Part shown: positions 1 to 64,000 of the stretch, in pieces
How the letters are laid out: the number at the start of each line of letters is the position of its first letter
How positions within the stretch are numbered: position 1 is the stretch's first letter
Assembly (NCBI GenBank): GCA_034520885.1
Contig: JAXHNE010000009.1
Coordinates: 2,431-66,430 of the forward strand
Source of the DNA: Candidatus Saccharimonadota bacterium
GTDB lineage: Bacteria; Patescibacteriota; Saccharimonadia; Saccharimonadales; JAXHNE01
Direction of reading: 5' to 3'
DNA: 64,000 nucleotides
The notes under the pieces: model-generated
Told to the model about the DNA's origin: nothing
Databases searched by the model: none
The model's input: the letters and a program-made list of their open reading frames with translations, nothing else
Made by a program: the position numbers and the translations under genes

Positions 1-444
1 TGAGCGCCGCACGCCTTCGGATAAAAATTTCGCGTTGCGGTCTTCGGCATATTCTTTGTGGCTTTCGTACGAAAGGTCGTAAACGACAATCGAAGACTTA
101 CTGAAAGCAAGTCGCATATCGACAAAACGCGTAAAAACATAAAATCCACGACCCATGAGCAGATCGATTGGCGGTAACAGGTTGTAGCGCCAAAGTCGTG
201 ACATCGTGACGAAGTTAAGTGGGAATTTTTTAAGCCGAATGTGTTTAAAACCAAAGTTTATGAATTGTGGTATGCGGTCACGGGGGATAATGACGTAGAT
301 TTCCGGAGTCTGCTTGCCGGCTAGGTAGTCTCGTTCAAGTATGGCGTCCAAACCACGCAAAATACCAAGGTTATATTGGCCGACACCACTAAAGTGTCCG
401 TCAACCAAAGGTAAGCCATCAAAAAAGATTTTTTTATTCGCCAT
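1..444 (-). CDS. glycosyltransferase (GT-B, family 1/4-like), N-terminal part only; continues past window start
   Basis: Not in the ORF track because no stop lies inside the window. ATG at 444..442 and the frame stays open for 148 codons to position 1: MANKKIFFDGLPLVDGHFSGVGQYNLGILRGLD...IVVYDLSYESHKEYAEDRNAKF. The N-terminal layout is typical of group-1 glycosyltransferases. Confidence 0.45.
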   Translation of the reverse strand, partial: MANKKIFFDGLPLVDGHFSGVGQYNLGILRGLDAILERDYLAGKQTPEIYVIIPRDRIPQFINFGFKHIRLKKFPLNFVTMSRLWRYNLLPPIDLLMGRGFYVFTRFVDMRLAFSKSSIVVYDLSYESHKEYAEDRNAKFLSEGVRRS

Positions 445-494
445 CAATCCTTACATTTTAACAAAACCAATTAATAATCAATAGTAGCCCCAAG

Positions 495-2471
495 CTAGTT
501 TTGGCCTTGTGTACCGGTGTTCCAGGTATCTTCATCATGCTTGTCGTAGATTACAAGATTTCCGTCTTGTTGGACGACTAGGCGGGAGTAGCCTTTATCT
601 GCAGTGCGGCTTTTCCAAAGAGCATTGCCTTGGCCATCGTAGAGCACTAAATTCCCGTCATGCTGCATGTCTAACCGATAGGACGGCTTACCGTACGTCT
701 TAGTGTGCCATAGCGCATTACCTGAATCAGTAGCATAAAGCACCAAATTGCCATCATCCTGCAGTACAAGTCTATATTTGCCATCAGGTGTTTCGAGTTG
801 CTGGCCGGTATGCAGAAAAGCACGGTCGTATAGAGCTGGGCCTACATAATTAAGCATGTCAGGATTCTCGACTGTCCGGCTATCCCATAAATCGTTACCA
901 GAAGAGTCGTAAACGACCATATTCCCATCTGTTTGCATGACAAAGTAGGCTCCAGGATTACCGTAGGTAGCAGTATGCCAAATGGCGTTTCCATTTTTGT
1001 CATAAAGCACCAAATTGCCATCTGGCTGCATAGTAAGACGTTCGCTATTCCTACCTACAGATGATGTGTACCACTTGGCAAAGTGAGTGCCATAAAGCAC
1101 CAAATTGCCATCATGTTGCAGCACAAGCGTATTATGCAAGTCAGGTGACACAAGATTTTCACCGACCCGTATCTCCTCGTCAGCATTCAGTCTGAAATCC
1201 GTTTCCTGGGCAATGCTAGGGTCAGCTACATTTATTGTGTAGTCAAATTCTACATTTAGCCAGATCTTTCCCTCAATTAGCATTTGGAAATATTCTTGGT
1301 ATGTGCCTTTTTTGCTTGGTGCCGTAAGCTCAAACTCAAGTGTGCCGACATCACCAGGGACAACCGTATCTTCAATCAGCTTTGTGGGACGGTTAGGCTT
1401 GAACCACGTCGCACGAAAGGGACTATAATCGTTGCCATGCCGGCCAATTCGAGTGAACGACCTGTCCCAATTTTTCCAGCCAGTGTTTCTGACCTTGACC
1501 TGTATATATGCTTTGTCACCGGGTGCCAAGCTGATGTCTCTCTGTGTATACTTTTTGGTCATAGCTGAGTCAGTAAAGATACCGACGCTCTCTACAGCGG
1601 TATTGTAGGCAATATTAGTAAGCGTCGACCCAAACCAGTCGTTATACATCCGCCAGAAGTTACGGTTCCCGTAAGCACTACAGTCATCGCCGGTGCCATA
1701 AAGATTGTTCAAGGCAGCAGCATTGGGCTGGTAAGGGGTGTAATTGTAAAGGCCGGCGGTTGCTTGTGAGCGCAGGAATAAGTCGGTGCCGCCGCAACCA
1801 GTGTTAGGGTGATATTGGACATAATTGACAAACCCGACGCGATAGTTCGGCCCGTTAACTTTATCGTAATATTTATAAACCCGGCCTGCGTAGTACACCT
1901 GGTTGAAAAATCCTTCGTACTGGTCGTAACAACCGTTCTGATTACTATCAACGCTGGTAGACAGATTAGAATCTGGGCAACCATAGCCGGTAGCCTTTGT
2001 ATACTGGATGTCCCATGGCCATGTGTCAGTAATCAAGCTTTGTTCCTTTTGCAGCAGTACAAGCAACACTCTGGTGCTAACTCCGCAAGCTTTGGAGACA
2101 TCATGGATTATTTGAGCAGCAGACTGCTTGCTTTTGGAGCTGATAGCTTTACATAATTCTGACTCGGCAGGCTTTGATGGTGTGTTTATCTTGTAATCTT
2201 TGAGGCAAGTATAAGGCGGTCCTGAGTCATTTGACGAACCGCTATAAGCATGGTTAGTATCGCAAACCGGTACCTTACTATTCAAAAATCTCTGGATTTG
2301 TGAAGCGGTCAAATCACCGGCCCTGAAAAACACCGAGTCGTCCATGATTCTTTCAGGATTGAATTGGCTGCCGGATAGGGCGCTTGTTGGTGTAATTTGT
2401 AAGGCAAATAAGCTGGATAGGACGAGGGCTACCAAAAGTGTTATTGATAGGCGTTTACGCAAGCTTTTCAT
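495..2471 (-). CDS. secreted multidomain protein with two tandem bulb-type (MMBL/GNA-like) mannose-binding lectin domains
   Basis: 658-aa ORF with an N-terminal signal peptide (MKSLRKRLSITLLVALVLSSLFALQ). The C-terminal ~230 aa carry six intact QxDxNxVxY motifs (LQHDGNLVLY, MQPDGNLVLY, MQTDGNMVVY, LQDDGNLVLY, MQHDGNLVLY, VQQDGNLVIY). The N-terminal Cys-containing domain (..VLLVLLQKEQSLITD..) and a middle beta-rich domain are of uncertain function. Confidence 0.85.
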   Translation of the reverse strand: MKSLRKRLSITLLVALVLSSLFALQITPTSALSGSQFNPERIMDDSVFFRAGDLTASQIQRFLNSKVPVCDTNHAYSGSSNDSGPPYTCLKDYKINTPSKPAESELCKAISSKSKQSAAQIIHDVSKACGVSTRVLLVLLQKEQSLITDTWPWDIQYTKATGYGCPDSNLSTSVDSNQNGCYDQYEGFFNQVYYAGRVYKYYDKVNGPNYRVGFVNYVQYHPNTGCGGTDLFLRSQATAGLYNYTPYQPNAAALNNLYGTGDDCSAYGNRNFWRMYNDWFGSTLTNIAYNTAVESVGIFTDSAMTKKYTQRDISLAPGDKAYIQVKVRNTGWKNWDRSFTRIGRHGNDYSPFRATWFKPNRPTKLIEDTVVPGDVGTLEFELTAPSKKGTYQEYFQMLIEGKIWLNVEFDYTINVADPSIAQETDFRLNADEEIRVGENLVSPDLHNTLVLQHDGNLVLYGTHFAKWYTSSVGRNSERLTMQPDGNLVLYDKNGNAIWHTATYGNPGAYFVMQTDGNMVVYDSSGNDLWDSRTVENPDMLNYVGPALYDRAFLHTGQQLETPDGKYRLVLQDDGNLVLYATDSGNALWHTKTYGKPSYRLDMQHDGNLVLYDGQGNALWKSRTADKGYSRLVVQQDGNLVIYDKHDEDTWNTGTQGQN

Positions 2472-2475
2472 ACTA

Positions 2476-3012
2476 TTATTTTACTGTAACCTCCTTGGTA
2501 TCGGAGATGCCTGAGGCAGTTTCTGATGAATATTCTACAGTTGCTGCCCACTTGCCGGGTGTAAGTTTTGACAGAGGAATTTTTATAAAACCACAGGAAA
2601 CATCGGAAACGTTACGCGCTGCCGTACTTGTTGCTTTAACTTCTCTGGATCCACTCTTTAGAGTTAGTTCACAAGTGCCGCCGTCCTCAAATATGCCTGG
2701 GACGCGTGCCGCAAGCTCAAAGTTTGCATCAGATTGGCCCCAAGAAGTAACCTGTGGCTTTACTTGCTTATTGTCGCTTGGTGTAGTTTCGGTTTCTTCG
2801 CTTGGTTTTGGTTGATCAGCTAATTTTTCCTTGTGTTCTTCAGTCTCTTGTAGGTCGGTTTTAGTTGGCGGGTCCAAATCAATACTCTCATCATTAGCCG
2901 TTGTACGATTTTGGTTGGTGTAATGCCAATAAGCAAGGCCGCCGACAAGTACAAGCGGCAGTAAAATGGTAAGTAAACCTATTTTTAGATAATTTTTTTT
3001 TGTTTTCTTCAT
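2476..3012 (-). CDS. small membrane-anchored/secreted hypothetical protein
   Basis: I trimmed the 239-aa track ORF to the internal ATG at 3012 (MKKTKKNYLKIGLLTILLPLVLVGGLAYW = N-terminal anchor). The longer form would overlap the divergent gene starting at 3112. An acidic linker is followed by a beta-rich C-terminus. Confidence 0.6.
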   Translation of the reverse strand: MKKTKKNYLKIGLLTILLPLVLVGGLAYWHYTNQNRTTANDESIDLDPPTKTDLQETEEHKEKLADQPKPSEETETTPSDNKQVKPQVTSWGQSDANFELAARVPGIFEDGGTCELTLKSGSREVKATSTAARNVSDVSCGFIKIPLSKLTPGKWAATVEYSSETASGISDTKEVTVK

Positions 3013-3111
3013 ACGCCTAAATACTAACATAAAATTATCTAAAATGCAAGAGCATTTTAGATAATTTAACCACTGCGGTAAGCAATGTTTATTCATGCTA
3101 TAATTTGCTAA

Positions 3112-4299
3112 ATGCTCAGAGCTGTAAATATTTTCGGCAGTAGAGTCTTTGCCTACCTGAAAAAGACATTTACGGCCAAAAAAATCCGACAACACGCACC
3201 ATTGTTTATTGTACTGGTGGCAGTGTTTACCTCATTTATTTATGGCTGGTACTTTGACGGCTCAAAACCAATGTCAGGCAAAGGTTGGGCCGACCAAACA
3301 TCTTATTATACAGCCGCCGCCAGGTTTTCAGATTTTGAGCTGCCAAGAGCTGGTGAACTACACTATGCGATCGGCTATCCTTTGCTTGGCACAGTAGGTG
3401 GTATTTTTGACAGTGACGACCCGTTCATGGTTGTTAGTCTGGTATTGTTGCTGGCGAGTGTTACGCTTTGTTTTTTGGCAGTCACAAAACTTTTTGGCAA
3501 GAATTGGGCAGTTCTATTCATACTTTTTCTATTTTACTGGGATTTAGTAGGCAGGTCTTTTAGTTTTGCTTCCGAATTATTCGTAGTGCCCTGGAATATC
3601 CAGGTTCTCTTTCTGGCCATGGCTTTTTACTTATGGCTCTTTGCAACTAAAGCGCACCAAAAACCCTCTTGGCGCCTTGTGTTGATAGCTTGCGTACTTT
3701 CAGGATTTGCCATTTTAACGCGGGAAGAAGCGGCACTTTTTGTGTTGCCGGCTATAGCCCTTTTTATACTTATAACAAAAGCCGGAATCAAAAAATTACT
3801 AATTGCAGGCATTATCACTGTCTCGTTTTTCATCCCGCAATTTTTGGTTAAGCTCAATGCTTACGGCTCGATAACGAATTCCGGCCGCAGCGACAGCTAC
3901 TCTGACATAAGATCGCACTACTTACAGCCAGACTTGTTCGAGCGAAACCTGAAAGAAGTTGTTATAAATAGCAGCTACACTACGGGCGCCGAAGCGAGTA
4001 GGCCAGCATTACTTGAAGCTGCCCCGTGGTTGTGGCTTAGCCCGATTGGCTTGGGGCTTATACTCGTACTTAAAAAATATCCGGTAGCTCTAAAAACTTA
4101 CGTCTTGGTAAGCTTGGCACTTGTGGTATTTTACTTAAGCGGTGCCAATATGTCAGCTCAAAAGCTGCGCTTCCATTGCCTGCGTTATATTGCGCCTGGC
4201 ATGATAGTGCTGAACCTAGGGACTCTTGTCGCTGCCAAAGAAACATTTACTTTTACTGCAGAAAAAGTAAAGTCTAAAAACGGTAAATTTCATGCCTAA
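3112..4299 (+). CDS. polytopic membrane protein, GT-C-like glycosyltransferase candidate (PMT/ArnT-like)
   Basis: 395 aa with ~10 predicted hydrophobic helices. It lies in a glycan locus and its stop overlaps the start of the next polytopic protein (ATGCCTAA). Confidence 0.4.
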   Translation: MLRAVNIFGSRVFAYLKKTFTAKKIRQHAPLFIVLVAVFTSFIYGWYFDGSKPMSGKGWADQTSYYTAAARFSDFELPRAGELHYAIGYPLLGTVGGIFDSDDPFMVVSLVLLLASVTLCFLAVTKLFGKNWAVLFILFLFYWDLVGRSFSFASELFVVPWNIQVLFLAMAFYLWLFATKAHQKPSWRLVLIACVLSGFAILTREEAALFVLPAIALFILITKAGIKKLLIAGIITVSFFIPQFLVKLNAYGSITNSGRSDSYSDIRSHYLQPDLFERNLKEVVINSSYTTGAEASRPALLEAAPWLWLSPIGLGLILVLKKYPVALKTYVLVSLALVVFYLSGANMSAQKLRFHCLRYIAPGMIVLNLGTLVAAKETFTFTAEKVKSKNGKFHA

Positions 4300-6352
4300 A
4301 ATCAGTAAAAAAACCAGATTACTTGAGCGCATACTGCAGAATCTTCCAGTTATCGTGCCAGTTTTTGTAGCGGTCTTCGGTGCTGCTATGATGCTCTTAC
4401 TTGTATTAGGTAAATTTTACACATGGCCTGTTATTGTAATTTCCGGTACTTTAGCGGCGTACGTAACCTTTCGAACACACACACGGCTCGACAATAAATT
4501 CTTGCCGGGAGGTAACAGGGAAAAATTACTGGGCAGCCTTGTTGTTATTGTTTTTGTATTTTTATGGATGGGCTTTAACGCGGGGCTAACGGCACAGCAT
4601 CTATTTACCAACAGAGACCCAGGTGTATATGCGGTTACTGGTAGTTGGCTCGTAGAGGACAATGACTTGGATATAGAGAAACAGGAAGTATTTGGTAGTA
4701 CGGAGGGGGTCAAGTACAACAGCGGGGGCTTTATGCCTAACCCAGACAATCCGAGTGAGATACACGCGCAAGGTGTACATCTGTTGCCATCATTTGCAGG
4801 CCTGGGTGGCCGGTTGTTTGGTTTGCAGACCATGTTTCGCATAAACGTGCTCTTTGGGGGAATCGCGCTTTTAGCCATTTATGCCTTTGCAAGAACAATA
4901 ATGAAACCCAGATGGGCTGCATTCGCCCCAGTGATAATGGGCGCAAGCTTGCCGATGATTTACTTCTCCAGGGATATGTACACCGAACCGTTGTTGGCTG
5001 GATTTACTTTTACAATGCTTGCAATAATATTTATGGCCGTTAAAACAAGCAGTCGCGCTCTCTGGTTTGTTGGTGGCTTCCTCGGCGGTGCGGGCGCTCT
5101 TGTGAGGATAGATGGTTATCTAACTATAGCTATGGCGCTTGCTTTTGTTAGTATTTATGCAGCAGTAAATGCCCGCAGAAAACATGCAATTATAAGTTCA
5201 TTGCTTTTCATACTCGGCTTGAGCCTTCCGGCAATTGTAGGTTGGGCTGATTTGTCACAATTTTCCAGGTCATATTTCATAAGCGAATGGCCAAATATTA
5301 AGCTGGAAATCGCCTTAATCGCTGCGATTATAGTAGTCGGTACTGCACTATTTGTACTTGCTAGAAAAACCGCAGTTATGAATAAATTGGACAAGGTAAC
5401 TGCAGGTTGGCGCGGCCCGGCCGTGTTTATTCTTGTATTATTAGTCTTTGGCTTTCTGGCGAGCCGTTCGCTTTGGCAAGTGAGTTATGCCGAGAAAACC
5501 GTATTAACAGAGAGCGGACAGAGCCAAATAGTAAGGCAGAGAGATTATTACGAACGTTCATTTATATGGGTTGCTTGGTATATTGGTCCGGTTATAGCAT
5601 CATTCGGTGCCCTCGGATTAGCTTTCTTTTCTGGGCTAATGGTAAAACGCAAAGATTTATATCTGTTAGCACCGCTACTTGTGATAGTGAGCACTTCCAT
5701 TTTCTATATATATAATCCAAATATTCACCCAGACCACATATGGGCAGCTCGGCGGTTCCTGCCAGTTATTTTCCCGGGCTTTGTCGTCTTTGGCCTCGGC
5801 TTTTTGGCTTATATTTATAATAAAACAATAAAAAAGTTCAGCAGACAAAAGGGATTTATTACTGTTGTAACGGTGTCTTTGGTATTACTGGCTATTGGAG
5901 GCCCCCTTTATGCGGGAAAGAGACTTATTTTTGTGCGAGAAGCAACGTGGTATTCGGCTGTTCAGGAGACATGTAATGTTACCCACGACAACAATGCAGT
6001 TTTATGGGTAGGGTCTGCCAGGACACAGTTGATAGAGGCAAGCAAGTCAATATGCGATATCCCGACAGCTGGCTACGGGACGCTCTTTAGCAACAATCAA
6101 ATGCCATCAAAATCCATTCTAGCTGAAGCATCACTTAGAGCCAGAGAAAAAGGCTATACCCCGTTAATTGGCTTATTCGGCAGAGAAAAAAGTTTACTGG
6201 AGCCTAATATGCAGGTCACAAAAATACATGAATTTTCTTATGAACGAATAGAAAAAACTGCTGATTTCCCTCGCCATAAGCAGGTTTTCACCAACAGTAT
6301 TTTATTGGGCGAGATACTAAAAGACGGAAGTATCGTTGGTTTGTCTCGTTGA
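4292..6352 (+). CDS. polytopic membrane protein with C-terminal soluble domain, GT-C-like glycosyltransferase candidate
   Basis: 686 aa. Many TM helices occupy the first ~520 aa and a soluble ~150-aa tail follows. This architecture is typical of ArnT/PMT-type lipid-linked sugar transferases. Overlaps the upstream gene by 8 nt. Confidence 0.45.
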   Translation: MPKISKKTRLLERILQNLPVIVPVFVAVFGAAMMLLLVLGKFYTWPVIVISGTLAAYVTFRTHTRLDNKFLPGGNREKLLGSLVVIVFVFLWMGFNAGLTAQHLFTNRDPGVYAVTGSWLVEDNDLDIEKQEVFGSTEGVKYNSGGFMPNPDNPSEIHAQGVHLLPSFAGLGGRLFGLQTMFRINVLFGGIALLAIYAFARTIMKPRWAAFAPVIMGASLPMIYFSRDMYTEPLLAGFTFTMLAIIFMAVKTSSRALWFVGGFLGGAGALVRIDGYLTIAMALAFVSIYAAVNARRKHAIISSLLFILGLSLPAIVGWADLSQFSRSYFISEWPNIKLEIALIAAIIVVGTALFVLARKTAVMNKLDKVTAGWRGPAVFILVLLVFGFLASRSLWQVSYAEKTVLTESGQSQIVRQRDYYERSFIWVAWYIGPVIASFGALGLAFFSGLMVKRKDLYLLAPLLVIVSTSIFYIYNPNIHPDHIWAARRFLPVIFPGFVVFGLGFLAYIYNKTIKKFSRQKGFITVVTVSLVLLAIGGPLYAGKRLIFVREATWYSAVQETCNVTHDNNAVLWVGSARTQLIEASKSICDIPTAGYGTLFSNNQMPSKSILAEASLRAREKGYTPLIGLFGREKSLLEPNMQVTKIHEFSYERIEKTADFPRHKQVFTNSILLGEILKDGSIVGLSR

Positions 6353-6381
6353 TTTTTCAGATAGCCGCTTAATAAATTACA

Positions 6382-7482
6382 ATGGTAGAAATGAAAGTTT
6401 TATTTATAGCTAGACGGTTTCCGCCTTCGGTTGGCGGGATGGAGAGATTTGCTAAGGATCTTTCAGGAGCTATAGAGCACCAAATCGAGCTTAGCAAAAT
6501 AACCTGGGGTGGTTCGAACAAATTGTTGCCACTGGTACTGCCCTGGTTTTTTGTAAAAGGTTTTTGGCGCTTGCTAAGCAATCGGGACATAAAAGTCATA
6601 CATATGCAGGATGCAGTACAAGCACCGATTGGCTGGCTTTTACATGTTATTTTTCGCAAGCCTTACGTTGTGGTAGCCCACGGTTTAGACATAACCTACA
6701 ATTCAAAGATATACCAAATTCTTATTTTACCTTTTGTGGGGCGGGCTGATGCCGTTATTTCGATCAGTTCCGCAACTGGCGACGAAGCTATAAAGCGTGG
6801 TACTATGCCTGGAAAATCACATGTAATTACACTGGGTACTCATGATGACTACGGAAAAGTGGTGCCCGATCGCGAGCAACTATCTCAGGAAATTTCATAT
6901 GTGTTAGAAGACCGTACGTTACTACTCACAACCGGTAGGCTCGTAAAAAGAAAAGGAGTCGAGTGGTTTATAACTAATGTTTTGCCGCAATTGGTGAAAA
7001 AAGACCAAAATGTGCTCTACTTGGTAGCTGGCGATGGAGTTGAAAGAGATAAAATTAACGAAGCCGTTACAAGCAATAACATGACGGATAATGTTGTGTT
7101 ACTGGGGAGGGTTAGCGACAGTGTTCGTTCGCTGTTATACCAATCCTGCGATGTTTTTGTCATGCCTAATATAGTTGTTCCCGGCGATATGGAAGGTTTT
7201 GGAATTGTTGCTCATGAAGCGGCAACCGCAAAACTCCCGGTAGTTGCGAGCAATCTCGAAGGTATAGCTGATGCGATCAAAAATAATAAAAATGGTATAT
7301 TAGTAAAATCCGGCGACAAGGAGGCTTTTTTACGGGCTCTTGATAAACTTCTCAAGGATCGAACTTACCGTAAAAAGTTCGGAGAGAAAGCCAGGGAGTT
7401 TACCCTCAATGAATATAGTTGGGAAAACATAGCCAATCAATATATCAAAGTCTACCAAGAATTAGTATCCAAAGATGTCTAG
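6382..7482 (+). CDS. glycosyltransferase family 4 (GT-B)
   Basis: 366 aa. MKVLFIARRFPPSVGGMERF N-terminus and C-terminal ..PNIVVPGDMEGFGIVAHEAATAKLPVVASN.. (E-x7-E type motif). An alternative start lies at 6391. Confidence 0.85.
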   Translation: MVEMKVLFIARRFPPSVGGMERFAKDLSGAIEHQIELSKITWGGSNKLLPLVLPWFFVKGFWRLLSNRDIKVIHMQDAVQAPIGWLLHVIFRKPYVVVAHGLDITYNSKIYQILILPFVGRADAVISISSATGDEAIKRGTMPGKSHVITLGTHDDYGKVVPDREQLSQEISYVLEDRTLLLTTGRLVKRKGVEWFITNVLPQLVKKDQNVLYLVAGDGVERDKINEAVTSNNMTDNVVLLGRVSDSVRSLLYQSCDVFVMPNIVVPGDMEGFGIVAHEAATAKLPVVASNLEGIADAIKNNKNGILVKSGDKEAFLRALDKLLKDRTYRKKFGEKAREFTLNEYSWENIANQYIKVYQELVSKDV

Positions 7483-8206
7483 AAAACCATTTCAGCATAA
7501 AATCGAGCGCTCCAATTCTTCGCATGCGATTTTGGAAACAGCGTCCAGGAAGCGAAAAGCGGCCAAAATTCAGGCGCTCCTTGACGAAGCTACAGAATTC
7601 TCAAAGGCCACAGTTTTAGACATTGGTACCGGATCAGGCGATATAGCATACGAATTGGCAAAAAGTGCAGCCAAAGTAGTGTCGGTTGATATTGTTGATG
7701 AGCGTAAACAAAAAACGGGGTATAAGTTCAAATTAACAAAGGATGAAAACCTGCCGTTTGGGGATAATTTTTTCGACATTGTTATTACTAACCACGTTGT
7801 TGAACATACGCCGAACCAAAAAAAGCACTTGAGCGAAGTGATGCGGGTGCTAAAACCTGGAGGCTATGTTTATATTGCCACACCAAATAAATATTGGCTA
7901 ACCGATCCTCATTATAAGTTGCCCTTCATTTCGTGGCTTCCAAGAAAAGTAAGTAACTTTTATCTTAGATTGTTCCAAAAAACCGACTGGGATATTTATC
8001 CGTTATCGTCACGAAAACTAAAAAAACTCTTTGGATCGAAAGCCGAAGTTACCAATGCGCTTCCTATACTTCTAACTACCAAGGCAGTCCAAAAACTTGA
8101 TATGTGGAAAAGTGCTGCAGTAATTGCCCGTTTTGCACCAAAGAGTTTGCTTAATCTTTCCCAGTACATAAGCCCCACTCTCATTCATATTGTGCGCAAG
8201 CAATAG
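7475..8206 (+). CDS. class I SAM-dependent methyltransferase
   Basis: 243 aa. SAM motif I VLDIGTGSGDIA and post-I/II motifs (..LKPGGYVYIATPN..). The start overlaps the stop of the upstream GT4 gene. Confidence 0.8.
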   Translation: MSRKPFQHKIERSNSSHAILETASRKRKAAKIQALLDEATEFSKATVLDIGTGSGDIAYELAKSAAKVVSVDIVDERKQKTGYKFKLTKDENLPFGDNFFDIVITNHVVEHTPNQKKHLSEVMRVLKPGGYVYIATPNKYWLTDPHYKLPFISWLPRKVSNFYLRLFQKTDWDIYPLSSRKLKKLFGSKAEVTNALPILLTTKAVQKLDMWKSAAVIARFAPKSLLNLSQYISPTLIHIVRKQ

Positions 8207-8215
8207 GGTGTGTAG

Positions 8216-9115
8216 CTAATTGGCGGGTTCTGGTTGCTGCCGTTTAGCTGCGATAGCCAAAGGAACAAGTAATGCCAGAACTGCGAAGTAAGCTAACCTA
8301 TCAATAGTTGCAGCTAAAATAATGTCTTGTGAAGACAAGCCCATTTGGTTCTGTGCTACTAGCAACATTGCTTCTCTGATCCCGATAGCTCCAGGTGTTA
8401 GTGCAACAAGGATTGAAAACTGGGATATACCGGTGTACGTAAGCAGTCCGCCTATCGAGATCTTTGCCCCCACAGCGCTTAGCTCTACACCATATGCTAG
8501 CGTGGAACCGCTTAACTGGAGCAGTGCAATTAAGAACAGACTAATAATAGGTTTTGCTTGAAAAACCACACTAACATTTCTAAGTTTGAGGTATGCGTTT
8601 GCTATGACACGAGGCTTTAATAATCTGAACAAAAATAATGCAAAGGCTAAAGCTCCAACAATTGCTAATATGAACACCAGTACACCAGCGGTACCGCTAA
8701 CTATACCCAAGCCAGATATAATAAGTAGGCCAGCTATTCCAAAAACCATAGCATATTGCATAAAAGTTAGCGCGAAGTATCGCTTGTAAGATATATTGAA
8801 GTACTTTTTCAGGTAAACACCTCTGAAGCCGAGACCACCCTGCAGAAAGCCGAAAAAATTTATCATTGATGAGTAGGCACTAACTCGCACCGCATCTATA
8901 AAAGCTACTTTATTCTTAGTAAAGTTAATGAAAAGAATAAGAAACAGTATATTGGAAAGAAATATCAGTGCCTGCCCAGCCACAACCAGAGATATCTGTG
9001 GTATGGATAAATCTGCAAGTTTTTCAAATTGCTGCTGGTTGTCAAAAAAATAGTAAAAAAAAGCAACCAGAGAGAGAACGAGCAGCAGTATTCGTATTAA
9101 CTTTTTATTTTTCAC
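8216..9115 (-). CDS. flippase-like polytopic membrane protein (LPG-synthase-TM/UPF0104-like)
   Basis: 299 aa with ~8 TM helices. Overlaps the upstream GT2 gene by 11 nt, a common GT2 + flippase-like pairing. Confidence 0.5.
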   Translation of the reverse strand: MKNKKLIRILLLVLSLVAFFYYFFDNQQQFEKLADLSIPQISLVVAGQALIFLSNILFLILFINFTKNKVAFIDAVRVSAYSSMINFFGFLQGGLGFRGVYLKKYFNISYKRYFALTFMQYAMVFGIAGLLIISGLGIVSGTAGVLVFILAIVGALAFALFLFRLLKPRVIANAYLKLRNVSVVFQAKPIISLFLIALLQLSGSTLAYGVELSAVGAKISIGGLLTYTGISQFSILVALTPGAIGIREAMLLVAQNQMGLSSQDIILAATIDRLAYFAVLALLVPLAIAAKRQQPEPAN

Positions 9116-10064
9116 GTTGTGTGTTCTCGAACTGAAGGCGCTTGTTGCGCTCTAAGTTGTTTTCGTTAATGATACGGTTGGTTTTAATCAGATCCGCAAT
9201 GACGCCCAGTACGCAGAACAGTAATCCCGCCGTGAACATGGCGACACCAAGCAGTAGTGATTGAATGTGCTGGCCGGGGTCGGTAGCGCTCACAATCAGG
9301 ATTAAATAGCGTACAAAAGGAATGGCGCTTAAAACCAGCAAAGAAACACCGGGAATGACGAAGACTTTGAGCGGTTCGTGCATAAAGTAACTTTTTAGGA
9401 TGACCCGCATGGATTTATACATGTGCTGGAAGATATTTTTAAACAGGCGTGATTTACGGGTCGGCGGGTTGGTTTTGACCGGTACGGAGGCCAGGGCGAT
9501 ACGGTTCCGCCCGGCATGGATAATGCTTTCCGTGCAGTAGCTGAAGGAGTTTACGATGTTCATTTTGAACGCCGCGTTGCGCGAGTAAGCGCGGAAGCCG
9601 CTGACGGTGTCGGGCACGTTGGTTTTGGCGGCTTTGTTGACTACCCAGCTGCCAAAGCGCTGCATGAGTTTTTTAAACGTGCCGAAATGCTGGATGGCGC
9701 CGGTTTGGCGATCGCCGATGACGATCTCCGCCTCGCCATCAATGACGGGGGTGAGCAATTTAGGGATGTCCGCCTGCGGGTACTGATTGTCGCCATCGGT
9801 GTTGACGATGATGTCCGCGCCGTTGGCTAAGCAGTAGTCCAGGCCGTCCGAAAAGGAGCGGGCCAGGCCACGATTAGTGCGGTGACGTACGAAGTGCTTA
9901 ACCCCGTGTTTTTTGGCGACTTCAACGGTTTTATCGGTGCTGCCGTCGTCGATTATCAGGATTTCTACCGAATCAACGCCCTTGATTTTTTTGGGAATGG
10001 TTTTTAGGACGAGAGGGAGGGTTTCCTCCTCGTTTAGGCACGGAATTTGTACAAACACTTTCAT
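9105..10064 (-). CDS. glycosyltransferase family 2 (polyprenyl-phosphate sugar synthase-like)
   Basis: 319 aa. MKVFVQIPCLNEE..ILIIDDGSTDKT..NTDGDNQY.. (GT-A DxD-type motifs) plus C-terminal TM helices, as in dolichyl/undecaprenyl-phosphate glycosyltransferases. Confidence 0.85.
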   Translation of the reverse strand: MKVFVQIPCLNEEETLPLVLKTIPKKIKGVDSVEILIIDDGSTDKTVEVAKKHGVKHFVRHRTNRGLARSFSDGLDYCLANGADIIVNTDGDNQYPQADIPKLLTPVIDGEAEIVIGDRQTGAIQHFGTFKKLMQRFGSWVVNKAAKTNVPDTVSGFRAYSRNAAFKMNIVNSFSYCTESIIHAGRNRIALASVPVKTNPPTRKSRLFKNIFQHMYKSMRVILKSYFMHEPLKVFVIPGVSLLVLSAIPFVRYLILIVSATDPGQHIQSLLLGVAMFTAGLLFCVLGVIADLIKTNRIINENNLERNKRLQFENTQREK

Positions 10065-10088
10065 AGGCGGGTACCCCTGTGAAAGTCA

Positions 10089-10118
10089 GGAATATGGAAT
10101 ATGGAATATGGAATATGG
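10089..10118. repeat. heptanucleotide tandem array (GGAATAT)4
   Basis: Perfect 4 units at 10089-10116 followed by GG. Lies 25 nt upstream of the GT2 start codon, which is on the minus strand. Confidence 0.95.
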
Positions 10119-10243
10119 GTAAGAACTACCTGCCTAGCTTTGTTTTTTTGTACTGCGCTGCGTCCCGTAGCAGCCTCCGGCTTGCTATCGGGATCCATGT
10201 GCGGAACTCTTGCTTTCATAGGTGGGTACCCCTATGAAAGTCA

Positions 10244-10273
10244 GGAAGATGGAATATGGAATATGGAATATGG
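10244..10273. repeat. heptanucleotide tandem array GGAAGAT(GGAATAT)3
   Basis: Read directly from the sequence. This is the second copy of the duplicated module. Confidence 0.95.
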
Positions 10274-10333
10274 GTAAGAACTACCTGTCTAGCTTTGTTT
10301 TTTTGTGCCGTATTTACGTACATAACTTTATTG

Positions 10334-11680
10334 CTATCTTCCGACTCCGACATAGGTTAAATTATATGCTTCCACGTTTGTTTTATTATAGCAGTTCATG
10401 GCGTCTATGAAGAGATCTCCCTGCATGCGTTTTTTTAATGACGGTAAGTCAATCGTTTTAAGTTCGGGCCAGTCGGTGGTGATGAATACGGCATCGGCGT
10501 TTTCGGTGGCTTTTTCCAGCGAATCACAAATTGCGACTGATTTGCGAAGGTCTTCTTTGGCTTCGCCGTTCGCTCGCGGATCGTACACGCACACCTCCGC
10601 GCCGTCATGATCCAAAATGTTGGCCAGTTTTACGCCTGGAGAGCGCCGCGAGTCGCTGGTTCCCGACTTAAAAGCCAGGCCGAGTACGGCCAATTTTTTG
10701 CCTTGGAGAGTGTCGAGTCGTTCAAGTGCTTTGTTAGCGATGTAGCCGGGCATGGATTCGTTGACGTCGGCCGCGGCGGTCATTATCGGCAAGTCCACGC
10801 CGAATTCCGTCGCGCTGCTGATCAGCCCGCTGACGTCCTTGGGAAAGCACCCGCCACCATAGCCGCGCCCGGCGTTCAAAAACGCCCGGCCAATGCGTGG
10901 ATCGGCGCCGACGGCGTCCATGACTTCCGTGACGTTAGCGCCGGCTTGATCGGCCAGTTTGGCAATGGAATTAGCGAAGGAAATCTTCATCGCCAAAAAA
11001 GCATTGGCGGTAACTTTAATGAGTTCCGCGCTGTTGCGGTTAGTGGCAATGTAGTCCCCGGCTTTTGCCACGAAGGTTATTTTTGCCCGTTTGGCGATCT
11101 CATCCCGCTTGGACTCCAGGGTTTTATACAAGTTTATAACTTCCTCTGCCGCCGGTTTATCCGAACTGCCGGCCACGATGCGGTCAAAACCGAGCGTATC
11201 GGCAATGGCGGTTCCTTCGCGTAAAAATTCCGGGTTGGATACGTAGGATACGTTTTTGCCGGCTCGTTCGAATATCTTTTCCACTGCTTCACCCGTGCCC
11301 ACCGGTACGGTGCTTTTTTGTACGTAAATGGCGCCGTCTTTAATATACTTGGCGGCTTCTTCGGCGGCGGCGTAAACGAAGCTCAAGTTGGAGCTGCCGT
11401 CCGGATTATCCGGCGTGCCGACGCAGGAAAAAATAATATCGCTCCCCGGAATCGCTTGTTCGTAATGGCCAGTGGGGAGCAGTTTTTTGGATTTTATGGC
11501 GTGGGCAATGAGCGGGTCAATGCCGTCCTCGAAAAAGAACGACTTACCGGATTGGATAGTTTTTAAACGACCGGGATTGATTTCTATCAAATGCACGGTG
11601 TGCCCGGCTTCGGCAAAAAGCGTGGCCGTCGTAAGACCGACGTACCCGGCACCAATGACCGAGATGGTTTTAGGCTTCAT
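10334..11680 (-). CDS. ugd: UDP-glucose/GDP-mannose dehydrogenase family protein (probable UDP-glucose 6-dehydrogenase)
   Basis: I trimmed the track ORF to ATG 11680 (MKPKTISVIGAGYVGLTTA = Rossmann motif). Catalytic-Cys motif GGGCFPKDV. ~448 aa. Confidence 0.8.
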   Translation of the reverse strand: MKPKTISVIGAGYVGLTTATLFAEAGHTVHLIEINPGRLKTIQSGKSFFFEDGIDPLIAHAIKSKKLLPTGHYEQAIPGSDIIFSCVGTPDNPDGSSNLSFVYAAAEEAAKYIKDGAIYVQKSTVPVGTGEAVEKIFERAGKNVSYVSNPEFLREGTAIADTLGFDRIVAGSSDKPAAEEVINLYKTLESKRDEIAKRAKITFVAKAGDYIATNRNSAELIKVTANAFLAMKISFANSIAKLADQAGANVTEVMDAVGADPRIGRAFLNAGRGYGGGCFPKDVSGLISSATEFGVDLPIMTAAADVNESMPGYIANKALERLDTLQGKKLAVLGLAFKSGTSDSRRSPGVKLANILDHDGAEVCVYDPRANGEAKEDLRKSVAICDSLEKATENADAVFITTDWPELKTIDLPSLKKRMQGDLFIDAMNCYNKTNVEAYNLTYVGVGR

Positions 11681-11764
11681 CTTTCCCAGTATACAAGGTT
11701 GTTGATTTTGAGTAATGTGCTTTTTACAAGGTAAATATATACAAAACTTTGATACCATTTAGCT

Positions 11765-12811
11765 ATGATTACAGTCATTATTGCCGGGGGATCTGGTACA
11801 CGGCTGTGGCCGCTTTCCACTCCCGACTATCCAAAACACTTATTAAAACTAAATGGTGACGAACGTTCGCTTTTACAAAACACCTATGATCGCGCAAAGC
11901 GTATTAGTGAAAAAATCTACGTTATTACCGAAAAGAGTCACGCTGACCACGTTAAGGAGCAGTTAAGTGAGCTACCCGAAGAGCATTTTATTGTCGAGCC
12001 AGCTCGTAGAGGGACTGCCAGTTGTATCGTTGCCGCCCTGGCGCACGTTAGCAAAAGAGAAGATGAGAACGAAGCCATTGCGGTGCTCTCTGCCGATCAT
12101 TTTATTCGTGACAACGCGGGATTTGCTCAAAGCTTTAAAATAGCGGGTGAAGCATCAGAAAAAGAAGGCCGCATTGTGCTGGTCGGTGTTGAGCCGGACT
12201 ATCCTGCAACCGGGTTCGGGTACATCAAGAAAGATGAGCTGTTTGACGAAGAACGTTTTGTCTACAACGTGGATTCATTTAAAGAGAAGCCGCCTTTTGA
12301 AACAGCGAAAAGGTACCTAAAGAGTGGGGACTATCTCTGGAATTGTGGCTACTTTGTTGGGTCGCTTGCAACGTTTAAAGAAAAAATGAAGCTTCGCTCC
12401 CCAGAGTTACTCGAAAATTATCAAAAGTTACTTAATGCGAAGAGTGACGATGAGTATCACGAAACGTACCTTGGCTTTAAGAACGACACTATAGATTACG
12501 GATTGATTGAGCACGTGCAGGATTTGTTGGTGGTACCCGCAGCGTTCGACTGGATGGATCTCGGATCCTTTAACGACCTACATAAGGCTGTGGTGAGTGA
12601 CGAGCAATCGAATTACATAAGCGGACAGAAAGTCGAGCTTGAAGGGGTTGACAATGCTTACGTGCATAACGCCGAAGAAAAACCAGTAGCAGTCATTGGG
12701 CTAGATAACATTGCGGTCGTTAATACGAAGGACGGTCTTTTGATTGCTCGAAAAGACCTTGCACAAAAGGTGGGGGAAGTAAGTAAACGAATTAATGGGA
12801 AAGGTAAATAG
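11765..12811 (+). CDS. manC: mannose-1-phosphate guanylyltransferase (nucleotidyltransferase domain)
   Basis: 348 aa. MITVIIAGGSGTRLWPLS signature. Divergent from ugd and first gene of a GDP-mannose module. Confidence 0.8.
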   Translation: MITVIIAGGSGTRLWPLSTPDYPKHLLKLNGDERSLLQNTYDRAKRISEKIYVITEKSHADHVKEQLSELPEEHFIVEPARRGTASCIVAALAHVSKREDENEAIAVLSADHFIRDNAGFAQSFKIAGEASEKEGRIVLVGVEPDYPATGFGYIKKDELFDEERFVYNVDSFKEKPPFETAKRYLKSGDYLWNCGYFVGSLATFKEKMKLRSPELLENYQKLLNAKSDDEYHETYLGFKNDTIDYGLIEHVQDLLVVPAAFDWMDLGSFNDLHKAVVSDEQSNYISGQKVELEGVDNAYVHNAEEKPVAVIGLDNIAVVNTKDGLLIARKDLAQKVGEVSKRINGKGK

Positions 12812-13578
12812 TGAGGAAAGTAATAACTTTTGACCTCGACGATACGTTGGCGGTCACCAAATCGCCAATCACCGATAAGATGGCTCGCTTGCTGGAAGAA
12901 TTATTAGAACACCACCAGGTGTGTATTATTTCCGGTGGTCGGTTCGAGCAATTCCAAAAACAGGTTATTGATAACTTAAAAATCGAACACCACTTTTTGC
13001 TTAATTTACATATTATGCCAACTTGTGGGACGCGCTACTATCGATTTAACGATATTGATCAAGAATGGAAGCTCCTTTATGCGGAAGATATACCTCAAAA
13101 AGATAAACAGCGAATAATTGATGCGCTGACACGTGCCGCGAAAGAAACTGGTTTTTTGGAAAAAAATCCCCATGGAGAAATCGTTGAAGACAGGGGAAGT
13201 CAAATCACATTTTCCGCCTGTGGTCAGCAAGCCCCGCCGGAGGTAAAATACAAATGGGATCCCGATACTAAAAAAAGACAAAAAATTCGAGAAAAAGTGA
13301 TTCATGAAATCGATGATTACGAAATCAGGATTGGTGGAACGACGTCCATCGACGTTACCAAACCGGGCATTGACAAGGCTTACGGCATGGAAAAGCTTAT
13401 GAGTGTCCTGGAGATCGGCAAAGACGACATATTATTTATTGGCGACAAGCTCGAAGAAGGCGGAAATGACTATCCGGTAAAAGCAATGGGTATTGATACG
13501 ATCGCCGTCGAGGGGTGGGAGGATGCCGCACTTGTCATTGAAACCATCAATAAATTGGCTCGTAACTCCGATGAATAA
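12811..13578 (+). CDS. HAD-IIB phosphatase/phosphomannomutase-like protein
   Basis: 255 aa with a GTG start overlapping the manC stop (TAGTG). HAD motif I FDLDDTLA and later GDKLEEGGNDYP (motif IV). Resembles eukaryotic-type PMM. Confidence 0.7.
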   Translation: MRKVITFDLDDTLAVTKSPITDKMARLLEELLEHHQVCIISGGRFEQFQKQVIDNLKIEHHFLLNLHIMPTCGTRYYRFNDIDQEWKLLYAEDIPQKDKQRIIDALTRAAKETGFLEKNPHGEIVEDRGSQITFSACGQQAPPEVKYKWDPDTKKRQKIREKVIHEIDDYEIRIGGTTSIDVTKPGIDKAYGMEKLMSVLEIGKDDILFIGDKLEEGGNDYPVKAMGIDTIAVEGWEDAALVIETINKLARNSDE

Positions 13579-14074
13579 ACAAGAAAAATTAAAACAAGTA
13601 AAGCAAGATTTAATTCTGCCCAAGCAGTACACATTGGCAGATGTTGATGAGCATAAACCTTGGGGCGCGTACTATCGTCTGGCCGATGAACATGCGGAAG
13701 CATTCGTGGGAGAATACTTTCCGAAACGCTCAGTCGAAGAGCTTGGACGTGGAGGCAGTTTAAGCCCCAAATTTTTGGTTTTTGAGCCCGGCAAAAAGTT
13801 GAGCCTACAATATCATGTGTATAGAGCAGAGATATGGCGAGTCATATCGGGTACTTTGACCGCGACCGTTTCTGAATCGGACGAAGAAGGGGAATGGCAA
13901 AATTATACTGAAGGTGAAGAGTTGTCTTACGGTGCCTTGATGAGGCATCGTGCAGGTGCACCAAGCGATGGTGATTGGTGTATTGTTGCAGAAATTTGGC
14001 AACATACGGATGCAGATAACCCTACAAGCGAAGAAGATATTATTCGTCTAAAAGATGATTTTGGGCGCGCATAA
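13571..14074 (+). CDS. cupin-domain protein (type II phosphomannose isomerase C-terminal-like)
   Basis: I trimmed the track ORF to ATG 13571, which overlaps the upstream stop. Contains ..DEHKPWGAYYRLA.., a cupin core (LSLQYHVYRAEIWRV) and ..RHRAGAP... Confidence 0.6.
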   Translation: MNKQEKLKQVKQDLILPKQYTLADVDEHKPWGAYYRLADEHAEAFVGEYFPKRSVEELGRGGSLSPKFLVFEPGKKLSLQYHVYRAEIWRVISGTLTATVSESDEEGEWQNYTEGEELSYGALMRHRAGAPSDGDWCIVAEIWQHTDADNPTSEEDIIRLKDDFGRA

Positions 14075-14079
14075 TTTAA

Positions 14080-14589
14080 ATGAAAAAGACGGAAGAAAAT
14101 GAGCTGGTGGATCTCCTCAAAAGACTAAACCCTGGCTTTTTGCCCTACCCAATATTTGAACAAATTGCACGACTTACGGCCCTGTCGATTATTGAATTCG
14201 TCCCACTGCGCATAAATAAAAGCCAAAATATAGAGGTGTTGCTTTTGGACAGAGAAGGAGATGATCCCATCTGGCCGAATAAAGTGCATACTCCTGGTAC
14301 CGTTATCCGACCAGGCGATAATGAGGGCAATCAATACGTTGCTTTTGAACGAATAGTCAAAGACGAACTAAAAGATACTAAAATATCAGAGCCGCACTTT
14401 GTGGGCAGTCTATTGCATAAAAGCAAGCGTGGGACTGAGCATGCCCAAATTTACTGGGTAGAGGTTTTGGGAGAGCCAAAAAATGGAAGTTTTTTCGAAG
14501 CGAATAAATTACCAGAAACACTCATCTCCTCACAAAGAAAATTTATTAACCAAGCTGTCAAGTCCTTCCGTGACAACCGTCGACTCTGA
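14080..14589 (+). CDS. Nudix-fold-like protein (degenerate Nudix box)
   Basis: 169 aa. The ..VLLLDREGDDPIWPNKVHTPGTVIRPGD...AFERIVKDELKD.. layout resembles the Nudix fold, but the canonical GX5EX7REUXEEXGU box is not intact. Confidence 0.35.
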   Translation: MKKTEENELVDLLKRLNPGFLPYPIFEQIARLTALSIIEFVPLRINKSQNIEVLLLDREGDDPIWPNKVHTPGTVIRPGDNEGNQYVAFERIVKDELKDTKISEPHFVGSLLHKSKRGTEHAQIYWVEVLGEPKNGSFFEANKLPETLISSQRKFINQAVKSFRDNRRL

Positions 14590-14620
14590 TGCCTAAACTT
14601 ACATGCTAGTATAGGAATAT

Positions 14621-15514
14621 ATGCAGAAACGTATTATTAAAAAGGCGGTGATCGCCGCTGCAGGATTCGGGACGCGGTTTTTGCCGCAAACCAAGGCCAT
14701 GCCCAAGGAAATGCTGCCACTGGTGGACACGCCGATTATCCAATACATTGTGGAGGAGCTGGTGGGCTCCGGTGTGGAAGATATCGTGATTGTCACGGGA
14801 TACCACAAACGTTCCATTGAAGACCATTTTGATCATATGAGTACTGATCTTCGGCAAAATCTAAAACAGGGCGGCAAGCTTGAATTGCTTGAAGAAACAA
14901 AAAAGATTAGTGAGCTAGCTAACTTTGCCTACGTACGCCAGAAAGGCCCGTACGGCAACGCCACGCCACTGATGTGCGCCGAACACTTGCTGGGTGACGA
15001 ACCGTTTTATTACGCCTTTGCCGACGATTTCGTAAAAGCCGATCCCAGCCGGTTCAAACAACTTTTGGAGGTGCACTGGGAACACGGCGGCACGGTGCTA
15101 ACCTGCGTACGGGCGCAAAATGAGCAAGATTACAAACGCTACGGCTTCGTTGCCGGTGAGGAAGTTACTCCAAGCTTGATGCAAGCTAAAAACATCATCG
15201 AAAAACCCGGATCGCGCGAAAAGGCGGGATCTGACTTTGCCACGGTAAGCGGGTACATTATTGATCCGGCGATCTTTCCGTACTTGCACGAGAAAAAGAA
15301 GCACCTAAAAGAAGGTGAAGAGTTCATCATGCAAACCGCCATGCAAGACATGATTGAAGAAGGCCATAAGATCTTCGGTTGCGAAGTGCAAAATGGTACG
15401 TTTTACGATGCGGGTAATAAACTGGATTACATGAAAACCATCGTGGATTTCGCGCTCGCCCGCGAAGATATCGGCGAAGATTTTAAAAACTATCTTAAAG
15501 CCAAGCTACAGTAA
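14621..15514 (+). CDS. galU: UTP--glucose-1-phosphate uridylyltransferase
   Basis: 297 aa. AVIAAAGFGTRFLPQTKAMPKEMLPLVDTPIIQY signature. Confidence 0.9.
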   Translation: MQKRIIKKAVIAAAGFGTRFLPQTKAMPKEMLPLVDTPIIQYIVEELVGSGVEDIVIVTGYHKRSIEDHFDHMSTDLRQNLKQGGKLELLEETKKISELANFAYVRQKGPYGNATPLMCAEHLLGDEPFYYAFADDFVKADPSRFKQLLEVHWEHGGTVLTCVRAQNEQDYKRYGFVAGEEVTPSLMQAKNIIEKPGSREKAGSDFATVSGYIIDPAIFPYLHEKKKHLKEGEEFIMQTAMQDMIEEGHKIFGCEVQNGTFYDAGNKLDYMKTIVDFALAREDIGEDFKNYLKAKLQ

Positions 15515-15535
15515 AACGAACATTGCTGACCAAGC

Positions 15536-16891
15536 CTACAAGCAGCTTTGAACTTTGCGAATAAGTTGATCGAGTTCTTTTTTGGTCTTTGCCTCGGCGT
15601 TCAGGCGCATGACCGGTTCAGTGTTACTGGCGCGAAGATTAAACCACGTGGATTTATCGATCCACACAGTGAGGCCGTCTAATTCGTCGAAATCCGCGTC
15701 CTCGAAGATTTGTTTTAGTTTCGCAAAAACCTTCGTTTTATCAACATTGGTTTTAATATTTATTTCCTGAGGCATTTCGTAGCGCCTGTATTCATCAACG
15801 AGCTCAGAAAGTTTTTTGCCACTATCAGTGAGTGCTTGCATAGCAACAAGCGCAGTAATCAGCCCGGAATCGGCGTCATAGTTTTCCGTGAAAAACATGT
15901 GTCCCGTGGTTTCGCCACCAAACGGAGCACCGACTTTGCGCATGAGAGAGCCTATATTAACACGACCCGCCTTGGTGCGTACCGGTTCGCCGCCCCACTC
16001 CCTAATGAGTTCTTGTGTCGCTTTGCTAGTGCGTACGTCGTGCACGATCTTTGCGCCCGGATATTTTTGCAAATACCGCTTAGCGATAATCGACATTAAA
16101 TCAGTGCCCAAAACAGGCCGACCTTGATCGTCGACAAAAACCGCACGATCTCCGTCGCCGTCAAACGCAATACCGAAATCCAACTGGTTTTTAGTTATTT
16201 CACCAGTAAGGTCTCGTAAGTTTTCTACCTTTTGCGGGTTGGCTTCGTGATTCGGGAAGCTACCGTCAAGTTCAAAGTACATATTTTTCGAACGGATTGG
16301 CAGTTTCGATAAAATAGCGGGAAGGATTTCTCCGGCCATACCATTTCCGGCGTCAATAGCGACGTTGAAACCACTCAATTCGTCAATAAAACCAAGGCAA
16401 TGATCAACCCACTCTTCTGTAATTGACTTATGGGAAACAGAGCCTTGCTCTTTCGTGTCTTGAGGAACTTCATTGGCTATAAATTTGTCTCGAATTTCTG
16501 ACAATCCGGCATCCAGGCCAATGGCAATGACTTGATCACGGTATAGTTTAATTCCGTTATCTTTGCCGGGGTTATGACTGGCAGTAATAACCGCACCGCC
16601 GGCTAGATTCCATTTGCCGACGGCGAAGTAGATCATATCACTGGTTACCAAGCCGATATCCCACACATCGTAACCCTGCGATATAAGTCCGCTAATAAAT
16701 GATTGTGCCAAATCTTTTGAGTCGGCACGCATGTCATGCCCAACGGCCACTATACCTTTTTCAGGGAGCCAGTTCGCATAGCAACGGGCAATTTTTTCGA
16801 CGGTATCAGTCGTTAGTTGATCGCCGACTGTGCCACGGATATCGTATGATTTAAAAATTTCCGAAATGTCTTGCATGGTTCCATTGTACAC
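15536..16891 (-). CDS. phosphoglucomutase/phosphomannomutase (alpha-D-phosphohexomutase)
   Basis: 451 aa. Active-site loop TASHNPGKDNGIK and metal loop FDGDGDR. Confidence 0.9.
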   Translation of the reverse strand: MYNGTMQDISEIFKSYDIRGTVGDQLTTDTVEKIARCYANWLPEKGIVAVGHDMRADSKDLAQSFISGLISQGYDVWDIGLVTSDMIYFAVGKWNLAGGAVITASHNPGKDNGIKLYRDQVIAIGLDAGLSEIRDKFIANEVPQDTKEQGSVSHKSITEEWVDHCLGFIDELSGFNVAIDAGNGMAGEILPAILSKLPIRSKNMYFELDGSFPNHEANPQKVENLRDLTGEITKNQLDFGIAFDGDGDRAVFVDDQGRPVLGTDLMSIIAKRYLQKYPGAKIVHDVRTSKATQELIREWGGEPVRTKAGRVNIGSLMRKVGAPFGGETTGHMFFTENYDADSGLITALVAMQALTDSGKKLSELVDEYRRYEMPQEINIKTNVDKTKVFAKLKQIFEDADFDELDGLTVWIDKSTWFNLRASNTEPVMRLNAEAKTKKELDQLIRKVQSCL

Positions 16892-16900
16892 AAATCGGGT

Positions 16901-17908
16901 TTAAAGCGTTTTTTGCCAGCGCCAGGCGTCCGCCAGGGCATCATGAAGCGATTTTTCCGACTTCCAGCCCAGTAATTTTTTGGCCTTTTCGGAGCCGGCG
17001 TAGGTGGCGACGATGTCTCCTTCCCGCGGCGGCCCGATTTTGTAAGGAAGTTTTTTGCCGGTAGCTTGCCGGAAGGCCGTGATGACCTCCAGTACGCTGC
17101 TGCCTTTACCGGTGCCGATATTGCACGTTTCGTAAGTGGAACCTTTTTGGCCGTTGGCCCACTTAAGGGCGGCTACGTGGGCTTTGGCCAGGTCGACCAC
17201 ATGGATGTAGTCGCGTATACAGGTGCCGTCCGGGGTCGGGTAGGTGTCTCCGTGTACCGTAAGTTCCGGCCGTATGCCGGCCGCGGTTTGGGTAATGAAC
17301 GGGATTAGGTTCGCCGGCGTGCCAATCGGCAGCTCCCCGATAAGGGCACTGGGGTGGGCGCCAATGGGATTAAAGTATCGCAGGGCGATGGACGTGAGAC
17401 GTTTGCTGGCTTTGGTGGTGTCTTGAAGGATGGTTTCATCCATTTGTTTGGTGGCGCCGTATGGCGAGGTGGCGGGTTTGGTTGGCGCCTCTTCGGTGAC
17501 GGGCAGATCGTCCGGTTCGCCGTAAACCGTGCAGGAGGAAGAAAACACGAAGTTTTTTACGGAGGCTTCTTCCACGGCTTTAAGCAGGGTGATAAGCCCC
17601 GCGACGTTATTTTGGTAATAGTCCAGAGGTTTTTGCACTGATTCGCCGACCGCTTTATGCGCGGCGAAGTGAATAACTCCTTCTACCGCGTGATCTTTCA
17701 GGAGCTTTCTTAAAAACGACTCATCTTGGTAGTCGTTTTCATAGGAGGTAATATCTGAACCGGTAATTTCATTTAAGCGGTCAATGACCTGCCGATCGGA
17801 GTTTGAAAAGTTATCTACGATTATTGGCCGGTAGCCGGCGTTGACCAGTTCCACGACCGTATGCGAACCAATGAACCCGGCGCCTCCGGTAACCAAGATG
17901 TTCTTCAT
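16901..17908 (-). CDS. galE: UDP-glucose 4-epimerase
   Basis: 335 aa. VTGGAGFIGSH NAD motif and YGATK catalytic motif (SPYGATKQM). Confidence 0.9.
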   Translation of the reverse strand: MKNILVTGGAGFIGSHTVVELVNAGYRPIIVDNFSNSDRQVIDRLNEITGSDITSYENDYQDESFLRKLLKDHAVEGVIHFAAHKAVGESVQKPLDYYQNNVAGLITLLKAVEEASVKNFVFSSSCTVYGEPDDLPVTEEAPTKPATSPYGATKQMDETILQDTTKASKRLTSIALRYFNPIGAHPSALIGELPIGTPANLIPFITQTAAGIRPELTVHGDTYPTPDGTCIRDYIHVVDLAKAHVAALKWANGQKGSTYETCNIGTGKGSSVLEVITAFRQATGKKLPYKIGPPREGDIVATYAGSEKAKKLLGWKSEKSLHDALADAWRWQKTL

Positions 17909-19092
17909 TTTTTGCCCTTTGAACCAATTCGTTTTAGGTGGGCTTTTATGGCTTGGCGGAAATGTTTTTGGTCAAATTGCCGGGCGGTTTTGGATATGGC
18001 GCCCGGGTCAAAGGAGTGGTCGGGAAATTGTCGCAATACCCGTACGAGCGAGTCGACGGTTTGTTCCTTGAAAAACGTACCGGTTTTGCCCTCGATCACG
18101 TAATCCAGGGCGCCGCCGGCTTGGTAGGCGATTACCGGGGTGCCGGAGGCCATGGCTTCTACCGGCGCGATCCCGAAATCTTCCAGGCTGGCGAAAATAA
18201 AGGCTTTGGCGGACGCCAGAGATTCTTCAATTTCTTGGTTGGTGGCGTTGTCGTTAAAGGTGATCGTATCGCCGGCAATGCGTTTTAAGTTGCCCAGTTC
18301 CGGGCCGTAGCCAATGACGGTGAGGGGGAGTTTTAACTGATTACAGGCTTGGATGATGAGGTCGGTGCGTTTGTTGGGGACGAGACGCCCCACAGTCACG
18401 AAGCCACGCTTCTTGGAAGATGGAATATGGAAGGTGGAATTTGAGAAGCGGGAGGTGTCTACCGGGGGGTGGATGACGGTTGAGTCGCGACCGTAGTATT
18501 TTTTGATGTCACTTTGAATGTGCGTGGAGTTGGCGATAAAATAATCAACCTTTTGCGCCGCTTGGTAGTCACGTTCGCGCAATGGTTTTACCAGTAACTT
18601 GAGCCCGATCCGGACGAGCCATTTCGGCCGAAAGCCGGGATTTTTAAGGTAGTTGTCGTAGTGCCGCCAGTAGAAGTGGACCGGGGAATGGCAATAACAT
18701 ACATGCAACGGGCGTTGCATGTTGGAAGATGGAAGTTGGAAGTTGGAAGATGGCGAAACGAATTTGGCTTCTCCGTTACCGCTGGAGCTGATTATCAGAT
18801 CGTAGTCACTTAAATCCAGCTTTTTGAACCAACGTTGCCGGAGTAATGGTAAAAACTTCCGAAGCCGGGAGAACGGCCACTTTTGCAAGTATCCGGTTAC
18901 TACTTTGCCATCTAATTTATCGCGCCACTCATCACTGCAGTAAGAGGTGTAAATCGGCGCTTCCGGAAACATTTTATGGAGTTCCAAAACAACCTGTTCA
19001 GCACCGCCTCCCAAAAGCCAATCGTGGGCTATCGCAACCTTCAGGTTGCGCGTGGAAGGTGGAAGGTGGAAGGTGGAAGGTGGTTGTTTCAT
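17905..19092 (-). CDS. glycosyltransferase family 4 carrying three in-frame heptamer-array insertions
   Basis: 395 aa. Core ..KVAIAHDWLLGGGAEQV.., ..LHVCYCHSP.. and ..EDFGIAPVEAMASGTPVIA... Repeat-encoded segments are MKQPPSTFHLPPSTRN (N-terminus), SPSSNFQLPSSNMQ and NSTFHIPSSKK. The start overlaps the stop of the upstream gene (ATGA). Confidence 0.85.
   Translation of the reverse strand: MKQPPSTFHLPPSTRNLKVAIAHDWLLGGGAEQVVLELHKMFPEAPIYTSYCSDEWRDKLDGKVVTGYLQKWPFSRLRKFLPLLRQRWFKKLDLSDYDLIISSSGNGEAKFVSPSSNFQLPSSNMQRPLHVCYCHSPVHFYWRHYDNYLKNPGFRPKWLVRIGLKLLVKPLRERDYQAAQKVDYFIANSTHIQSDIKKYYGRDSTVIHPPVDTSRFSNSTFHIPSSKKRGFVTVGRLVPNKRTDLIIQACNQLKLPLTVIGYGPELGNLKRIAGDTITFNDNATNQEIEESLASAKAFIFASLEDFGIAPVEAMASGTPVIAYQAGGALDYVIEGKTGTFFKEQTVDSLVRVLRQFPDHSFDPGAISKTARQFDQKHFRQAIKAHLKRIGSKGKK
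18400..18448. repeat. hairpin (GAAGC-CAC-GCTTC) + degenerate heptamer array TGGAAGA TGGAATA TGGAAGG TGGAATT TGAGAAG
   Basis: Read directly from the sequence. Lies inside the GT4 CDS, in frame. Confidence 0.8.
18703..18753. repeat. hairpin (ATGCAACG-GG-CGTTGCAT) + heptamer array TGGAAGA TGGAAGT TGGAAGT TGGAAGA TGG
   Basis: Read directly from the sequence. Lies inside the GT4 CDS, in frame. Confidence 0.9.
19033..19083. repeat. hairpin (CGCAACCT-TC-AGGTTGCG) + perfect heptamer array (TGGAAGG)4 TGG
   Basis: Read directly from the sequence. The array occupies codons 4-13 of the GT4 gene, starting 9 nt after its ATG. Confidence 0.95.
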
Positions 19093-19448
19093 CGAAGTGG
19101 TCTCATGAATGCGTTTAGTAATTTTTGAACCGAAACACTTTCTTTAAGCAACTCACTCAATTCATCATCGTTGACGTAGTCAAGCCTATTAGCTAAATAC
19201 AAAAAGTTCTTTGTCTCAAGTGCTGAGCCGTACGCTATGACGAAAAAGTGTAGCTTGTCTTTCTTTGTTTGCCTTCCGAAGCCCTCCGAAATATTCGCGG
19301 AGATTGATGAAACTGAACGCCTGATCTGTGAAGTTAACCCGAAACGCTCCTCAGAAGGAAATTTTTTCGTTACTCTATAGACGCTTACGGCCCAATCCTG
19401 CGCTTTTCGCCAAACTTCAAGATCTTCGAATGATTCAATTCGTGCCAT
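19089..19448 (-). CDS. four-helix-bundle protein (23S rRNA intervening-sequence protein / Avd family)
   Basis: 119 aa. MARIESFEDLEVWRKAQDWAV...QIRRSVSSISANISEGFGR...ALETKNFLYLA matches the family known as PF05635/TIGR02436. Confidence 0.85.
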   Translation of the reverse strand: MARIESFEDLEVWRKAQDWAVSVYRVTKKFPSEERFGLTSQIRRSVSSISANISEGFGRQTKKDKLHFFVIAYGSALETKNFLYLANRLDYVNDDELSELLKESVSVQKLLNAFMRPLR

Positions 19449-19491
19449 ATTCCACCTTCCATATTCTACCCTCCGTGATGCTTCGCATCAC
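19447..19491. repeat. inverted-orientation heptamer array + hairpin (GTGATGC-TTC-GCATCAC)
   Basis: On the minus strand this reads GTGATGC GAA GCATCAC GGAGGGT AGAATAT GGAAGGT GGAATAT G. It contains the RBS-like GGAGG/AAGGTGG and the ATG of the four-helix-bundle gene. The outer hairpin arm contains the TGA stop of the upstream sugar transferase. Confidence 0.85.
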
Positions 19492-20912
19492 TTGGCTCCG
19501 GTTCCGAGGAGCACCACCCGGATGGTGCGCAGGAGGATGCTGATATCCAGTACGAAGCTCCAGTTTTGTACGTAGTAGACGTCCAGGCGACGGCGTTCTT
19601 CGAAGCTGATGTCCTCCCGACCGGAAATTTGCGCCAAACCGGTAATGCCGGCTTTTACGCTTAAAATGGCGTGTTTTCGTTTGTAAGTGTTAAGCTCCGC
19701 CGGTATGAGGGTGCGCGGCCCGACGAGGCTGAGATCGCCCAGGATAACGTTAAATAACTGGGGGAGTTCGTCCAGGCTGGTGCGGCGCAAGAAACGCCCG
19801 ACTTTACTGATGCGCGGGTCTTTGGCGAGCACGTAACCGTTGTTTTTGTAAGTTTCGTACAGCTTGGGTTTGCCGAGTTTTTTAAAGGCGGCTTTATCGG
19901 AGAGGCCGCTAATGTCCGCGCGGTGCGTTCGGAATTTAAATACTTTGAATTCACGATTAAAGCGCGTCAGGCGAACTTGGCGGAAGAACACCGGTCCGCG
20001 CGGGTCGCTGATTTTTAGAACGACGGCGATCACGGCAATTACCGGTGAAAGCACGATAAGAGCTAACGAAGTAAAGAAAAGATCGAACAGGCGTTTGGCG
20101 ATGCGCCCCCAGCCGATGAGCTTGGTTTGGTGCACGGCGATCATGGGCAGGCCGGCGAATAAATCCACCTCGATATTGCCCACGAACAAGTTGCTGTTGC
20201 CGGGCATGAACCGATAGGACACGTGGTTTTCTTGGGCGAAGCGCACGATCTCGTTGTTTTTTAGGTCGTCCTTATACAGTTCGGTATGAATAATTCCGTG
20301 CGGGTGGGAGGGCAGTTTTTTGATGGCATCCTCGAAACTGGCGAAGTATTTAAACCGCGGGCTTTTTTTGCCAACGATACCCATGACGCGAATACCGCTG
20401 GTTTTGGTATCCGAAATGATGCGGGCCAGGTCGATGCTGGCGTCCGTGTTGCCGATGATCAGTACGTCACTAATGCCGACCTTAAAGCGGAATAATAGAC
20501 GGCGCAGTATTCGCGTCGCGGTGCGAAACAGCAGCAAAAGGCCAAAACTTAAACCGAAGCCGTAGACGGGCACCAAACGGGCGGGAAACAACTCTCCGCC
20601 GATTACGAAATCGTAGCCGATGACCACCAAAATGCCAATGAACGCCCCGGTAATGAGCCGGCCGAGTTCCACGAAGCGTTTTTCGTAAATGTCTTTTCGG
20701 TATAAGCCGATAGCGGCGTGCACCAGCAGCCAAAACGGCAGTACGGCCAGGAAGGTATACAGGAATTCCAAGGCGGTTATTTGCTCGATAAGCGGTAGTT
20801 CGTCCTGGACTTTTACGCGGATGGTGTAAGCCACGCTGAAGGCGGCGGTGAGGGCGAGAGCGTCGCCGATAACTAAAATCAGTGAGTAGAAAACCGAGGC
20901 ATTATTGCGCAT
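19488..20912 (-). CDS. polyprenyl-phosphate hexose-1-phosphate transferase (WbaP/WcaJ-type priming sugar transferase)
   Basis: 474 aa. N-terminal TM helices plus the C-terminal bacterial sugar transferase domain (..RIAKRLFDLFFTSLALIVLSPV..DELPQLFNVILGDLSLVGPR..). RBS GAGGAGG lies upstream. Confidence 0.9.
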   Translation of the reverse strand: MRNNASVFYSLILVIGDALALTAAFSVAYTIRVKVQDELPLIEQITALEFLYTFLAVLPFWLLVHAAIGLYRKDIYEKRFVELGRLITGAFIGILVVIGYDFVIGGELFPARLVPVYGFGLSFGLLLLFRTATRILRRLLFRFKVGISDVLIIGNTDASIDLARIISDTKTSGIRVMGIVGKKSPRFKYFASFEDAIKKLPSHPHGIIHTELYKDDLKNNEIVRFAQENHVSYRFMPGNSNLFVGNIEVDLFAGLPMIAVHQTKLIGWGRIAKRLFDLFFTSLALIVLSPVIAVIAVVLKISDPRGPVFFRQVRLTRFNREFKVFKFRTHRADISGLSDKAAFKKLGKPKLYETYKNNGYVLAKDPRISKVGRFLRRTSLDELPQLFNVILGDLSLVGPRTLIPAELNTYKRKHAILSVKAGITGLAQISGREDISFEERRRLDVYYVQNWSFVLDISILLRTIRVVLLGTGAK

Positions 20913-21199
20913 GATACCTCCTCAGCAAGTCTTCCTGCCTGCACGCAAAGCGCGCAGCGCTGAAGGCTTTCTTGGCGCATATCACAATTTTTGACTGTGA
21001 GACTTCCCTCAACGTATCGTACATACGTCTCGGTTCGTTTCTCGTCAATAAATTGTAATATGCATCCAAGTGAGAAGCTATCATCATATGGTAGGTATTG
21101 TAGCACCGGTAAGCGATAGCTGGTATACTGGCTAGCAGTAAACAAAATACGAAAACCGCCGAAGAAGAAACAGGAAAAAAGCAAAACCAAACAAGAAAT

Positions 21200-21652
21200 A
21201 TGAAACTCAAGATCAAAAAGAAACAAAAACGGGGAATCAAGCGCTTTGGCGGGTACATGGTCGGCGGTGGCGCCCAGTTTTGGAGCGGCTACGCGGCTTT
21301 CGCCCTGTTCGACGCGGTGTTCGGCATTAATTTTTGGTGGGCCAAATCCCTGGCATACTTTATCGGCGTGTCCGTGAATTACGGGCTGGAGCGGTTTTGG
21401 GTGTTCAAGGTCAAAAACATTACCCGCAAACAAATTGAAACCAGCGCCGGTAAGTTTTACACGCTCATGTTCGTTAACTTCTTGCTGGACCTAGGTATCG
21501 TCGGCGGATTGCGGCAACTGGGGCTTACCCCGTACTTGGGCCAGTTCGTGAGTAGCGGCTTCTTTACGGTATGGAACTGGGTTTTGTTTAATTTGTGGGT
21601 GTTTTCCAAAAAACGCGTGCCTCGTAAAAAGAAAAAGCGACGTAAAAAATGA
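21200..21652 (+). CDS. GtrA-family membrane protein with Lys/Arg-rich tail
   Basis: 150 aa with 4 TM helices (GGAQFWSGYAAFALF.., ..NYGLERFWVF..) typical of GtrA-like proteins. C-terminus is VPRKKKKRRKK. Confidence 0.7.
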   Translation: MKLKIKKKQKRGIKRFGGYMVGGGAQFWSGYAAFALFDAVFGINFWWAKSLAYFIGVSVNYGLERFWVFKVKNITRKQIETSAGKFYTLMFVNFLLDLGIVGGLRQLGLTPYLGQFVSSGFFTVWNWVLFNLWVFSKKRVPRKKKKRRKK

Positions 21653-22104
21653 CGAGTGACGACAAACAAACCATCCGACCGACCAAAAAACAGCGTGAAA
21701 CGCTTACGTATATTGAAGAATTTATCAACGAACACGGTTACAGCCCCAGCTACCGCGAAATCATGCGAGCCTGCAACTACACCTCCGTGGCCACGGTGGC
21801 GCTGCACGTTAATAACCTGATAAAACGCGGGCATTTGATAAAACGTGATCATCGGGCTCGTTCGCTGGAAGTCGTGAGCCCCGGGGAGGCGCATAAAAAA
21901 CTTCCCACCAATGAGGTAAGCGAAGCCCAGGAAAAGTGGTTGGTCGAAAAAATCGACCATGTATTTTCCGAGGCCGAACATTCCGCCAATCCGGACGATT
22001 ACTTGGATAAACTGCACGTGTTAGTCGGTGCGCTGCACGTGCTCGGGCTGGAAGGCGCCGCGCAATCCTTCGTCGCGCGGCTTACGGATTTAAAATCTAA
22101 GTAG
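21649..22104 (+). CDS. LexA-N-terminal-type winged-helix DNA-binding protein (no S24 peptidase domain)
   Basis: 151 aa. ..RETLTYIEEFINEHGYSPSYREIMRACNYTSVATVALHVNNLIKRGHLIKR.. matches the LexA DNA-binding domain. The C-terminal half is helical and unrelated to S24. ATGA overlap with gtrA. Confidence 0.65.
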   Translation: MTSDDKQTIRPTKKQRETLTYIEEFINEHGYSPSYREIMRACNYTSVATVALHVNNLIKRGHLIKRDHRARSLEVVSPGEAHKKLPTNEVSEAQEKWLVEKIDHVFSEAEHSANPDDYLDKLHVLVGALHVLGLEGAAQSFVARLTDLKSK

Positions 22105-23734
22105 TATTGGTAAGATCCCGCCGCCAAAATCTGAGGAAACCGGCCATAGATAACCCGGCCGCAACGAGACAGAGCAGTAAAAAGGTTGCCAGGCCGATAC
22201 TTTGCGCCGGAACGGAAGGAATGTGCGTAAAAGGCGAAATATTTAGCACCCAATCGGGGAGACTCAAAAGAGCGGCGAGTTGTAAAATTAGAAAGCTCCC
22301 GATAAAAGCCGCCCAAGATACGCCGGTGGCCAAACGCGGCAAGACTCCCAAAAGGAAAATAACGCCACCACTGAACGCCAGTAGTGCCGGAAGGTAGTTG
22401 AATATGCCAACGGTCAGTCGCCAGACTTCCGTCCATTCCGCACCGGATACCGACACGAATATAACTCCTGACATTACCCCCGTAATGAGAAGCATCCACG
22501 CCTGGCCGATCAGCGTGACCAGGGCGTGCGAAGCGAGCCATTTCCCGCGGCTAAGCTTGGTGCTGAGCAACGCCTCCAGGTGGCCCGAAGCTTCTTCGGA
22601 GCGGACTTTGAGCAGGGACTGAATGATATAACCGGAAGCAATAATCGCGGCGAACCCGAACATCGCCCCGAAGAAAGTGTCGGTGATCGTGCCGTCGCTC
22701 CCGCCAATTTCGGCCAGTATTTCCGCGGTTTCCGGACTGGCTTTAATGATATCGGCGAATTCATGGGCCATACCCCCGATGACCAACCCGAAAACCAGCA
22801 TTCCGATACTCCACCCGATCAATACGCCCCGCTGCAAACGCCAGGTGAGGCCGAAGGTACTCAGTAAGCTTGGTTTGGCGCGGGCTCTACCGGCGCGAGT
22901 GGGGATGATACCCAATCCCACGTCGCGGTGGCGCAAAATAAGGAAGGATCCGATAACCGTCGTGAGCATAAAGCCAATCAACAAAATGAATAGCCACCAA
23001 TTTTGCTGGGCGAAAGGATGGATTTGAAATCCCCAACCGAAAGGTGATAGCCAGGTAGGCCAGGCGGGCGTGGCACGTAAACCGTCGGCACTGACCGTAG
23101 CGAATCCGTCGCCGATGGCCCGCAAAACGAAAGCTCCGCCAATAACGCCACCGGCGATGCTGTTGGCGCCGCGCCCGGTTTCTGATAACTGCGCGGCAAT
23201 GCCGGCAACTCCCGCGAAGGCGATGCCGATACAAGCCAAAGCGGCGCTGAATCCGAGTGCCCCGGTCGCGGACAAGCCGTCCACGTTAGAGAGAATCAAG
23301 AACATGAATAAACCGACCGTAACGTTCGCGGCAATGGCCACTATAATGGCGGCGGTAAGGCCGGCGTAGCGACCGACACGGCCCGATCCGATTAACTCCG
23401 CCGCGCCGGTTTCCTCCGGTTTTCGGGTATGGCGCACCACCAATAACGTACTCATAAAAGCCATCATCACGGCGGTAAACGCGAAGATTTCTACCATAGC
23501 GACCGATCCGAGCGACACGCCGTTTACGATTCCGCCGAAAGCGCGTGCCACGGTGCTGGTCGCGGCGGTACTAACATATTGCAGTTGCGCTTCGTAGGTA
23601 CCGTACAAATCGCCAAGCGCGGCGGCACTGGCTCCCACAAGGCCAACGATACCCACGATCCATACCGGCAGTTTAAAGCGGTCCAGCCGAAGTGCCAGTT
23701 TGACTAACTTCCACGTTCCGGCGAACGATTTCAT
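22097..23734 (-). CDS. ABC exporter permease (ABC-2 type, 12-TM fused)
   Basis: 545 aa polytopic protein immediately downstream of an ABC ATPase gene. Confidence 0.7.
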   Translation of the reverse strand: MKSFAGTWKLVKLALRLDRFKLPVWIVGIVGLVGASAAALGDLYGTYEAQLQYVSTAATSTVARAFGGIVNGVSLGSVAMVEIFAFTAVMMAFMSTLLVVRHTRKPEETGAAELIGSGRVGRYAGLTAAIIVAIAANVTVGLFMFLILSNVDGLSATGALGFSAALACIGIAFAGVAGIAAQLSETGRGANSIAGGVIGGAFVLRAIGDGFATVSADGLRATPAWPTWLSPFGWGFQIHPFAQQNWWLFILLIGFMLTTVIGSFLILRHRDVGLGIIPTRAGRARAKPSLLSTFGLTWRLQRGVLIGWSIGMLVFGLVIGGMAHEFADIIKASPETAEILAEIGGSDGTITDTFFGAMFGFAAIIASGYIIQSLLKVRSEEASGHLEALLSTKLSRGKWLASHALVTLIGQAWMLLITGVMSGVIFVSVSGAEWTEVWRLTVGIFNYLPALLAFSGGVIFLLGVLPRLATGVSWAAFIGSFLILQLAALLSLPDWVLNISPFTHIPSVPAQSIGLATFLLLCLVAAGLSMAGFLRFWRRDLTNTT

Positions 23735-24634
23735 CTATTTTTCCCCGTCGTCGTAGTGCTTAAGAAATAACTCTTCCAGGGTTGGCGGGTGGCTTCTTAA
23801 GGCTTTGATTTTTTGTTTGGCGAGCGTGTCCAGTACGGCGTCGATCCGGTCACTTTCTACCTCGAACTCGGCATGATTGCCTTTGGTTCGTAAGTTATGC
23901 ACGCCTTTTTGTTCGCTTAAGCCGGTAATTTTTGTAGTGGCTTCCACTTTGATAGTGGTGCGGTGCAGGTGCTGTAATTCGCCGAGCGTGCCGGTTTCCA
24001 CGGTTTTGCCTTCGCGGATAATGGTCACGCGGTCACACAGGGCTTCGACCTCCGCGAGGATATGGCTGGATAAAAGCACGGTTTTGCCTTGTTGTTTCAG
24101 TTCGTTTACGCAGGTCTGGAAGACCGCCTCCATGAGCGGATCCAGCCCGGCGGTCGGTTCGTCCATAATGAAAACGTCGGCGTCCGAAGAAAGCGCGGCA
24201 ACCAGAGCGACTTTTTGGCGGTTTCCTTTGGAGTAGGTGCGGAACTTCTTGCGCGGATCCAGCTGGAATCGTTTAATGTACTCATCTCGTTTTTTTCGGT
24301 TAATTCCACCGCGCAGGGCGCCGAGTACGTCTATGGCTTCGCCGCCGGACAGCGTCGGCCACAGGCTGGTGTCACCGGGAACGTAGGCGATATCTTCGTG
24401 GAGCTTTACCGCGTCCTCCCAAGGGTCTTTGCCGAGTAAACTTACTTCGCCGCCCGTCTTTTTCAACAACCCGAGTAGTACGCGGATGGTGGTGGATTTA
24501 CCGGAGCCGTTGGGGCCTAAGAATCCGTGTACCTCGCCTTGCTTTACGCTCAGATTCAGTCCGTCGAGAGCGGTGAAAGAGCCGAACTTTTTTACCAGGT
24601 TTTTAACTTCGATTATGGAGTTTGATCGTGTCAT
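23735..24634 (-). CDS. ABC transporter ATP-binding protein
   Basis: 299 aa. Walker A GPNGSGKST, signature LSGGE.., Walker B VFIMDEPTAGLD. Confidence 0.9.
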   Translation of the reverse strand: MTRSNSIIEVKNLVKKFGSFTALDGLNLSVKQGEVHGFLGPNGSGKSTTIRVLLGLLKKTGGEVSLLGKDPWEDAVKLHEDIAYVPGDTSLWPTLSGGEAIDVLGALRGGINRKKRDEYIKRFQLDPRKKFRTYSKGNRQKVALVAALSSDADVFIMDEPTAGLDPLMEAVFQTCVNELKQQGKTVLLSSHILAEVEALCDRVTIIREGKTVETGTLGELQHLHRTTIKVEATTKITGLSEQKGVHNLRTKGNHAEFEVESDRIDAVLDTLAKQKIKALRSHPPTLEELFLKHYDDGEK

Positions 24635-24701
24635 GGAACTATAATCTCAAAACTTTCTTTGGCGCGCAAAAGAAGCCAAAAAACCTGTATAATCGGCTGC
24701 A

Positions 24702-25499
24702 ATGATAGAAGCACTCATTTTAGGAATCGTACAAGGGTTGACCGAGTTCATTCCGGTATCCAGTTCCGGGCATTTGGTGTTATTTCATGAGCTGTTCGGG
24801 TTCCAAGAAGGCGGACTGGCGTTTGACGTAGCGCTGCATATGGGGACGCTCCTGGCGGTGGTTTTGTATTTTCGAAAGGACTTGATGGAGTTAGCCCGTG
24901 GGTTTTTTGCCGGCAACCAAAAACAGCGGAACATGGTGTGGCTGCTGGCCGTGGCGACCATACCGGCGGTTATCGTGGGATTGTCCTTACAATCCGTCGT
25001 GGAATCCGTGTTGCGTTCGCCGTGGGTGGTGGCCGCGATGTTAGTACTGTTCGGACTGTTCATGATAGTCGCGGAAATCAAAGCCGAATCAATTAAACAC
25101 AAACGTAAAACCGATAAGCTGACCGGCCGCCAAGCGGTGAGTATCGGGCTGTTGCAAGCCTGCGCGCTTATTCCGGGAGTTTCGCGCTCCGGGGCGACGA
25201 TTAGCGGCGGGCTGCTTTTGGGATTGGACCGAGTGGCGGCCACGCGGTTTTCGTTTTTGTTGGCCATTCCGATTATTTTCGGGGCGGGCGCCAAAGTGCT
25301 ATTGGAGGAGGCAGCCCGAAACGACGTGGCGGCTCACCTCACTATGTTTGCCAGCGGAACCACGGCGGCGTTTATAAGCGGCATGATCGCCATTCGTTTT
25401 TTACTGGCTTTCGTTGCCCGCTACAGTATTCGCAGTTTCGCGTATTATCGGTTCGTCGCGGCAGGGCTCATCATCCTGTTACTGGTGCTCCAGCGTTGA
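24702..25499 (+). CDS. uppP: undecaprenyl-diphosphate phosphatase
   Basis: 265 aa. ..GLTEFIPVSSSGHL.. and ..PGVSRSGATI.. BacA/UppP motifs. Confidence 0.9.
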   Translation: MIEALILGIVQGLTEFIPVSSSGHLVLFHELFGFQEGGLAFDVALHMGTLLAVVLYFRKDLMELARGFFAGNQKQRNMVWLLAVATIPAVIVGLSLQSVVESVLRSPWVVAAMLVLFGLFMIVAEIKAESIKHKRKTDKLTGRQAVSIGLLQACALIPGVSRSGATISGGLLLGLDRVAATRFSFLLAIPIIFGAGAKVLLEEAARNDVAAHLTMFASGTTAAFISGMIAIRFLLAFVARYSIRSFAYYRFVAAGLIILLLVLQR

Positions 25500-25627
25500 C
25501 GTAGTCAAAACTTTTACTCATGGCGGGGCAAGTACACCATCCCTGGTGATAAAAACTGCAAAAAATACTACATATAGCGCTGCACTAGTGCGTTATACTA
25601 CTACATACGGTAGCTTAATAATTAAAT

Positions 25628-25754
25628 GCTGGAAGTAGGGTGTAATTCCCTCACTGTGCCGCAACGGTTCCAGGAACATGGATTGGCAAGCCCGCTCCCG
25701 TGCAAAGCACGAGACGTACTCAAGTCCATGTTTCTGGTGAAAGTCCGATACAGC
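25628..25754 (+). promoter_or_regulatory. cobalamin-riboswitch-like aptamer (candidate)
   Basis: GGAAGTAGGGTGTAATTCCCTCACTGTGCCGCAACGGT resembles the conserved Cbl core (GGGAA..GGTG..AA.TCC...C.G..CCGCAAC.GT). GGTGAAAGTCCGATACAGC resembles the B12 box (AGYCMGGAGACCKGCC). The GCTG(25628)/CAGC(25751) closing helix and nested helices CATGGA/TCCATG and CGTGC-AAA-GCACG are present. Downstream, CCTCC (about 25840) can pair with either GAGCAGGAG or the SD GGAGG of the next gene. Confidence 0.55.
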
Positions 25755-25858
25755 AAAAAAAGTATACCCCGTAGAGATACTATCTTCTATCGGGGTCTCC
25801 CGAGCAGGAGCATTGGTAACGTATCGTCGCCTCCTTGCTCGTAGAGGACGGAGGAAAC

Positions 25859-27022
25859 GTGCGAGCCACACACGAAATACGAACCTACGACCCGGAAAAA
25901 CGGCGCGAAGAAGACTTTGTGACTTTGGCGGCCGAAATGTTGGAAGGCCAGATGCGTACGCCGACGGAGTACGAGTATGATCCCGGGACTGACGAGCTGA
26001 TCGCCGAGGACGGCTCACGGATCGGCAAGATATTCGACGATTCACTGGACGCCGCCAAGGAAATGGTAAGTGATGCGCCACAGCTTTCGTTCGAACTACG
26101 TCGCCGTAAAATTGAACGCGAAGAGTATGACGATATGCTGGCCATGATGCGCGGTGATCTCCCCAACACCATGGTCGTGGTGTCCGATTTTCCGCCGGAG
26201 TTGATGGACTATCCCGAAGACGTCGGTGGCTACAACGTGACACGCAAGCAAACCATGTTGCGGGTGATTACCAAGCAGGACAATAAGCTACACATGTATA
26301 CCCAGTCGTTAGACAGAAGTGATCGCGACGGCCTTGAAAGTATGTATCAGGCCTTGGGATTCGCGCCTGAGGAAGGCGAGTTACTGGGACAAAGAATGCA
26401 TGTCGACCTAGACGCAGAGTTCCAAGAAAAGCTCGTCGATGAGCTAACTAACGCTTATGATGCGACCCTCAGGGATAAACACGGCGGAAATGAATTCAAG
26501 GCCGGCCGGCGAGTCCGCCAGTGGGAAAATATCATAAATACCTATGATTTCGTGCGCGCCCAAACCGATATTCTACACTTTGCAATGCATAACGAAGTTA
26601 CGGCCGACTCGCGCCAGTATTACGACATAGTTGCCACGATTGCGCAGCGCTACGCCCAGGCCAAAGAAGGACCCCACAAGGCACCGCGAAATCTTTCGCT
26701 TACTGATCCGGCAACCCTCGTCGTCCAGTATTCCAGGTTAGAACAAGAGCTTAGCGAATTTGGACAGCAAGCTCGCGCAGAAGGTAAAAGCTTTAGTGCG
26801 TGTGGCGTAACCTTAGAAGTCAACGATTCATTAAGTGGGGAGTCGCAGCTCGATAACAACGGCTACGGCAACAAAACCAGCAAAGAAGAGAAATACAATT
26901 TTGATGCTTACCGGTACTGTGTATCCTGCCAGGCACCGCCGAAAGGTAAAGAAAAGAAGAAGATGTGCGGACCTTGTGGGTTGTGCCGGAGCTGTGATAA
27001 AAAAGCGGGCGGAAAAGGATAG
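25859..27022 (+). CDS. hypothetical acidic protein with C-terminal Cys cluster (CxxC-x12-CxxCxxCxxC)
   Basis: I placed the start at GTG 25859, preceded by GGAGGAAAC; the track ORF starts at 25835. No family recognised. The C-terminus is ..YRYCVSCQAPPKGKEKKKMCGPCGLCRSCDKKAGGKG. Confidence 0.7.
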   Translation: MRATHEIRTYDPEKRREEDFVTLAAEMLEGQMRTPTEYEYDPGTDELIAEDGSRIGKIFDDSLDAAKEMVSDAPQLSFELRRRKIEREEYDDMLAMMRGDLPNTMVVVSDFPPELMDYPEDVGGYNVTRKQTMLRVITKQDNKLHMYTQSLDRSDRDGLESMYQALGFAPEEGELLGQRMHVDLDAEFQEKLVDELTNAYDATLRDKHGGNEFKAGRRVRQWENIINTYDFVRAQTDILHFAMHNEVTADSRQYYDIVATIAQRYAQAKEGPHKAPRNLSLTDPATLVVQYSRLEQELSEFGQQARAEGKSFSACGVTLEVNDSLSGESQLDNNGYGNKTSKEEKYNFDAYRYCVSCQAPPKGKEKKKMCGPCGLCRSCDKKAGGKG

Positions 27023-27031
27023 AATGTACGT

Positions 27032-27661
27032 ATGAGCCGATCGACAAAGCAAAAAATTGGGATTTTCTCGGGGACTTTCGATCCGATTCATGACGGGCAT
27101 ATTCAATTTGCGCTGGATGCCATTGCCGATCAGGGCCTGGACAAAGTCTATTTTATGGTGGAGCGCCGCCCCCGGCGAAAACAAGGAGTCCGCGCCTTCG
27201 AACACCGCCAAACCATGGTACAGCTGGCCATAGAAGACGAACCCAAACTCGGGTCGATCATTACCGATCAACAGCAGTTTACCGCGCACCAAACCCTTCC
27301 CATTTTACGAAAACGTTTCGGCGATAGCGTCCGGCTGGTACTACTGGCCGGCGACGACATGCTGTCGCATATGAACGAGTGGCCGCACGTGAAAGAACTG
27401 ATTCAAAGCGTGGAGTTTATTTTTGGCGTGCGCGGGCAGCGTTCGCTCGCCCGGGAACGCATAGACACCATTCAAAATACGCGCAACATGACGTTTCGAT
27501 ATACGTTACTGAGTAGCGGTTTACACAACGTGAGTTCATCGCGCATTCGCTCGCAGATAAAAAATCATGAAAAACCGTCTTACGTCGATAAAGGCGTGGC
27601 GTCGTATATTCGGGAGCAGGGGCTTTACTCGTCTTCCTCGGCCGATTCGGCAAAAAACTGA
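27032..27661 (+). CDS. nadD: nicotinate-nucleotide adenylyltransferase
   Basis: 209 aa. GIFSGTFDPIHDGHI (HxGH nucleotidyltransferase motif) and ..SSSRIR... Confidence 0.85.
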   Translation: MSRSTKQKIGIFSGTFDPIHDGHIQFALDAIADQGLDKVYFMVERRPRRKQGVRAFEHRQTMVQLAIEDEPKLGSIITDQQQFTAHQTLPILRKRFGDSVRLVLLAGDDMLSHMNEWPHVKELIQSVEFIFGVRGQRSLARERIDTIQNTRNMTFRYTLLSSGLHNVSSSRIRSQIKNHEKPSYVDKGVASYIREQGLYSSSSADSAKN

Positions 27662-29325
27662 GATCGTATGGAAGAAAGGTGGCGCTCGCGGTACTTTTTA
27701 AACTCTGTCTTGTTCACGCCGTTTTTATTCAGGAAGGAGCTAATGCGTTCGCTGCCGATAAAGTGCGGCATCATCACGTAGCTGGCACCTTGTTCGTAGA
27801 GTTTTTCGGCGTCCTCGATATTTTCAGCCCGGCAAATGACCACAGTTTTGGGGCTTAGCTTTTCCAGCAGACTCACCACGAAGGAATTGGTTTCAAAGTC
27901 GCCGATGGTGCTTACCACCAGCTTGGCGTTATCGATTCCGGCCTCCTCCAGTAGCTCAATATCGGTGGTGTCGCCGTACAGATAGTTAATTTTACGTTTT
28001 TCGAGCATGTCGATAACGTCCGGGTCATAATCGATAACCACGAACTTCTTTTTTAATTTTTCGAATACTTTTATGAACTCGTGCCCGCCCTTTTTGTAGC
28101 CCAGCAGGATTAATTCGTAGGTGTTTTTGGATTCCTGATCCATCTTTACTTTGCGTTTTTCGAAAAGGGTCAGATACTTTTCGAAGGTGGCGTATAGGTT
28201 ATCGGAGTAGGTGATCATGTAGGAAGAGACGGCAATGGTAATGATCCCTACAATGGTTACCAAGGAAACTACCATGCCGTCGACCTGGCCGGTACGTTGT
28301 CCGAGCAGAATGAATATCAAAGAAAACTCACTGATTTGCGCCACCGCCAACCCGGCCTTAAAACTGGTCTTTTTGGTGTAGCCCAAAAGTCCCATAATGG
28401 TCATGACGATAATCGGGTTACCGACGAGCACGAAAATGGAAAGCCCGATGGCTTGCCAGGCGATGGCTCCAACATTGCCGATATCCAATCCCGCGCCCAG
28501 CGCAATAAAGAAAATCACGATAAAAAAGTCACGAAGAGGACGTAAGCGCGAACCGACCTCCTGGGCGTAAGTCATGGTAGACAGAGCGACACCGGCAACC
28601 AACGCGCCGATTTCCAGGCTGAACCCGAGCTTGAAAAACAGGGTGGCAATACCGAACCCCCACGCGATAGCGAACAAAAATAGCAATTCTTGCGAACGGG
28701 ACAAAAAGCCGGTAAGTGGCGTTAGCACGTATTTGGACACCAGCATAATGGCGATACCCAAACCGATGCCTTTTAGCGCCAGAGACCCCAAGCTTCCGAT
28801 ATTAAACCCGTCCGTTCCGGTGGCCGATGCGACCACCAAGGCAAAGGTGGCGATAATATCTTGCACCAATAAGAATCCGATGGAGATTTTGCCGTGCAGT
28901 TTGTTTTGTTCTTTTTTATCGCTCAACAGTTTAAGAATAATGATCGTGCTACTGAAGGTTAGCGCCACCGCAATGTAAAACGCGGCCACGTTGCTATATC
29001 CCAGTAACTTGACCAGTCCGAAACCGAACAGAGAGGTGAACAAAACCTGCCCCAGTCCGGTGAGCACAGCAACGCGTCCGACTTCTTTAATGACTCGGGG
29101 GTTTAACCCGAGCCCAACGATAAACAGAAGTAGCGCGATACCAAAACTGCCGAATTCCGTAATAGTTTCCGTGGACGTAATAAACCCGAAAATTGACGGG
29201 CCGAGCAGAATACCGGTCAAAATATGGCCGACAATCAAAGGCTGTTTGAGCGAGCGCATAATGAGCGAAATAGCCACGGCAATGGCCAGGAGTAAACTCA
29301 GTTGGGTAAAGATGTCGGCATGCAT
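27625..29325 (-). CDS. cation:proton antiporter (CPA2/Kef-type) with C-terminal RCK/TrkA-N domain
   Basis: 566 aa. ~12 TM helices, then ..FVVIDYDPDVIDMLEKRKINYLYGDTTDIELLEEAGI.. (Rossmann-like RCK). Confidence 0.85.
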   Translation of the reverse strand: MHADIFTQLSLLLAIAVAISLIMRSLKQPLIVGHILTGILLGPSIFGFITSTETITEFGSFGIALLLFIVGLGLNPRVIKEVGRVAVLTGLGQVLFTSLFGFGLVKLLGYSNVAAFYIAVALTFSSTIIILKLLSDKKEQNKLHGKISIGFLLVQDIIATFALVVASATGTDGFNIGSLGSLALKGIGLGIAIMLVSKYVLTPLTGFLSRSQELLFLFAIAWGFGIATLFFKLGFSLEIGALVAGVALSTMTYAQEVGSRLRPLRDFFIVIFFIALGAGLDIGNVGAIAWQAIGLSIFVLVGNPIIVMTIMGLLGYTKKTSFKAGLAVAQISEFSLIFILLGQRTGQVDGMVVSLVTIVGIITIAVSSYMITYSDNLYATFEKYLTLFEKRKVKMDQESKNTYELILLGYKKGGHEFIKVFEKLKKKFVVIDYDPDVIDMLEKRKINYLYGDTTDIELLEEAGIDNAKLVVSTIGDFETNSFVVSLLEKLSPKTVVICRAENIEDAEKLYEQGASYVMMPHFIGSERISSFLNKNGVNKTEFKKYRERHLSSIRSQFFAESAEEDE

Positions 29326-29395
29326 GTCGTATAAAGGTGTCTGTTTTTATTGTACTTGGATTTATTTTACAATAAGCGTAATCTAAATAAAAATC

Positions 29396-29875
29396 ATGAA
29401 TCATTTTTTTCGAATTGTCGCCAAACGAGTTTCACAAGTCGCCGGAAGCCCCTTCGCGTTCTTGATAGCATTAGTACTGGTCGCTATATGGGCGTTCAGC
29501 GGAACCTATTTTTCTTATTCCGACACCTGGCAACTGGTGATTAATACCGGCACGACCATCGTGACGTTCTTGATGGTGTTTTTGATCCAAAACACGCAAA
29601 ACCGGGACGGTAAAGCCATGCAGCTGAAGTTGGACGAACTCATCCGTGCCAGCAAGGCCCGGGATAGCTTTGTGGACTTGGAAAATTTGACCGACCAAGA
29701 GCTCCTGGAAATAGACGAACAGTTCAAAGAGCTGCATAAAAAACAAAAAACACCGGAAGCGCTACATAAATTACACAGTAAAATCCAGGCCGAACACCAG
29801 CGGCGACATAGTTTGCGTGGCGCGGGAAAGGCACTGCAGTCTTTCCTGCATAAGTCCGATAAAAATAGCAAATAG
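29396..29875 (+). CDS. low-affinity iron permease (Fet4-like) family protein
   Basis: 159 aa. ..SGTYFSYSDTWQLVINTGTTIVTFLMVFLIQNTQNRDGKAMQLKLDELI.. is characteristic of this family. Confidence 0.7.
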   Translation: MNHFFRIVAKRVSQVAGSPFAFLIALVLVAIWAFSGTYFSYSDTWQLVINTGTTIVTFLMVFLIQNTQNRDGKAMQLKLDELIRASKARDSFVDLENLTDQELLEIDEQFKELHKKQKTPEALHKLHSKIQAEHQRRHSLRGAGKALQSFLHKSDKNSK

Positions 29876-30170
29876 GACAAGCCTTATGGGCTTGTCCGTA
29901 CGGGAGCCCCCGAGTCTCCCTATTTGACACGTTAAAACGCTTATGCAACAATGTGGGTACTACGTTTTCGCCGTAAAAAACGGTGTAAGTAGAAACAAAC
30001 AATCAAACAAAAAACGAGACGGGGTGTCTCAAGTGGAGGTAGTAACGGTGATAAGGCCGATCAAAATAAAAACATTTCAAAAAAGGGGGACAAGCGTGGA
30101 AGTGCAAGTCCGACGCCCAAAGTGGCAGCAGTTCATTAATTATTAAACGGTGAACTCGTCACTGCGTAAG

Positions 30171-30200
30171 AATCCCGGGACAGACCCGGGATTTTGCTTT
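30171..30200. terminator. intrinsic terminator hairpin (canonical on + strand; also abuts stop of the minus-strand DsbA-like gene)
   Basis: AATCCCGGG-acaga-CCCGGGATT followed by TTGCTTTTT on the + strand. Confidence 0.65.
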
Positions 30201-30875
30201 TTATCCGGTGGTTTTTTCGGCGATCGCGTCTTCGATAATTCGTTCGAAATCTTCAATGGAGCGGGGGTTTTCAATCAACTGGCCATCAAGCACGAAGCCC
30301 GGCGTGCCCTGGACGTTTAAGTCTTCGCCCTGTTGCATGTCCTCCTGGATGGCGGCATTGACTTCCCGGCTGCTTACATCAGTGTCGTAGCGTTCCATAT
30401 CCAACTCCAGGCTTTCGGCGTAGCTCCGGAACGTTCCGGCCGGATTGCCCGCGTTACTCCAAGACTGCTGTTGCTGGTAAAGCATATCGTGCATTTCCCA
30501 AAATTTTCCCTGCAAGCCGGCGGCCTCGGCGGCCCGGTGGGCGGCCATGGCGTTAGGGTGGTTGGAGACTATGGGGAAGTTTTTAAACTCAAAGGCAATG
30601 TCATTTTTGTATTTTTCGGCGATTTGTTTAACGAGGGGGTAGTAAGACGCGCACGCCGGGCACTGGAAATCGCCGTATTCCGTAAGCGTTACCACGGAAT
30701 CGGGGTCTTCGGCTTCTTCGGGGTTAAGGCCGTAATAGTGGCTGGTGGGTTGCGCGCTGGCGCTGTTCGCGGGTTCGGACTCATCGCTCCTTTGCATAAA
30801 AAGTATTCCGGCGAAAACTGCGAAAAAGACGGCCAAGATAACAATAAACTGCTTGCTCATGTAAAATTCCCTCAA
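30201..30875 (-). CDS. DsbA-family thiol:disulfide oxidoreductase, membrane-anchored
   Basis: 224 aa. N-terminal anchor and CxxC active site (GDFQCPACASY). Alternative start at 30860 (MSKQFIV..). Confidence 0.85.
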   Translation of the reverse strand: MREFYMSKQFIVILAVFFAVFAGILFMQRSDESEPANSASAQPTSHYYGLNPEEAEDPDSVVTLTEYGDFQCPACASYYPLVKQIAEKYKNDIAFEFKNFPIVSNHPNAMAAHRAAEAAGLQGKFWEMHDMLYQQQQSWSNAGNPAGTFRSYAESLELDMERYDTDVSSREVNAAIQEDMQQGEDLNVQGTPGFVLDGQLIENPRSIEDFERIIEDAIAEKTTG

Positions 30876-30985
30876 TTTAGTAGTGATATTGTATCATCCC
30901 ACTTTCCGCCGCCATAGCATGAAACCGGTCGCACTTACCGGCTGCCCATCTGGCTAAAAGACGGGTTTTGTAATACGCTGATTGT

Positions 30986-32011
30986 ATGACACTTTTCATT
31001 GGGATTTTGCTCGGCCTCCTGGCCTTGGCGGCAATCGGATTAAAACGCGCCTATGAAAGTACTTCCGTAAAACAGTTAAAAAAACGGGCTCGCAGCGGTG
31101 ATAAAACCGCTGAGTTACTGCACAGATCCGTGGCTTACGGGCCGAGCCTGCACTTTATTTTATGGAGTTTGGTGTGCGTGACGAGCGCCGGATTTTTCGT
31201 TTTCGTATCGCGTTCTACCGAGGCATGGTTCGCGGCACTATTGTGTATAGCGGTACTGTGGCTTGGTTTTATTTGGTTACCGAAACGGCGGGCCAGCAGT
31301 TTGGGAATTTGGGTCGCGGCCAAACTCTCGCCGCTGATCGCCAAATTGGCCAGTTTTTTACATCCGGTGGTGCGCCGTGTAAGCCACGGAGTGCGCTCCT
31401 TGTTCCCGGTGCATGTGCATAGCGGACTGTACGACGAAGACGATCTAATTGCTCTCCTTGAAAAGCAAAAACAACAGGCCGACAACCAAATTCCCGACAG
31501 CGCCCTGGAAATCGCCGAGCACTCGCTTACGTACGCTTCCGTGGAGATCCGGGACGTACTGATACCGCGCCGCGCGGTAAAAATGGTTAGTGTCGACGAA
31601 ACGACCGGGCCGGTGTTCATGGACGAACTGCACCAAAGCGGCTTTTCGCGTTTTCCGGTACACGGCGAAAAAAAGGACGATATCGTGGGGATTTTGTTTT
31701 TGCGTGATTTGGTGCGTACCCGCCATTCCGGCAAAGTCAAATCCATTATGAGTACCGACGTACTGTACATTCATGAGGAGCAAACGCTGGAAGACGCGCT
31801 GAGCGCGATTTTAAAAACCCACCAACATTTGTTTATCGTGGTGAATAGTTTTGAGGAATATGTCGGGATTTTGACTATCGAGGACGTGTTCGAGCGAATC
31901 CTGGGCAAACAGATCGTCGATGAGTTCGACCAATACGAAAACATGCGCGCCGTGGCCACCCTGGCCGCCAAAAAAAATCACCAAGAAACCCAACACGCCG
32001 TTGACAGGTAA
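30986..32011 (+). CDS. CNNM/DUF21 + CBS-pair membrane protein (hemolysin/CorC-like)
   Basis: 341 aa. 3-4 N-terminal TM helices followed by a tandem CBS region (..VRDVLIPRRAVKMV.. / ..STDVLYIHEEQTLEDAL..). Confidence 0.7.
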   Translation: MTLFIGILLGLLALAAIGLKRAYESTSVKQLKKRARSGDKTAELLHRSVAYGPSLHFILWSLVCVTSAGFFVFVSRSTEAWFAALLCIAVLWLGFIWLPKRRASSLGIWVAAKLSPLIAKLASFLHPVVRRVSHGVRSLFPVHVHSGLYDEDDLIALLEKQKQQADNQIPDSALEIAEHSLTYASVEIRDVLIPRRAVKMVSVDETTGPVFMDELHQSGFSRFPVHGEKKDDIVGILFLRDLVRTRHSGKVKSIMSTDVLYIHEEQTLEDALSAILKTHQHLFIVVNSFEEYVGILTIEDVFERILGKQIVDEFDQYENMRAVATLAAKKNHQETQHAVDR

Positions 32012-32068
32012 CGTAACTGGGGCAGAATAATTGCAATTTAGTATTTCTTATGCTATAGTAGTGTTACA

Positions 32069-32770
32069 ATGCCAAACAATGAAATACAGACAACTCAGAT
32101 AGATAATATTACTGGCCTGCCAACGCGTGAGGCGTTGGACAGAATCTTGCCCGAATGCCTGGAACACAACCCGACAGAGACAGCAATAGTTTTCATGGAC
32201 GCCGATGGCTTGAAGGCGGCGAACGACACCATCGGCTATGAAGCTGGCGACCGGCTTCTAAGCAAGGTTGCCGAAATCGCAAGCGAATCAATTCGTACGC
32301 ACGATAACGATAGAGAGACGGACGTAGTTTTGCGAGGGCGCGACTCACGGCAAGACGGGCAAGAGCCAGGCCGCCCGGAACGCTTGGATGACATGCTCTC
32401 CACGGCAGTAAGATACGGGGGAGACGAGTTCGTGCTGGTACTTTCCGGCGTAAAGTCCGAAGATGCTTTGCATAATGTCATAAAACGTCTTTCGGATAAT
32501 TACGAAGAAGAAGGTATCGGGATGTCCATGGGCGCCGTTATGGGCAAAGAAGATATCGAACCTGAAGAATTGATTCATCTTGCCGACGTGGCCATGAAAG
32601 CGAACAAAGTAAGCCGCAAGCTTGAACTCTATTCAAAAGAGCAATTGGAGGCATTCATTAAAATTGGCGAAATCGCACTGAATAATGGGCTTAATACCAG
32701 AGACTTCGACACCATAAAGTACGGCCTTGCCGCGATTGAAACTTTTTCGCGCGAACAAGAAGAGGTATAA
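32069..32770 (+). CDS. GGDEF-domain protein (diguanylate cyclase-like) with an internal insertion
   Basis: 233 aa. ..ITGLPTREAL..VFMDADGLKAANDTIGYEAGDRLL.. and ..RYGGDEFVLVL... About 25 extra charged residues precede the GGDEF strand. Confidence 0.75.
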   Translation: MPNNEIQTTQIDNITGLPTREALDRILPECLEHNPTETAIVFMDADGLKAANDTIGYEAGDRLLSKVAEIASESIRTHDNDRETDVVLRGRDSRQDGQEPGRPERLDDMLSTAVRYGGDEFVLVLSGVKSEDALHNVIKRLSDNYEEEGIGMSMGAVMGKEDIEPEELIHLADVAMKANKVSRKLELYSKEQLEAFIKIGEIALNNGLNTRDFDTIKYGLAAIETFSREQEEV

Positions 32771-32896
32771 TCACCTCTGATGCGTGATTGGTTAATATCG
32801 AGCGTGAATTTCGGGCCGAGCAGCTACGTCGCGAATGTAGCGTGTAATGACTCCCTCGCGTAGCCACTCACCAACCGTAATAGAGGAACTTAGTAT

Positions 32897-34642
32897 ATGA
32901 AACGAACACTTGCTACGGATGTAACCGGCGCTAAAGATGAACAGGTAAAACTACAGGGATGGGTACACTCCCGCCGTGATCACGGCGGATTGATTTTTAT
33001 TGACCTGCGCGATCACACCGGTCTTACCCAGCTCACCATTCGGCCGGAAGAGGTCGATAAACAAGTCTTTGCGGCCGCCGAATCAATACGGGACGAATTC
33101 GTTATAGAAGCCACCGGCACCGTCCAGGAGCGGGACGAGGAGTTGAAGAATCCGCATATTGCTACCGGTGACGTGGAGGTGGTCGTGCAAAGTTTACGCG
33201 TACTGAACAAAGCCGAAACCCCACCGATCCATATTCACGGCGAGGATCAAAGCAGCGAAGAAAACCGGTTGAAGTATCGTTATCTGGATTTACGTCGCGA
33301 GAAAATGCAACTCATGCTCAAAAAACGCGCCGAAATGTACAAAATCATCCGTGAGTATATGGAAAAGAATGACTTTACTGAGATAGCAACGCCAGTTTTA
33401 GCGAACTCTAGCCCAGAAGGAGCTCGAGATTTTCTCATACCGTCACGACTTCATCAGGGAAAGTTTTACGCGCTTCCGCAGGCACCGCAGCAGTTTAAAC
33501 AACTTTTAATGGTTGGAGGCGTGCACCGCTATTATCAATTTGCGGCCTGTTTTCGTGACGAAGACCCACGAGCAGACCGACTGTACGGTGAATTCTATCA
33601 ATTAGATATGGAAATGTCCTTCGTTGAGGATGGCGAGGAAGTAAGAGAGATAATCGATCCGCTTATTTCCGGGCTTGTGAAGGATTTTGCCGGCAAAACG
33701 CTACAAAATGATAATATCCCCCGGATAACTTATGCCGAAGCTATGGAGAAGTACGGTTCGGACAAACCGGACACACGTTTTGGTATGGAGCTGGTTGATC
33801 TGACCGAAAAGCTAACCGATTGCGGGTTCGGTGTTTTCAAAAAGGCGATTGATGACGGTGGCGCGGTGAAAGCCATCGCGGTACCTAAACAGTTTTCCCG
33901 TTCGGAAATCGACAAACTCACCGATTTGGCCAAACAAGAAGGCGCCGGCGGATTGCCGTATATGATCGTGGAAAACGGAGTAGCGACTTCTTCCATTGCC
34001 AAGTTTTTTAGTGACGATGAGCTCGCGACTATCCTGGAAACGGTCGGCGCGAAAGACGGTGACACTATATTCTTTGGTTCAGACAAACGAGATAAAGTAA
34101 ACAAGGTCTTGGGGGGCATGCGAAGTCACCTTGGCAATGAACTCGGGTTGAAAGATCCTGACGTAGTGGCTGCTTTATGGGTCATTGATTTTCCATTTTA
34201 TGAGTGGGACGAAAAAGCCAACAAGTTGGATTTTGGGCACAACCCGTTTTCCATGCCCAAAGACGGCGTAGAAGCGCTGGAAAAGGAAGATAAATTAAGC
34301 ATTGTCGCCGATCAGTTCGATCTTGTGATGAACGGGTACGAGGCAAGCTCGGGTGCGGTCCGAAACCATAATCCGGAAATTATGTACCGGGCATTCGCGG
34401 CACTGGGGTATGACGCCGAGTACGTGGAGTCCAAGTTCGGCGCCATGCTGAACGCTTTTAAATACGGGGCACCACCGCATGCTGGGTGCGCACCGGGTAT
34501 GGATCGTATTTTCATGGTGTTGATGGGCGAAGACAATATTCGGGAAATCATCGCTTTTCCCAAAAACGGCTCCGGCGTTGACGTAATGATGAACTCGCCA
34601 AGCGAAATTGACCCCGAGCAGCTCAAAGAGCTCGGTTTATAA
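32897..34642 (+). CDS. aspS: aspartate--tRNA ligase
   Basis: 581 aa. OB-fold N-terminus (..LQGWVHSRRDHGGLIFIDLRD..) and class II motifs (..FRDEDPRADR.., ..GAPPHAGCAPGMDR..). Confidence 0.95.
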   Translation: MKRTLATDVTGAKDEQVKLQGWVHSRRDHGGLIFIDLRDHTGLTQLTIRPEEVDKQVFAAAESIRDEFVIEATGTVQERDEELKNPHIATGDVEVVVQSLRVLNKAETPPIHIHGEDQSSEENRLKYRYLDLRREKMQLMLKKRAEMYKIIREYMEKNDFTEIATPVLANSSPEGARDFLIPSRLHQGKFYALPQAPQQFKQLLMVGGVHRYYQFAACFRDEDPRADRLYGEFYQLDMEMSFVEDGEEVREIIDPLISGLVKDFAGKTLQNDNIPRITYAEAMEKYGSDKPDTRFGMELVDLTEKLTDCGFGVFKKAIDDGGAVKAIAVPKQFSRSEIDKLTDLAKQEGAGGLPYMIVENGVATSSIAKFFSDDELATILETVGAKDGDTIFFGSDKRDKVNKVLGGMRSHLGNELGLKDPDVVAALWVIDFPFYEWDEKANKLDFGHNPFSMPKDGVEALEKEDKLSIVADQFDLVMNGYEASSGAVRNHNPEIMYRAFAALGYDAEYVESKFGAMLNAFKYGAPPHAGCAPGMDRIFMVLMGEDNIREIIAFPKNGSGVDVMMNSPSEIDPEQLKELGL

Positions 34643-34842
34643 ATCACTAAAAATAAAGAAAAGAGCCCCCAAACCGGAGCCCTTCTCTTTTGATTTTTTG
34701 GTTTGCTGGTCACTTAGCAGCAAAGCAATAATGCTTAACCCTCCGAGACCATATCACCAGGCTACGCCTTTGTATATAATGCGTCAAGTTTCGTTCGGCA
34801 AGGCTTACCTAGCGGCTTAAGCGACGCAAAAATGTACGTGGT

Positions 34843-35364
34843 ATGATAGCTTTAGTGAGTTTTCGAATCCGTTATAAAATCATTGCCGGACTGAGTATCG
34901 CCGTGCTTTTCGCCCCGTCCGTGGGCGCACAACAAATGACGTCTTCTACCGAACCCGATACTCAAAATCCGCAAAACACGCGAAGCACACAAACGGACTT
35001 GGTAGAAACCGAAAGCGGATTACAGGATTCGTCCGACGCTTCGATATTACATACCGAGGGACGAATCACCGTAGAGGCCGGGGAGCCGCGTGTCGTTGAA
35101 ACGCCGGAACCCGCCGAAAATACCGTGTTTTGGCCCGCAATTATCGGCGCGGCGGGTGTAACGCTTATCGCGGCGGTATTGTTACTGCAAAAAAACAAGC
35201 ACGTCCCGAAAGCGCCGATCCCGAACGAACTACCCGAAGAAAAGCAAAAATCCACCCGCGCCTCGGAGACCAACGATACCCCGGAAAAAACAACCAAGCC
35301 CGAAAAAGTAAAGTCTTCCAAAAAGAAAAAGCGCCGCGCCAAAAAAAGATCCGGCAAAAAATAG
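34843..35364 (+). CDS. hypothetical secreted/anchored protein with Lys-rich tail
   Basis: 173 aa. Signal-like N-terminus, a TM helix near residue 100, and a basic tail ..SSKKKKRRAKKRSGKK. Confidence 0.55.
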   Translation: MIALVSFRIRYKIIAGLSIAVLFAPSVGAQQMTSSTEPDTQNPQNTRSTQTDLVETESGLQDSSDASILHTEGRITVEAGEPRVVETPEPAENTVFWPAIIGAAGVTLIAAVLLLQKNKHVPKAPIPNELPEEKQKSTRASETNDTPEKTTKPEKVKSSKKKKRRAKKRSGKK

Positions 35365-35369
35365 CCGCT

Positions 35370-35552
35370 TTACTCGGGGATGACGTTTTTACCGGCGGGT
35401 TGTGGATTTCGAGTTTCTACGTCGAGTTGATCAATGTATTGTTGCCGGGTTTGTTCGGAATCACCCCGGTACAAACTGACCGCCATGAAACCGATCAGTA
35501 AAAATCCCAAAACGAGAAAAAAGATTACTATTGGCCGTGGCAGTTCTTTCAT
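35370..35552 (-). CDS. small single-TM hypothetical protein
   Basis: 60 aa. MKELPRPIVIFFLVLGFLLIGFMAVSLY. No homology recognised. Confidence 0.4.
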   Translation of the reverse strand: MKELPRPIVIFFLVLGFLLIGFMAVSLYRGDSEQTRQQYIDQLDVETRNPQPAGKNVIPE

Positions 35553-35615
35553 GGGTTATTAAATATCTTTGCTTATTACTTTTTGCTACACTTAAGCATA
35601 AGTATAGAAGGTTTT

Positions 35616-37859
35616 ATGCCAAAGCAAAAGAATACACCCCCACCAGAGGAAGACAAGCGTAAAGAACTAGAAGAAAAGATCGACGAAATGCTCGATCCGC
35701 GCCGCCCTGACCGACCCGAGATCAAGGTCGTGGGTGACGACGCCAAAGAAAAAGCGACCGATGATAAACTCCCGACCAAAATCGAAATAAAAAATGACGG
35801 TAAAACCAAGAAAGCGGGTAAAAAAAGTAAAAAGAACCAAAAAGAAGACGGCGCGAAGAGCGAGGAGCCGAGCGGGGCACCGGAGGTTTCTTCCAAAAAG
35901 ACCGCGGTAACGGAGCGTCGGGAGGACGAACCCGAAAGCGACGAAACTCCCGATCCGGCCGAGGATGGCGATGATAGCCAAGAAACCGGGCAATCGGAAG
36001 AGGAGACGGAAAGCCCGGAAGAGGAAGCTGACGAGGAAGCGTCAACGGAGGACACCCCCGACGAAAAAGAGCCCGAAGAAAATCCGGACGAAGAACCCGA
36101 AACTCCCGCCACTGATTCGGAGGCTACCGAGTCCAAAGACGATAAGAACGATAAGCCGGCCGCCAATCCGGCGCTTGACGAAGCGGTGGACGACATCGCC
36201 AAAGAGGAAAGCGATAAGCTGCTGGAAAGCACCGATACGTCGGAGTCCAGCGAGTCCAAACCCGCCAAAACCCCTTTCCGTGCCCGCCTAAAAGCTTTTT
36301 TTAAGGCTTGGTGGCATAACAAATATGCTCGGTACGGGACGATTTGCGTACTGTTATTATTGCTGGCGGCCGGGGCGATCATTCCGACTTCACGCTATTT
36401 CGTGCTTAACACGCTGGGGGTGCGTAGCAGCGCATCGGTCAAGGTGTTCGACCAAAGCACCCTGCAGCCATTAAAAAACGTGACGGTGGAAATAAACGGC
36501 GTACGGGCCAAAACCGACATTGACGGCGTGGCCAACGTGGGACACATCAAACTCGGCAAAACTGATTTGTTAATTACGAAACGGGCTTTCAGTAGCATTG
36601 AACGGCCTCTTACCGTGGGGTGGGGAAGCAATCCGTTGCCGGACGAACGGCTCACCCCGGTGGGCGCGCAGTACGAGTTTTTGGTAACCGATTACGTATC
36701 TGGCGAGCCCGTGCAAGGCGTAGAGGCGGTAAGCGGCGAAGAAGCCAGTGCGCTTTCCAATGAAAACGGGGAAATAAAACTTACCCTGGATATGCCGGAC
36801 GAACAATTCGAAGTGCAAATTATCGGCGAAGAATTCCGGAACGAAACACTCACCATGAACGCCGAAGACGAAGACGTTCGAAAGCTAGAGCTGGTGCCCG
36901 ACAAAAAACACGCCTTCGTATCCCGCCGCGACGGCACATACGATATATATTCGGCCTACGCCAATGGCCAGGATGAACAATTACTTTTGAAAGGTAGCGG
37001 CGAAGAGCGCGAAGACATAACGCTCGTACCGCATCCGTCCCGTGACGTTGCCGCGTTGGTATCGACGCGCAGTGGGAAGCGAAACGATGACGGGTATCAA
37101 CTCAGTACACTGACCATTCTAAACGTTAAGGACTCCGGTGATCCGAAAACCGTGGTTGATTCCGAACGAATTCAAATTATCGGCTGGCAAAACGAACGCT
37201 TGGTCTTCGTGCAAATTCGATCCGGCACCAGTGCGGCGAACCCCAAGAGGCACCAACTAAAAACCTACAATCTTGAACAAGAAGTGGTCGCCGAGCTGGC
37301 CAGTGCGAATTATTTTAATGACGTCATGCTGGCCAATGACGTGCTGTTGTTCGCGCCTTCCAGTGCTTACGCCAAAGAACCGGCCGCCTTATACCGGATT
37401 AATCCCGATGGTTCCGATCAACGGATCGTGCACCCCAACGAGGTTTGGAGCATGTTCCGCAACACCTACGAAAATGTCATTTACACCACCGGAAGCCGCG
37501 ACTGGTTCGATCTGGACTTGAACAGTCTTTCTACCGGCCAACGCGAAGGGGAGCCGAACCAGTACGACTCACGAGTATACGTGGATAGTCCCGATGGCAC
37601 GAAAAGTTTGCGCGTGGAAAACCGCGACGGGAAAGGAAACTTACTGGTGTATAACAAGGAGAGTGGCGAAGAAAATTCCGTTGCCGAAATGGGCGGCCTT
37701 CGGCAGCCAGCGATGTGGTTGAATAATTCCACGGTGGTCTTTCGGGTAAAAACCGACGCGGAAACCGCGGATTATGTGGCGAGTTTGCGCGGGGGTGAGG
37801 CGAAGAAGTTGGTTGATGTGACTGACGCGGCCGGGTTAGAGCGCTGGTACTACTACTAG
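35616..37859 (+). CDS. membrane-anchored surface protein: disordered acidic/Lys-rich N-terminus, TM helix, CarboxypepD_reg-like and TolB/beta-propeller-like region
   Basis: I set the start at ATG 35616 (MPKQKNTPPPEE..). Low-complexity E/D/K/P region to about aa 215, TM helix (ICVLLLLLAAGAIIP), then repeated beta-rich segments (..DGTYDIYSAYANG.., ..SPDGTKSLRVENRDGKGNLLVY..). Confidence 0.7.
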   Translation: MPKQKNTPPPEEDKRKELEEKIDEMLDPRRPDRPEIKVVGDDAKEKATDDKLPTKIEIKNDGKTKKAGKKSKKNQKEDGAKSEEPSGAPEVSSKKTAVTERREDEPESDETPDPAEDGDDSQETGQSEEETESPEEEADEEASTEDTPDEKEPEENPDEEPETPATDSEATESKDDKNDKPAANPALDEAVDDIAKEESDKLLESTDTSESSESKPAKTPFRARLKAFFKAWWHNKYARYGTICVLLLLLAAGAIIPTSRYFVLNTLGVRSSASVKVFDQSTLQPLKNVTVEINGVRAKTDIDGVANVGHIKLGKTDLLITKRAFSSIERPLTVGWGSNPLPDERLTPVGAQYEFLVTDYVSGEPVQGVEAVSGEEASALSNENGEIKLTLDMPDEQFEVQIIGEEFRNETLTMNAEDEDVRKLELVPDKKHAFVSRRDGTYDIYSAYANGQDEQLLLKGSGEEREDITLVPHPSRDVAALVSTRSGKRNDDGYQLSTLTILNVKDSGDPKTVVDSERIQIIGWQNERLVFVQIRSGTSAANPKRHQLKTYNLEQEVVAELASANYFNDVMLANDVLLFAPSSAYAKEPAALYRINPDGSDQRIVHPNEVWSMFRNTYENVIYTTGSRDWFDLDLNSLSTGQREGEPNQYDSRVYVDSPDGTKSLRVENRDGKGNLLVYNKESGEENSVAEMGGLRQPAMWLNNSTVVFRVKTDAETADYVASLRGGEAKKLVDVTDAAGLERWYYY

Positions 37860-37870
37860 AAGCACACACC

Positions 37871-37917
37871 GCAGTGGCCTGCTTGACGAGCAAAGCTCGT
37901 AACCCGCCACTGCTTTT
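37871..37917 (+). terminator. intrinsic terminator (nested hairpin + T-tract)
   Basis: GCAGTGGC..ACGAGC-aaa-GCTCGT..GCCACTGC followed by TTTT, 12 nt after the stop of the 35616-37859 gene. Confidence 0.7.
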
Positions 37918-38073
37918 GGCGCCGGAGTACAATTTTTTGCTGAGTATACTCCCTCACCGTATCCATATACGGCTCAGTCCGTTTCTCGCAAAGAAATTGC
38001 ACCCGGCATCCAAATGTGTGCCTCTAGTGAGACTACAAGGTTTTTTGCTCGGGCTGCTCACCTCCCGATTGGT

Positions 38074-38108
38074 ATCCCTTAAAGTAAAATGAATTTACTT
38101 TAAGGGAT
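38074..38108. other. 15-bp-stem perfect hairpin
   Basis: ATCCCTTAAAGTAAA-atgaa-TTTACTTTAAGGGAT, inside a 425-bp non-coding spacer. Confidence 0.9.
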
Positions 38109-38248
38109 TATTAAGTAAAGATTATCGCGTCTATCGACTAAGCGACACTCCTGCCAAGGAAGACATTTTTCTTTGGCTGCTCCTTCCTGAATGCGGACAA
38201 AGTTTTTTTAAAGTGAATTTGAAAACTTTCGTACGCCGTGGTTTTGAT

Positions 38249-38290
38249 AATAATACTAGAATTAATACTAGTATTAATTCTAGTATTATT
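38249..38290. repeat. 42-bp perfect AT-rich palindrome
   Basis: AATAATACTAGAATTAATACTAGTATTAATTCTAGTATTATT is its own reverse complement, centred on ACTAGT. It overlaps the stop codon (38286-38288) of the minus-strand gene. Confidence 0.95.
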
Positions 38291-39125
38291 TGAGCCTAAT
38301 AATGGTTAATTTTCCGTCACTTCGTAGGTGGGAACGGAAGACCCGGTTACGTAATTTATACGCTTCGCCGACCATGATATTACGAACTCTTTTCACTAAA
38401 CCGGTTTTTTTGAGTGACTTGACGATAAGATTCCGTTCGGCATCGGTATCCGGGTGCACGCTGTGCGTGAACTGGGCGTTATGCCGTATGAACCCGATAC
38501 CGATATCCCGGGAGGCGGCGCCCAGCCATAGTTGATCCCGCGGGGCTTTTCGTTTTTTTCCGTGTACCAGTTCGTCCCAAAAATCCAGGTGAGCACGATG
38601 TTCTTTGCTGAGCGTTGGTCCGGCCAGCCAAAACCGAACGTGATGACGGGTGTGCGGGCTGTCCCCGACGGGGAGCTGAAACCCAATATCCTGTTTGCGG
38701 CCAAACAAATACAAGTAGCTGAAGGGAGCGGTAAGGTACTTTTTCCGGAAAATGACGGAGTAAACCAACCGGGCAATGCTTTTTACGGTTCTTCTGTCCG
38801 ATCCGTACCAGCCCGCCTTTTTCATGGCGCGCGTAACTTGTTCTTTACTTCCCACGAGTCCGATATTAATAGGGTCGGAGGCAAATCCGTCGCCCGTAAC
38901 GCAGTAATGGGGAATGTGCTTGGGGCGTACGAAAAAACGTACCAAACGCAACAAAGCCGGGATGAGCACATAAGCGGCCAGTACGTAAGCGAACAATATT
39001 GCCAAAACCGCGGGAAGGCGTTGGTCGAAAAACGGAAAAACGCCCGTGGTAGCGAAATAGGCGACGACTAACCCGGGTAACAAAACAATGAATCGTTTAA
39101 ATATGCGTACAAAACCGTGGATCAT
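38286..39125 (-). CDS. LssY-C-terminal-like membrane protein
   Basis: I trimmed the track ORF to ATG 39125 (MIHGFVRIF..) to avoid overlap with the divergent gene. Two N-terminal TM helices, then ..DPINIGLVGSKEQVTRAMKKAGW..FGRKQDIGFQ..RHHVRFW.. resembling the LssY_C family. Confidence 0.5.
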   Translation of the reverse strand: MIHGFVRIFKRFIVLLPGLVVAYFATTGVFPFFDQRLPAVLAILFAYVLAAYVLIPALLRLVRFFVRPKHIPHYCVTGDGFASDPINIGLVGSKEQVTRAMKKAGWYGSDRRTVKSIARLVYSVIFRKKYLTAPFSYLYLFGRKQDIGFQLPVGDSPHTRHHVRFWLAGPTLSKEHRAHLDFWDELVHGKKRKAPRDQLWLGAASRDIGIGFIRHNAQFTHSVHPDTDAERNLIVKSLKKTGLVKRVRNIMVGEAYKLRNRVFRSHLRSDGKLTIIRLK

Positions 39126-39140
39126 TGTTACTAGGATACA

Positions 39141-39965
39141 ATGAAACCCATGATTGTGAACAAAATTCAACGAGCGGCGTTACGTGAAAACATTACGCGT
39201 TGGCGAAAAGCCCCTCGCCGTATGCCGTGGCGCGAACCGGAGGCCGACGGGAAGCTCGACCCGTATAAAATTTTGGTGTCGGAACTCATGCTGCAGCAAA
39301 CGCGGGTCGGACGGGTCGCCACTAAGTTCGAGGTTTTTTTACGGCGTTTTCCGAACGTGACCGAGTTGGCGCGGGCGCCGCTGTCGGACGTTTTAAAGCT
39401 GTGGAGCGGATTGGGCTATAATCGGCGTGCCAAGTACCTACACGAGGCCGCAAAACGGCTCAAAGACCACCAACACCCGTGGACGAAGCAGCAGCTGACC
39501 GACTGCAAAGGAATTGGCGAGAACACCGCCAAAGCGATTCGCGTCTACGCCTATAACGCACCCGAAGTATTTATCGAAACCAACATTCGTAGCGTATTCA
39601 TCCACCACTTTTTCAAAGAGCAAGATGACATTGGCGACGAATCGGTCAAGCGGTTACTCGCGGAGGTGCTTGACAGGAAAGATCCGCGTTCTTTTTACTG
39701 GGCATTAATGGATTACGGAACGCACATAAAATCCACCTTCGGGAACAATATCGGGCGTAGTAAAACTCATAAAAAACAATCACCGTTCAAAGGCTCCCGC
39801 CGCCAGATTAGGGGGTTAGTGCTGCGTTCACTCGGAAAATCGCCCAAAACCCGGAACGGCTTGGCACGGGAAGCGGCCGATGACCGCACGAAAGGAGTAA
39901 TTGACGATTTGCTGCGCGAAGGCCTGATTTGCCGGTATGGGCGGAAATTAAAACTTGCAAAATGA
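39141..39965 (+). CDS. HhH-GPD DNA glycosylase (MutY/Nth-like; no Fe-S Cys cluster visible)
   Basis: 274 aa. ..YKILVSELMLQQTRVGRVATKFEVFLRRFPNVTELA..LWSGLGYNRRAKYLHEAA.. is MutY-like, but the C-x6-C-x2-C-x5-C loop is absent. Confidence 0.7.
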   Translation: MKPMIVNKIQRAALRENITRWRKAPRRMPWREPEADGKLDPYKILVSELMLQQTRVGRVATKFEVFLRRFPNVTELARAPLSDVLKLWSGLGYNRRAKYLHEAAKRLKDHQHPWTKQQLTDCKGIGENTAKAIRVYAYNAPEVFIETNIRSVFIHHFFKEQDDIGDESVKRLLAEVLDRKDPRSFYWALMDYGTHIKSTFGNNIGRSKTHKKQSPFKGSRRQIRGLVLRSLGKSPKTRNGLAREAADDRTKGVIDDLLREGLICRYGRKLKLAK

Positions 39966-39989
39966 TTATGCTAAAATCACGCATAGACT

Positions 39990-40502
39990 ATGCCGGAAAA
40001 CGACGATAACCAACAAGCCGATCAAGAGCCCATAGATGACGTGAAGCCACGAGCGCCGGACGCGGCTTCGAACGGCGCGGAATTTTCCGATGATCTTGGC
40101 TCCCAACCTTTTCCCCCGAAAGATTCCACCCAAAGTTCCCAAAACGCCCAAGAATCACAAAACCAAGAAGGCGTTGATCAACGACCGAAAGTTGCCAGGC
40201 AACCGGTAACACCGCCCCCGGACGGGTCGGCGGAAACCGAACGGGCCGCACCGCCGCCTTCCTCGGAGCCGCCCACGACCGATCCACTTCCAAAAGTCAC
40301 CAGCGACGTGCCGACTGGTACGTCGAGTGAAAAAGAGCCACCCGCGAAGGCCGGGAAAGACGCTCCCCAAAAATCACAAGATCACGGAACTCACCACTCA
40401 AGCACCAAAAGCACGCGGCACGTGGGTCTGGCCATTTTTATCGGGCTGGTCGGCGCGGCATTATGCGGGTTCGTGGTGTTTGTCTACATCACGACAAACT
40501 GA
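39990..40502 (+). CDS. tail-anchored, Pro/Ser/Gln-rich disordered hypothetical protein
   Basis: 170 aa low-complexity protein ending in a TM helix (GLAIFIGLVGAALCGFVVFVYI). Confidence 0.5.
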   Translation: MPENDDNQQADQEPIDDVKPRAPDAASNGAEFSDDLGSQPFPPKDSTQSSQNAQESQNQEGVDQRPKVARQPVTPPPDGSAETERAAPPPSSEPPTTDPLPKVTSDVPTGTSSEKEPPAKAGKDAPQKSQDHGTHHSSTKSTRHVGLAIFIGLVGAALCGFVVFVYITTN

Positions 40503-40745
40503 ACTTCGCTTAGAAAAACGCAAAGCTACCACTCGTATAACATCATTTATGCTATGTGCAGAAAAAATGTGCGATAAATAGTTAAATACCGAAAAATGAT
40601 GGTTTCAACGGAGTTCCCAGCTAATAACCCAAGCGCACTCTTTCGAGTATTTGCGAAAATTCCAACCGATTATGATACCCGTTGTTCATTCTTTAAACAA
40701 AAATTAGACAATTAAGAGTCGGTTTTTTTAGGTGTGTTTTCCTGG

Positions 40746-41342
40746 CTAGTTACCAGTCGGTACATTACCCAGTATCCAAGGAATTATTTTTTCATCCGCC
40801 TCACGATCGTCAGCAATATTAAAAACTTTTCCGAAATTATTAATAAAGCCAGAGTAACGTTCAATGTCATCAAGATCCCGCTTAACAAAAGGGAGTCTGT
40901 TTTTTATAATTTCAGTGGTATCTCTACGTTGAGTCATTCTTTGTTCTATCTTGGTTAAAAAATCTTGACTGCAAGATAGACCTACGAAAAGCGTGTTTGT
41001 CGTTGATAAGTTGCGAAGAAAGCAGGGTGAAACATCAACGAGAGTATTATAATTTTTGGACGTGAAATCTTGTTTGCGATAACCATAATTGTAGCCTGCA
41101 AAACTCTCATCAATGAAAAAGCTACCCTCGTTTTTTAACTTCTTGTATTCTTCGCTGCTTACAAAGATTCTATTAATCGCTACATGTTCCTCGTTAGTGC
41201 GCTTAGGCCGCGTCGTGACTATGTTAGCGTGCCTAAAGTCAGCGGGTTTGAGTTCGATAAGTTTTTTGGAAATATAGGTTTTACCAATACCGGATGGTCC
41301 GGCTAGCACGATCGTCTTGTAGTTTAATATATTGTGGGTCAT
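40746..41342 (-). CDS. P-loop kinase, guanylate-kinase-like
   Basis: 198 aa. Walker A LAGPSGIGKTY, ..VTTRPKRTNEEHVAINRIFVSSEEYKKL.. and ..GYNYGY.. resemble Gmk. The region is AT-richer. Confidence 0.55.
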   Translation of the reverse strand: MTHNILNYKTIVLAGPSGIGKTYISKKLIELKPADFRHANIVTTRPKRTNEEHVAINRIFVSSEEYKKLKNEGSFFIDESFAGYNYGYRKQDFTSKNYNTLVDVSPCFLRNLSTTNTLFVGLSCSQDFLTKIEQRMTQRRDTTEIIKNRLPFVKRDLDDIERYSGFINNFGKVFNIADDREADEKIIPWILGNVPTGN

Positions 41343-41439
41343 GTACCGTTCAGTATAGAGGATAATTAGTGGAATAGTAGTGTTGAATATTATATAATAG
41401 TAGGTATGGTATTAAAGCGTGACGTGCTAGAGTTTTTCT

Positions 41440-42711
41440 ATGTCCTACAAGAATGAAACACAACCCCAACCCTCTTTTATGCCAGAACTCGTTGAAGTCG
41501 TTGACCTAGATTCAGGCCACATTGCCGTAGAAAAGCCTGAGCATGATTTGCTTCATTCGGATTCAGAGCACGGAGTATTACCAACCGGGCAGGTGTCTGA
41601 AGTGCTCATCGCGCGCGAATCAGGACCATGTGGCGGTGTAAGGGCTTCGATTCTTGGAACCATGGGTGTTCATTCTGCTCACGGGGAAGAGACTCCCGTT
41701 AAAATTAATTCAAAGCCCACCAACGGTGCGGACTCTAATGCTCAATTTGCAAAATTAGGGATAGAATTCGATATAGATACCAACACACTACAGCCAGGGG
41801 ATACCTTTATGATTTCAGCCCATGGCAACCCCAAACAGCTCAAAGAAGCTAAAGACAGAGATAGTGTTACCGTATATGACTCAACCTGTATCTTTGTGGA
41901 AACTACTCACCGCGAGATTAGAACTGCTGCAGAGAGGGCTTGGCAAGAAAACAAGAAAACAGGAGTGATTTATTTGAGTATAGGGGGGCGTCCGGATCAT
42001 GCTGAATTTGTTGGAACAACTGAATTAATGGAGTCATTGGACGTGCCATATATAGCAATTCACGACCGTGATGAAATTGAAAACTTACGGGGCATTTCTG
42101 ATCTAGCAGACTGGGAAAGGGTCAGAATAGTAAGCCAGACTACGAATAATGCCGAAGAAGCCGTTAAGCTAGCTGAGAGCACCAGGCTTTTGCTTAGAGA
42201 TACTTATCCTGAGATTGACACCGAAACGTTTCCTTTTAATGAGCGTGATATTTGCCGCACCGTCACGGATAGACAGAATGCGGTCAGGGAGATGGTTGGC
42301 CTTGGTGTTGATTGTTTGGTTATAGTGGGATCAGTAAATTCAAAAAACACTAAATCACTTGTTGATGTTGGGATTGATGAAGCAAAAAAGAGAGTAGCTG
42401 CTGGTGAGGATGTTTCGCTATCGAGGGTCATTCTCGTAAACAGCTTTGGGCAACTTCCGCGAGATATTGTTGGTCGCGTCGGCATTGCTTCGGGCGCATC
42501 TACCCTAGATTTAAACGTACGAGGAGTTGCTGATTTTTTAAATGCATCGCAGCAACCAGAGGAAATAGGTGAAAGTGACAGAGATCGTAAAGCAACGGAT
42601 ATTTTCCCGCCAGTACACGCTAACCGAGATCCTCTGCAGGCCCGACTCGCACAGTTAATTCTTGAACAAGCTGCATTAAATAGAGAAAACTATAATGTCA
42701 CAAGAAGATAG
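41440..42711 (+). CDS. ispH: 4-hydroxy-3-methylbut-2-enyl diphosphate reductase (IspH/LytB) homologue with ~60-aa N-terminal and C-terminal extensions
   Basis: Three cluster Cys in family context (..SGPCGGVRASI.., ..YDSTCIFVETTH.., ..RDICRTVTDRQNAV..), plus SAHGN, HAEFVGT, VSQTTNN and VGSVNSKNTKSL. Confidence 0.75.
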   Translation: MSYKNETQPQPSFMPELVEVVDLDSGHIAVEKPEHDLLHSDSEHGVLPTGQVSEVLIARESGPCGGVRASILGTMGVHSAHGEETPVKINSKPTNGADSNAQFAKLGIEFDIDTNTLQPGDTFMISAHGNPKQLKEAKDRDSVTVYDSTCIFVETTHREIRTAAERAWQENKKTGVIYLSIGGRPDHAEFVGTTELMESLDVPYIAIHDRDEIENLRGISDLADWERVRIVSQTTNNAEEAVKLAESTRLLLRDTYPEIDTETFPFNERDICRTVTDRQNAVREMVGLGVDCLVIVGSVNSKNTKSLVDVGIDEAKKRVAAGEDVSLSRVILVNSFGQLPRDIVGRVGIASGASTLDLNVRGVADFLNASQQPEEIGESDRDRKATDIFPPVHANRDPLQARLAQLILEQAALNRENYNVTRR

Positions 42712-43699
42712 TATAGCTTCACGCAAGGGAGAGCATATAAAGTGGTGCTTAGATCCGCACTCTCAAGGGCTGGTTGAGCCGTTTTCTAACATAATCGTGC
42801 CTTATAAATCCTTGCCAGAAATCGACATGCACCAGGTAGACACCTCGGTAAAGCTTTTCGGGAAACAGCTTTCCCAGCCACTTATTATCTCTTCAATGAC
42901 CGGAGGTACAAAGCACGGGATAGACATTAATACGAATCTTGCAAAAGCGGCAGAGTCAGAAAAAATAGCGATAGGGGTTGGTTCACAGCGAATTGCTCTG
43001 GAAAAACCAGCCGCAGTAGAAACTTTCAAAGTAATACGAAAATATGCACCGACTGCTTTTGTGTTTGCGAACATGGGAGCCGTACAACTTAATTATGGCT
43101 ATACAGCAAAGGAGTATCAAAAAGTTATCGATATGATTCAAGCCGACGCGCTTTATTTACACATCAATCCACTTCAGGAGGCAGTACAACCTGAAGGCGA
43201 TACGGATTGGCGAGGGTTGATAGACAAAATAGCTGAAGTCGTAAAAAGGGTAGATGTCCCAGTTGTCGTCAAAGAGGTAGGTCATGGGATTGACACCGAG
43301 ACTGCAAAGGCTTTACTGCAGGTTGGCGTCAGTGGCTTGGATGTTGCGGGCGTAAGCGGGACTTCTTACGCCTGGGTAGAGGCAAAAAGGGCCCGTAATC
43401 AGGATTTTGCAAATTGGTTCAAGGATATTGGTATTAAAACGGAAGATGCAATAAATCAGCTTGCGTCCATTAAATCTGAGCGTACAATTTTAATTGCCTC
43501 GGGAGGCCTTAGATCGCCAGTACAGGGGTACAAAGCCAAGATGTGTGGAGCAGATTTCTATGCTTCAACACAACCATTTCTTGATGCGGCGCTCAAGAAC
43601 AGCGAAGAAGTCGTTAGAGAAATACAAAACTGGCAAAAAGGCTTGCAAATTACCCAATTTGTTTCAGGTAAAAAAACCTGGGAATCTATTTCTTCTTAG
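42695..43699 (+). CDS. fni: type 2 isopentenyl-diphosphate delta-isomerase (FMN-dependent)
   Basis: 334 aa. ..RKGEHIKWCL.., ..ISSMTGG.., ..VVVKEVGHGI.., ..ASGGLRSP... Overlaps ispH by 17 nt. Confidence 0.8.
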   Translation: MSQEDSIASRKGEHIKWCLDPHSQGLVEPFSNIIVPYKSLPEIDMHQVDTSVKLFGKQLSQPLIISSMTGGTKHGIDINTNLAKAAESEKIAIGVGSQRIALEKPAAVETFKVIRKYAPTAFVFANMGAVQLNYGYTAKEYQKVIDMIQADALYLHINPLQEAVQPEGDTDWRGLIDKIAEVVKRVDVPVVVKEVGHGIDTETAKALLQVGVSGLDVAGVSGTSYAWVEAKRARNQDFANWFKDIGIKTEDAINQLASIKSERTILIASGGLRSPVQGYKAKMCGADFYASTQPFLDAALKNSEEVVREIQNWQKGLQITQFVSGKKTWESISS

Positions 43700-44555
43700 C
43701 GGGTTTTGGTGCTTCGTGCATCACGCGCTGAGGGAATGGAATCTCGATACCGTTTTTATCGAAAGCTTTCTTGAGTCGTTTGCGTAGTTCGCCGGTGACC
43801 GCCCACTGTTGCATCGGCTTGGTCTTGCCGGTGATCTTGACGTCAATGGAGCTATCGCCGAAGTTATCCACGCGGAGCATGGCCGGGACCTCCATGATTT
43901 TTTGATCCCACGGCTCTTCCTTGGCCATTTTGGATCCGACCTCGTTGATTATGCGCTCCAGTTTGTCCAGATCGGTATCGTATCCCACGCCGACATTCAG
44001 GTTCACGTTAGCGAACTCCATGGTCATGTTGGTGGCCAGGGTGATTTCCCCGTTGGGGATATGGTGTTGCATGCCGTCAAGATCGCGCAAGACGGTCGTG
44101 CGCAGCGTTAACTCTTCGACGATGCCGGCCACGCCCTGGTTGATTTGTACCACGTCGCCCACGCGGTATTGGTTTTCCAAAATAATAAATATCCCCGAAA
44201 GAAAGTTGGCCACCATGGATTGCGCACCGAAACCAAGCGCCACACCGGCAATACCGGCACCGGCCAGAAGTGGTCCGATTTCCACGTTAAATTCGGATAA
44301 CAACAGTAGTCCGGCGACGACCCAAATTGCGACCCGCAAAGCGGTTCCCAAGATACCAATGAGCGTATCTTCCCGAAGTTTTTCATCGGTTATGGTTTTG
44401 TAATTTCCACGCTGGATCGCGTTACGAATGAGGCGGGTAACAAAAACCATTACGAACTTTCGCGCCACGTAAGCCGCGGCCAGAATGATAAGAATATTTA
44501 ATCCGTGATCTTTGCCGAATTCGATTAACGGATCCCAAAAAGTCGTTTCTTCCAT
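43686..44555 (-). CDS. small-conductance mechanosensitive channel (MscS family)
   Basis: I trimmed the track ORF to ATG 44555 (MEETTFWDPLIEF..). TM3/beta-domain signature ..LAGAGIAGVALGFGAQSMVANFLSGIFIILENQYRVGDVV... Confidence 0.85.
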   Translation of the reverse strand: MEETTFWDPLIEFGKDHGLNILIILAAAYVARKFVMVFVTRLIRNAIQRGNYKTITDEKLREDTLIGILGTALRVAIWVVAGLLLLSEFNVEIGPLLAGAGIAGVALGFGAQSMVANFLSGIFIILENQYRVGDVVQINQGVAGIVEELTLRTTVLRDLDGMQHHIPNGEITLATNMTMEFANVNLNVGVGYDTDLDKLERIINEVGSKMAKEEPWDQKIMEVPAMLRVDNFGDSSIDVKITGKTKPMQQWAVTGELRKRLKKAFDKNGIEIPFPQRVMHEAPKPAKKK

Positions 44556-44601
44556 ACGTAAAAGTGTACCATTTTCCGTGGCTACTGCTACACTTTTTAA
44601 G

Positions 44602-45186
44602 ATGATATATAAAAAATTGACCGACGTCATTGAGCTTTGCCGGGAGGGTAGTGTCGGCGTGATTCCAGCGGACACCATATACGGGTTAGTTGCTTCCGCC
44701 CACGACGCTGAAGCGGTCAAGCGCATCTATGAGCTAAAAAAACGAGACGGAAAACCCGGAACCATCATTGCCTCGTCAATCAGCCAACTCGAAGAGCTGG
44801 GGCTTAAAAAGCGTTATTTACGAGCCGTGGAACACTATTGGCCGGGACCAATCAGCGTAGTGATTCCGTGTTTTAAACTTAGGTACTTACACCACGGCGT
44901 GGGAAGTATTGCGGTGAGGATCCCCGCCGACGAAAATTTACGAACGTTTTTGGAAAAAACCGGGCCGCTGCAAACTTCCAGCGCCAACCTCACCGGCCGG
45001 CCGGGCGCGACCGATCTTGCCACGGCACAAAAATACTTTGGCGACCGAGTGGATTTTTACGTGGACGGCGGTGACTTAAGCGACCGCGAGCCGTCAACCG
45101 TGATTCGCGTAGTAGACGATACCGTGGAAGTAATCCGCCAAGGAGCTGTTAAAATAGATGAAAATACCGGGAGGGTAATTACATGA
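44602..45186 (+). CDS. tsaC: L-threonylcarbamoyladenylate synthase (YrdC/TsaC family)
   Basis: I trimmed the track ORF to ATG 44602 (MIYKKLTDVIE..). ..GVIPADTIYGLVA.. and ..SSANLTGRP.. motifs. Confidence 0.8.
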   Translation: MIYKKLTDVIELCREGSVGVIPADTIYGLVASAHDAEAVKRIYELKKRDGKPGTIIASSISQLEELGLKKRYLRAVEHYWPGPISVVIPCFKLRYLHHGVGSIAVRIPADENLRTFLEKTGPLQTSSANLTGRPGATDLATAQKYFGDRVDFYVDGGDLSDREPSTVIRVVDDTVEVIRQGAVKIDENTGRVIT

Positions 45187-45515
45187 CACTCGATGAATAT
45201 CAAAGAGAAGCGCTCGTAACTGCCGCTTTTACGGAAGATAACTTTAAGGATCTTGCGCATTGGGTGCTTGGCGTTACCGGTGAAGCCGGGGAAATCGCGG
45301 AAAAACTAAAAAAGATCGTTCGCGACAAGAATGGGGAAATCACTCTTGAAGATCGGGATGAAATAATAAAAGAAATCGGTGATGTGATGTGGTATTTGGC
45401 GGTACTGGCCGAGCATCTTGACGTGTCTTTTGAGGAGGCCGGAAGACGAAACATTTCAAAGCTGCGAGATCGGCAAAAACGCAATATGATCCGGGGCAGC
45501 GGAGATAATCGGTAA
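45183..45515 (+). CDS. MazG-like nucleotide pyrophosphohydrolase
   Basis: 110 aa. ..LGVTGEAGEIAEKLKK.. and ..EIGDVMWYLAVLAEHL.. (EExxE/D motifs). Confidence 0.8.
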   Translation: MTLDEYQREALVTAAFTEDNFKDLAHWVLGVTGEAGEIAEKLKKIVRDKNGEITLEDRDEIIKEIGDVMWYLAVLAEHLDVSFEEAGRRNISKLRDRQKRNMIRGSGDNR

Positions 45516-45952
45516 TGTTCGATACCGCTAAACCTTATATCGCGTGTTATTTAATCTTACGGGACGGCGACAAAATCGCTTTCGTATTGAGGGGCGAGGC
45601 AACGAAGTGGATGGCCGGCTATTATGGGTTGCCTTCCGGTAAAGTCGAAAAGAATGAAAGTTTTTCCCAGGGGGTAATCCGCGAAGGCCTGGAAGAAGTT
45701 GGCGTGAGTGTTTTACCGGAAAATATACATCACACGCACACCATGCATCGGCATGATGAGGTGGACTGGGTGGACGTATACTTTGAGGCTCCCAAGTGGA
45801 AGGGTGAAATAACCAATGCAGAACCGCACGTGCACGAAGAAGTTGCCTGGCTAAACGTTAATGATCTGCCCGAAAACGTTGTTCCTCCGGTGCGTGCCGC
45901 TCTTGAAGCTATCGAAAAAGGCGAGAAGTACAGCGAGTACGGCTGGAATTAA
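45515..45952 (+). CDS. Nudix hydrolase
   Basis: 145 aa. Nudix box GLPSGKVEKNESFSQGVIREGLEEVGV. Confidence 0.85.
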   Translation: MFDTAKPYIACYLILRDGDKIAFVLRGEATKWMAGYYGLPSGKVEKNESFSQGVIREGLEEVGVSVLPENIHHTHTMHRHDEVDWVDVYFEAPKWKGEITNAEPHVHEEVAWLNVNDLPENVVPPVRAALEAIEKGEKYSEYGWN

Positions 45953-47245
45953 CTAGTTGCTGTTTCCTGATTCCTGGTTACCGTGAACAAAGTTCACTCT
46001 TAGCCATTCGTCCAGACTGCCGCCGCCTCCGGCGGTGAGGCACAGGACGAGATTTCCGGTATCAACTTCCGATTTTATGTTTTCTTTTAACGTGTCGTTT
46101 AATTCGCTCGGAATGCGTTTATCGGGCTTTTCAATAGTTTCCGAGAGTTTTTGGGGCGTGAGCAGTTCCAGGCTTTCGTCCTCACGAGCCAGGCAACTGG
46201 GAACGATGTAGAGTTTTTTGGTGCCGTCGAATAAATCTTTTAGTTGCTTCTTAATAAAGTGTTGGCGGGTGTTGTGCAGGCCTTCGTAAACTACGACCAC
46301 GTCGTCTCCGGCGACTTCACGGGCCATTTGCAGCGCGCCCCTGATCTTTTCCGGCGTGTGGGCGTAATCGCTGTAAACGCCTTCCGTGATCTTTTCAAAG
46401 CGGCGCGACAAGCCGGGGAAGCCATTCACGATTTTTACGAGCTCGGTAAGGGGTGTACCGGTAAGCTTATGCACGGCGGTAATGACAAGTTGCGCGTTTT
46501 CGCGGTTGACTTCGCCGGGCATAGTTAGCTGCTTGGTAACGTCTTGATACGGGTCGGCCGACAGTTCAAGTTTTTCCAGATCTTTTTGGTGGGCAAGCAC
46601 ATGCTCGGATTGAAAAATAAAGTCACGAAACGCTTGGTCGTACTCCTCTTCGGTCGGGTAGATATCCGGGTGGTCATAGGCGATCCCGGGAATAATCGAC
46701 ACGTATGGTTTGAACCGCAAGAAGTTGCGGTCGTATTCGTCGGCTTCGTACACGAAGTATTCGCTCTTGGGGTCGAATTCGCCCATTTCCCCGAAGCTGA
46801 TTTTGGCGCCCACGGAGTAACTGACCGGAATCCCCAGTTGTTTGAGCAGCCATACCATCATGGCCGTAGTGGTGGTTTTGCCGTGCGTACCGGAAATTGC
46901 GATTAATTTTAAATTTCTTTCGGCGAGTAGGTGGTTTATCAACTCATCACGTTTACTCACTTTAATGTCGTGATCCCGGCAAAATTTCAGTTCCGGCGCA
47001 TTGGGATTTTCGATAGAAAGGGCGGAGGTGTGGACGAACCATTCAATCGGGTTTTTTTCGTGCATCGCTTGGATTTGATCGTACTCTTGCCCGATATGTA
47101 AGTCGCCGATATTTTTGGATCGTAAGTATCGATAGTATTCGGATTCTTGTTTGTCGGATCCCGACACCGTGTAGCCGGCTTGATGGGCGAGTAAGGCCAG
47201 CGGACCGATTCCGGTGCCGCCAATCCCTGAAAAATAGACGTGCAT
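45953..47245 (-). CDS. Mur ligase family protein (MurC-like UDP-N-acetylmuramate--L-alanine ligase)
   Basis: MHVYFSGIGGTGIGPLALLAHQAGYTVSGSD, ATP site ISGTHGKTTTTAMM, and ..DYAHTPEKI... Start taken at 47245; the track start is 47260. Confidence 0.65.
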   Translation of the reverse strand: MHVYFSGIGGTGIGPLALLAHQAGYTVSGSDKQESEYYRYLRSKNIGDLHIGQEYDQIQAMHEKNPIEWFVHTSALSIENPNAPELKFCRDHDIKVSKRDELINHLLAERNLKLIAISGTHGKTTTTAMMVWLLKQLGIPVSYSVGAKISFGEMGEFDPKSEYFVYEADEYDRNFLRFKPYVSIIPGIAYDHPDIYPTEEEYDQAFRDFIFQSEHVLAHQKDLEKLELSADPYQDVTKQLTMPGEVNRENAQLVITAVHKLTGTPLTELVKIVNGFPGLSRRFEKITEGVYSDYAHTPEKIRGALQMAREVAGDDVVVVYEGLHNTRQHFIKKQLKDLFDGTKKLYIVPSCLAREDESLELLTPQKLSETIEKPDKRIPSELNDTLKENIKSEVDTGNLVLCLTAGGGGSLDEWLRVNFVHGNQESGNSN

Positions 47246-47288
47246 ACGGTTATGATACACTGTTTAAGAAGTAAAAAAGAACAAAAAC

Positions 47289-48509
47289 ATGCTGAAAAAA
47301 CTAATCCATAAAGTCTTGCGCCACCGGCACTTCTGGCGTGACGCGACTTTTGACGAGTTAAGTGAAGTCTATATCGCCATGGCGTTTCGTAGTTTTGCGC
47401 TGGGAATGATCGGTATTTTCGTGCCGGTGTACATTTTGACGCTGGGATATGGAATCTCCACCGTAGCGCTGTTTTATGCCGTGTATTTTTTATGCCGGAT
47501 TTTCTTGGATTTTGCCGCGGCGTACGTTATCGCCCGGTTCGGCCCCAAGCACACGCTTTTTATCGGGTACGTGGTACAAATTTTGGCCGCGGGATCGTTT
47601 TCCTTGGTCGGAGCGATCGGCTTTCCGCTGTATCTTTCCGCACTCATATGGGGAGCCGCCTCCAGTTTGACGTTCACCTCTTTGCACGTGGATTTTTCCA
47701 AAATAAAACACAGTGACCACGGCGGAAAAGAAGTCGGGTACTTAAATATTTTACAGCGGGTCGGCGGGATGATCGGGCCGCTTATCGGCGGTGTCGTGGC
47801 CACGTTGTTTAATCCGGAGTTACTTTTCGCTACGGCCGTTTTGGTGTTACTGTTGGGTCTTCTACCCCTGTTCAAGACGGCGGAACCCGTTAAAACCCGC
47901 CAAAAACTGGCGTTTCGAGAACTGCGCGTGGATAAAATAAAACGCGATTTTTTGTCCGTTAGTTTTCTTTATGTGGAAAATAACTTGCGTGTCGTCCTGT
48001 GGCCGGCGTTTTTGACACTGTTCGTTTTCGCGGAAAACATATACGGCACCATCGGCATATTGGCTTCCCTCGGCTTTTTCACTTCTATCACCGCGGCGTA
48101 CTTTGCAGGCAAGTTGGTCGATTCGCAAAAAGGATGGTTACTGCTGAGGGTTACCTCAATCGCCAACGCGTTCGTTTACGGCTTGCGTCCTTTTGCTCAG
48201 AGCGTGGTAGGAGTTCTTGGCATAAACGTTATAAGCGATTCATTGACCGTTGCGTATCGAATTCCGTTCAAAAAAGGGTTTTACGACGCGGCCGACCAAC
48301 ATCCCGGTTTGCGAATCGTCTACATTACCAGCGTGGAAGCTTTTGGCTCGTTAATTAAGAGCGTTGTCTGGGTGCAGCTGTTTTTGCTCACCTATGTCTT
48401 GAGCACCTACCAGGTTATCGTTGCCGGGTTTATAATAGCCGGTGTATGTTCCATACTCATGAATACGCAGCGGTTTACCGCGCTAAAAAGGACTGACAAT
48501 GGCCGATAA
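47289..48509 (+). CDS. MFS transporter
   Basis: 406 aa with ~12 TM helices and an MFS-like loop (..ARFGPKHTLF..). Confidence 0.7.
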   Translation: MLKKLIHKVLRHRHFWRDATFDELSEVYIAMAFRSFALGMIGIFVPVYILTLGYGISTVALFYAVYFLCRIFLDFAAAYVIARFGPKHTLFIGYVVQILAAGSFSLVGAIGFPLYLSALIWGAASSLTFTSLHVDFSKIKHSDHGGKEVGYLNILQRVGGMIGPLIGGVVATLFNPELLFATAVLVLLLGLLPLFKTAEPVKTRQKLAFRELRVDKIKRDFLSVSFLYVENNLRVVLWPAFLTLFVFAENIYGTIGILASLGFFTSITAAYFAGKLVDSQKGWLLLRVTSIANAFVYGLRPFAQSVVGVLGINVISDSLTVAYRIPFKKGFYDAADQHPGLRIVYITSVEAFGSLIKSVVWVQLFLLTYVLSTYQVIVAGFIIAGVCSILMNTQRFTALKRTDNGR

Positions 48510-49104
48510 ACGAAAGCTACATCACTTTTATACCAAATTGCGTAAGTTAAATCCCAAAGTATTATTACTGCTATTTTTAGTGTGTGGAGTACTGTCCGCC
48601 GTTGGACTAAGAAGCAATAACGTGCGGATGCTGGAACTCCGCCAGGAAGTATTTGCCGCGGATAAAAAAGGGGAGGAAGTCGGCCGGGCACTGGATGAGC
48701 TTCGCCGTTACGTCCATGGACACATGAATACCGACTTAAATAGCGGAGGCCTCTCCATTAAGCCGCCCATCCAACTTAAACACACCTACGAGCGTTTGGT
48801 GAGCAAAGAACAGCAGCGAGTGAAAGAACATAACGATGAAGTTATTTCCACGGCGCAAACACGCTGTGAGCAGCGTTTCCCGGCGGGACAAATACGTGCA
48901 CGGGCCGCCTGCGTTGACGATTATATTGCCGAAAACACCGTTGAAGCCAAACCCGTGCCCAAGGAGTTATATCGGTTCGATTTTGCTTCGCCCACGTGGT
49001 CACCGGATTTTGCCGGCATCATGATTTTGGTGACGACACTACTGGGGGCTTTGTTGGCGATTCGCTTGTTACTCGGCGCATTTATTAAACATGAAATAAA
49101 ATAA
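48499..49104 (+). CDS. hypothetical bitopic membrane protein
   Basis: 201 aa with N- and C-terminal TM helices. No family recognised. Confidence 0.5.
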   Translation: MADKRKLHHFYTKLRKLNPKVLLLLFLVCGVLSAVGLRSNNVRMLELRQEVFAADKKGEEVGRALDELRRYVHGHMNTDLNSGGLSIKPPIQLKHTYERLVSKEQQRVKEHNDEVISTAQTRCEQRFPAGQIRARAACVDDYIAENTVEAKPVPKELYRFDFASPTWSPDFAGIMILVTTLLGALLAIRLLLGAFIKHEIK

Positions 49105-49154
49105 CTCCCTTTTACCATAGGGAGTTATTTATGTAAGCGCTTTCTCGTAAGGGC

Positions 49155-49862
49155 TTAGTTGGCGAGGTTGGTGCCGGATTGGCCGCTGCCCGCACCCGTA
49201 GCGGGGGCACTGTCACCATCTCCGCTTTCTTCACTGGCCGGCGCACTGCCGCCATTGCCACCGGTGTTATTGTTTTGTGATTGACATTCTTGCCCGTCGG
49301 GATAGTTGCTGTGGTAATTCTTAACCGCTCCCGGCACGGTATTTTCACCGGATTCGTCTTTCAGGTTTTCCCAGAAGATGACCTGGCTACGGTTTATGAG
49401 CATTTCGTTAGCCGGGCGGTGCAGCTCACACCCCAGTTTCACCAGTGATATGTCGTTTTGGCCGGTTTGTTGTTGTGGTTGGTTAGCGCCTTCTTGGTCG
49501 GGCTGTACGGTTTGATTGACCCGAAGATAGAAGATGTCGTTCATCCGTAAGTATTTATCGTTAAGGTCGGTAATATTCCCGAAGTACACCTGCCCGCCGT
49601 TCAAGAAAACGGCCTGTAGCTTATCCTTTTCGACGTAGCTTTTTTCACTTTTCGGTCCGAAAACGAACGAAGCGGCCAAAGCGACCAACAGAATGGTCAT
49701 AGAAAACAACAGGATGACCGTTGTAATGCGCATACCCTTGTCACTATCGCGCCCCAAGCGTTTTTCCTTTTTTTGTGGCGCGGGCGTACTCGCGTTGCCG
49801 TGTTGAGCGCCATTTTGATGTTGTGGTGCGGAAGGGGTGCTGCCCCTGTTCATAAATTCCAT
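49155..49862 (-). CDS. hypothetical membrane-anchored protein
   Basis: 235 aa. Gln/Gly-rich ends, one TM helix (ITTVILLFSMTILLVALAASFVF), and a conserved-looking core ..LQAVFLNGGQVYFGNITD... Confidence 0.5.
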   Translation of the reverse strand: MEFMNRGSTPSAPQHQNGAQHGNASTPAPQKKEKRLGRDSDKGMRITTVILLFSMTILLVALAASFVFGPKSEKSYVEKDKLQAVFLNGGQVYFGNITDLNDKYLRMNDIFYLRVNQTVQPDQEGANQPQQQTGQNDISLVKLGCELHRPANEMLINRSQVIFWENLKDESGENTVPGAVKNYHSNYPDGQECQSQNNNTGGNGGSAPASEESGDGDSAPATGAGSGQSGTNLAN

Positions 49863-50009
49863 ATATCATTTCCACCTTTGTTTACTGGTTTTGCTACAAG
49901 AGGTATTGTACTGCATAAGCGTAATGAATCGCAATAGTAAATTGTAATTTTTATTGCGGATTAACAGGGGTGATAAAAATTTACAGGGGTCAATCTGTGG
50001 GAAAATGAG

Positions 50010-50039
50010 TTGACAAGTGAAATGTCAGGGGCGTATGGT
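50010..50039 (+). promoter_or_regulatory. sigma70-like promoter candidate
   Basis: TTGACA (50010-15), an 18-nt spacer, then TATGGT (50034-39), about 35 nt upstream of the 50075 ATG. Confidence 0.4.
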
Positions 50040-50074
50040 AGAGTCACTACTAAGTAAGAGAGGGAAATGTAACA

Positions 50075-50269
50075 ATGGCTTACAAGCACACAAATTCCAA
50101 AGGTGTAACCTACTACCTAAACAGTAAAGACGTCACGCTTCGTGGTGGCAAGCAACAGACTATTTACTACTTCAGCAAGGATCAGCGCCCAGAAGCTGCT
50201 GACTTGCCTGATGGCTACACGGTAAACGAAAACCCACGCAACGGTTTCCTTACTGTAAAGCGCAAATAG
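50075..50269 (+). CDS. small basic hypothetical protein
   Basis: 64 aa (MAYKHTNSKGVTYYLNSKDVTLRGGKQQTIYYFSKD..). It has its own promoter candidate and is followed by a strong terminator. Confidence 0.55.
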   Translation: MAYKHTNSKGVTYYLNSKDVTLRGGKQQTIYYFSKDQRPEAADLPDGYTVNENPRNGFLTVKRK

Positions 50270-50288
50270 TTCTTTTACGGATCTTGAG

Positions 50289-50325
50289 AAAAATCGATCG
50301 GTACTATCCGATCGATTTTTTATTT
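50289..50325 (+). terminator. intrinsic terminator
   Basis: AAAATCGATCGG-tactat-CCGATCGATTTT followed by a T-tract. Confidence 0.8.
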
Positions 50326-50361
50326 ACGCCCCGCTAAAAGCTACGTATACTTATAACTCGA

Positions 50362-51123
50362 ATGAAGAAAAAAATAATCATTAAAGTCGATAAGCTCCGC
50401 AAGGAGTACGACAAGAAGCCGGTCGTTAAGGATATCTCTTTCGAAGTGAAAGAAGGGGAAATCTTCGGCATTTTGGGCCCGAACGGCGCCGGAAAAACGA
50501 CTACGCTGGAAATGCTCGAGGCGCAACGTGAAATTGACGGCGGAACCGCGTTACTGGACGGTATTGATGTCGCGAAAGACCCCGAAAAGATTAAGTCGCT
50601 GATTGGCGTGCAACCGCAAACTCCGGCTTTCGAGGAAAAAACCAAACTTACCGAGCTAATTCAGTTTTTCGCGGCGACGTACGGTGAAAAAGTCGACCCC
50701 CACGAATTTTTAAAAGACGTACAGCTGGACGAAAAAGCCGGCAGCTACCCGGAGCAACTTTCCGGTGGGCAGCGCCAACGGTTCAGTATTGCCGTATCTT
50801 TGGTGCACGGACCGCGGGTATTTTTTTTGGACGAGCCAACGACGGGACTCGACCCCCAAGCCAGAAGAAATCTCTGGGATTTGGTGCGTGAAGTGCGCGA
50901 TCGGGGCGTCACGGTCGTGATGACCACGCATTATATGGACGAAGCGGAACTGTTGTGTGACCGGGTCGCCGTCATGGACGAGGGCGAAATTATCGCGCTG
51001 GATACCCCGAAAAAGCTTATCAAAGACCTGTTAGCCCGTGGCTTTAAGAAACAACAACACGTGGAACAAGCCAACCTGGAAGACGTCTTCATTGATTTGA
51101 CCGGTAAGGAGTTACGGGAATAG
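50362..51123 (+). CDS. ABC transporter ATP-binding protein
   Basis: 253 aa. Walker A GPNGAGKTT, signature LSGGQRQR, Walker B FFLDEPTTGLD. Confidence 0.9.
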   Translation: MKKKIIIKVDKLRKEYDKKPVVKDISFEVKEGEIFGILGPNGAGKTTTLEMLEAQREIDGGTALLDGIDVAKDPEKIKSLIGVQPQTPAFEEKTKLTELIQFFAATYGEKVDPHEFLKDVQLDEKAGSYPEQLSGGQRQRFSIAVSLVHGPRVFFLDEPTTGLDPQARRNLWDLVREVRDRGVTVVMTTHYMDEAELLCDRVAVMDEGEIIALDTPKKLIKDLLARGFKKQQHVEQANLEDVFIDLTGKELRE

Positions 51124-51125
51124 CC

Positions 51126-52238
51126 ATGGAAAAGTTCAAAAAGACCATTCTACCCATTACCACCTTCGTGCCCATTGACGTAAAACGATTGTTTCGGGAT
51201 AAAGTCGGTATTTTCTTCGTGTTTATCTTCCCGTTGGTATTTTTGCTGATTTTCGGTAACATTTTCGGTGGCGGTGGAGACGTGTCGTTTTCCGTGGGGC
51301 TCATCAACCACTCGAACAGTGAAATAGCCAAAAACTTCGTGGAGCAATCCAAAGAAGGCGAACTACTGGAGGTCGACAAAGAAGTGACCGACATTACTAT
51401 CGCCCGGGAGAAGATGAGTCGTAGCGAAATCGAGGCCACGATTATTTTGCCGGAGGACTTCGGAGCGCAAAACGGCGAAGCTCCCAGCGGCCAAGCGACC
51501 GTTTTATACAACCAAAATAACGAGAACGCCGCGCAAACTTTGGGATCGATTCTGGAGGGGCAGTTCGAGCAACTCAATGCCCGGTTCGTAAATACCGAAA
51601 AACCCTTTACGGTGGCGGCGGAATCCACGGCTACCGAAGGCTTGACCCGCTTTGATTACACCTTTTCCGGACTACTCGGCTTTACGATTTTGTCCCTGGG
51701 GATTTTCGGGCCGACCAACATTTTCCCCAAACTCAAACAACGCGGTGTCTTGCGGCGCTATAAAACCACGACCATTCGGGTGTGGCAATATTTCGTGGGT
51801 AACGTCATTTCGCAGGCTATTATCGGTTTGCTGGCCGTTGGATTAATGTTTATCGTGGCTCTCATACTGTTTGATCTGGAAATGCGGGGTGATTATTTGA
51901 GCTTGGCGCTTATGACAACCCTCGGTGTTATTACGTTGTTCGGTATCGGTTTGGCGGTCGGCGGTTGGGCCAAAAATGAAAACCAGGCCGCACCGTTAGC
52001 GCAGCTAGTGACGTTTCCGATGTTGTTTTTGTCCGGAGTATTTTTCCCGACATTCTTAATGCCCGAACTTCTGCAAAAAATCACGCAATTCATTCCGCTG
52101 ACCCCTATAGTCGAGGCCATTCGGCTCATTGTGACCGAAGGCTACACCATCTTCGAACTCGGCCCGCAACTGGCAATTATCGGCAGCTGGATAGTAATTA
52201 TTTACGTAATCGCCTTCAAAGTCTTCCGCTGGGAATAA
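51126..52238 (+). CDS. ABC-2 type exporter permease
   Basis: 370 aa. One N-terminal TM helix, a large extracytoplasmic loop, and 5 C-terminal TM helices. Follows the ATPase gene. Confidence 0.75.
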   Translation: MEKFKKTILPITTFVPIDVKRLFRDKVGIFFVFIFPLVFLLIFGNIFGGGGDVSFSVGLINHSNSEIAKNFVEQSKEGELLEVDKEVTDITIAREKMSRSEIEATIILPEDFGAQNGEAPSGQATVLYNQNNENAAQTLGSILEGQFEQLNARFVNTEKPFTVAAESTATEGLTRFDYTFSGLLGFTILSLGIFGPTNIFPKLKQRGVLRRYKTTTIRVWQYFVGNVISQAIIGLLAVGLMFIVALILFDLEMRGDYLSLALMTTLGVITLFGIGLAVGGWAKNENQAAPLAQLVTFPMLFLSGVFFPTFLMPELLQKITQFIPLTPIVEAIRLIVTEGYTIFELGPQLAIIGSWIVIIYVIAFKVFRWE

Positions 52239-52246
52239 AACCGTAA

Positions 52247-53827
52247 TTACGGGTTAATTTGATCTTTGGTGAGTGGGCCGGCAGAGCTGTCACCAACGAG
52301 CCGTTTATACAGTAGCTCCGCGCTAATTAAGGTTATTGGCATGCCAATTCCCGGGTTAGTTCCAGCACCAACGTAGTAGAGGTTTTTTACTTTTTTACTA
52401 ATGTTGTTCGGCCGAAAAATTGCCGTTTGTTTTAAGGTGTGCGCCAAACCCAGGGCAGTACCTTCTTGGGCGTTATAACGAGCGGTAAAATCCTTAACGC
52501 TAAATAGTCGCTGAAAAACAATTTTGTCACGAAGGTGCGGCAGGTTCATTTCGGATTCCATGGTTCGTAGGGTTTTGTCGGCGTATTTTTCAAGCTCTTT
52601 TTGTGAATAGCTCAGACCCGGCGCAACCGGGACGAGTACAAAAAGATTTTCATGATCTTTTGGGGCGACGCTCGGGTCGGTTTTGCTAGGATTGCACACG
52701 TATAAACTGGGGTCGCTTGGCCACTGGGGTTTATCGAAAATTTCGGTAAAATTTTGTTTCCAATCTTGGCTAAATAAAAGATTATGATGCTTGAGTGAAG
52801 GGAGCTTGCCTTTCACGCCTAGGTACATAATTAATGCGCTCGGTGCCAGCGTACGTTTTTGCCAGTATTTTTTTGACTTTGTACGGTACTTTGGTTCAAG
52901 CAGTTTTTGTTCGGTGAACTTGGTATCAGCATTACTAATCACGATATCCGCGGAAAATACCGCTCCGTCTTGCAGCCGCACCCCTTTTGCGCTCCCTTTT
53001 TTTACTATGATTTTTTTAACGGGAGCATTCAACAGGAACTTTGTTCCATTTTTTTGTGCGATAGACCGCAGCTTCTCCACGATAGTGTAGATACCACCCT
53101 GGGGGTAGTAAACACCCATATTGAAGTCAATGTGGCTCATAATGTTGTAGATTGCTGGCGTGTTATAAGGGCTTGATCCAAGAAAAACCAGCGGATACTG
53201 CATGATTTTTCGCATTTCGTCAGTCTTAAAATATTTACTGACATACTTGTCCATCGTCCTAAGCACGCTAAGCTTACGGCCTTCGACGGCCATTTCACGC
53301 GTAAAGAAGTCTTTTATAGAATCGTAGTTTTTGTACATGAACCGATCTTTGGCGACTTCATACTGGTACTTGGATTGGTCAAGATAACGTTTCAGGGCTT
53401 CGCCGGCGCCCGCCTCTAGGGCTTCTACCGTAGGAAGATCCTTTTGCAAGTCAGAATAAATGTCAACTTGTTTGTTTTCGTCTTTGTAAAAGATACGGTA
53501 GCTCGGGCTAAGTTTTCGAAGGTCCAGTAGTTCGTTAACGTCTTCACCAAGAAGATTAAAAAAGTGCTCGAATACATCGGGCATAAGATACCAGCTTGGC
53601 CCCATATCAAATCGAAACTGGGGCGTGTTTTTTCGTGGCTTAGAGCCCGTAACTTTCCAGGTACCATATCGATTTTTTGTGACATGGAATAAGCTGGCGC
53701 GACCACCGACCATCTCGTTTTTTTCTACCACGGTTACGTTATAGCCGGCTTTCGAAAGCAGGCAAGCGGCCCCTAATCCACCAAAGCCCGCCCCTACGAT
53801 AAGAGCGGTCGGTTTATTCGTGCTCAT
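52247..53827 (-). CDS. phytoene desaturase-family FAD oxidoreductase (CrtI/CrtD-like)
   Basis: 526 aa. ALIVGAGFGGLGAACLLSKAGYNVTVVEKNEMVGGRAS (FAD motif), ..FDMGPSWYLMPDVFEHFF.., and C-terminal ..YYVGAGTNPGIGMPITLISAE... Confidence 0.8.
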   Translation of the reverse strand: MSTNKPTALIVGAGFGGLGAACLLSKAGYNVTVVEKNEMVGGRASLFHVTKNRYGTWKVTGSKPRKNTPQFRFDMGPSWYLMPDVFEHFFNLLGEDVNELLDLRKLSPSYRIFYKDENKQVDIYSDLQKDLPTVEALEAGAGEALKRYLDQSKYQYEVAKDRFMYKNYDSIKDFFTREMAVEGRKLSVLRTMDKYVSKYFKTDEMRKIMQYPLVFLGSSPYNTPAIYNIMSHIDFNMGVYYPQGGIYTIVEKLRSIAQKNGTKFLLNAPVKKIIVKKGSAKGVRLQDGAVFSADIVISNADTKFTEQKLLEPKYRTKSKKYWQKRTLAPSALIMYLGVKGKLPSLKHHNLLFSQDWKQNFTEIFDKPQWPSDPSLYVCNPSKTDPSVAPKDHENLFVLVPVAPGLSYSQKELEKYADKTLRTMESEMNLPHLRDKIVFQRLFSVKDFTARYNAQEGTALGLAHTLKQTAIFRPNNISKKVKNLYYVGAGTNPGIGMPITLISAELLYKRLVGDSSAGPLTKDQINP

Positions 53828-54497
53828 TTTTGAATTGCTGTTTCTCCAACAGGATAATACCTAAAATAATTAAGGAGTAAACCGCTCCGACCGCCAATGG
53901 AACCTTTTGGTCAATGCCGGCGTTTACTCCCGTCCAAAACAGTAAAACGCCAAAACCGCTGTAGGCTACCGGAGCTTTTACGCGCTCGGCTTTGCCCCAC
54001 AAAAAATGCAAAATAGTGGCGCCGATTATCCCGGTCAGTAGCCAACCGATAAAGTTTATCCAGGGGACGCCATAAAAACTACCGGCTTCGGCCCATGACC
54101 AAAACTCTAGCTTGACAGTAGCGGGGTCAAGCACGACATCCACGAGCGTGGCAAAAATAGCCGCAATGAAAACCCGTCTAAAGTTACGGGTGAACTTACT
54201 GGCCAACCAAAACCCCATAAGCAGAATTGGCGGATAAGCCAAAGCGACAGCGTAAGGAGTGGTATCTAGTAGCTTCGGTCCGAGTGTATTCGTGTAGGTG
54301 AATTCACCGTAGGGCAAACCGGTCTTAATGGCCACGGTTTCAATGGCCAAGGCGTAAATGCCCAACGCAACCAATATAATAATCCCCGTGAGTTTTCGTT
54401 GCCGAATTATGGCAAAGTAGCTCGGAGCGGCAAACAAGAGAATGCCGACCAAAGGCGCAAAAGTTATCACAACGTTGGGGACGTTTTCTACAATCAT
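53814..54497 (-). CDS. carotenoid biosynthesis membrane protein (CruF/DUF422-like)
   Basis: I trimmed the track ORF to ATG 54497 (MIVENVPNVVITF..). ~7 TM helices. ..LPYGEFTYT.. and ..WSWAEAGSFYGVPWINFIGW.. resemble the family that includes bisanhydrobacterioruberin hydratase. Overlaps the crtI-like gene by 14 nt. Confidence 0.6.
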   Translation of the reverse strand: MIVENVPNVVITFAPLVGILLFAAPSYFAIIRQRKLTGIIILVALGIYALAIETVAIKTGLPYGEFTYTNTLGPKLLDTTPYAVALAYPPILLMGFWLASKFTRNFRRVFIAAIFATLVDVVLDPATVKLEFWSWAEAGSFYGVPWINFIGWLLTGIIGATILHFLWGKAERVKAPVAYSGFGVLLFWTGVNAGIDQKVPLAVGAVYSLIILGIILLEKQQFKNEHE

Positions 54498-54514
54498 TGA
54501 TACAATTATCGCAC

Positions 54515-55354
54515 ATGAGCAGCCAGCAGCGAAGCTTAAGTTTACCAATGAGCCGCCCTCGTTTTTGGGGATATCTCTTCGGCCCGTTTTTGATCGGTGT
54601 TGCCGCCGCGCCACAGATAGACGTTTCCATTCGCCTCGTATTGCTTGGATTATTTTTTACCTTCCCCGCCAACTTGCTTATTTACGGCTTTAACGACATC
54701 TTTGACTACCAAACGGATAAGCTCAATAAAAAAAAGCGGTCGTATGAAAAGTTACTTAAACCCGAACAACGTAAATCGCTTACCAATGTCTTGACCGTGT
54801 TCGGTGCTTTGGGGATTTTGTTAGTGTTCCCCGAAAGCGTGCCAATGGAAGCCAAGTGGGCAATGACCGCTTTTTATTTTTTTGGCCTGGGTTACTCAGT
54901 GCCGCCGATTCGAGCCAAAACTAAGCCCATTTTGGATTCATATTTCAATGTGCTCTACGTTTTTCCGGGATTGGTCAGTTACGGGTTGTTGACCGGTGGA
55001 TTCCCGCCGCTGCAAGTTTTTGTTGCCGCCACGATGTGGTGCGCGGCCATGCATGCCTATTCGGCCATTCCGGATATCCGCGCCGATCAACGCGCCGGCT
55101 TGCGTACCGTCGCTACGACGTTGGGTAAACAAAGAACACTGCTGTTTTGTGCACTTCACTACACGGTAGCAGCATCGCTGTCCGCTCCGTGGCTCGGTTG
55201 GTTTAGCCTGGTGGGAGCCGCGGTTTATTTGTCAATGATGTATGTGTCTTTTCAGGCAACCACCAAGGAGCAGTTCTTTCGCTACTACACCTATTTTCCG
55301 TTCATAAATATGTTCGTTGGTGCCGCGCTGTTCCTCTGGATACTTTGGTTGTAA
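54515..55354 (+). CDS. UbiA-family prenyltransferase (lycopene-elongase-like)
   Basis: Start taken at ATG 54515 (the track uses an upstream TTG). Asp-rich motifs NDIFDYQTDKLN and ..YSAIPDIRADQRAGLRT... ~8 TM helices. Divergent from the cruF-like gene. Confidence 0.75.
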   Translation: MSSQQRSLSLPMSRPRFWGYLFGPFLIGVAAAPQIDVSIRLVLLGLFFTFPANLLIYGFNDIFDYQTDKLNKKKRSYEKLLKPEQRKSLTNVLTVFGALGILLVFPESVPMEAKWAMTAFYFFGLGYSVPPIRAKTKPILDSYFNVLYVFPGLVSYGLLTGGFPPLQVFVAATMWCAAMHAYSAIPDIRADQRAGLRTVATTLGKQRTLLFCALHYTVAASLSAPWLGWFSLVGAAVYLSMMYVSFQATTKEQFFRYYTYFPFINMFVGAALFLWILWL

Positions 55355-55383
55355 AATAACCATAAGTGTGATATAGTATTAAC

Positions 55384-55653
55384 ATGACAAGATCAATTGA
55401 AGTTGACTACAGTCCCGAAGGCGATTTTACCGTTGATGAAAACGGTGATGTTCAGCCAATGATAGAAGAAACGCAAGGGCCTCATCCGGTGCGACCGGAA
55501 GATATGCCACATGATCAGTTTGCAGTGGGTCTGAGGGGAAGATTGGCAGTCAAAGCATTTACTGAAGCTCACCGAAGTACCGAACCGACCACTGTGGATG
55601 TGCGGAGCGCTACTCCTGCTCATTTTAAAAACCGCAAAGATATATTGGGGTAG
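55384..55653 (+). CDS. hypothetical protein
   Basis: 89-aa acidic ORF. No family recognised. Confidence 0.4.
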   Translation: MTRSIEVDYSPEGDFTVDENGDVQPMIEETQGPHPVRPEDMPHDQFAVGLRGRLAVKAFTEAHRSTEPTTVDVRSATPAHFKNRKDILG

Positions 55654-55655
55654 GC

Positions 55656-56483
55656 GTGCCGGGAGAACAGCTTAAATTAGTGTCTTCGGAAGTTCAGCAG
55701 GAAGATACGGTAACTGCGGAGTTAGATAATCCCAACCGGCTCGTTGCATTCGGAGGCTATGTAAAAGAACATCAGTATGATCCAGAAGGAGAACTCGCAA
55801 AGATTGAACTCACCCAAGCTGAAAAAGACTGGTTTACGGCAGATAAATTAACTGAAATCCTTTTTCAGGATGAGCGTGGGCGAGGTCTGGATACCAACCC
55901 TGTTGGTTACGCGAAAGGCGTATTACTTCCACCGTCTGAGTACACTTGGGTTAAACGCCCTCCGGAATTGTTAGCGAGGTCCGCAGCGAGACGCACCCTT
56001 AATGCAACTACGGAAATCGATGATGAAGCGCAAGCACGCAGTCAACGATCTATGGTTCATGCGCTTGAAACGACTACTGAGTCAATTGAAGCACGCAAAG
56101 AGGGTTTAATTGAGCGGAGACAAGACATACTTACCCTGAGAAAAGAGGCGAGAACACCCGGATGGGCTCATAAACCTGCTCATGAAATGCAAAGACTTAT
56201 CGGTCAGGCATGGTCGGAAATGCTTAATATGCTTGATACCTTGAAGATCTATCGTGAATGGGACGATCAAACGAGATTAAGAGCAGAATCTGCAGCTGTT
56301 CGCTATCTTACGAGTGAAGGCCAGAATACTAGAGTCGGACATTGGCAAAGCTTATTAAGACTTGAAGACAATTATTTGCAGGCAAGAGTTGGTCTACTTG
56401 GGCAGTCCGAAAGAGATCATAGGCATGAGCTCGATGAAGCAATAAACCAAACTACTGACAGTACTAGTAAACTAGAAGAGTGA
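55656..56483 (+). CDS. hypothetical protein (helical, charged)
   Basis: 275 aa with a GTG start 2 nt after the upstream stop. No family recognised. Confidence 0.5.
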   Translation: MPGEQLKLVSSEVQQEDTVTAELDNPNRLVAFGGYVKEHQYDPEGELAKIELTQAEKDWFTADKLTEILFQDERGRGLDTNPVGYAKGVLLPPSEYTWVKRPPELLARSAARRTLNATTEIDDEAQARSQRSMVHALETTTESIEARKEGLIERRQDILTLRKEARTPGWAHKPAHEMQRLIGQAWSEMLNMLDTLKIYREWDDQTRLRAESAAVRYLTSEGQNTRVGHWQSLLRLEDNYLQARVGLLGQSERDHRHELDEAINQTTDSTSKLEE

Positions 56484-57424
56484 AAGGTTTACTGAGTAAG
56501 CTCCCAAAACCATTTTTCGTATTGGCGCCCATGGACGACGTGACGGATACCGCGTTTCGTCGTATCGTTCATTCCTGCGCACCGGCCGATCTGTATATGA
56601 CGGAATTTGCCAACGCTGACGGGTTGCAGTCGCCGGGCCGAAAAGCGGTCATGAAAAAGCTTAAATTTTACGAGCAAGAACATCCACTGATTGCCCAAAT
56701 ATGGGGTGCCAAACCGGAAAACTTTGAAAAAACGGCTCGCGAAGCCATGGATATGGGGTTTATTGGCGTGGATCTTAACATGGGATGTCCGGTGAAAAAC
56801 GTGGTTAAGCAAGGGCTTTGCTCGGGGTTAATCCAAAACCGTGATTTGGCCGATAAACTGATCCGCGCCACCCAAAAAGGTGCCGGCAAGCCGAACGTGA
56901 GTATCAAAACCCGACTCGGCGTTAAAAGTTATGACGAATCCTGGGTGCGGTTTTTGTTGGGCTACGAGCCCGTGATGTTGACTATGCATTTTCGGAGCAT
57001 AAAAGACATGTCCAAGGTACCGGCCAAGTGGGAGCTGGCCTCAGAATTAGTGCGGCTTCGTAACGAAATTTCCCCGGATACTTTGCTCGTAGGCAATGGC
57101 GACGTAGAGTCGCGCCAGCAGGGCGAGGAGCTTGCAAAAAAACATGGAATTGATGGCATCATGGTCGGCCGCGGTATTTTTAAAGATCCGTATTTGTTTG
57201 CCAAAAATACCCCGTGGGAATCCATTGGCGCCAAGGAGCGAAAACAGCTTTTCGCCAAGCATATAAAACTTTTTAAAAAAGAGTGGGAAGGGCAGAAAAA
57301 TCCCGCACTGCTTAAAAAATTCGCCAAAGTGTACATTAACGGCTTTGACGGCGCCAAAGACTTACGGGAGCAACTTATGCACACCGATTCAATAGATGAA
57401 TTGTTGGAAAAGTTGCTAGAATAA
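56480..57424 (+). CDS. tRNA-dihydrouridine synthase
   Basis: 314 aa. ..FFVLAPMDDVTDTAFRRIV.., ..GVDLNMGCPVKNV.. (catalytic Cys), ..MVGRG... Confidence 0.85.
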   Translation: MKGLLSKLPKPFFVLAPMDDVTDTAFRRIVHSCAPADLYMTEFANADGLQSPGRKAVMKKLKFYEQEHPLIAQIWGAKPENFEKTAREAMDMGFIGVDLNMGCPVKNVVKQGLCSGLIQNRDLADKLIRATQKGAGKPNVSIKTRLGVKSYDESWVRFLLGYEPVMLTMHFRSIKDMSKVPAKWELASELVRLRNEISPDTLLVGNGDVESRQQGEELAKKHGIDGIMVGRGIFKDPYLFAKNTPWESIGAKERKQLFAKHIKLFKKEWEGQKNPALLKKFAKVYINGFDGAKDLREQLMHTDSIDELLEKLLE

Positions 57425-57428
57425 GACT

Positions 57429-57962
57429 ATGGCAAAACACGAACATGATCAGCACGACGCCCATGTGCATTTAGGGCACGACACGGCGGAAAACGGGAGG
57501 GAATACCTGAAGTTTACCGGCGTTATAGCCGGTATCGTTTTGGTTACTATATTTTTGGCATGGGCCCGTGGGTTTGAAGTTCACCGGTTCATGGGCGATT
57601 TCATGGCGGTATTTTTCATCGTGTTCGCTACTTTCAAGTTCGTAAATTTAGAGATGTTTTCCGTGACGTACCAGTCCTACGACATTATTGCCAAGCGTTT
57701 TCCGCTGTGGGGATACGCCTTTCCGTTCATTGAAGGAGTTCTCGGGGTGGCTTATCTGCTGTTCGATCAAAACAATACGCTGAATATTATTACCATGCTA
57801 ATAACGGGAACGGCGGCAATCGGCGTATTTCAGGAGCTGCGCAACAAGTCCAATATTATGTGTGCTTGTCTGGGCAATGTAATCAAATTGCCACTTTCCA
57901 AAGTCAGTTTTATCGAAGACGCCGCCATGTTCTTAATGGCAGCCGCGATGATTATCGTGTAG
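57429..57962 (+). CDS. MauE/DoxX-like membrane protein with His-rich N-terminus
   Basis: 177 aa. MAKHEHDQHDAHVHLGHD.., 4 TM helices, and ..NIMCACLGNVIKLPLS.. typical of MauE-like proteins. Confidence 0.45.
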   Translation: MAKHEHDQHDAHVHLGHDTAENGREYLKFTGVIAGIVLVTIFLAWARGFEVHRFMGDFMAVFFIVFATFKFVNLEMFSVTYQSYDIIAKRFPLWGYAFPFIEGVLGVAYLLFDQNNTLNIITMLITGTAAIGVFQELRNKSNIMCACLGNVIKLPLSKVSFIEDAAMFLMAAAMIIV

Positions 57963-58038
57963 TGGTGGGGGTGGTTGGAATCGAACCAACTACCAAGACG
58001 TTATGAGCGTCCTGCTCTAACCGATGAGCTACACCCCC
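57963..58038 (-). tRNA. tRNA-Met (anticodon CAT; could alternatively be tRNA-Ile2 after lysidine modification)
   Basis: The reverse complement folds as a cloverleaf: GGGGGTG-TA-GCTC-ATCGGTTA-GAGC-A-GGACG-CTCATAA-CGTCT-TGGTA-GTTGG-TTCGATT-CCAAC-CACCCCC-A-CCA (76 nt, CCA encoded). Confidence 0.9.
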
Positions 58039-58126
58039 ATTGGTGGCTATCGTAACAGAGACGAGTATAGCAGATTCCTGGTAATTTAGCGGGATTTTTT
58101 GCCCGGTAGCGGCTCTAACTCGTGGA

Positions 58127-59521
58127 TTATTTTGATTTTAGCTTTTGACAGGCTTTACGAACGGCTTCTGACCACGTAGGGAAGGCGTGTACGGTTTCCG
58201 CGACCTGACGGGCAGTCAAGTGGTTTTGTACGGCAACGGTTAGTTCATGAATGACTTCACCGGCCTGAGGGCTCACTACGCTGGCGCCCAAAAGTGTCCC
58301 GTATTTGCCGGCCAACACCTTTACGAAACCGCTATCCACGCCGCTGGTGTTAGCCCGGCCAATAACGGTAATTGGCACGGCCGCCACCTGGTATTTAATT
58401 TTTTTATCTTGTAATTGCGATTCGGTATAACCAACGCAGGCAATTTCCGGATCGGTAAATACGCAGCGGGGAATGGCGTGATAGTCCGCTTTTCGTTTGT
58501 TTTTGCGATGGAACATATTGTGCGCCGCGATCCGGCTTTGATAAGAGGCCGTATGTGTAAACTTGTACGGGCCGACAACGTCACCCGCGGCATAAATGTG
58601 CTTATTGGAAGTTTGCATATAGCCGTTAACTTTTACGCCGCTACGGTCGTATTTTACGCCGGCGTTTTCCAAGCCGAGGTCGGTGTTGGGTACTTTTCCG
58701 GAGGCGAGCAGTATTTCGTCCACGGTGACCGAATGCGTTTTACCGTTTTGCTCGTAATAGACCGTTTTTTTGCTGCCTTTTTTACTGACCCGCGTTACTT
58801 TTACGCCGGTGTGAACGGAAACTCCGCGCCGTTCAAAAAGCGCTCCGAGTAGTTCGCCGACTTCCGGGTCTTCCTGGCTTACCAATCGTGGTGCCATGTC
58901 GGCGATATGTACTTTGGTATCAAACGACGAAAACAGTTCCGCGAACTCACTGCCGATTGCTCCGCCGCCGATAATGAATAAGGATTTTGGCGGGCTATCC
59001 AGGTCGATCGCTTCGCGGTAGGTGATGAAACCGGCTTCTTTCAGTCCGGCAATTGGCGGCACAAAGTTTTTGGTACCACTGGCAATCAAAAATTGCTTGG
59101 CGCTAAAACGCTTGCCGTCCACCGAAATCTGCCACGGATCAATAAAATGTCCGTGCCCATGCACGATATCTACGCCCTCGTGTTCGTAAAAAGCTTCGCC
59201 TTCTTCGGTTCCGGTATGCGTTACCGCCGCCGCCTTCCAGGCTTTGATTTTTTTGTAGTCAAAACTTACGTTACTGGCTTTTAAGCCGAATCGATCGCCT
59301 TCCTTGGCGGTTTTGTAGGTATCGGCGGCTTGCAGTAAAGCTTTGGTGGGGACGCAGCCAAAATTGGGGCACTCACCGCCAACTTTGTCGGCCTCGATAA
59401 GCGCCACTTTTTTACCGGCTTGTACGGCTTGGTGAGCGGCCACGCCACCACCGGCACCGCTGCCAAGAACAATAAGATCGTAATCAAAATACGTGGGTTT
59501 GGCGTGTTTTATCTTATGCAT
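58127..59521 (-). CDS. class I pyridine nucleotide-disulfide oxidoreductase (dihydrolipoyl dehydrogenase family)
   Basis: 464 aa. FAD motif LIVLGSGAGGGVAA, redox CxxxxC (GGECPNFGCVPTK), NAD motif IIGGGAIGSEFA, and a C-terminal dimerisation HAFPT-like motif (VHAFPTWSE). Confidence 0.8.
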   Translation of the reverse strand: MHKIKHAKPTYFDYDLIVLGSGAGGGVAAHQAVQAGKKVALIEADKVGGECPNFGCVPTKALLQAADTYKTAKEGDRFGLKASNVSFDYKKIKAWKAAAVTHTGTEEGEAFYEHEGVDIVHGHGHFIDPWQISVDGKRFSAKQFLIASGTKNFVPPIAGLKEAGFITYREAIDLDSPPKSLFIIGGGAIGSEFAELFSSFDTKVHIADMAPRLVSQEDPEVGELLGALFERRGVSVHTGVKVTRVSKKGSKKTVYYEQNGKTHSVTVDEILLASGKVPNTDLGLENAGVKYDRSGVKVNGYMQTSNKHIYAAGDVVGPYKFTHTASYQSRIAAHNMFHRKNKRKADYHAIPRCVFTDPEIACVGYTESQLQDKKIKYQVAAVPITVIGRANTSGVDSGFVKVLAGKYGTLLGASVVSPQAGEVIHELTVAVQNHLTARQVAETVHAFPTWSEAVRKACQKLKSK

Positions 59522-59558
59522 AATCTCACCCCTTCATTACAAGCTACACGCGCCATAA

Positions 59559-59828
59559 TTACCAAATGACCCGGTGGTGCAAATACATATGTGCCGCGTC
59601 GGGATTTATGGTTTGCAAGAAATCATGGGCCTTTTTTCGAATATCGTTACTGGTGACTTCGTGTTTTGGTTCCAACCACTTTTCGAAATTTTTTATAACG
59701 TCGTCGGCAATGACTTCTGCCGACCCGGGATGTTCACGTACCGACAAACAGGCCGCGTAAATACTGGCGTAGAGCTTTTTCGGGTCGTAGCTTTCCGTGT
59801 GTTTTCCGCGTTTTACGATATGTTTCAC
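59559..59828 (-). CDS. stand-alone ATP-cone domain protein
   Basis: I trimmed the track ORF to GTG 59828, preceded by GAGAGGAG. VKHIVKRGKHTESYDPKKLYASIYAAC.. matches the ATP-cone. The N-terminal extension in the track ORF is encoded by a repeat region. Confidence 0.65.
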   Translation of the reverse strand: MKHIVKRGKHTESYDPKKLYASIYAACLSVREHPGSAEVIADDVIKNFEKWLEPKHEVTSNDIRKKAHDFLQTINPDAAHMYLHHRVIW

Positions 59829-59845
59829 TGCGAAACTCCTCTCAC

Positions 59846-59975
59846 ATAAATCTGAAATCTGAATACAGAAACTAGAAACAAATCTGAAACCCAAAACCTA
59901 AAACTCAAAATGTTTCTAATTTGATGTTTGTAATTTCTAGTTTGTTTACTATTTCGTGCTTCGTATTTCATGTTT
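59846..59975. repeat. AT-rich region with 7-nt periodicity: A-rich heptamer run followed by its T-rich inverted counterpart
   Basis: AAATCTG AAATCTG AATACAG AAACTAG AAACAAA TCTGAAA CCCAAAA CCTAAAA CTCAAAA TG, then TTTCTAA TTTGATG TTTGTAA TTTCTAG TTTGTTT ACTATTT CGTGCTT CGTATTT CATGTTT. Confidence 0.75.
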
Positions 59976-59980
59976 ATAGC

Positions 59981-60685
59981 CTAGCCGAAGTTTATCGTTC
60001 CATTGGCAATTAATATCAGAATCCAGCCCAGCGCGGCAAGCAGTAGTCCCATAAAGAGACGCATAGTGCCTTTGCTGTCCTCTTTCCATTTGGATACCGC
60101 ACTGACCTTGGCGCCCCCGGCGACCATGATCAGAATCACGATAAGCGGAGCCACGAATATAAGGTTGTAGAGCACCATCATCAAAAAGGCGATAAAGTTA
60201 AAGTCGATCCGCAGGATAGTGATAATCGCTAAGTAGGGCGCTCCGGTGCAAGGGAGCTCCACGGCGGCCACGAACGCACCGAGGAACATCACGCCCATTA
60301 AGCTGGTTTTTTCGGTAGAGTACTTATGAATTTTGTTGGCAAAGTAGGTGGGGATTTGCAGGCTGAACCCTTTGCCGTACCAAAAGTAATCCTTGATTTC
60401 CAAAATTCCGCCCAGAATAACCAGGGAGGCAACGAACAAGGACAGATATTCGGCAATAACAATCGGGATAGCGGCAAAAAAGTACACCAAGCCGAGCCCG
60501 GCAATGAGGTAGGTCGCGAATATAGCGAATATGTAGGCGAATCCATTCAACAGTAATCGTTTCGTCCCGCCGCCTTGTCCGAGAATGACCGAAACCATCA
60601 AAATCAATACGCCGATAGCGCAAGGGTTGATAGAGTCAATCGCGGCGGAGGTAACGACCAGACCGAGTGTTGGCAAGTCGATCAT
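59981..60685 (-). CDS. CcdA/DsbD-type transmembrane thiol-disulfide electron transporter
   Basis: 234 aa with 6 TM helices. Conserved Cys in ..SINPCAIGVL.. and ..VELPCTGAPYL... Confidence 0.75.
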   Translation of the reverse strand: MIDLPTLGLVVTSAAIDSINPCAIGVLILMVSVILGQGGGTKRLLLNGFAYIFAIFATYLIAGLGLVYFFAAIPIVIAEYLSLFVASLVILGGILEIKDYFWYGKGFSLQIPTYFANKIHKYSTEKTSLMGVMFLGAFVAAVELPCTGAPYLAIITILRIDFNFIAFLMMVLYNLIFVAPLIVILIMVAGGAKVSAVSKWKEDSKGTMRLFMGLLLAALGWILILIANGTINFG

Positions 60686-61782
60686 AGCATTGCTCCTTCC
60701 TCGGGTATCCCGGTATCGGAGGGCGTTGCTTCTCCGTTTCGCGGCGTATCTTCACACGGTTCGTCGCTTTCCGGGTCTCGTAAGCACGCCTGTGAGGTGG
60801 GTTCCGCGGGTTGTTGGCTTTGATCATTCGCCGGCGGGTCTTGGGGTTCCGGTTCGCTCGATTGGTTGACTTCACGGAATTTACATAAGTCGGGGTTGAA
60901 TTCGCTTACGCCATAATCCCTACAGCGTTCTATGTGCTCGACGCCATGTTGTTCACACAGCTTGTCGGTTGCCGCCTTGGCGGGGCCGAACTCCACGATT
61001 ACACAATCACTTGGCGGGCCGAGCGTCGACTCGTCACGCATAATATAACTTCCCGGGTCTTCCAGTTTTTCCTGGGTGTAGGTTTCATCCTCTTCGTTGA
61101 CCCGGTAGACGAATACTTGTATCTCACCGGGAGTTCCATCCGGGCACGTATCACCGTTCTGTAGCTGCAAAACCGGCCTGTTGCCGTCCGCCGATTGACC
61201 GATCCGGTCCGCGGAGGCGACTCGTTCCAGTTGGCGTTTGTCTTCATCGCCGTCAAGTTGGTCGCCGGTAGTCGGCCATGCCGCCTCGTCCTCCGAAAGC
61301 GGAATACCGATTGACGACGGCGTAATATAACCACCGGTCACATCCATGAATTTCTCCAGCGAAGCGTCGTAACTTTTATTCACTACCACGCCTTCAAGGT
61401 GAATGTATTTGTCGTTGTGTTCATGGTACGTGGGACTTCCGACCTTGTTGGATAAAAGCCCGTCCGGATCACGAAGATTTACCTCGCTGCCGCACGCCCA
61501 AAATTCAATACCACTGTGCCAGTGCACCGGTCCGCCGGATTCGCTTTTGACGTTCAAATACACCGTGCTTCCGGTGAGGAGTAGAGTGCTTCCCGCCATA
61601 ATTCCCGCCATGCCGATAAAAAGGGGCAACTTGGCGTACTTCCGGATTTTTTCCGGGGCTTTGTTATTTAGCACCGCGGCAATAGTAAGCACGATCAAGG
61701 CGACCGCCGATATTCCTACCGTCCGCAAAGCCAGACCGCTTATTTGATGCTCAAGATCCGCGGATGCCAGAAGTTCTATCAA
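60682..61782 (-). CDS. hypothetical membrane-anchored extracytoplasmic protein, His- and Cys-containing
   Basis: 366 aa. Two N-terminal TM helices, ..VHWHSGIEFWACGSEV..YHEHNDKYIHLEG.. (possible metal site), and a C-terminal acidic Cys-containing tail. The 4-nt overlap with the ccdA-like gene suggests co-function. Confidence 0.5.
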   Translation of the reverse strand: MIELLASADLEHQISGLALRTVGISAVALIVLTIAAVLNNKAPEKIRKYAKLPLFIGMAGIMAGSTLLLTGSTVYLNVKSESGGPVHWHSGIEFWACGSEVNLRDPDGLLSNKVGSPTYHEHNDKYIHLEGVVVNKSYDASLEKFMDVTGGYITPSSIGIPLSEDEAAWPTTGDQLDGDEDKRQLERVASADRIGQSADGNRPVLQLQNGDTCPDGTPGEIQVFVYRVNEEDETYTQEKLEDPGSYIMRDESTLGPPSDCVIVEFGPAKAATDKLCEQHGVEHIERCRDYGVSEFNPDLCKFREVNQSSEPEPQDPPANDQSQQPAEPTSQACLRDPESDEPCEDTPRNGEATPSDTGIPEEGAML

Positions 61783-61882
61783 TTTTTCCCACTCTATTTG
61801 TTATTTTGCTTATGCTACAAAAACACTATACCATGTACCCAAGGATAAGCGTAAGCAGAAATAAACGTAAAGAGAAACAGCT

Positions 61883-64000
61883 ATGTCACGGTGGTACGAA
61901 CTTAGCCCAAAGGCCGTTTTAAAAAAACAGGACGTTTCCATTGACAAGGGGCTGTCACGTGAAGAAGCGGCAAAACGCCTAAAACAATACGGCCGCAACG
62001 AGCTGCATGGCCGAAAAAGAATAAATCCTCTCAAGCTTTTTATAAGCCAGTTCAAAGACGTGCTTATTATTATTTTGATTATCGCGGCGTTGGTTTCGTT
62101 CGGCGTTTCTTTTCTTGAAGAAGGCGGGAGCCAAAAAGAATCATTACTGATATTAGCAATCGTTTTGGCCATTGCGTTGGTCGGGTTTTTTAACGAATTC
62201 AAAGCAGAAAAAACGGTAGAAGCTTTAAGTAAATTGGTCGGATTCAAGGCCAGGGTACGCCGCCAAGGTGAAATTGCCGAAATTGACGCCACGGCGGTTG
62301 TCCCGGGAGATGTCGTGTTGCTGGAGGCGGGCCAAAAAATACCCGCCGACGTACGTATTTTAGAGGCCAACGAGTTACGAGCGAACGAAGCTTCACTTAC
62401 CGGCGAATCCGTACCGGTTGCCAAAAATGCCTCCGTACAAAAAGGTAATCTGCCGCTGGGCGATCAAAAATCCATGCTGTTCGCCGGCACGCTGCTGACC
62501 AGCGGGAGTGGCGTTGGCGTGGTGGTAGCGACCGCTCAGAATACCGAAATCGGCAAAATCGCGCAGCTGGTAAACGACGTGGAAGCCGAACCCACCCCAA
62601 TGCAGGAAAAGCTGGACAGGCTGGGTAAAAAGCTCGGGTATGTCATTGCCGCCATCTGCGCGTTGGTGTTTTTCATTATTTTCTTTTTCGTGAAGGAACC
62701 GGACGAGACTTTCCTGCACCATACGATTTTTGCCTTTACCGCGGCGGTCGCCCTGGCCGTGGCCGCGATACCTGAAGGGTTGGCGTTCGTGGTGCGTATT
62801 AGCTTGGCACTCGGTGCCCGGCGCATGGCGGGTAAAAAAGCTTTGGTGCGCAAACTCTCCGCCGTGGAAGCATTGGGGTCAACGGACGTGATTTGTTCCG
62901 ACAAAACCGGCACTCTCACCAAAGGGGAGATGACCGTACGTAAGCTGTGGGTCAATCAAACGGAGGTAGAAGTAAGCGGCTCGGGCTATGAAACCCAAGG
63001 GTCGTTCAGTAAAACGCCGAAATCCATGGAGCGTCTCCTGCGTATCGGGGTGCTTTGTAACAACGCCAATTTACGTAAATCGCGAGTGATCGGCGATCCT
63101 ACCGAAGGGTCGCTTATCGTTTCCGCCGCCAAAGCCAAGCTCGAGGCTTCCGAACTACATAAGGCAATGCCACGCGTAAAAGAAATCCCGTTCAGCTCGG
63201 AACGTAAAATGATGACCACAATCCATAAGTCCGGTAAAGACTACTTGGTGGCTACCAAAGGCGCCAAGGAGGCGGTACTGGCCAAGTGTACGCATTATCT
63301 CGGTAAGGACGGTAAAAGCCACAAACTGACCGCCAAAGCGCGTAAAACTATTACCGAACAGAACGCGGCGTACGCTTCCGAAGCTTTGCGAGTCCTGGCC
63401 TTCGCCTACAAGGAAACCAAAACCGAGCCGAAAGGCAACACGGCAGAGGCGGGGCTTACGTTTATCGGCCTGCAGGCCATGATGGATCCGCCCCGCAAAG
63501 AAGTTATCGAAGTCATTCACCGCGTACAGGCCGAAGCCGGCATGCGCGTGATTATGATTACCGGCGACTATATAGAAACCGCCAAAGCGATCGCCGACGA
63601 GATCGGGTTGAAAGGCCAAGCCATTTCCGGCCCGGAACTGGACAAACTCAACCAAAAAGATTTCGAAGCCCAGGTAGAGGATATCAGCGTGTACGCCCGG
63701 GTTAATCCGGAACACAAAATTCGTATCGTCAAAGCCCTTAAACGGCACGACCACCAAGTGGCGATGACCGGGGACGGGGTCAACGACGCTCCGGCAATCA
63801 AGGCCGCGGATATCGGCATTGCCATGGGAATTACCGGTACCGACGTTTCCAAAGAGGCCGCGGATCTTATTTTGCTGGACGATCAGTTCCTGACCATCGT
63901 TAACGCCATCGAGGAAGGCCGGGGCATTTTCGATAACGTTCGCAAGTTCGTTAACTTCCTTATTAGCTGTAATATCGCGGAGGTCATTGCCGTGGTCGTG
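61883..64000 (+). CDS. P-type cation-transporting ATPase (type II, Ca2+/Mg2+-like), 3'-truncated by window end
   Basis: Not in the ORF track because no stop lies inside the window. ATG 61883 and the frame stays open for 706 codons: MSRWYELSPKAVLKKQDVSIDKGLSREEAAKRLKQYGRNEL.., ..EASLTGESVPV.., phosphorylation site ICSDKTGTLT (about 62890), ..MITGD.., ..TGDGVNDAPA... Confidence 0.9.
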   Translation, partial: MSRWYELSPKAVLKKQDVSIDKGLSREEAAKRLKQYGRNELHGRKRINPLKLFISQFKDVLIIILIIAALVSFGVSFLEEGGSQKESLLILAIVLAIALVGFFNEFKAEKTVEALSKLVGFKARVRRQGEIAEIDATAVVPGDVVLLEAGQKIPADVRILEANELRANEASLTGESVPVAKNASVQKGNLPLGDQKSMLFAGTLLTSGSGVGVVVATAQNTEIGKIAQLVNDVEAEPTPMQEKLDRLGKKLGYVIAAICALVFFIIFFFVKEPDETFLHHTIFAFTAAVALAVAAIPEGLAFVVRISLALGARRMAGKKALVRKLSAVEALGSTDVICSDKTGTLTKGEMTVRKLWVNQTEVEVSGSGYETQGSFSKTPKSMERLLRIGVLCNNANLRKSRVIGDPTEGSLIVSAAKAKLEASELHKAMPRVKEIPFSSERKMMTTIHKSGKDYLVATKGAKEAVLAKCTHYLGKDGKSHKLTAKARKTITEQNAAYASEALRVLAFAYKETKTEPKGNTAEAGLTFIGLQAMMDPPRKEVIEVIHRVQAEAGMRVIMITGDYIETAKAIADEIGLKGQAISGPELDKLNQKDFEAQVEDISVYARVNPEHKIRIVKALKRHDHQVAMTGDGVNDAPAIKAADIGIAMGITGTDVSKEAADLILLDDQFLTIVNAIEEGRGIFDNVRKFVNFLISCNIAEVIAVVV

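Follow-up and report, generated by a model that had tools for sequence, protein, structure and literature searches.

The window (the whole 64,000-nucleotide stretch of DNA that was analysed) is a surface-glycan locus of Candidatus Saccharibacteria. It holds the glycosyltransferase genes GT2 and GT4 and a sugar-transferase gene (Bac_transf), together with six units that each combine a hairpin with a tandem array of TGGAANN heptamers (Table 1). These units had been proposed from inspection of the sequence by itself (the sequence-only reading), and all six are present where that reading placed them, far above chance expectation. The pattern GGAANNTGGAANNTGGAA, with at most one mismatch, matches 12 times in the window, always within 10089-19467, whereas 0.01 matches are expected in shuffled sequence and 12 was never attained in any shuffle. 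TGGAANN arrays are confined to 10-19.5 kb of the 64-kb window, and their heptamers vary only at positions 6-7 (G/T and A/G/T), the GGAA core being invariant. The arm of the hairpin distal to the array is host sequence, as had been claimed: these arms contain the ATG of GT2, the TGA of the sugar-transferase gene and, in GT4, the codons KVA, PLHV and GF. No rRNA or other Rfam family was detected in window 9-21 kb.

Table 1. Genes, arrays and hairpins of the locus (window coordinates; loop lengths in parentheses or loop letters in lower case; period-7 arrays as delimited by TRF)
Feature	Position	Strand	Remarks
GT2 host gene	9105..10064	-	start codon inside distal arm of copy-1 hairpin
94-nt unit, copy 1	10058..10151	-	hairpin CTTTCATAGG(8)CCTGTGAAAG with GT2 ATG, 10058-10085, one mismatch; TGA; (GGAATAT)4.3, 10089-10118; conserved 33-nt A-rich segment; repeat family D3
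94-nt unit, copy 2	10213..10306	-	hairpin CTTTCATAGG(8)CCTATGAAAG, 10213-10240; array 10244-10273; upstream of copy 1 in sense direction
GT4 host gene, 395 aa	17905..19092	-	~360 aa in array-free orthologues; bears three in-frame arrays
Solo copy, GT4 site 3 (copy 3)	18400..18440	-	GAAGC-cac-GCTTC, 18400-18412, 5 bp only and weak by itself; degenerate array 18414-18440 (18414-18439 by TRF); in frame, encodes SNSTFHIPSSKK, inter-domain linker
Solo copy, GT4 site 2 (copy 4)	18701..18753	-	hairpin ACATGCAACG-gg-CGTTGCATGT, 18701-18722; (TGGAAGA)4.4, 18723-18753; in frame, encodes SPSSNFQLPSSNMQR
Right outer junction hairpin (copy 5), CGCAACCT-tc-AGGTTGCG	19033..19050	-	outer arm = GT4 codons K-V-A; inner arm = inverted copy
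Right terminal array (copy 5), (GTGGAAG)4.6 on + strand, CCTTCCA on sense strand	19052..19083	-	TRF
Cargo gene for a four-helix-bundle protein of 119 aa (IVP / S23p, the 23S rRNA intervening-sequence protein; Avd-like)	19089..19448	-	PF05635, E = 2e-38
Left terminal array (copy 6), sense GGAGGGTAGAATATGGAAGGTGGAATATGG	19445..19474	-	TRF; inverted copy of other arrays
Left outer junction hairpin (copy 6), GTGATGC-ttc-GCATCAC, mRNA sense GUGAUGCgaaGCAUCAC	19475..19491	-	outer arm includes Bac_transf TGA
Bac_transf sugar-transferase host gene	19488..20912	-	TGA stop within outer arm of left junction hairpin

Two Units Are the Ends of a Cassette

The six copies had been treated as equivalent, but a cassette has copies 5 and 6 as its terminal inverted repeats, and copies 1-4 are solo. 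The sequence-only reading left the IVP gene, which lies between copies 5 and 6, unconnected to the arrays. The cassette (19033-19491, minus strand) consists of an outer hairpin, a heptamer array, the S23p/IVP gene, an inverted heptamer array and a second outer hairpin. Its left array forms inverted repeats I4, I8 and I11 with the array at 19052-19083, and the inverted score between the two flanks is 18, compared with a mean of 8.7 for shuffles. A predicted RNA fold likewise pairs both arrays (z = -3.3). The cargo protein also matches TIGR02436 (E = 8e-36) and, under the cutoff, the DGR Avd model; in the PDB it matches 2gsc (E = 3.5e-17) and 2rld, each with five chains.

In cassette-free genomes the Bac_transf stop overlaps the GT4 start (ATGA/GTGA), and the cassette is sited exactly at this 4-nt overlap. 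At the left end, the IVP gene takes its ATG and an SD-like GGAGG from the terminal array. At the right end, the IVP stop and the GT4 ATG overlap (ATGA, 19089-19092) and the array, translated as PPSTFHLPPST, forms a new GT4 N-terminus; with the overlapping ATG and the array in frame, the host gene stays expressed, with a repeat-encoded N-terminal extension. L004 (GTGAGGCgaaGCCTCAC), L008 and L005 have hairpins that are homologous to the left outer one and whose arms covary. A possible target-site duplication, TGA, is present on both sides in the window, and nothing consistent was found in L004 or L210. A scan of ORFs in window 0-29 kb detected no transposase, recombinase or reverse transcriptase near the cassette.

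Solo Copies

We infer that copies 1-4 are solo copies of the right end of the cassette, two in GT4 loops and two in a duplicated GT2 leader, because they share with that end the heptamer family, the orientation and a length of about 30 nt. The copies at sites 2 and 3, with the right array of the cassette, make up the three in-frame arrays of GT4. In insert-free orthologues the site-2 linker is only 8-10 aa and the site-3 linker 19-20 aa, and GT4 of cassette-free and array-free orthologues begins MKVAIVHDW, which bears out the proposal that the arrays are insertions rather than local microsatellite growth. Copies 1 and 2 are not independent, since they are a single 94-nt unit duplicated 155 nt apart (96% identity); the ATGAAAG of copy 2 starts a 52-aa ORF (10061-10219), the stop of which overlaps the GT2 ATG.

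An independent replication of the combination of a cassette with in-frame arrays and hairpins is provided by the trmD locus of another lineage (L150). There, an IVP gene with inverted 8-mer array flanks lies directly upstream of trmD, which itself contains heptamer arrays at two in-frame positions; a hairpin follows each of them, with conserved TrmD codons as its distal arm. In both L150 and L005 the solo arrays use a heptamer other than that of the cassette ends. The association of cassettes with solo arrays could stem in part from shared locus ancestry.

Junction Hairpins

The suggestion that hairpins adjoin arrays more often than expected by chance was borne out among 52 heptamer arrays in 81 Saccharibacteria loci. 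A perfect hairpin of at least 6 bp adjoined 15 of the 52, against 2.7 expected on random placement (2000 trials, maximum 11), and for hairpins of at least 8 bp abutting an array the figures were 8/52 and 0.28. Hairpins are not a general feature of the arrays: a clear one accompanies only about 30% of arrays, the other 70% or so being without, and outer hairpins were not evident in the cyanobacterial cassettes sampled.

Cassette-bearing loci had a hairpin over the first GT4 codons in 11 of 20 cases, as against 4 of 60 cassette-free loci (p = 1.3e-5). These GT4-start palindromes are lineage-specific, their arms following lineage-specific codons. In L001, L004 and L213, host codons form loop-less perfect palindromes of 18-26 nt, which point to fold-back or inverted duplication at the DNA level. 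The proximal arm had been taken to be a new inverted copy of the distal one; this is supported at the GT4 start, where the arm is absent from orthologues without the insert. At site 3, one array-free orthologue (L042) has an 8-bp hairpin. The wider proposal of a process creating fold-back junctions is supported in part: the loop-less palindromes and the tie between hairpin and insertion speak for it, whereas the hairpin is not universal and the copies are not equivalent.

Distribution and Mobility

Fifteen IVP genes were found among the 81 GT4 loci, all directly upstream of GT4 and array-flanked. Seven more Saccharibacteria cassettes have the same layout, two of them at another site, between GtrA and LexA-like genes. 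Period-7/8 arrays flanked ten of ten IVP genes sampled (plasmids of cyanobacteria, Riemerella, Gemmatirosa, and the Azospirillum 23S rRNA IVS). The IVP genes examined numbered 34, from Saccharibacteria, cyanobacteria, Bacteroidota and Gemmatimonadota and including a true 23S rRNA IVS (Azospirillum); in 30 of these flank-to-flank inverted complementarity exceeded the 95th percentile of 1195 control ORFs. IVP cassettes are also located in cas operons, adjoining trmD and in rRNA genes, and nothing links the process to the glycan function.

The cassette moves from one genome to another as a discrete unit, and in Saccharibacteria it is present at at least two sites. The cassettes of L001 and L004 are 97-100% identical, compared with 55-80% for the GT4 body, and their upstream flanks are unrelated. 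A second subfamily (L011, L014 and L024) has the polarity of the G-rich strand reversed, and inverted array pairs without cargo occur in metagenome contigs L081, L085, L146 and L189.

Of the 52 Saccharibacteria arrays, 36 lie within IVP plus GT4, i.e., 10.5% of the sequence, and arrays are more similar within a locus than between loci (p < 0.0002). All but three (49/52) are 21-35 nt long. The arrays have about 4.5 units, and there is a sharp upper limit to their length near 33 nt. Array lengths in L001 and L004 differ at two sites by exactly 3 units (21 nt), with the frame kept. No length variation was seen in three sets of near-identical contigs from different samples (L204-L209, L201/L203 and L210-L212; six, three and three contigs), and activity is not demonstrably ongoing, since near-identical strains lack array polymorphism.

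Discussion

The best explanation of the locus as a whole, which we judge on balance to be probable, is one selfish cassette of the IVS type plus four orphan copies of its right end. In the operon transcript, modelling and the analogy of the Coxiella IVS suggest that the two arrays would form a paired helix of about 27 bp. In the Coxiella IVS, the first heptamer is where RNase III cuts (PMC4990558). Extrapolating from that one organism and from one fold prediction, RNase III may be able to remove the array helix of the window cassette, after which the outer hairpins would cap the host RNA ends. The four solo arrays were probably written into nearby DNA by a putative DNA-level process common to them and the cassette, and would persist only in the leader or where the frame is kept in tolerant loops. 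In the junction hairpins, the 5-13 host bases nearest the array would have been duplicated in inverted orientation; the hairpins could arise when a hairpin-capped DNA end is opened or, alternatively, by intrastrand (quasi-palindrome) template switching, which would both make the arms and keep them perfect.

Since 7 is not divisible by 3, heptamer tracts could switch genes on and off, and contingency loci of this kind exist in E. coli K1 NeuO, with its heptanucleotide tract, and in the 7-bp tracts of Haemophilus HMW genes. Slippage-prone tracts might similarly switch GT4 and GT2 and vary the surface glycan, their association with the cassette being incidental. The tracts do lie within or just upstream of glycosyltransferase genes, a one-unit change inside GT4 would shift the frame, and copy number varies, both between L001 and L004 and among Coxiella strains, which have 2 or 3 heptamers (PMC4990558). 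We nevertheless consider this unlikely: the sole differences seen in our loci preserve the frame, the near-identical contigs contain neither length variants nor frame-shifting alleles, and tracts of about 4 units with a sharp ceiling are unlike slippage-driven distributions. It also leaves unexplained the inverted pairs at IVP genes, the host-derived hairpins and the like architecture in cas operons, trmD and rRNA genes. A regulatory model has been proposed for the TAACTGA repeats of Beggiatoaceae, most of which precede a start codon by one or a few nt (MacGregor 2015). Arrays here would then bind a protein (possibly pentameric IVP) or a complementary RNA and control downstream translation, and RNA-selected hairpins would sequester start codons, with no mobility involved. 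Consistent with this, arrays adjoin the start codons of GT2, IVP and GT4, the GT2 ATG is buried within a 10-bp stem, and IVP homologues are pentamers while arrays have about 4.5 units. However, arrays also lie deep within ORFs (GT4 sites 2 and 3; trmD), the loop-less palindromes would need broken pairs to form an RNA hairpin and look like DNA-level duplications, the defects in the stems are of the C.A and A.G kind and not G.U wobbles, and the cassette has been transferred between genomes as a unit, all of which makes such a role quite improbable.

Taken literally, the sequence-only reading would mean element-independent break repair, with filler DNA made by fold-back synthesis and reiterated heptamers (snap-back or telomerase-like) and with the IVP gene as a passenger. 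At both cassette ends the 3'-ending host strand does run from host through inverted copy to array, as if both 3' ends of a break had been extended; the extended strand is the G-rich one in the window, and some junctions are loop-0 palindromes. We find this very doubtful, given that the G-rich polarity is reversed in the second subfamily and that arrays flank the IVP gene in 30/34 cases across phyla, unlike a chance passenger; moreover, the cassette, arrays included, is so highly conserved between two genomes that the arrays must travel with the gene rather than being remade at each junction. Slightest of all is the likelihood of DGR-like retrohoming, in which an Avd-like IVP and an RT encoded elsewhere would copy an array template into targets, the hairpin 3' of the array corresponding to the DGR target hairpin. 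The gene-sense order, array then hairpin, resembles that in the Bordetella phage DGR (VR, IMH, hairpin), GAA or GAAA is a frequent loop, and besides the weak match of IVP to the DGR Avd model, PF22296 (bAvd) is listed as a weak match for some homologues. Yet the Avd match falls short of the curated cutoff, no RT gene was present among the scanned ORFs of window 0-29 kb, and there is no TR/VR pair; the heptamers vary at their last two positions, the As of GGAA never varying, and arrays of about 30 nt are much shorter than DGR repeats.

The arrays had been placed in no described repeat class, but tandem heptamers of the STRR and heptanucleotide-LSSR type are known, and also occur upstream of the S23p ORF in the Coxiella IVS (PMC4990558). 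The present elements belong with IVS/STRR-type elements, as a variant. IVSs with an S23p ORF, a type of element originally discovered as an interruption of rRNA genes, are found in 23S rRNA of Leptospira, Coxiella and Brucella (Warrier et al. 2016, PMC4990558), and are regarded as selfish and horizontally transferred (PMC4990558). Like them, the window cassette has cargo of the PF05635/TIGR02436 family and terminal inverted repeats that can base-pair so as to enclose the ORF. As in Coxiella, tandem heptamers containing a purine-rich, SD-like stretch lie directly upstream of the ORF start (the window array at 19445-19474 holds the IVP ATG itself), and as in Azospirillum the ends are heptamer arrays. 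Unlike 23S rRNA IVSs, it is situated between Bac_transf and GT4 rather than in helix 25 or 45 of 23S rRNA, its right array is translated into the downstream protein, its outer hairpins are made of host codons, and solo arrays occur in a neighbouring ORF.

Heptamer repeats of bacteria include cyanobacterial STRR, heptanucleotide LSSRs (Mrazek 2007, summarised in PMC4679880) and TAACTGA (MacGregor 2015). Common to these and our arrays are short tandem heptamers (2-6 or more copies) with a genome-characteristic unit, often a few nt upstream of start codons and occasionally inside ORFs at protein termini, for which mobility is suspected. The reports on those repeats make no connection with IVP/S23p genes, and MacGregor (2015) reports no link to adjacent hairpins or inverted host duplications. 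The window arrays differ in that they occur both as inverted pairs flanking a gene and as inserts, in frame, at loops inside proteins.

Drosophila FB elements, of the foldback type, also have inverted ends of tandem short units. Our elements resemble foldback elements and MITEs in such ends, in existing with cargo (the IVP cassette) and without, and in having near-identical copies in different contexts (L001 and L004), but they are bacterial rather than eukaryotic, their ends are only about 30 nt, there is no clear target-site duplication, and no transposase was found among the ORFs of window 0-29 kb. P-nucleotide-like junctions, which come from hairpin-capped DNA ends, and the quasi-palindrome template switching of replicating bacterial DNA both offer parallels to the junction hairpins, in that flanking bases are inversely duplicated, in some cases as perfect loop-less palindromes, with arms dictated by the flank; however, arms of 5-13 nt are longer than typical P nucleotides. 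We know of no hairpin-forming enzyme for these elements. Rickettsia palindromic elements (RPEs), which are palindromic and about 100-150 bp long, are inserted in frame into protein genes. Like our solo copies, they are small repeated sequences that keep the reading frame and lie where the surface of a conserved enzyme tolerates them; the solo copies are distinguished as 30-nt heptamer arrays linked to an IVP gene.

Results

Six arrays of tandem TGGAANN units, each beside a short hairpin, had been described in the sequence-only reading (copies 1–6, starting at window positions 10058, 10213, 18400, 18703, 19033 and 19447). The window belongs to a Candidatus Saccharibacteria MAG, and its GT4 protein has a counterpart in NCBI at 100% identity. 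All six arrays and all six hairpins were confirmed, the hairpin at 18400 being of 5 bp only. Three consecutive TGGAANN units matched 12 times in the 64-kb window, against 0.01 expected, and these matches were confined to 10.09–19.47 kb; a surface-glycan locus spans positions 1–25 kb. Copies 1 and 2 represent a single 94-nt unit, duplicated 155 nt apart. This 155-nt duplication gives rise to a 52-aa ORF (10061–10219), which starts at the ATGAAAG of copy 2, traverses the copy-1 array and ends in an ATGA overlapping the start of GT2; the 61-nt spacer may be what is left of the 5′ end of another gene.

Genes at the array-bearing sites of the window
Feature	Position	Strand	Role
GT2	9105–10064	minus	host gene
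UDP-glucose dehydrogenase	10334–11758	minus	gene
GT4	17905–19092	minus	host gene
23S_rRNA_IVP four-helix-bundle gene, 119 aa	19089–19448	minus	cassette cargo
Bac_transf sugar transferase	19488–20912	minus	host gene

The six units were thus real, but that reading had overlooked that copies 5 and 6 bracket a gene of the 23S_rRNA_IVP (S23p) family, hereafter IVP. The gene is flanked by copy 6 (19445–19474, inverted) and copy 5 (19052–19083), with a hairpin outside each. At the right end of this cassette an ATG overlaps the IVP stop codon and the array then follows in frame with the host ORF. A profile search of 81 Saccharibacteria GT4 loci found 15 IVP genes, every one directly upstream of GT4 and flanked by tandem arrays. 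Because in cassette-free genomes the Bac_transf stop codon overlaps the GT4 start (ATGA/GTGA), the cassette occupies precisely that junction. In other Saccharibacteria we found a second site, between GtrA and LexA-like genes, where the same ATGAAACAR-array end precedes the LexA-like gene. The content of that junction varies (L210, 245–274; L201, 2497–2918): one Saccharibacteria genome has a perfect solo array there, (CTGTGTA)4.3, beside a degenerate AATGATA-type array, and others have a complete IVP cassette whose arrays are of the TGGAANN type.

Comparison of two loci, L001 and L004, showed that the cassette (~460 bp, including arrays and hairpin) is 97%–100% identical, whereas the GT4 bodies are only 55%–80% identical and the flanks upstream have nothing in common (a toxin-antitoxin pair in one, Bac_transf in the other). 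We conclude that the cassette is a discrete unit that was transferred recently. In L001 (1–800 and 2424–3554), cassette and GT4 are flanked by a PIN-type toxin-antitoxin pair on one side and an AAA ATPase on the other, rather than lying in the usual Bac_transf/Wzy setting. Among the ORFs scanned at 0–29 kb of the window, there was no transposase or reverse transcriptase (RT) near the cassette.

Array-flanked IVP genes were also found elsewhere. Seven further Saccharibacteria cassettes were array-flanked. Metagenome contigs selected for their TGGAANN arrays yielded four IVP genes, each of which adjoined tandem arrays, in two cases unrelated to the search pattern. In L150 (1819–2900), a CPR-like contig, an IVP gene lies between inverted 8-mer arrays (AAAAACTC / TTTGAGTT), directly upstream of trmD. 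Within that trmD gene there are two heptamer arrays in frame, and after each comes a hairpin with conserved TrmD codons, CTCAATAT (PQY) and TTTTGTT, as its distal arm. In a sample of plasmid IVP genes spread down the tblastn ranking (Picosynechococcus, Nostoc, Anabaena, Pseudanabaena, Calothrix, Geminocystis, Riemerella and Gemmatirosa, plus a genuine Azospirillum 23S rRNA intervening sequence [IVS]), period-7 or period-8 arrays flanked 10 of 10 genes, and an inverted pair of one unit was visible in eight. Inverted complementarity between the two flanks placed 30 of 34 IVP genes above the 95th percentile of 1195 control ORFs.

Several cassettes of the plasmid sample lie inside cas operons. Plasmids of Picosynechococcus PCC 7003 (L223), Anabaena sp. 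90 (L225) and Pseudanabaena galeata (L226) carry IVP cassettes in CRISPR-cas operons, at cas10|cmr3 and cas6|cas4. The annotated N terminus of Anabaena 90 Cas4 includes the right array, (CTGTCAC)4.3, read in frame, and the upstream array there is ~300 nt long. Five metagenome contigs (L081, L085, L146, L167 and L189) have back-to-back inverted heptamer array pairs with no cargo gene, that of L085 having a perfect central palindrome, GGGGAAGAGC|GCTCTTCCCC; these pairs may be empty versions of the cassette.

As the sequence-only reading had proposed, the arrays are insertions: GT4 orthologues lacking them are ~360 residues long, have shorter linkers and start MKVAIVHDW. The GT4 frame remains open across three arrays, which encode the peptides PPSTFHLPPST (at the N terminus), SPSSNFQLPSSNMQR and SNSTFHIPSSKK. 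Inserts occupy these three positions in many other Saccharibacteria orthologues too, as 7-residue-periodic peptides of other sequence (e.g., SNIKYQIS, KLKIENR) that represent different heptamers read through three frames. Across 80 orthologous loci, insert-free linkers were of 8–10 residues at site 2 and 19–20 at site 3, compared with 12–42 for array-bearing linkers at these sites. Period 7 was the commonest, with 52 arrays of at least three copies, against 11 of period 6, for which the minimum length was likewise 21 nt, and six of period 9. The interval comprising IVP and GT4, only 10.5% of the sequence, held 36 of these 52 heptamer arrays; 49 were 21–35 nt long, and arrays of one locus were more alike than arrays of different loci. 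Among 120 homologues, only one pair of GT4 alleles reached 80% identity in our search for recent insertions.

That reading had also claimed that each array abuts an inverted duplication of its own flank; the adjacency is real, but holds for only ~30% of arrays. A hairpin of at least 6 bp with its 3′ arm in the first GT4 codons was present in 11 of 20 cassette-bearing loci, but in only four of 60 cassette-free loci (p = 1.3e-5). With so few hairpins in cassette-free loci, and those short, pre-existing hairpins were rejected as insertion targets at the GT4 start. Junction arms vary by lineage, tracking the local codons (AATCGCCACG|CGTGGCGATT; AACAATCACCACG|CGTGGTGATTGTT; AATCGCAATTgaaAATTGCGATT; CAAAGCCACgaGTGGCTTTG; CGCAACCTgaAGGTTGCG). 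Three of the junctions listed lack a loop altogether, which argues for an inverted duplication at the DNA level rather than a selected RNA stem; none of the stem defects are G·U wobbles.

Hairpins of 6–8 bp are occasionally present at sites 2 and 3 of orthologues without inserts, so that arrays may have been targeted there to pre-existing small palindromes. In insert-free genes (e.g., L046, L064, L038 and L019), the codons of the ancestral site 2 linker, V-P-K-G-T, form a small palindrome (GTGCCaaaaGGCAC or a variant of it) at the exact point of array insertion in other lineages. The motif GCGAAGC, an unusually stable DNA mini-hairpin, occurs at six independent array junctions (window 19478–19488, L004 9608–9618, and junctions in L002, L005 and L001).

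Array purity showed only a weak trend with hairpin length as a signal of age (Spearman p = 0.12). In the window, the heptamer unit CCACCTT agrees in register at six of seven positions with CAACCTT, into which host AAGGTTG reads on the opposite strand; because comparable matches elsewhere were at chance level, we do not claim that the unit derives from the flank. A universal G-rich-strand (telomerase-like) polarity, true of all six window copies, was rejected, being reversed in the cassette subfamily of L011, L014 and L024. A known RNA family was ruled out by an Rfam search of 9–21 kb of the window, which returned nothing relevant.

Discussion

The best description of the element is that of an S23p cassette of IVS type, ending in heptamer arrays and located in a protein-coding operon, accompanied by orphan in-frame arrays with host-derived palindromic junctions. 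The initial interpretation, an insertion process that creates fold-back junctions, stands in so far as the arrays are insertions to which palindromic junctions are tied; it had missed the cassette. IVS elements have the same S23p cargo, but here the cassette lies in a protein-coding operon and has in-frame orphan arrays. In Coxiella, two to three GACAGAT repeats precede the IVS ORF, their copy number varies between strains, and RNase III cuts at the first repeat (PMC4990558). That paper alone, in the searchable literature, ties heptamers or STRRs to S23p or four-helix-bundle genes; papers on STRRs and TAACTGA-type repeats do not mention IVP genes, and the mechanism by which heptamer repeats spread was not identified (MacGregor, 2015).

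Our observations establish how the cassette is built and where it occurs, that it is transferred as a unit, that solo arrays lie in frame, and that palindromic junctions are tied to insertion; the mechanism that we envisage is as follows. The two arrays would pair in the transcript (predicted fold z = −3.3) and, like 23S IVSs, be removed by RNase III, after which the outer hairpins would cap the ends of the host RNA. Solo arrays would be orphan copies of the right end of the cassette, with which they share heptamer family, orientation and length. Palindromic junctions could arise from hairpin-capped ends or by quasi-palindrome template switching; the latter would also maintain perfectly matched arms despite changes in host codons.

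Phase variation of the heptamer tracts is possible as a by-product, but gains no backing from polymorphism, of which none was seen in the arrays of near-identical contigs. A purely regulatory role, and break repair independent of any element, each fit some details and fail on others. The same is true of retrohoming like that of diversity-generating retroelements, which was rejected for lack of an RT (among the ORFs scanned at 0–29 kb), of a TR/VR pair and of adenine-specific variation.

A broader proposal, which we rate as rather unlikely, is that cassettes encoding IVP (S23p, an Avd-like pentamer) are a widespread class of bacterial mobile element with heptamer-array ends of ~30 nt. They would be cut at the array boundary at the DNA level, via hairpin-capped or fold-back intermediates, and could write orphan arrays in cis, yielding in-frame inserts in neighboring genes; cyanobacterial STRRs, TAACTGA-type repeats and 23S rRNA IVSs would then have a common origin. 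In cyanobacteria, Bacteroidota and CPR bacteria, few genes of unknown function are as common as those for S23p/IVP four-helix bundles, and we know of no explanation so far for tandem heptamer repeats. If IVP cassettes end in such arrays, genes and repeats would share one explanation, a selfish intervening element tolerated by operons. Nostoc and Anabaena offer tractable strains for testing this unifying idea for IVS elements and STRR-type repeats. A non-coding repeat has here repeatedly become in-frame peptide inserts in the same loops of a conserved enzyme, giving protein length variation in minimal-genome symbionts. For annotation, gene callers extend or mis-start genes through arrays, as at the N termini of GT4, Cas4 and LexA-like proteins.

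Other Repeats in the Window

Short arrays, i.e., (AAATCTG)2.3, (AAACCCA)3.4 and a 14-mer in 1.9 copies, are clustered in an intergenic region at 59848–59936, between the arms of an imperfect inverted repeat (cagaaactagaaacaaatctg ... tttgtaatttctagtttgttt); their units are unlike TGGAANN, and the vicinity lacks an IVP gene. A tandem 12-mer, (TAATACTAGTAT)3.2, at 38251–38288 is unrelated to the heptamer arrays.

Follow-up and report, generated by a model that had tools for sequence, protein, structure and literature searches.

Results

The ugd–GT2 spacer and its duplicated module

The window analysed here is a stretch of 64,000 nt, and the genes, modules and short ORFs given with coordinates below are on its minus strand. 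The gene for a UDP-glucose/nucleotide-sugar dehydrogenase (ugd, 10334–11758) was assigned by Pfam and NCBIfam matches and by the C-termini of relatives, which its own C-terminus (...YVGVGR*) resembles; translation probably begins some 25 codons downstream of 11758. It is followed by a polyprenyl-phosphate glycosyltransferase-like gene (GT2, 9105–10064), the native start of which, ATGAAAGTGTTTGT, is conserved in relatives, and by a gene for an MprF-flippase-domain-like membrane protein (PF03706; 8216–9115) that overlaps the GT2 stop by 11 nt.

Between ugd and GT2 lies a spacer of 270 nt containing two copies of a 94-nt module. The duplication was found as originally predicted: a direct repeat (10058–10151 and 10213–10306) of 94 nt that is 96% identical, with 4 mismatches and a spacing of 155 nt. 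Read from ugd, the spacer begins with unique segment A (27 nt; 10307–10333), which separates the ugd stop from module copy M1 (10213–10306) and contains the ATG (10323) of the first short ORF. Unique segment B (61 nt, GC-rich; 10152–10212), which nothing retrieved resembles, separates M1 from module copy M2 (10058–10151), and M2 adjoins GT2. The module consists of an A-rich lead, four G-free heptamers and a hairpin ending in ATGAAAG, the sequence that closes the 94-nt repeat and that is also the first seven bases of GT2 itself; in M1 a mini-hairpin (GGTAGTTCTTACC) lies between the lead and the heptamers. Both four-unit tracts were present, that of M2 (10089–10118) as 4.3 perfect units of CCATATT and that of M1 (10244–10273) as three CCATATT units and one CCATCTT variant on the sense strand. 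The arrays carry no G and fold with nothing nearby.

A simple 155-nt tandem duplication was rejected: the repeat covers just 94 of these 155 nt, and its flanks (A, B and GT2) are unrelated. A decayed four-helix-bundle gene inside the spacer was likewise rejected after negative HMM and BLAST searches. The non-heptamer part of the module was found in two copies only, in searches that covered the JGI metagenomes and related loci; a module pattern with a variable heptamer gap had no match in the JGI metagenomes, and when the spacer was compared by BLAST with related loci (1.5 Mb), the matches were limited to the heptamers and the GT2 start. A scan of the spacer detected no promoter-like or terminator-like sites. 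Rfam gave no match at E ≤ 10 for positions 9950–10450, and for the whole window nothing at the gathering score except one tRNA, with no rRNA. A Pfam scan of 40 window proteins revealed neither a reverse transcriptase nor a transposase, and a reading that invoked a mobilising enzyme was dropped.

The same junction in relatives

In relatives whose GT2 is 83% identical, ugd and GT2 overlap stop to start, and a relative at 90% has a different gene at the ugd position. The spacer was found in none of the GT2 loci of 24 Saccharibacteria relatives. Among the matches listed by a contig scan with GT2, relatives were at 55–63%, and closer ones were retrieved singly. GT2 of relatives begins ATGAAAGT(T/G)TTTGT, and many relatives carry a TATAAT box only a few bases upstream of the GT2 ATG; there is no TATAAT near the ATG here. 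As judged from these comparisons, the spacer is unique to this lineage and is presumably an insertion between genes that were ancestrally joined stop to start, since ugd and GT2 overlap in relatives, 0/24 of them have the spacer and ugd ends in the same ...VGR.

A wider class of heptamer arrays with hairpins

Allowing up to 3 mismatches, we counted 12 occurrences of the tract motif in the window, as against 0.5 expected. Arrays of about four units are present at five further places in the window, three of them in frame within a GT4 glycosyltransferase gene (17905–19092; arrays at 19052–19083, 18723–18753 and 18414–18440). Six arrays in the window are of the GGAAnnT/CCAnnTT type, with units that recur across species. 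The first and second GT4 arrays are followed by a hairpin (−11.3 and −12.5 kcal/mol), and the fold after the third is at background level. GT4 homologues in other species carry the heptamer-derived peptides PSTFHLP, SNIKYQIS and TTNYQLP at the same three sites, as a presence/absence mosaic. We used these insertion peptides after a 7-aa periodicity had been rejected as a marker in the homologues, its signal being too weak (4/120 positive).

In 797 kb of GT4-centred loci, we detected 41 period-7 arrays, compared with 9–11 for periods 6, 8 and 9. Hairpins are enriched on the 3' side of the arrays (Fisher p = 3.6e-8) and not on the 5' side (p = 0.58), and the arms of these hairpins differ by site and by species, with compensating changes. 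In GT4 and in a LexA-like gene, the arrays sit 2–4 codons after the start codon. In some Saccharibacteria, members of the repeat class are found throughout envelope-polysaccharide loci, where they lie between genes as well as in frame within them, and we regard the ugd–GT2 modules as an instance of this "heptamer array + hairpin" class, which is similar to the STRR (short tandemly repeated repetitive) sequences of cyanobacteria. The hairpin and heptamers, which the original prediction treated as regulatory features of the GT2 leader, are not special to it; they are hallmarks of the class and occur also inside coding sequence.

Start codons, short ORFs and a possible relay into GT2

The M1 hairpin (CTTTCATAGG-N8-CCTATGAAAG; 10213–10240) has perfect 10-bp arms (10213–10222 and 10231–10240), a stability of −13.6 kcal/mol, and encloses the ATG of the second short ORF. 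The M2 hairpin (10057–10086, with arms at 10057–10067 and 10076–10086) encloses the GT2 ATG, has one C·A mismatch, is stable to −9.5 kcal/mol and has AGGGG at the arm/loop border. The 36-nt stretches that hold the M1 and M2 hairpins fall in the top 0.2% and 3%, respectively, of sampled windows for stability. The start codons thus lie inside hairpins as had been claimed, perfectly paired in M1 and with the single mismatch in M2. The accompanying claim that the Shine-Dalgarno (SD) sequences are weak was contradicted: the AGGGG located 9 nt before each module ATG pairs with the anti-SD at −6.5 kcal/mol, which is among the strongest 13% of 54 window genes.

The first short ORF (uORF1; 35 codons, 10216–10323) starts 11 nt past the ugd stop, encodes MYVNTAQKNKARQVVLTHIPYSIFHLPDFHRGTHL* and terminates at a TGA overlapping the ATG at 10219. 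Upstream, its frame stays open as far as a further ATG within ugd (10353), which would give 45 aa. The second short ORF (uORF2; 52 codons, 10061–10219) uses the duplicated GT2 start codon as its own, and its TGA overlaps the GT2 ATG. The two ATGA junctions (10219–10216 and 10064–10061) and the 52-aa peptide were as the original prediction gave them, and the junctions arise because each module copy duplicates GT2's own start (ATGAAAG), in which the ATG is followed by a TGA in the +1 frame. One of the three sense frames of the module is open, namely the frame that ends at this TGA. When the modules were held fixed and the unique pieces were randomised, an unbroken two-uORF relay was obtained in about 1% of trials, a post hoc figure that hinges on our choice of null model and counts only uORF1 frames starting with ATG. 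Conservation of the uORF frames in relatives, proposed as a check of the relay, was not found: the spacer was absent from all 24 loci, and the uORF2 peptide had no relative among 5.8 billion proteins and no record in an exact look-up. The uORFs are real as reading frames but look like a by-product of the spacer insertion.

A ribosome relay through the two ORFs into GT2, as earlier proposed, is plausible. The ancestral stop/start overlap, the frequency of gene overlaps in the window and the roughly 1% chance expectation speak for it; the non-conserved uORFs and the generic nature of the features count against the original prediction as a whole. We consider it unlikely that the relay is a chance product, because so few simulations reproduced it, only one module frame is open, no promoter-like or terminator-like site was detected in the spacer, and there is no TATAAT near the ATG. 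Our preferred reading, to which as a whole we would give about an even chance, is that an STRR-like insertion split a coupled gene pair, that GT2 is reached through the uORF relay, and that the heptamer tracts are no switch. According to this model, a lineage-specific insertion of 270 nt would have been placed at the stop-to-start ugd/GT2 junction, with the first bases of the downstream gene serving as the 3' arm of the hairpin and their inverted complement as the 5' arm. GT2 would be co-transcribed with ugd, and ribosomes ending ugd translation would reinitiate 11 nt downstream and proceed through both short ORFs, melting the hairpins on the way and starting anew at each ATGA with the help of AGGGG. 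The relay would substitute for the lost ugd/GT2 overlap and would probably be kept by selection; the uORF peptides themselves would not be functional.

Alternatively, GT2 may initiate independently, with the uORFs incidental and the G-free array serving as an unstructured standby site beside the hairpin that holds AGGGG and the ATG; we regard this as less likely. The strong AGGGG and the unstructured array upstream mean that GT2 could initiate alone, making a relay unnecessary, and the GT2-adjacent hairpin, with one mismatch, is the weaker of the two copies. The arrays are G-free and have no folding partner nearby, and the same arrays follow closely upon the start codons of GT4 and the LexA-like gene. 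Martin-Farmer and Janssen reportedly described, in 1999, CA-rich downstream sequences as translation enhancers. The opposite strand of the spacer also has ORFs of 52–62 aa; antisense ORFs are equally long, and open frames are therefore cheap in this spacer. What argues against independent initiation is that the exact two-step relay is rare by chance, that the ancestral junction was itself a stop/start overlap, and that the SD motif is partly within the stem.

The four-helix-bundle gene and its flanking arrays

A gene encoding a four-helix-bundle protein ("23S rRNA IVS protein", PF05635/TIGR02436; 19089–19448) was identified by a PF05635 match with E = 2e-38, and its stop overlaps the GT4 start (ATGA). 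Upstream of it is a purine-type heptamer array (GGTAGAATATGGAAGGTGGAATATGG; 19445–19491), preceded by a conserved hairpin (19475–19491) over the Bac_transf stop. This array is the reverse complement of the spacer arrays at 20 of 22 bases. Inverted array pairs able to form a hairpin occur in the four-helix-bundle cassette and at 59840–59940, whereas the two spacer arrays are direct and many other arrays fall within coding sequence. In all six cassettes (6/6), one of which is a second position in L174, a purine-type array lies upstream of the four-helix-bundle gene and a pyrimidine-type array downstream. In an array-free genome with the same gene order, Bac_transf and GT4 overlap directly, there is no four-helix-bundle gene, and no arrays were found in 21 kb. 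The Bac_transf/GT4 junction of array-bearing genomes is occupied by the four-helix-bundle gene and arrays with ATGA coupling kept, and it is a parallel case to the ugd–GT2 spacer.

These observations bear on the alternative in which the array + hairpin modules would work as cis-elements in a system tied to the conserved Avd-like four-helix-bundle protein, with the spacer being regulatory and not debris. The protein might bind the modules, or the modules might pair with the purine-type leader array, and either mode might serve to coordinate envelope-sugar genes at the level of RNA processing or expression. The constant flanking of the gene by both array types, the lack of arrays in the genome that lacks the gene, the complementarity of the spacer arrays to the array before the gene, and the persistence of hairpins beside arrays across species with different, compensating arms are all in agreement with this idea. 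However, complementarity of the flanks is clear only in the window, where the flank duplex reaches −42.8 kcal/mol and shuffled controls average −26 (sd 3.2; z about −5); compared with shuffles it is moderate in L091, and no excess was seen in L088 or L090. Heptamer hairpins occur also in other bacteria without such a gene nearby; an HMM search of the other 80 metagenome loci revealed no four-helix-bundle gene beside heptamer arrays, and the association is therefore not general outside Saccharibacteria. The sample is also small and centred on one gene family, and we know of no biochemical function for PF05635 proteins outside diversity-generating retroelements. We consider the cis-element alternative unlikely.

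A broader and more speculative notion, which we think doubtful, is that Saccharibacteria possess a previously undescribed repeat system, tied to the Avd-like gene and active in templated insertion or RNA processing, in which G-free arrays of about 30 nt are joined to an inverted copy of the 6–11 nt that follow. Array sites of such a system may be gene starts, stop/start junctions and permissive protein loops, and the inverted copy may be the mark of fold-back or template switching, or alternatively a hairpin kept by selection. The Avd-like gene, itself bracketed by complementary arrays, may belong to this system, and the ugd–GT2 modules with their uORF relay may be one of its products, envelope-polysaccharide operons being the target.

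Repeat number and the proposed switch

The original prediction in its full form held that slippage of the (CCATATT)4 tracts switches the relay, resulting in phase-variable expression of the GT2/flippase pair. Its frame arithmetic was correct, the unit length of 7 nt not being a multiple of 3: in simulations, one added unit placed the uORF stop 24 nt before the next ATG, and one removed unit let the uORF run 32 or 89 nt beyond it. The genes concerned are surface-glycan genes, and surface glycans are a typical target of phase variation. The repeat numbers themselves spoke against a switch. There are only four units per tract, one tract being already imperfect, and M1 and M2 have the same unit count despite 4 substitutions. 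Across 8.2 kb, the strains L172 and L173 are separated by 27 substitutions (0.33%) and no indels, and their four arrays of the same class are identical. The 13 Saccharibacteria arrays first assessed all had 3.7–4.7 units and one intergenic array had 6.1, unlike the wide spread of lengths at contingency loci, and many species have a seemingly intact GT4 that carries these arrays in frame. As far as M1/M2 and the other arrays and strains indicate, the heptamer tracts look stable; a phase-variation switch is unsupported and, in these comparisons, fails against the refuting conditions that came with the original prediction, and we consider the full model improbable.

It is very improbable that the tandem module arose as an artefact when the metagenome-assembled genome was put together. 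An independent Logan assembly breaks within the GT2-proximal array, and the region is therefore hard to assemble, but such a break is expected from a true repeat longer than the k-mer. Unlike a collapsed or looped repeat, the copies show 4 differences and have 61 nt of unique sequence between them.

Discussion

An attractive repeat-number translational switch has given way here to a more ordinary story, in which an insertion split a coupled gene pair and the coupling was probably kept by two accidental ORFs. STRR-like heptamer arrays exist beyond cyanobacteria, in the reduced genomes of Saccharibacteria, and are tolerated in frame within conserved glycosyltransferases. The features combined at these loci offer a handle on two old questions, the role of heptamer repeats and the purpose of the "23S rRNA IVS protein" family. 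Annotators should expect N-terminal extensions and loop insertions derived from heptamer arrays, and assemblers should expect contig breaks at them. A full-text literature search for heptanucleotide or tandem repeats in Saccharibacteria found no paper.

Among known systems, simple-sequence-repeat contingency loci, for example those with 7-bp repeats ahead of the hmw adhesin genes of Haemophilus influenzae, resemble our arrays: tandem units of a length not divisible by 3 lie within or ahead of surface-structure genes, and a change of unit number would alter expression. The known tracts are long, perfect and highly polymorphic, whereas those described here have about four units, are often imperfect and showed no length change where this could be tested (M1/M2 and L172/L173). 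Termination-reinitiation is resembled in the ATGA overlap at both junctions, in a downstream start buried in structure and in the frequency of overlaps in the genome, but the intermediates here are two non-conserved ORFs from a repeat insertion, not genes, and the two-step relay is putative.

The Rickettsia palindromic elements (RPE), conserved palindromic sequences of 100–150 bp, are said to have been found by Ogata et al. in 2000 inserted in frame in protein genes. Our arrays are likewise dispersed repeats, tolerated in frame where otherwise conserved proteins have surface loops or termini, and are present in some orthologues and absent from others as a mosaic; they differ in consisting of a 28–32-nt heptamer array with a site-specific hairpin. 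The four-helix-bundle cassette is reminiscent of the 23S rRNA intervening sequences, with a PF05635 ORF between complementary flanks able to form a long stem, except that it lies between Bac_transf and GT4 of a polysaccharide operon and not in 23S rRNA, that its stems are built of heptamer arrays, and that any RNase III processing is putative.

The closest analogue is provided by the cyanobacterial STRR heptamers, which are known from heterocystous cyanobacteria, with CCCCAGT among their units. Elhai et al. reportedly described, in 2008, small hairpin elements embedded in heptamer arrays of Nostoc. STRR sequences are located between genes of one operon (hupS-hupL) and in the hoxW promoter region, can form hairpins, and have been proposed to act in transcript stability or translational coupling, their function being unknown (PMC2670836). 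The likeness lies in short tandem 7-bp arrays with a few unit families per genome. The host in our case, however, is a Candidatus Saccharibacteria metagenome-assembled genome with units CCAnnTT, TCAAATA and CCAACTA, the arrays are found also in frame within protein-coding genes, the hairpin is one-sided and built on the downstream native sequence, and the arrays are associated with a four-helix-bundle gene.

Organization of the ugd–GT2 spacer

The interval between the upstream nucleotide-sugar dehydrogenase gene (ugd) and the glycosyltransferase gene GT2 carries the duplicated module described in the original prediction, a 94-nt direct repeat with four mismatches (10058-10151, the GT2-proximal M2, and 10213-10306, M1; 96% identity, spacing 155 nt). 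The two minus-strand upstream ORFs were also confirmed: uORF1 extends from ATG 10323 to TGA 10218-10216, its frame being open back to ATG 10353 within ugd, and uORF2 comprises 52 codons from ATG 10219 to TGA 10063-10061. Both uORFs end in the TGA of an ATGA whose ATG is the next start, the final one being the GT2 start at 10064. The uORFs do cross heptamer tracts of about four units (4.3 in each module), one of which is perfect and the other of which has a variant unit. In simulations, one added unit placed the uORF stop 24 nt 5' of the next ATG and one lost unit made the uORF overrun it by 32 or 89 nt, in agreement with the predicted displacement.

The ATG of each module is located on the 3' side of a hairpin stem, CTTTCAYAGG-N8-CCTATGAAAG, which is perfect in M1 (−13.6 kcal/mol) and has one C·A mismatch in M2 (−9.5 kcal/mol). 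The Shine-Dalgarno (SD) sequence had been called weak; however, AGGGG, located 9 nt 5' of the ATG in both modules, has a pairing energy with the anti-SD of −6.5 kcal/mol, which ranks in the strongest 13% of the 54 window genes, and a clear SD precedes only about 30% of these genes. The four differences between M1 and M2 in the uORF frame are two synonymous and two non-synonymous substitutions, and a protein database search found no homologue of uORF2, which together argue that the uORF peptides themselves are not the point. ORFs of 52-62 aa are also present on the antisense strand of the spacer, indicating that open frames are cheap there.

A separate assembly of the same organism (Logan SRR26473340), with one mismatch in 4 kb, begins at window position 10109, inside the GT2-proximal array; short-read assemblies break at the duplicated module. 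Elsewhere in the window, 38251-38288 holds 3.2 tandem repeats of the 12-nt unit TAATACTAGTAT.

From domain and family matches, the gene labels proposed earlier are reasonable. The GT2 protein matches without any difference one annotated in a Candidatus Saccharibacteria MAG, on a contig of 203 kb. GT2 is a polyprenyl-phosphate glycosyltransferase-like enzyme, with AglJ/PpgS/ArnC-like matches that all fall below the equivalog cut-off; it is preceded by the nucleotide-sugar dehydrogenase gene and followed by a gene for an MprF-flippase-domain-like membrane protein. The ugd ORF (10334-11758) encodes 474 aa with domains from residue 31, and its relatives have about 450 aa; the real start is probably not the annotated ATG at 11758. 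Among the matches listed, many Actinomycetota, including Curtobacterium, Agromyces, Cellulomonas, Actinomyces and Schaalia, have a GT2 orthologue with 55-63% identity (retrieved loci L007, L009-L013, L016-L018 and many more of L020-L081). Because Actinomycetota are the usual hosts of Saccharibacteria, host-epibiont gene exchange is possible.

The spacer as a lineage-specific insertion

Comparison with related loci indicates that a lineage-specific insertion gave rise to the spacer. Three loci with a GT2 of 83% identity have the stop codon of ugd overlapping the start of GT2 (ATGA or TAATG), and a relative with 90% identical GT2 has a PMT_2 gene in opposite orientation between the two genes. 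A lack of conserved uORF frames or ATGA overlaps in relatives had been named as grounds against the original prediction, and none of 24 Saccharibacteria GT2 loci carried the spacer. There, GT2 begins 0-19 nt after ugd or has a TATAAT-like box 6-12 nt before its ATG, the latter implying leaderless transcripts. Within 70 nt before the GT2 start, TATAAT or TATACT was found in L003, L014, L015, L019, L022, L026, L029, L037, L044, L049, L056 and L068; no such box lies near the GT2 ATG of the window. The ugd C-terminus (...YVGVGR) is the same in the window and in relatives, which places the insertion exactly at the ugd/GT2 junction. Since GT2 starts with ATGAAAGT(T/G)TTTGT in relatives, the ATGAAAG at each module end is a copy of GT2's own start, and this accounts for the ATG and the +1 TGA of each module.

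Simple tandem duplication of 155 nt was rejected: the repeat covers just 94 of these 155 nt, and the 27-nt segment between the ugd stop and M1 (A), the 61-nt segment between the modules (B) and the GT2 body are unrelated. Searches of the window, of 1.5 Mb of related loci and of JGI metagenomes gave no further copy of the non-heptamer part of the module.

A parallel insertion lies between Bac_transf and the glycosyltransferase gene GT4, where a four-helix-bundle gene (PF05635/TIGR02436, annotated "23S rRNA IVS protein") has a conserved hairpin and a purine-type array on its 5' side and, over an ATGA overlap on its 3' side, a pyrimidine-type array that forms an N-terminal extension of GT4. All array-bearing genomes examined have the cassette, and L174 has it at a second site as well; six of six cassettes show this arrangement (window 19089-19491; L088 9590-10040; L090 9590-10040; L091 9600-10052; L172 9575-10038; L174 7173-7659). 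In L175, which has identical gene order and an insertion-free GT4, Bac_transf overlaps GT4 directly, the four-helix-bundle gene is absent, and no period-7 array was found in 21 kb. The two window insertions thus each occupy a junction where stop and start formerly overlapped, and each preserves an ATGA-linked ORF chain. Complementarity between the flanking arrays was strong in the window (−42.8 versus −26 ± 3.2 kcal/mol for shuffled sequence), moderate in L091 and not beyond shuffled controls in L088 and L090.

Heptamer arrays and their hairpins in Saccharibacteria

The spacer module belongs to a wider repeat class. Like arrays (GGAAnnT on the plus strand) are found at 18414, 18723 and 19052, and inverted at 19445; the motif has 12 matches in the window versus 0.5 expected. 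GT4 (17905..19092, minus strand) contains three arrays in frame (19052-19083, 18723-18753, 18414-18440). Alignment of its homologues showed three insertion hot spots, at the N-terminus, after GNGEAKF and after PPVDxxRF, all of which are empty in short orthologues (358-360 aa). Other orthologues in Saccharibacteria carry heptamer-derived peptides of a few recurrent families (PSTFHLP from CCACCTT, SNIKYQIS from AATATCA, TTNYQLP from CCAACTA) in a presence/absence mosaic, with two families in some single proteins. At the DNA level, arrays of 3.7-4.7 units were confirmed in five further genomes, at the GT4 sites, in intergenic positions and within an RmlD-like gene. Period 7 accounted for 41 arrays across 797 kb of GT4-centred loci versus 9-11 for periods 6, 8 and 9; 700 kb of GT2-centred loci contained only five, of low complexity.

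Other repeats were observed. Intergenic period-7 units (AAATCTG, AAACCCA, ATGTTTC/GAAACAT), partly inverted, lie at 59840-59940 upstream of a small minus-strand ORF. L088 has a dispersed repeat of about 140 nt (3006-3147, 14643-14779, 14848-14995; copies 95-99% identical), which coincides with the ends of a region common to a second MAG (L089).

Arrays that are G-poor in the sense orientation tend to have a hairpin starting 0-4 nt downstream. In nine of the 17 arrays, the stability of the adjoining 36 nt on the downstream side exceeded that of about 95% of windows from that locus (combined p = 3.6e-8 downstream, 0.58 upstream). Native sequence (the GT2 start; GT4 codons KVA, PLHV and GF) forms the 3' arm, and the 5' arm complements it. 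Arm sequences vary by species at one site (CGCAACC/GGTTGCG versus GGGCAACC/GGTTGCCC and AATCGCCA/TGGCGATT) and at another (ATGCAAC/GTTGCAT versus TAATATGAAGC/GCTTCATATTA and GGACGC/GCGTCC). The insertion may have copied its flank in inverted form, or pairing may have been selected afterwards. The hairpin predicted to sequester the GT2 start is a generic hallmark of these modules and is not specific to the leader.

Translational coupling into GT2

When the modules were fixed and random sequence of similar length was substituted for segments A and B, 9% of trials produced an ATG-initiated uORF1, 12% the exact uORF2 relay and about 1% both. Of the three sense frames of the module, only that ending at the TGA is open. 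Because the junction overlapped ancestrally and gene overlaps are numerous in the window, we lean towards the view that the relay has been kept as a means of delivering ribosomes to GT2, the simulation estimate being post hoc. The coupling originally proposed is thus plausible, but the uORFs lack conservation. A serious rival is that GT2 initiates independently from the module's own SD, which adjoins the unstructured array. A repeat-number switch is not supported by the sequences compared, because the tracts are short, the two copies are equal in units despite four substitutions, array lengths cluster at about four units, and two strains (L172 and L173), 27 substitutions apart over 8,184 nt, show no indels and agree fully in four arrays, including a perfect one.

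Comparison with known systems

A full-text literature search found no publication on heptanucleotide or tandem repeats in Saccharibacteria. It is unlikely, in our estimation, that the arrays belong to an active system, linked to the Avd-like gene, for templated "array + inverted flank" insertion or for RNA processing. They do not show the defining features of SSR contingency loci. Tolerance of in-frame insertion resembles RPE elements, and the bracketing of a PF05635 ORF resembles rRNA intervening sequences, although in neither case are all defining features present. In unrelated GC-rich bacteria, intergenic hairpins beside GT4 homologues have both arms made of heptamer repeats of up to 11 units (L132 565-656, 4439-4540 and 6239-6405; L155 9405-9462 and 11654-11699; L127 941-1002), so STRR-like hairpins are not confined to cyanobacteria or Saccharibacteria. 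The cyanobacterial STRR heptamer repeats lie between operon genes and form hairpins, and transcript stabilisation or translation coupling has been suggested for them (PMC2670836). They are the closest described system. Some of the Saccharibacteria arrays likewise lie between operon genes and adjoin hairpins; the class differs in phylum and unit sequence and in having in-frame coding insertions, a one-sided flank-derived hairpin and a link to a four-helix-bundle gene.

Follow-up and report, generated by a model that had tools for sequence, protein, structure and literature searches.

The window, that is the whole 64,000-nucleotide stretch of DNA analysed here, carries on its minus strand a five-gene polysaccharide operon in which a small gene of the PF05635 four-helix-bundle family lies between two glycan-synthesis genes and is accompanied by arrays of 7-nt repeats. 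The features referred to below are the following.

19488-20912, minus: priming sugar transferase, upstream host gene, 474 aa (ORF; Pfam Bac_transf, E 6.4e-59)
19475-19491, minus: hairpin 1, GTGATGC-gaa-GCATCAC, abutting array R (sequence; MFE structure)
19445-19474, minus: upstream array R, GGAGGGT AGAATAT GGAAGGT GGAATAT GG (sequence, TRF)
19089-19448, minus: four-helix-bundle gene, PF05635 / TIGR02436, 119 aa (Pfam, E 2.1e-38)
19089-19092, minus: ATGA overlap of the inserted gene's stop with the new GT4 start, translational coupling (sequence, ORFs)
17905-19092, minus: GT4 glycosyltransferase, downstream host gene, 395 aa including the extension (Pfam)
19052-19083, minus: downstream array B, (CCACCTT)x4.6 (TRF, period 7, 100% matches)
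19033-19050, minus: hairpin 2, CGCAACC-tgaa-GGTTGCG (sequence; MFE structure)
18714-18753, minus: array C in GT4, CCATCTT CCAACTT CCAACTT CCATCTT CCAAC, encoding PSSNFQLPSSN (TRF)
18414-18442, minus: array D in GT4, AAATTCC ACCTTCC ATATTCC ATCTTCC, encoding STFHIPSS (TRF)
10244-10273, minus: array E, CCATATT type on the mRNA strand (TRF)
10089-10118, minus: array F, (CCATATT)x4.3, 25 nt upstream of the GT2 start (TRF)

The gene order proposed by the initial annotation, with the PF05635 gene wedged between the sugar transferase and the GT4, agrees with both the ORFs and the Pfam matches. The 119-aa protein scored 131.2 bits against PF05635 (cut-off 33.8) and 122.6 bits against TIGR02436 (E 7.7e-36, cut-off 24), and it matched the pentameric XCC0516 structure 2gsc (E 3.5e-17); 33 columns were invariant among eight homologs found at the same junction. 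An exact-sequence look-up of the protein returned no record, and no second copy of the gene was found within the 64-kb window. The GT4 was recognised by Glycos_transf_1 (E 5e-25) and Glyco_transf_4 (E 1e-12) and was aligned with 32 homologs.

The transferase stop codon, TGA at 19490-19488, lies within the 5' arm of hairpin 1, and similar stop-codon hairpins were seen in loci L002, L006 and L086. Array R, which is purine-rich with a period of 7, includes an SD-like GGAGG/AAGGTGG as well as the ATG of the PF05635 gene, which closes the array (19474-19445) and is thus embedded in it as had been claimed. The stop of the gene overlaps the GT4 ATG (ATGA at 19092-19089), and the opposite-orientation array expected after this stop was recovered at 19083-19052, directly preceded by ATGAAACAA. 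Array B is read in the GT4 frame and supplies part (PPSTFHLPPST) of the 17 aa added at the N-terminus of GT4. In hairpin 2, the 3' arm corresponds to the conserved GT4 codons K-V-A while the 5' arm is the reverse-complement copy carried by the insert. Equivalents of 6-13 bp, covarying with the host codons, occur in several relatives, and the energy at this site averaged -11.3 kcal/mol in cassette loci vs -7.5 kcal/mol in 55 insert-free loci (p 4e-4). A promoter and terminator scan of the cassette borders gave no site on the minus strand, hairpin 1 being devoid of a T-run. Together, the 119-aa gene and the arrays on either side of it make up a single, discrete insert of about 440 nt, which occupies the exact site where the stop of the transferase gene and the start of the GT4 gene formerly overlapped in the operon.

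Synteny in relatives bears this out. The transferase and GT4 genes were directly adjacent in 55 of 78 Saccharibacteria loci, often through an ATGA or GTGA overlap and with a GT4 starting M-K-(V/I)-A-I, which is the arrangement that the initial annotation had proposed to look for in relatives. A PF05635 gene was present at the junction in 11 of the 78 loci, seven of the same subfamily and four of a second one (assigned by Pfam at E 1e-18 to 1e-20 for two of the four, and by tblastn for the other two); in one of the latter, L008, further genes also lie between the host genes and the gap reaches 4439 nt. Two more loci, L056 and L017, hold remnants. All 11 junction genes were bracketed by inverted heptamer arrays, none being found without them. 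The arrays vary in sequence between genomes and are complementary within each cassette (mean -26.2 kcal/mol for cognate pairs vs -14.4 kcal/mol for non-cognate pairs). On a neighbour-joining tree of the transferase, the insert-bearing loci fell into at least five separate clades with insert-free sisters, and the identity of the inserted proteins did not follow that of their hosts. In L001, L024, L038 and L052, and also in L081-L088, GT4 starts at an NTGA or short overlap and stays in frame across the downstream array. Among relatives, the insert comes and goes as one block. Coupling of GT4 has been re-established through an NTGA overlap, and translation of the downstream array gives the protein its N-terminal extension.

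The two arrays are mutually complementary, as had been stated, and both named segments (UGGAAGGUGGAA and UUCCACCUUCCA) were found in the sequence. The R:B duplex was computed at -40.3 kcal/mol, and the duplex energy of the upstream with the downstream array lay between -40 and -45 kcal/mol vs -17.9 ± 4.7 kcal/mol for random 48-nt windows. Folding of positions 19030-19495 of the minus strand with RNAfold gave -143.3 kcal/mol (z -4.72, none of 100 shuffles as good), and the MFE structure contained an array-array helix of 7+3+12+3 pairs (25 bp), so that the long-range stem proposed around the ORF is indeed predicted. When 1.18 kb was folded, array R was split between the adjacent array B and array D (18414-18442), D being the MFE partner; in the ensemble, R was expected to pair over 14.8 nt with D vs 10.2 nt with B, and the isolated R:D and R:E duplexes were predicted at -42.3 and -42.2 kcal/mol, respectively. 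The proposal that both start regions are buried held for one of them: upstream of the AUG of the PF05635 gene, positions -12 to -3 were paired in the ensemble with a probability of about 1.0, but the GT4 start was buried only in part.

ORF-bearing intervening sequences (IVSs) of 23S rRNA that encode a PF05635 ('S23p') protein have been reported from Leptospira and Brucella, among others. The cassette resembles most closely the one of Coxiella burnetii, in which an ORF of about 120 aa is enclosed by inverted repeats and a stem of about 25-30 bp, the terminal stem measuring 28 bp (PMC4990558). There, an SD is followed by (GACAGAT)x3, GACAGAA and the ATG of the PF05635 ORF, the start codon being immediately preceded by three to four heptamers in tandem, and RNase III cleaves in vitro at the first repeat; the number of repeats differs between strains and the distribution is patchy (PMC4990558). 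Similarly, in our locus four heptamer units run up to the ATG, and the terminal inverted repeats are predicted to form a long enclosing stem, as judged from the 25-bp helix and the cognate complementarity in relatives. The heptamers before the start, the stem and the in vitro cleavage in Coxiella make the IVS analogy closer than first proposed. Three differences should be mentioned. The host transcript is the mRNA junction of two coupled genes instead of helix 25 or 45 of the 23S rRNA; the downstream array is translated into the next protein; and the array stem is only a predicted substrate of RNase III, whose cleavage would cost GT4 its start codon. In line with the location between two protein-coding genes, Rfam gave no match at the cassette, and no rRNA was detected in 9000-21500 nor around 12 homologous loci. 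Synteny, array complementarity and the Coxiella parallel all support the reading of an ORF inside a stem, and we consider, with a probability of about 0.6, that the locus holds an IVS-type cassette, i.e. a PF05635 ORF closed by the helix of two inverted arrays of 7-nt repeats, inserted in an operon.

Such a cassette could work as follows. In the polycistronic RNA, the arrays would pair into a helix of about 25-30 bp occluding the SD and the AUG of the inserted gene, and this helix would be the kind of duplex that RNase III cuts in rRNA IVSs. Unless it is held open by ribosomes that arrive from the upstream gene or are translating the ORF, the cassette would behave as a translationally silent loop open to cleavage. 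Array B begins about 5 nt past the stop, inside the footprint of a terminating ribosome. In this model, GT4 would be expressed depending on whether ribosomes translate the cassette. Slippage in the tandem repeats would moreover be tolerated by the helix, since any register still pairs. No RNase III gene was found within the 64-kb window, and the presence of the enzyme is therefore assumed. Its cut would silence GT4 rather than be neutral, because the GT4 start codon, located upstream of the array, would be severed.

The same unit was looked for in a metagenome set of 76 unrelated PF05635 loci (152 flanks). A cognate flank duplex of -37 kcal/mol or lower was found in 42 of the 76 loci vs 17 of 108 other genes from the same contigs (p 5e-7). 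Arrays at lag 7 occurred in 75 of the 152 flanks, the counts for lags 5, 6, 8, 9 and 10 being 0, 18, 9, 2 and 2, respectively, and period-7 arrays were present in 3 of 111 control windows. Copy number was similar on either side (median 4.3, IQR 3-4.7). Among the 29 two-sided loci, 24 had inverted arrays, three direct arrays and two an unclear orientation, while 31 of the 76 loci carried an array on one side only. Same-strand ORFs lay on both sides in 36 of the 57 loci for which both neighbouring ORFs were found. The gene-plus-array unit was also recovered in named cyanobacterial, Bacteroidota and alphaproteobacterial records: between cmr2 and cmr3 in Picosynechococcus, between cas6 and cas4 in Anabaena, and in records of Azospirillum, Riemerella and Nostoc punctiforme. 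The association of a PF05635 gene with inverted heptamer arrays thus recurs at many operon junctions in several phyla. Within the texts covered, a full-text literature search revealed no link between PF05635 genes and flanking heptamer arrays outside the Coxiella IVS.

These data contradict an alternative according to which the arrays are neutral simple sequence repeats (SSRs) born from polymerase slippage and complementary by accident, the gene being an ordinary member of the operon. Heptamer SSRs have been reported to be over-represented across bacteria (PMC4692102). However, GGAANNTGGAANNT occurs 17 times in the window vs 0.17 expected, cognate complementarity is found in dozens of independent loci with differing sequences, and the gene is missing from most orthologous operons. 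Match counts, synteny, complementarity and the period-7 data already speak against this explanation, which we regard as highly improbable. Mimicry of the anti-SD was also considered, as CCACCUU resembles the 3' end of 16S rRNA; it fits the heptamer of this genome and was rejected as a general explanation since other heptamer types do not fit.

The metagenome loci also set limits to the preferred IVS-type reading. A stem cannot be a universal requirement, since there are loci with arrays on one side only or with period-7 arrays in direct orientation on both sides (Pseudanabaena, Gemmatirosa, L092/93 and L113). Moreover, the stem explains neither the period of 7 nor the solitary arrays in GT4 and before GT2. 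Alternatively, the arrays could be primarily binding sites for the encoded protein. In a TRAP-like manner, each subunit of a PF05635 pentameric ring would hold one heptamer, so that a single-stranded RNA or DNA with four to five tandem units would be bound. The protein would then autoregulate its translation and control the array-bearing GT4 and GT2 genes, with the inverted copy acting as a competitor or anti-site. The closest solved homologs, 2gsc and 2rld, are five-chain assemblies, and PMC4990558 describes a pentamer. Period 7 holds among sequences that are otherwise unrelated, copy number is tight on both sides, and loci with direct instead of inverted flanks still have arrays. In the present locus, in Coxiella and in XCC0516, arrays also cover a start codon or end shortly before it, and the six arrays of the window represent one heptamer type in one gene cluster on one strand. 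Yet the agreement of four to five repeats with five subunits is numerology so far, and common descent would equally lead related proteins to share a heptamer type. Moreover, the inverted orientation of 24 of the 29 two-sided loci is not required by pure binding sites, and no nucleic-acid binding by the PF05635 family was found in the literature covered. We consider this explanation possible but rather doubtful.

The initial annotation took the arrays for the flanks of the cassette; they do bracket the gene, but they are not exclusive to it, as the window contains four more arrays of the same type that had been overlooked, two in the GT4 coding sequence and two upstream of the GT2 gene (Pfam E 1e-22). 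All four (C, D, E and F) are CCANNTT-oriented on the minus-strand mRNA. Array C corresponds to an insertion at a variable loop of GT4 and continues into the hairpin ACATGCAACG-cc-CGTTGCATGT (18701-18722); L002, L013, L052 and L020 also have inserted peptides at this loop, a nucleotide array being detected for L020 only among these four. Array D, located in a variable stretch about midway along GT4 where many relatives also carry arrays, reproduces array R unit by unit as its reverse complement. Array E lies in the first copy of a tandem duplication of about 157 bp and is followed by a hairpin with an ATG, and array F is followed by a hairpin, ACTTTCAcAGG..CCTaTGAAAGT (10057-10086), which encloses the GT2 ATG. 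In the window and in the Saccharibacteria junction loci, every array abuts a hairpin of host sequence; as a general rule, this failed in the metagenome set. Re-initiation or ribosome hopping at the ancestral GT4 start was also rejected, the codon now being CTG and the hairpin loops lacking a start codon.

Dispersed copies are reminiscent of REPIN-RAYT systems, in which a single-copy gene lies between inverted short repeats that also occur elsewhere in the genome, some of them as inverted pairs without an ORF. In these systems the gene product, RAYT, belongs to the HUH/Y1 transposases and the REPs are palindromes. Here too, a repeat with further copies in the genome brackets the gene in inverted orientation, and a two-component system acting on DNA can be envisaged, the flanked PF05635 gene being the 'autonomous' copy and the solitary arrays and ORF-less inverted pairs non-autonomous elements propagated or maintained by the protein or a partner enzyme. 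Contigs bearing the gene are richer in same-type arrays (59 in 333 kb away from the gene vs 26 in 1.4 Mb for all Saccharibacteria loci retrieved, the thresholds of the two counts being different), including ORF-less inverted pairs of the same heptamer type in L098 (2077-2170) and L119 (3033-3132). The further arrays of the window share their heptamer type, array D repeats the unit order of array R, and the abutting hairpins, with an inner arm that is an inverted copy of host sequence, could be insertion footprints. Mismatches gave no clear strand bias, which would fit an action on DNA; in the corresponding test for selection at the RNA level, wobble-compatible mismatches numbered 41 in sense vs 25 in antisense (p 0.064) and the sense duplex was the better one in 25 of 42 strong loci (p 0.051), neither value reaching significance. 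In Xanthomonas, 186 arrays with 70 inverted pairs coexist with a PF05635 gene bearing such an array.

Against this view, PF05635 is a four-helix bundle without known nuclease or transposase chemistry and is the sole Pfam match of the flanked protein, with no HUH/Y1 domain, and the repeats are tandem heptamers, not palindromes. Pfam revealed no transposase domain of the IS or MITE kind, and inspection of the insert borders showed no direct duplication, inverted copies of the flanks being present instead of a target-site duplication. The adjacent hairpins are not general beyond the Saccharibacteria loci, L009, L012 and L020 have arrays in GT4 and yet no gene at the junction, and homologous recombination through the conserved flanking genes can also give a patchy distribution. 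A REPIN-RAYT-like origin is therefore judged unlikely.

Array B, or the two internal arrays C and D, could also be contingency tracts, in which the gain or loss of one 7-nt unit by slippage would change the reading frame of GT4 and thereby turn a glycosyltransferase for surface polysaccharide on or off. Array B is a perfect (CCACCTT)x4.6 repeat in a 5' coding region, with a unit that does not correspond to whole codons and a glycosyltransferase as target. One-unit differences were seen between the near-identical L092 and L093 and between Nostoc punctiforme paralogs, as between Coxiella strains (PMC4990558). According to the abstract of PMC12721329, the hmw adhesin genes of Haemophilus influenzae combine heptamer SSR phase variation with a 5'-UTR element targeted by RNase III, tract length affecting expression together with an RNase III-sensitive RNA structure, which indicates that such coupling exists; that case, however, involves a single promoter/5'-UTR tract and not paired inverted arrays around an inserted gene. 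Arrays of relatives are mostly imperfect, and the extension is of 16-17 codons in the same frame in the window, L001, L024, L038 and L052. Phase variation would also leave the matching inverted array, the inserted gene and the arrays in untranslated positions unexplained, and appears still less probable than a REPIN-RAYT-like origin.

Similarity to Avd, the pentameric four-helix bundle of diversity-generating retroelements (DGRs), is distant (PHROG 'Avd protein of DGR', E 1e-6). A DGR was rejected, as the NCBIfam Avd equivalog scored 21 bits for a cut-off of 80 and no reverse transcriptase was present among the neighbours; the ORFs scanned from 8.2 to 22.1 kb comprise sugar-pathway, GtrA-like, LexA-like and lysyl-PG-synthase-like genes. 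No PADLOC defence family matched the cassette protein at E <= 0.01.

Arrays of a genome-specific 7-nt unit, typically in about four copies, intergenic within operons and often ending at start codons, have been described as dispersed elements: GGGAATC in Xanthomonas, GGGGA(C/T)T and STRR in Nostoc/Calothrix, and TAACTGA in Beggiatoaceae (PMC4692102 and PMC4679880). In the passages searched, these papers interpret them as G-quadruplex or regulatory motifs and do not mention PF05635 genes. Many Xanthomonas arrays form inverted pairs, and one of the GGGAATC type, 6 nt after accB, covers the start codon of the PF05635 gene XCC0516 (PMC4692102). Here, by contrast, the arrays are the two arms bracketing such a gene. 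A broader hypothesis, which we put forward tentatively and hold for less probable than the IVS-type cassette itself, is that PF05635 pentamers and period-7 arrays are the two halves of one widespread system. The gene with inverted arrays would be the complete unit, colonising transcribed, structure-tolerant sites (rRNA helices, operon stop/start junctions, cas operons) in at least six phyla; solitary arrays and inverted pairs without an ORF, built from the same genome-specific heptamer, would represent derivatives of this unit or its regulon, and the protein might recognise or propagate the heptamers. If true, rRNA IVSs, operon-wedged 'four helix bundle' genes and the bacterial excess of heptamers (STRR, GGGAATC, TAACTGA) would have a common explanation.

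This locus and its relatives tie together, in one fixed architecture of array, ORF and inverted array, three orphans previously considered separately, namely ORF-bearing rRNA IVSs, the S23/'four helix bundle' genes of cas, acc and polysaccharide clusters, and genome-specific heptamer arrays. For annotation, PF05635 genes of this kind are to be taken as inserts and not as functional partners of their neighbours, and arrays can add translated peptides to host proteins, here at the N-terminus and in two internal loops of GT4. The transferase/GT4 junction of Saccharibacteria stands out as an insertion hot spot. As a side observation, toxin-antitoxin modules are also received at this junction, together with a non-coding element of about 180 nt (no Rfam match for the L020 copy).

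The small gene is the second of a minus-strand operon, in which all the elements listed in the initial annotation were found in the sequence:

19488-20912, minus: priming sugar transferase, first gene (Bac_transf, E 6e-59)
19490-19488, minus: transferase stop TGA, inside the 5' arm of a 7-bp hairpin (19491-19475)
19474-19445, minus: upstream array, GGAGGGT AGAATAT GGAAGGT GGAATAT GG, directly 3' of that hairpin
19089-19448, minus: 119-aa ORF, second gene (PF05635, E 2e-38; TIGR02436, E 8e-36)
19083-19052, minus: downstream array, (CCACCTT)x4.6, 5 bases past the ATGA overlap
19050-19033, minus: 7-bp hairpin following the downstream array, its 3' arm being the conserved GT4 K-V-A codons
17905-19092, minus: GT4 glycosyltransferase, third gene
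minus: NAD-dependent epimerase/dehydratase-family gene (GalE-like), fourth gene
minus: phosphogluco/mannomutase, fifth gene

The ATG of the small gene falls within the final unit of the upstream array, and its stop overlaps the new GT4 start (ATGA). GGAANNTGGAANNT was observed 17 times in the window versus 0.17 expected. Folding of the 466-nt cassette region (-143.3 kcal/mol at a z of -4.72) predicts the long-range stem proposed earlier between the arrays, with a 25-pair array-array helix in the MFE structure. The upstream:downstream duplex was estimated at -40 to -45 kcal/mol, versus -17.9 ± 4.7 for random windows of the same transcript.

The cassette, i.e. the gene with both arrays, is a discrete insert of conserved architecture which has been re-coupled to the downstream gene. 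A transferase scan (one genome per species) led to 80 Saccharimonadales/Saccharibacteria loci, the best being 80% identical, and junctions were counted in the 78 where both host genes could be placed. The GT4 lies 0-80 nt from the transferase stop in 55 of them, with an M-K-(V/I)-A-I start and, in several, an ATGA or GTGA overlap of the host genes; the direct junction predicted for relatives does exist. Exactly the same junction is occupied by a window-protein homolog (48-61% identity) in 7/78 loci and by a second, divergent PF05635 subfamily in 4/78 (two of these four with a Pfam E of 1e-18 to 1e-20); additional genes also separate the host genes in locus L008 (gap of 4439 nt). Inverted period-7 arrays bracket all 11 of these genes, as well as the window's, in agreement with the proposal that arrays and gene go together. 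The heptamer varies by genome (GGAAGGT in the window, then ATAGATG, GGTAGAT, GTAGTTC and GGACGTT, with CATTTnn in the second subfamily), and the mean upstream/downstream duplex of junction cassettes is -26.2 kcal/mol for cognate versus -14.4 for non-cognate arrays. Locus L056 holds a 192-nt decay remnant keeping both arrays; L017, in which a Phd/PIN toxin-antitoxin module is accompanied by the downstream array alone, was also read as a decay product. In the window and four relatives (L001, L024, L038, L052), a start overlapping the stop of the small gene (ATGA, GTGA or TTGA) opens the GT4 in frame via the downstream array, as a 16-17-codon extension, and the ancestral GT4 Met codon is lost; overlaps are of 4-23 nt in metagenome loci of the same context. 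On the transferase tree, insert-bearing loci fall in at least 5 clades with insert-free sisters, and inserted proteins and hosts do not track each other in identity; the cassette has therefore been gained or lost precisely and repeatedly among relatives. Homologous exchange via the genes on either side would suffice for this.

In the 23S IVS of Coxiella burnetii, a PF05635-family ORF comes after a Shine-Dalgarno-like sequence and four heptamers, three GACAGAT and one GACAGAA; this IVS has a 28-bp terminal stem, is cut in vitro by RNase III at the start of the first repeat and differs by one heptamer repeat between strains (PMC4990558). The window insert departs from an IVS proper, whose location is in rRNA, and is an IVS-type cassette in an mRNA. 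The earlier observation of a gene with mutually complementary arrays was confirmed, and its interpretation as an IVS-like element is supported. The cassette belongs to a recurrent gene-plus-heptamer-array unit, of which we found no description as such in the literature searched; likewise, no publication connecting IVS ORFs, operon PF05635 genes and heptamer arrays was found in the searchable full texts. Among solved homologs, the crystallised pentamer XCC0516 comes closest to the window protein (E 3.5e-17). The PMC4692102 supplement places its gene 6 nt past accB, with the start codon covered by a GGGAATC-type array of four units. The covered passages of that paper, devoted to Xanthomonas heptamer repeats, do not mention the PF05635 family, and the Beggiatoaceae arrays ahead of start codons are described without a protein partner in the sections considered of PMC4679880.

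On the polycistronic RNA, the two arrays would pair, closing the small ORF in a loop and hiding the ribosome-binding site. Translation of the ORF would itself hold the helix open, since the downstream array starts within the footprint of the terminating ribosome. If the ORF went untranslated, the helix would close and, on the model of the rRNA element, become an RNase III substrate. The GT4 start belongs to the cassette, which would make expression of the GT4 dependent on passage through the latter.

An alignment search with the junction proteins yielded 80 metagenome loci (34-70% identity), 76 of them with both flanks. Duplexes of ≤ -37 kcal/mol between the 70 nt before the start and the 70 nt after the stop were found for 42/76 PF05635 loci versus 17/108 other genes on the same contigs (p 5e-7). 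A tandem period-7 score was passed by 75 of the 152 flanks (versus 0, 18, 9, 2 and 2 at lags 5, 6, 8, 9 and 10) and by 3/111 control windows. The median copy number was 4.3, upstream and downstream alike, the downstream array began a median of 5 nt past the stop, and same-strand ORFs lay on both sides in 36 of the 57 loci with both neighbouring ORFs found. Two-sided arrays were inverted in 24 loci, direct in 3 and unclear in 2, and 31/76 loci had one-sided arrays; gene-bearing contigs hold more arrays of the same heptamer type, ORF-less inverted pairs among them. The direct-repeat exceptions, one-sided arrays and solo arrays, together with a period of 7 that pairing does not account for, count against the stem as the whole explanation. 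So does a strand test that gave no clear RNA-level signal: wobble-compatible mismatches numbered 41 in the sense and 25 in the antisense direction (p 0.064), and the sense duplex was the stronger in 25 of 42 loci with strong pairing (p 0.051). Two live rivals were therefore kept: the arrays may be protein-binding sites, a pentamer facing about 4-5 heptamers, or a DNA-level repeat system akin to REPIN-RAYT.

The near-identical loci L092 and L093 differ by one 7-nt unit in the downstream flank, and the Nostoc punctiforme plasmid paralogs L162 and L169 carry 5 versus 7 TCAGGAG-type units, indicating that arrays slip; GT4 phase variation through slippage is possible as a side effect. ORF-less inverted pairs, with a spacing of 35-40 nt between their arrays, occur at a distance of 1.5 kb from the gene in L098 (2077-2170) and L119 (3033-3132), with a heptamer respectively identical and closely similar to that of the contig's PF05635 flanks, and resemble non-autonomous derivatives. 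Contigs L083 (5850-5883) and L086 (1933-1962 and 4081-4112) bear arrays of a second type, CCATATT/GGAAGAT as in the window, and their PF05635 flank heptamers differ (CTACCAC and ATCAAAT, respectively), which suggests that a genome can hold more than one family of heptamers.

The window heptamer is a dispersed family, with four more same-type arrays, missed by the initial annotation, on the same strand of the same gene cluster:

18714-18753 and 18414-18442, minus: two arrays in the GT4, in-frame insertions at variable sites
10244-10273 and 10089-10118, minus: two arrays upstream of a GT2 gene, within a ~157-bp tandem duplication

All four are pyrimidine-rich on the mRNA; the only purine-rich array in the window holds the small-gene start and can pair with any of the five others (-36 to -42 kcal/mol). 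Read in reverse complement, array 18414-18442 has its units in the same order as the upstream array. It is the MFE partner of the latter in a 1.18-kb fold, the ensemble of which pairs 14.8 nt of the upstream array with it versus 10.2 nt with the adjacent downstream array. With either partner, the small-gene Shine-Dalgarno and AUG have a pairing probability near 1.

A short hairpin adjoins every array in the window, its outer arm being host sequence (transferase stop, GT4 K-V-A, GT4 P-L-H-V-C, GT4 G-F or GT2 ATG) and its inner arm an inverted copy thereof. At the transferase/GT4 junction, the hairpins of several relatives covary with host codons, and those of cassette loci are stronger than in insert-free loci (p 4e-4); the rule fails across the metagenome set. 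Such hairpins could be the footprint of an insertion, or else a three-way junction under selection at the helix base.

The tandem duplication (10057-10353) separates the UDP-glucose dehydrogenase gene from GT2; in each copy, a (CCATATT)x4 array is accompanied by a hairpin and an ATGAAAG start. Its arrays are read through by two small minus-strand ORFs (10216-10353, 45 aa; 10061-10219, 52 aa), both of which overlap the next start by ATGA at their end, that of GT2 for the 52-aa ORF, which has no Pfam match.

Arrays also flank PF05635 genes in named plasmid records:

Picosynechococcus: gene at the cmr2/cmr3 junction, inverted GGAGATA arrays
Anabaena sp. 90: gene between cas6 and cas4, inverted arrays
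Azospirillum: inverted GACAGAG/GACGGAT arrays
Riemerella: inverted AAGGTTY arrays
Nostoc punctiforme: (TCAGGAG)x5-7 ahead of the ATG
Pseudanabaena: gene between cas6 and cas4, directly oriented (GCTAAAA)x13 and (GCCAAAA)x10

Such genes located at cmr3/cmr2 junctions have been interpreted as Cas-associated (PMC3936711). The four-helix-bundle genes within the CRISPR-Cas operons (cmr2/cmr3, cas6/cas4) of L161, L163 and L168 (NZ_CP016476.1, NC_019429.1, NZ_CP112875.1) bear the same flanking heptamer arrays, which suggests that they are inserts and not Cas accessory genes as earlier proposed.

The transferase/GT4 junction is a general insertion hot spot. A ~170-185-nt non-coding insert devoid of heptamer arrays occupies it in L020 (11425-11608), L044 (11443-11616), L039 (11431-11612) and L048 (11428-11612); those of L020 and L044 share the block …GAGCCGTATAG.TAATACGGC.AA.GAGCGACAGACGCCAGCTGAC…, and an Rfam search of the L020 insert gave no match. 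It may correspond to an undescribed structured RNA. A Phd/YefM antitoxin and PIN toxin module, with an operator-like palindrome TTGACA…TTAGCTAA(G/C)TTAGCTAA, is found there in L017 (11416-12151; Pfam E 4e-9 and 3e-12) and L029 (11431-12126), and the array retained in L017 has the heptamer of the second cassette type. An exception to the array rule is L006 20180-20790, the second PF05635 gene of that genome, just upstream of a probable rmlA, which is flanked by direct ~11-nt TCTGC-containing repeats and not by inverted heptamers. The window transferase is 80% identical to those of L001/L002, the adjacent GT4 only 59-62%, and this GT4 (17905-19092) is closer to those of more distant genomes, e.g. 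L011 (65%); from these identities, the junction seems to be a recombination boundary, with a conserved part of the polysaccharide locus on one side and a variable part on the other.
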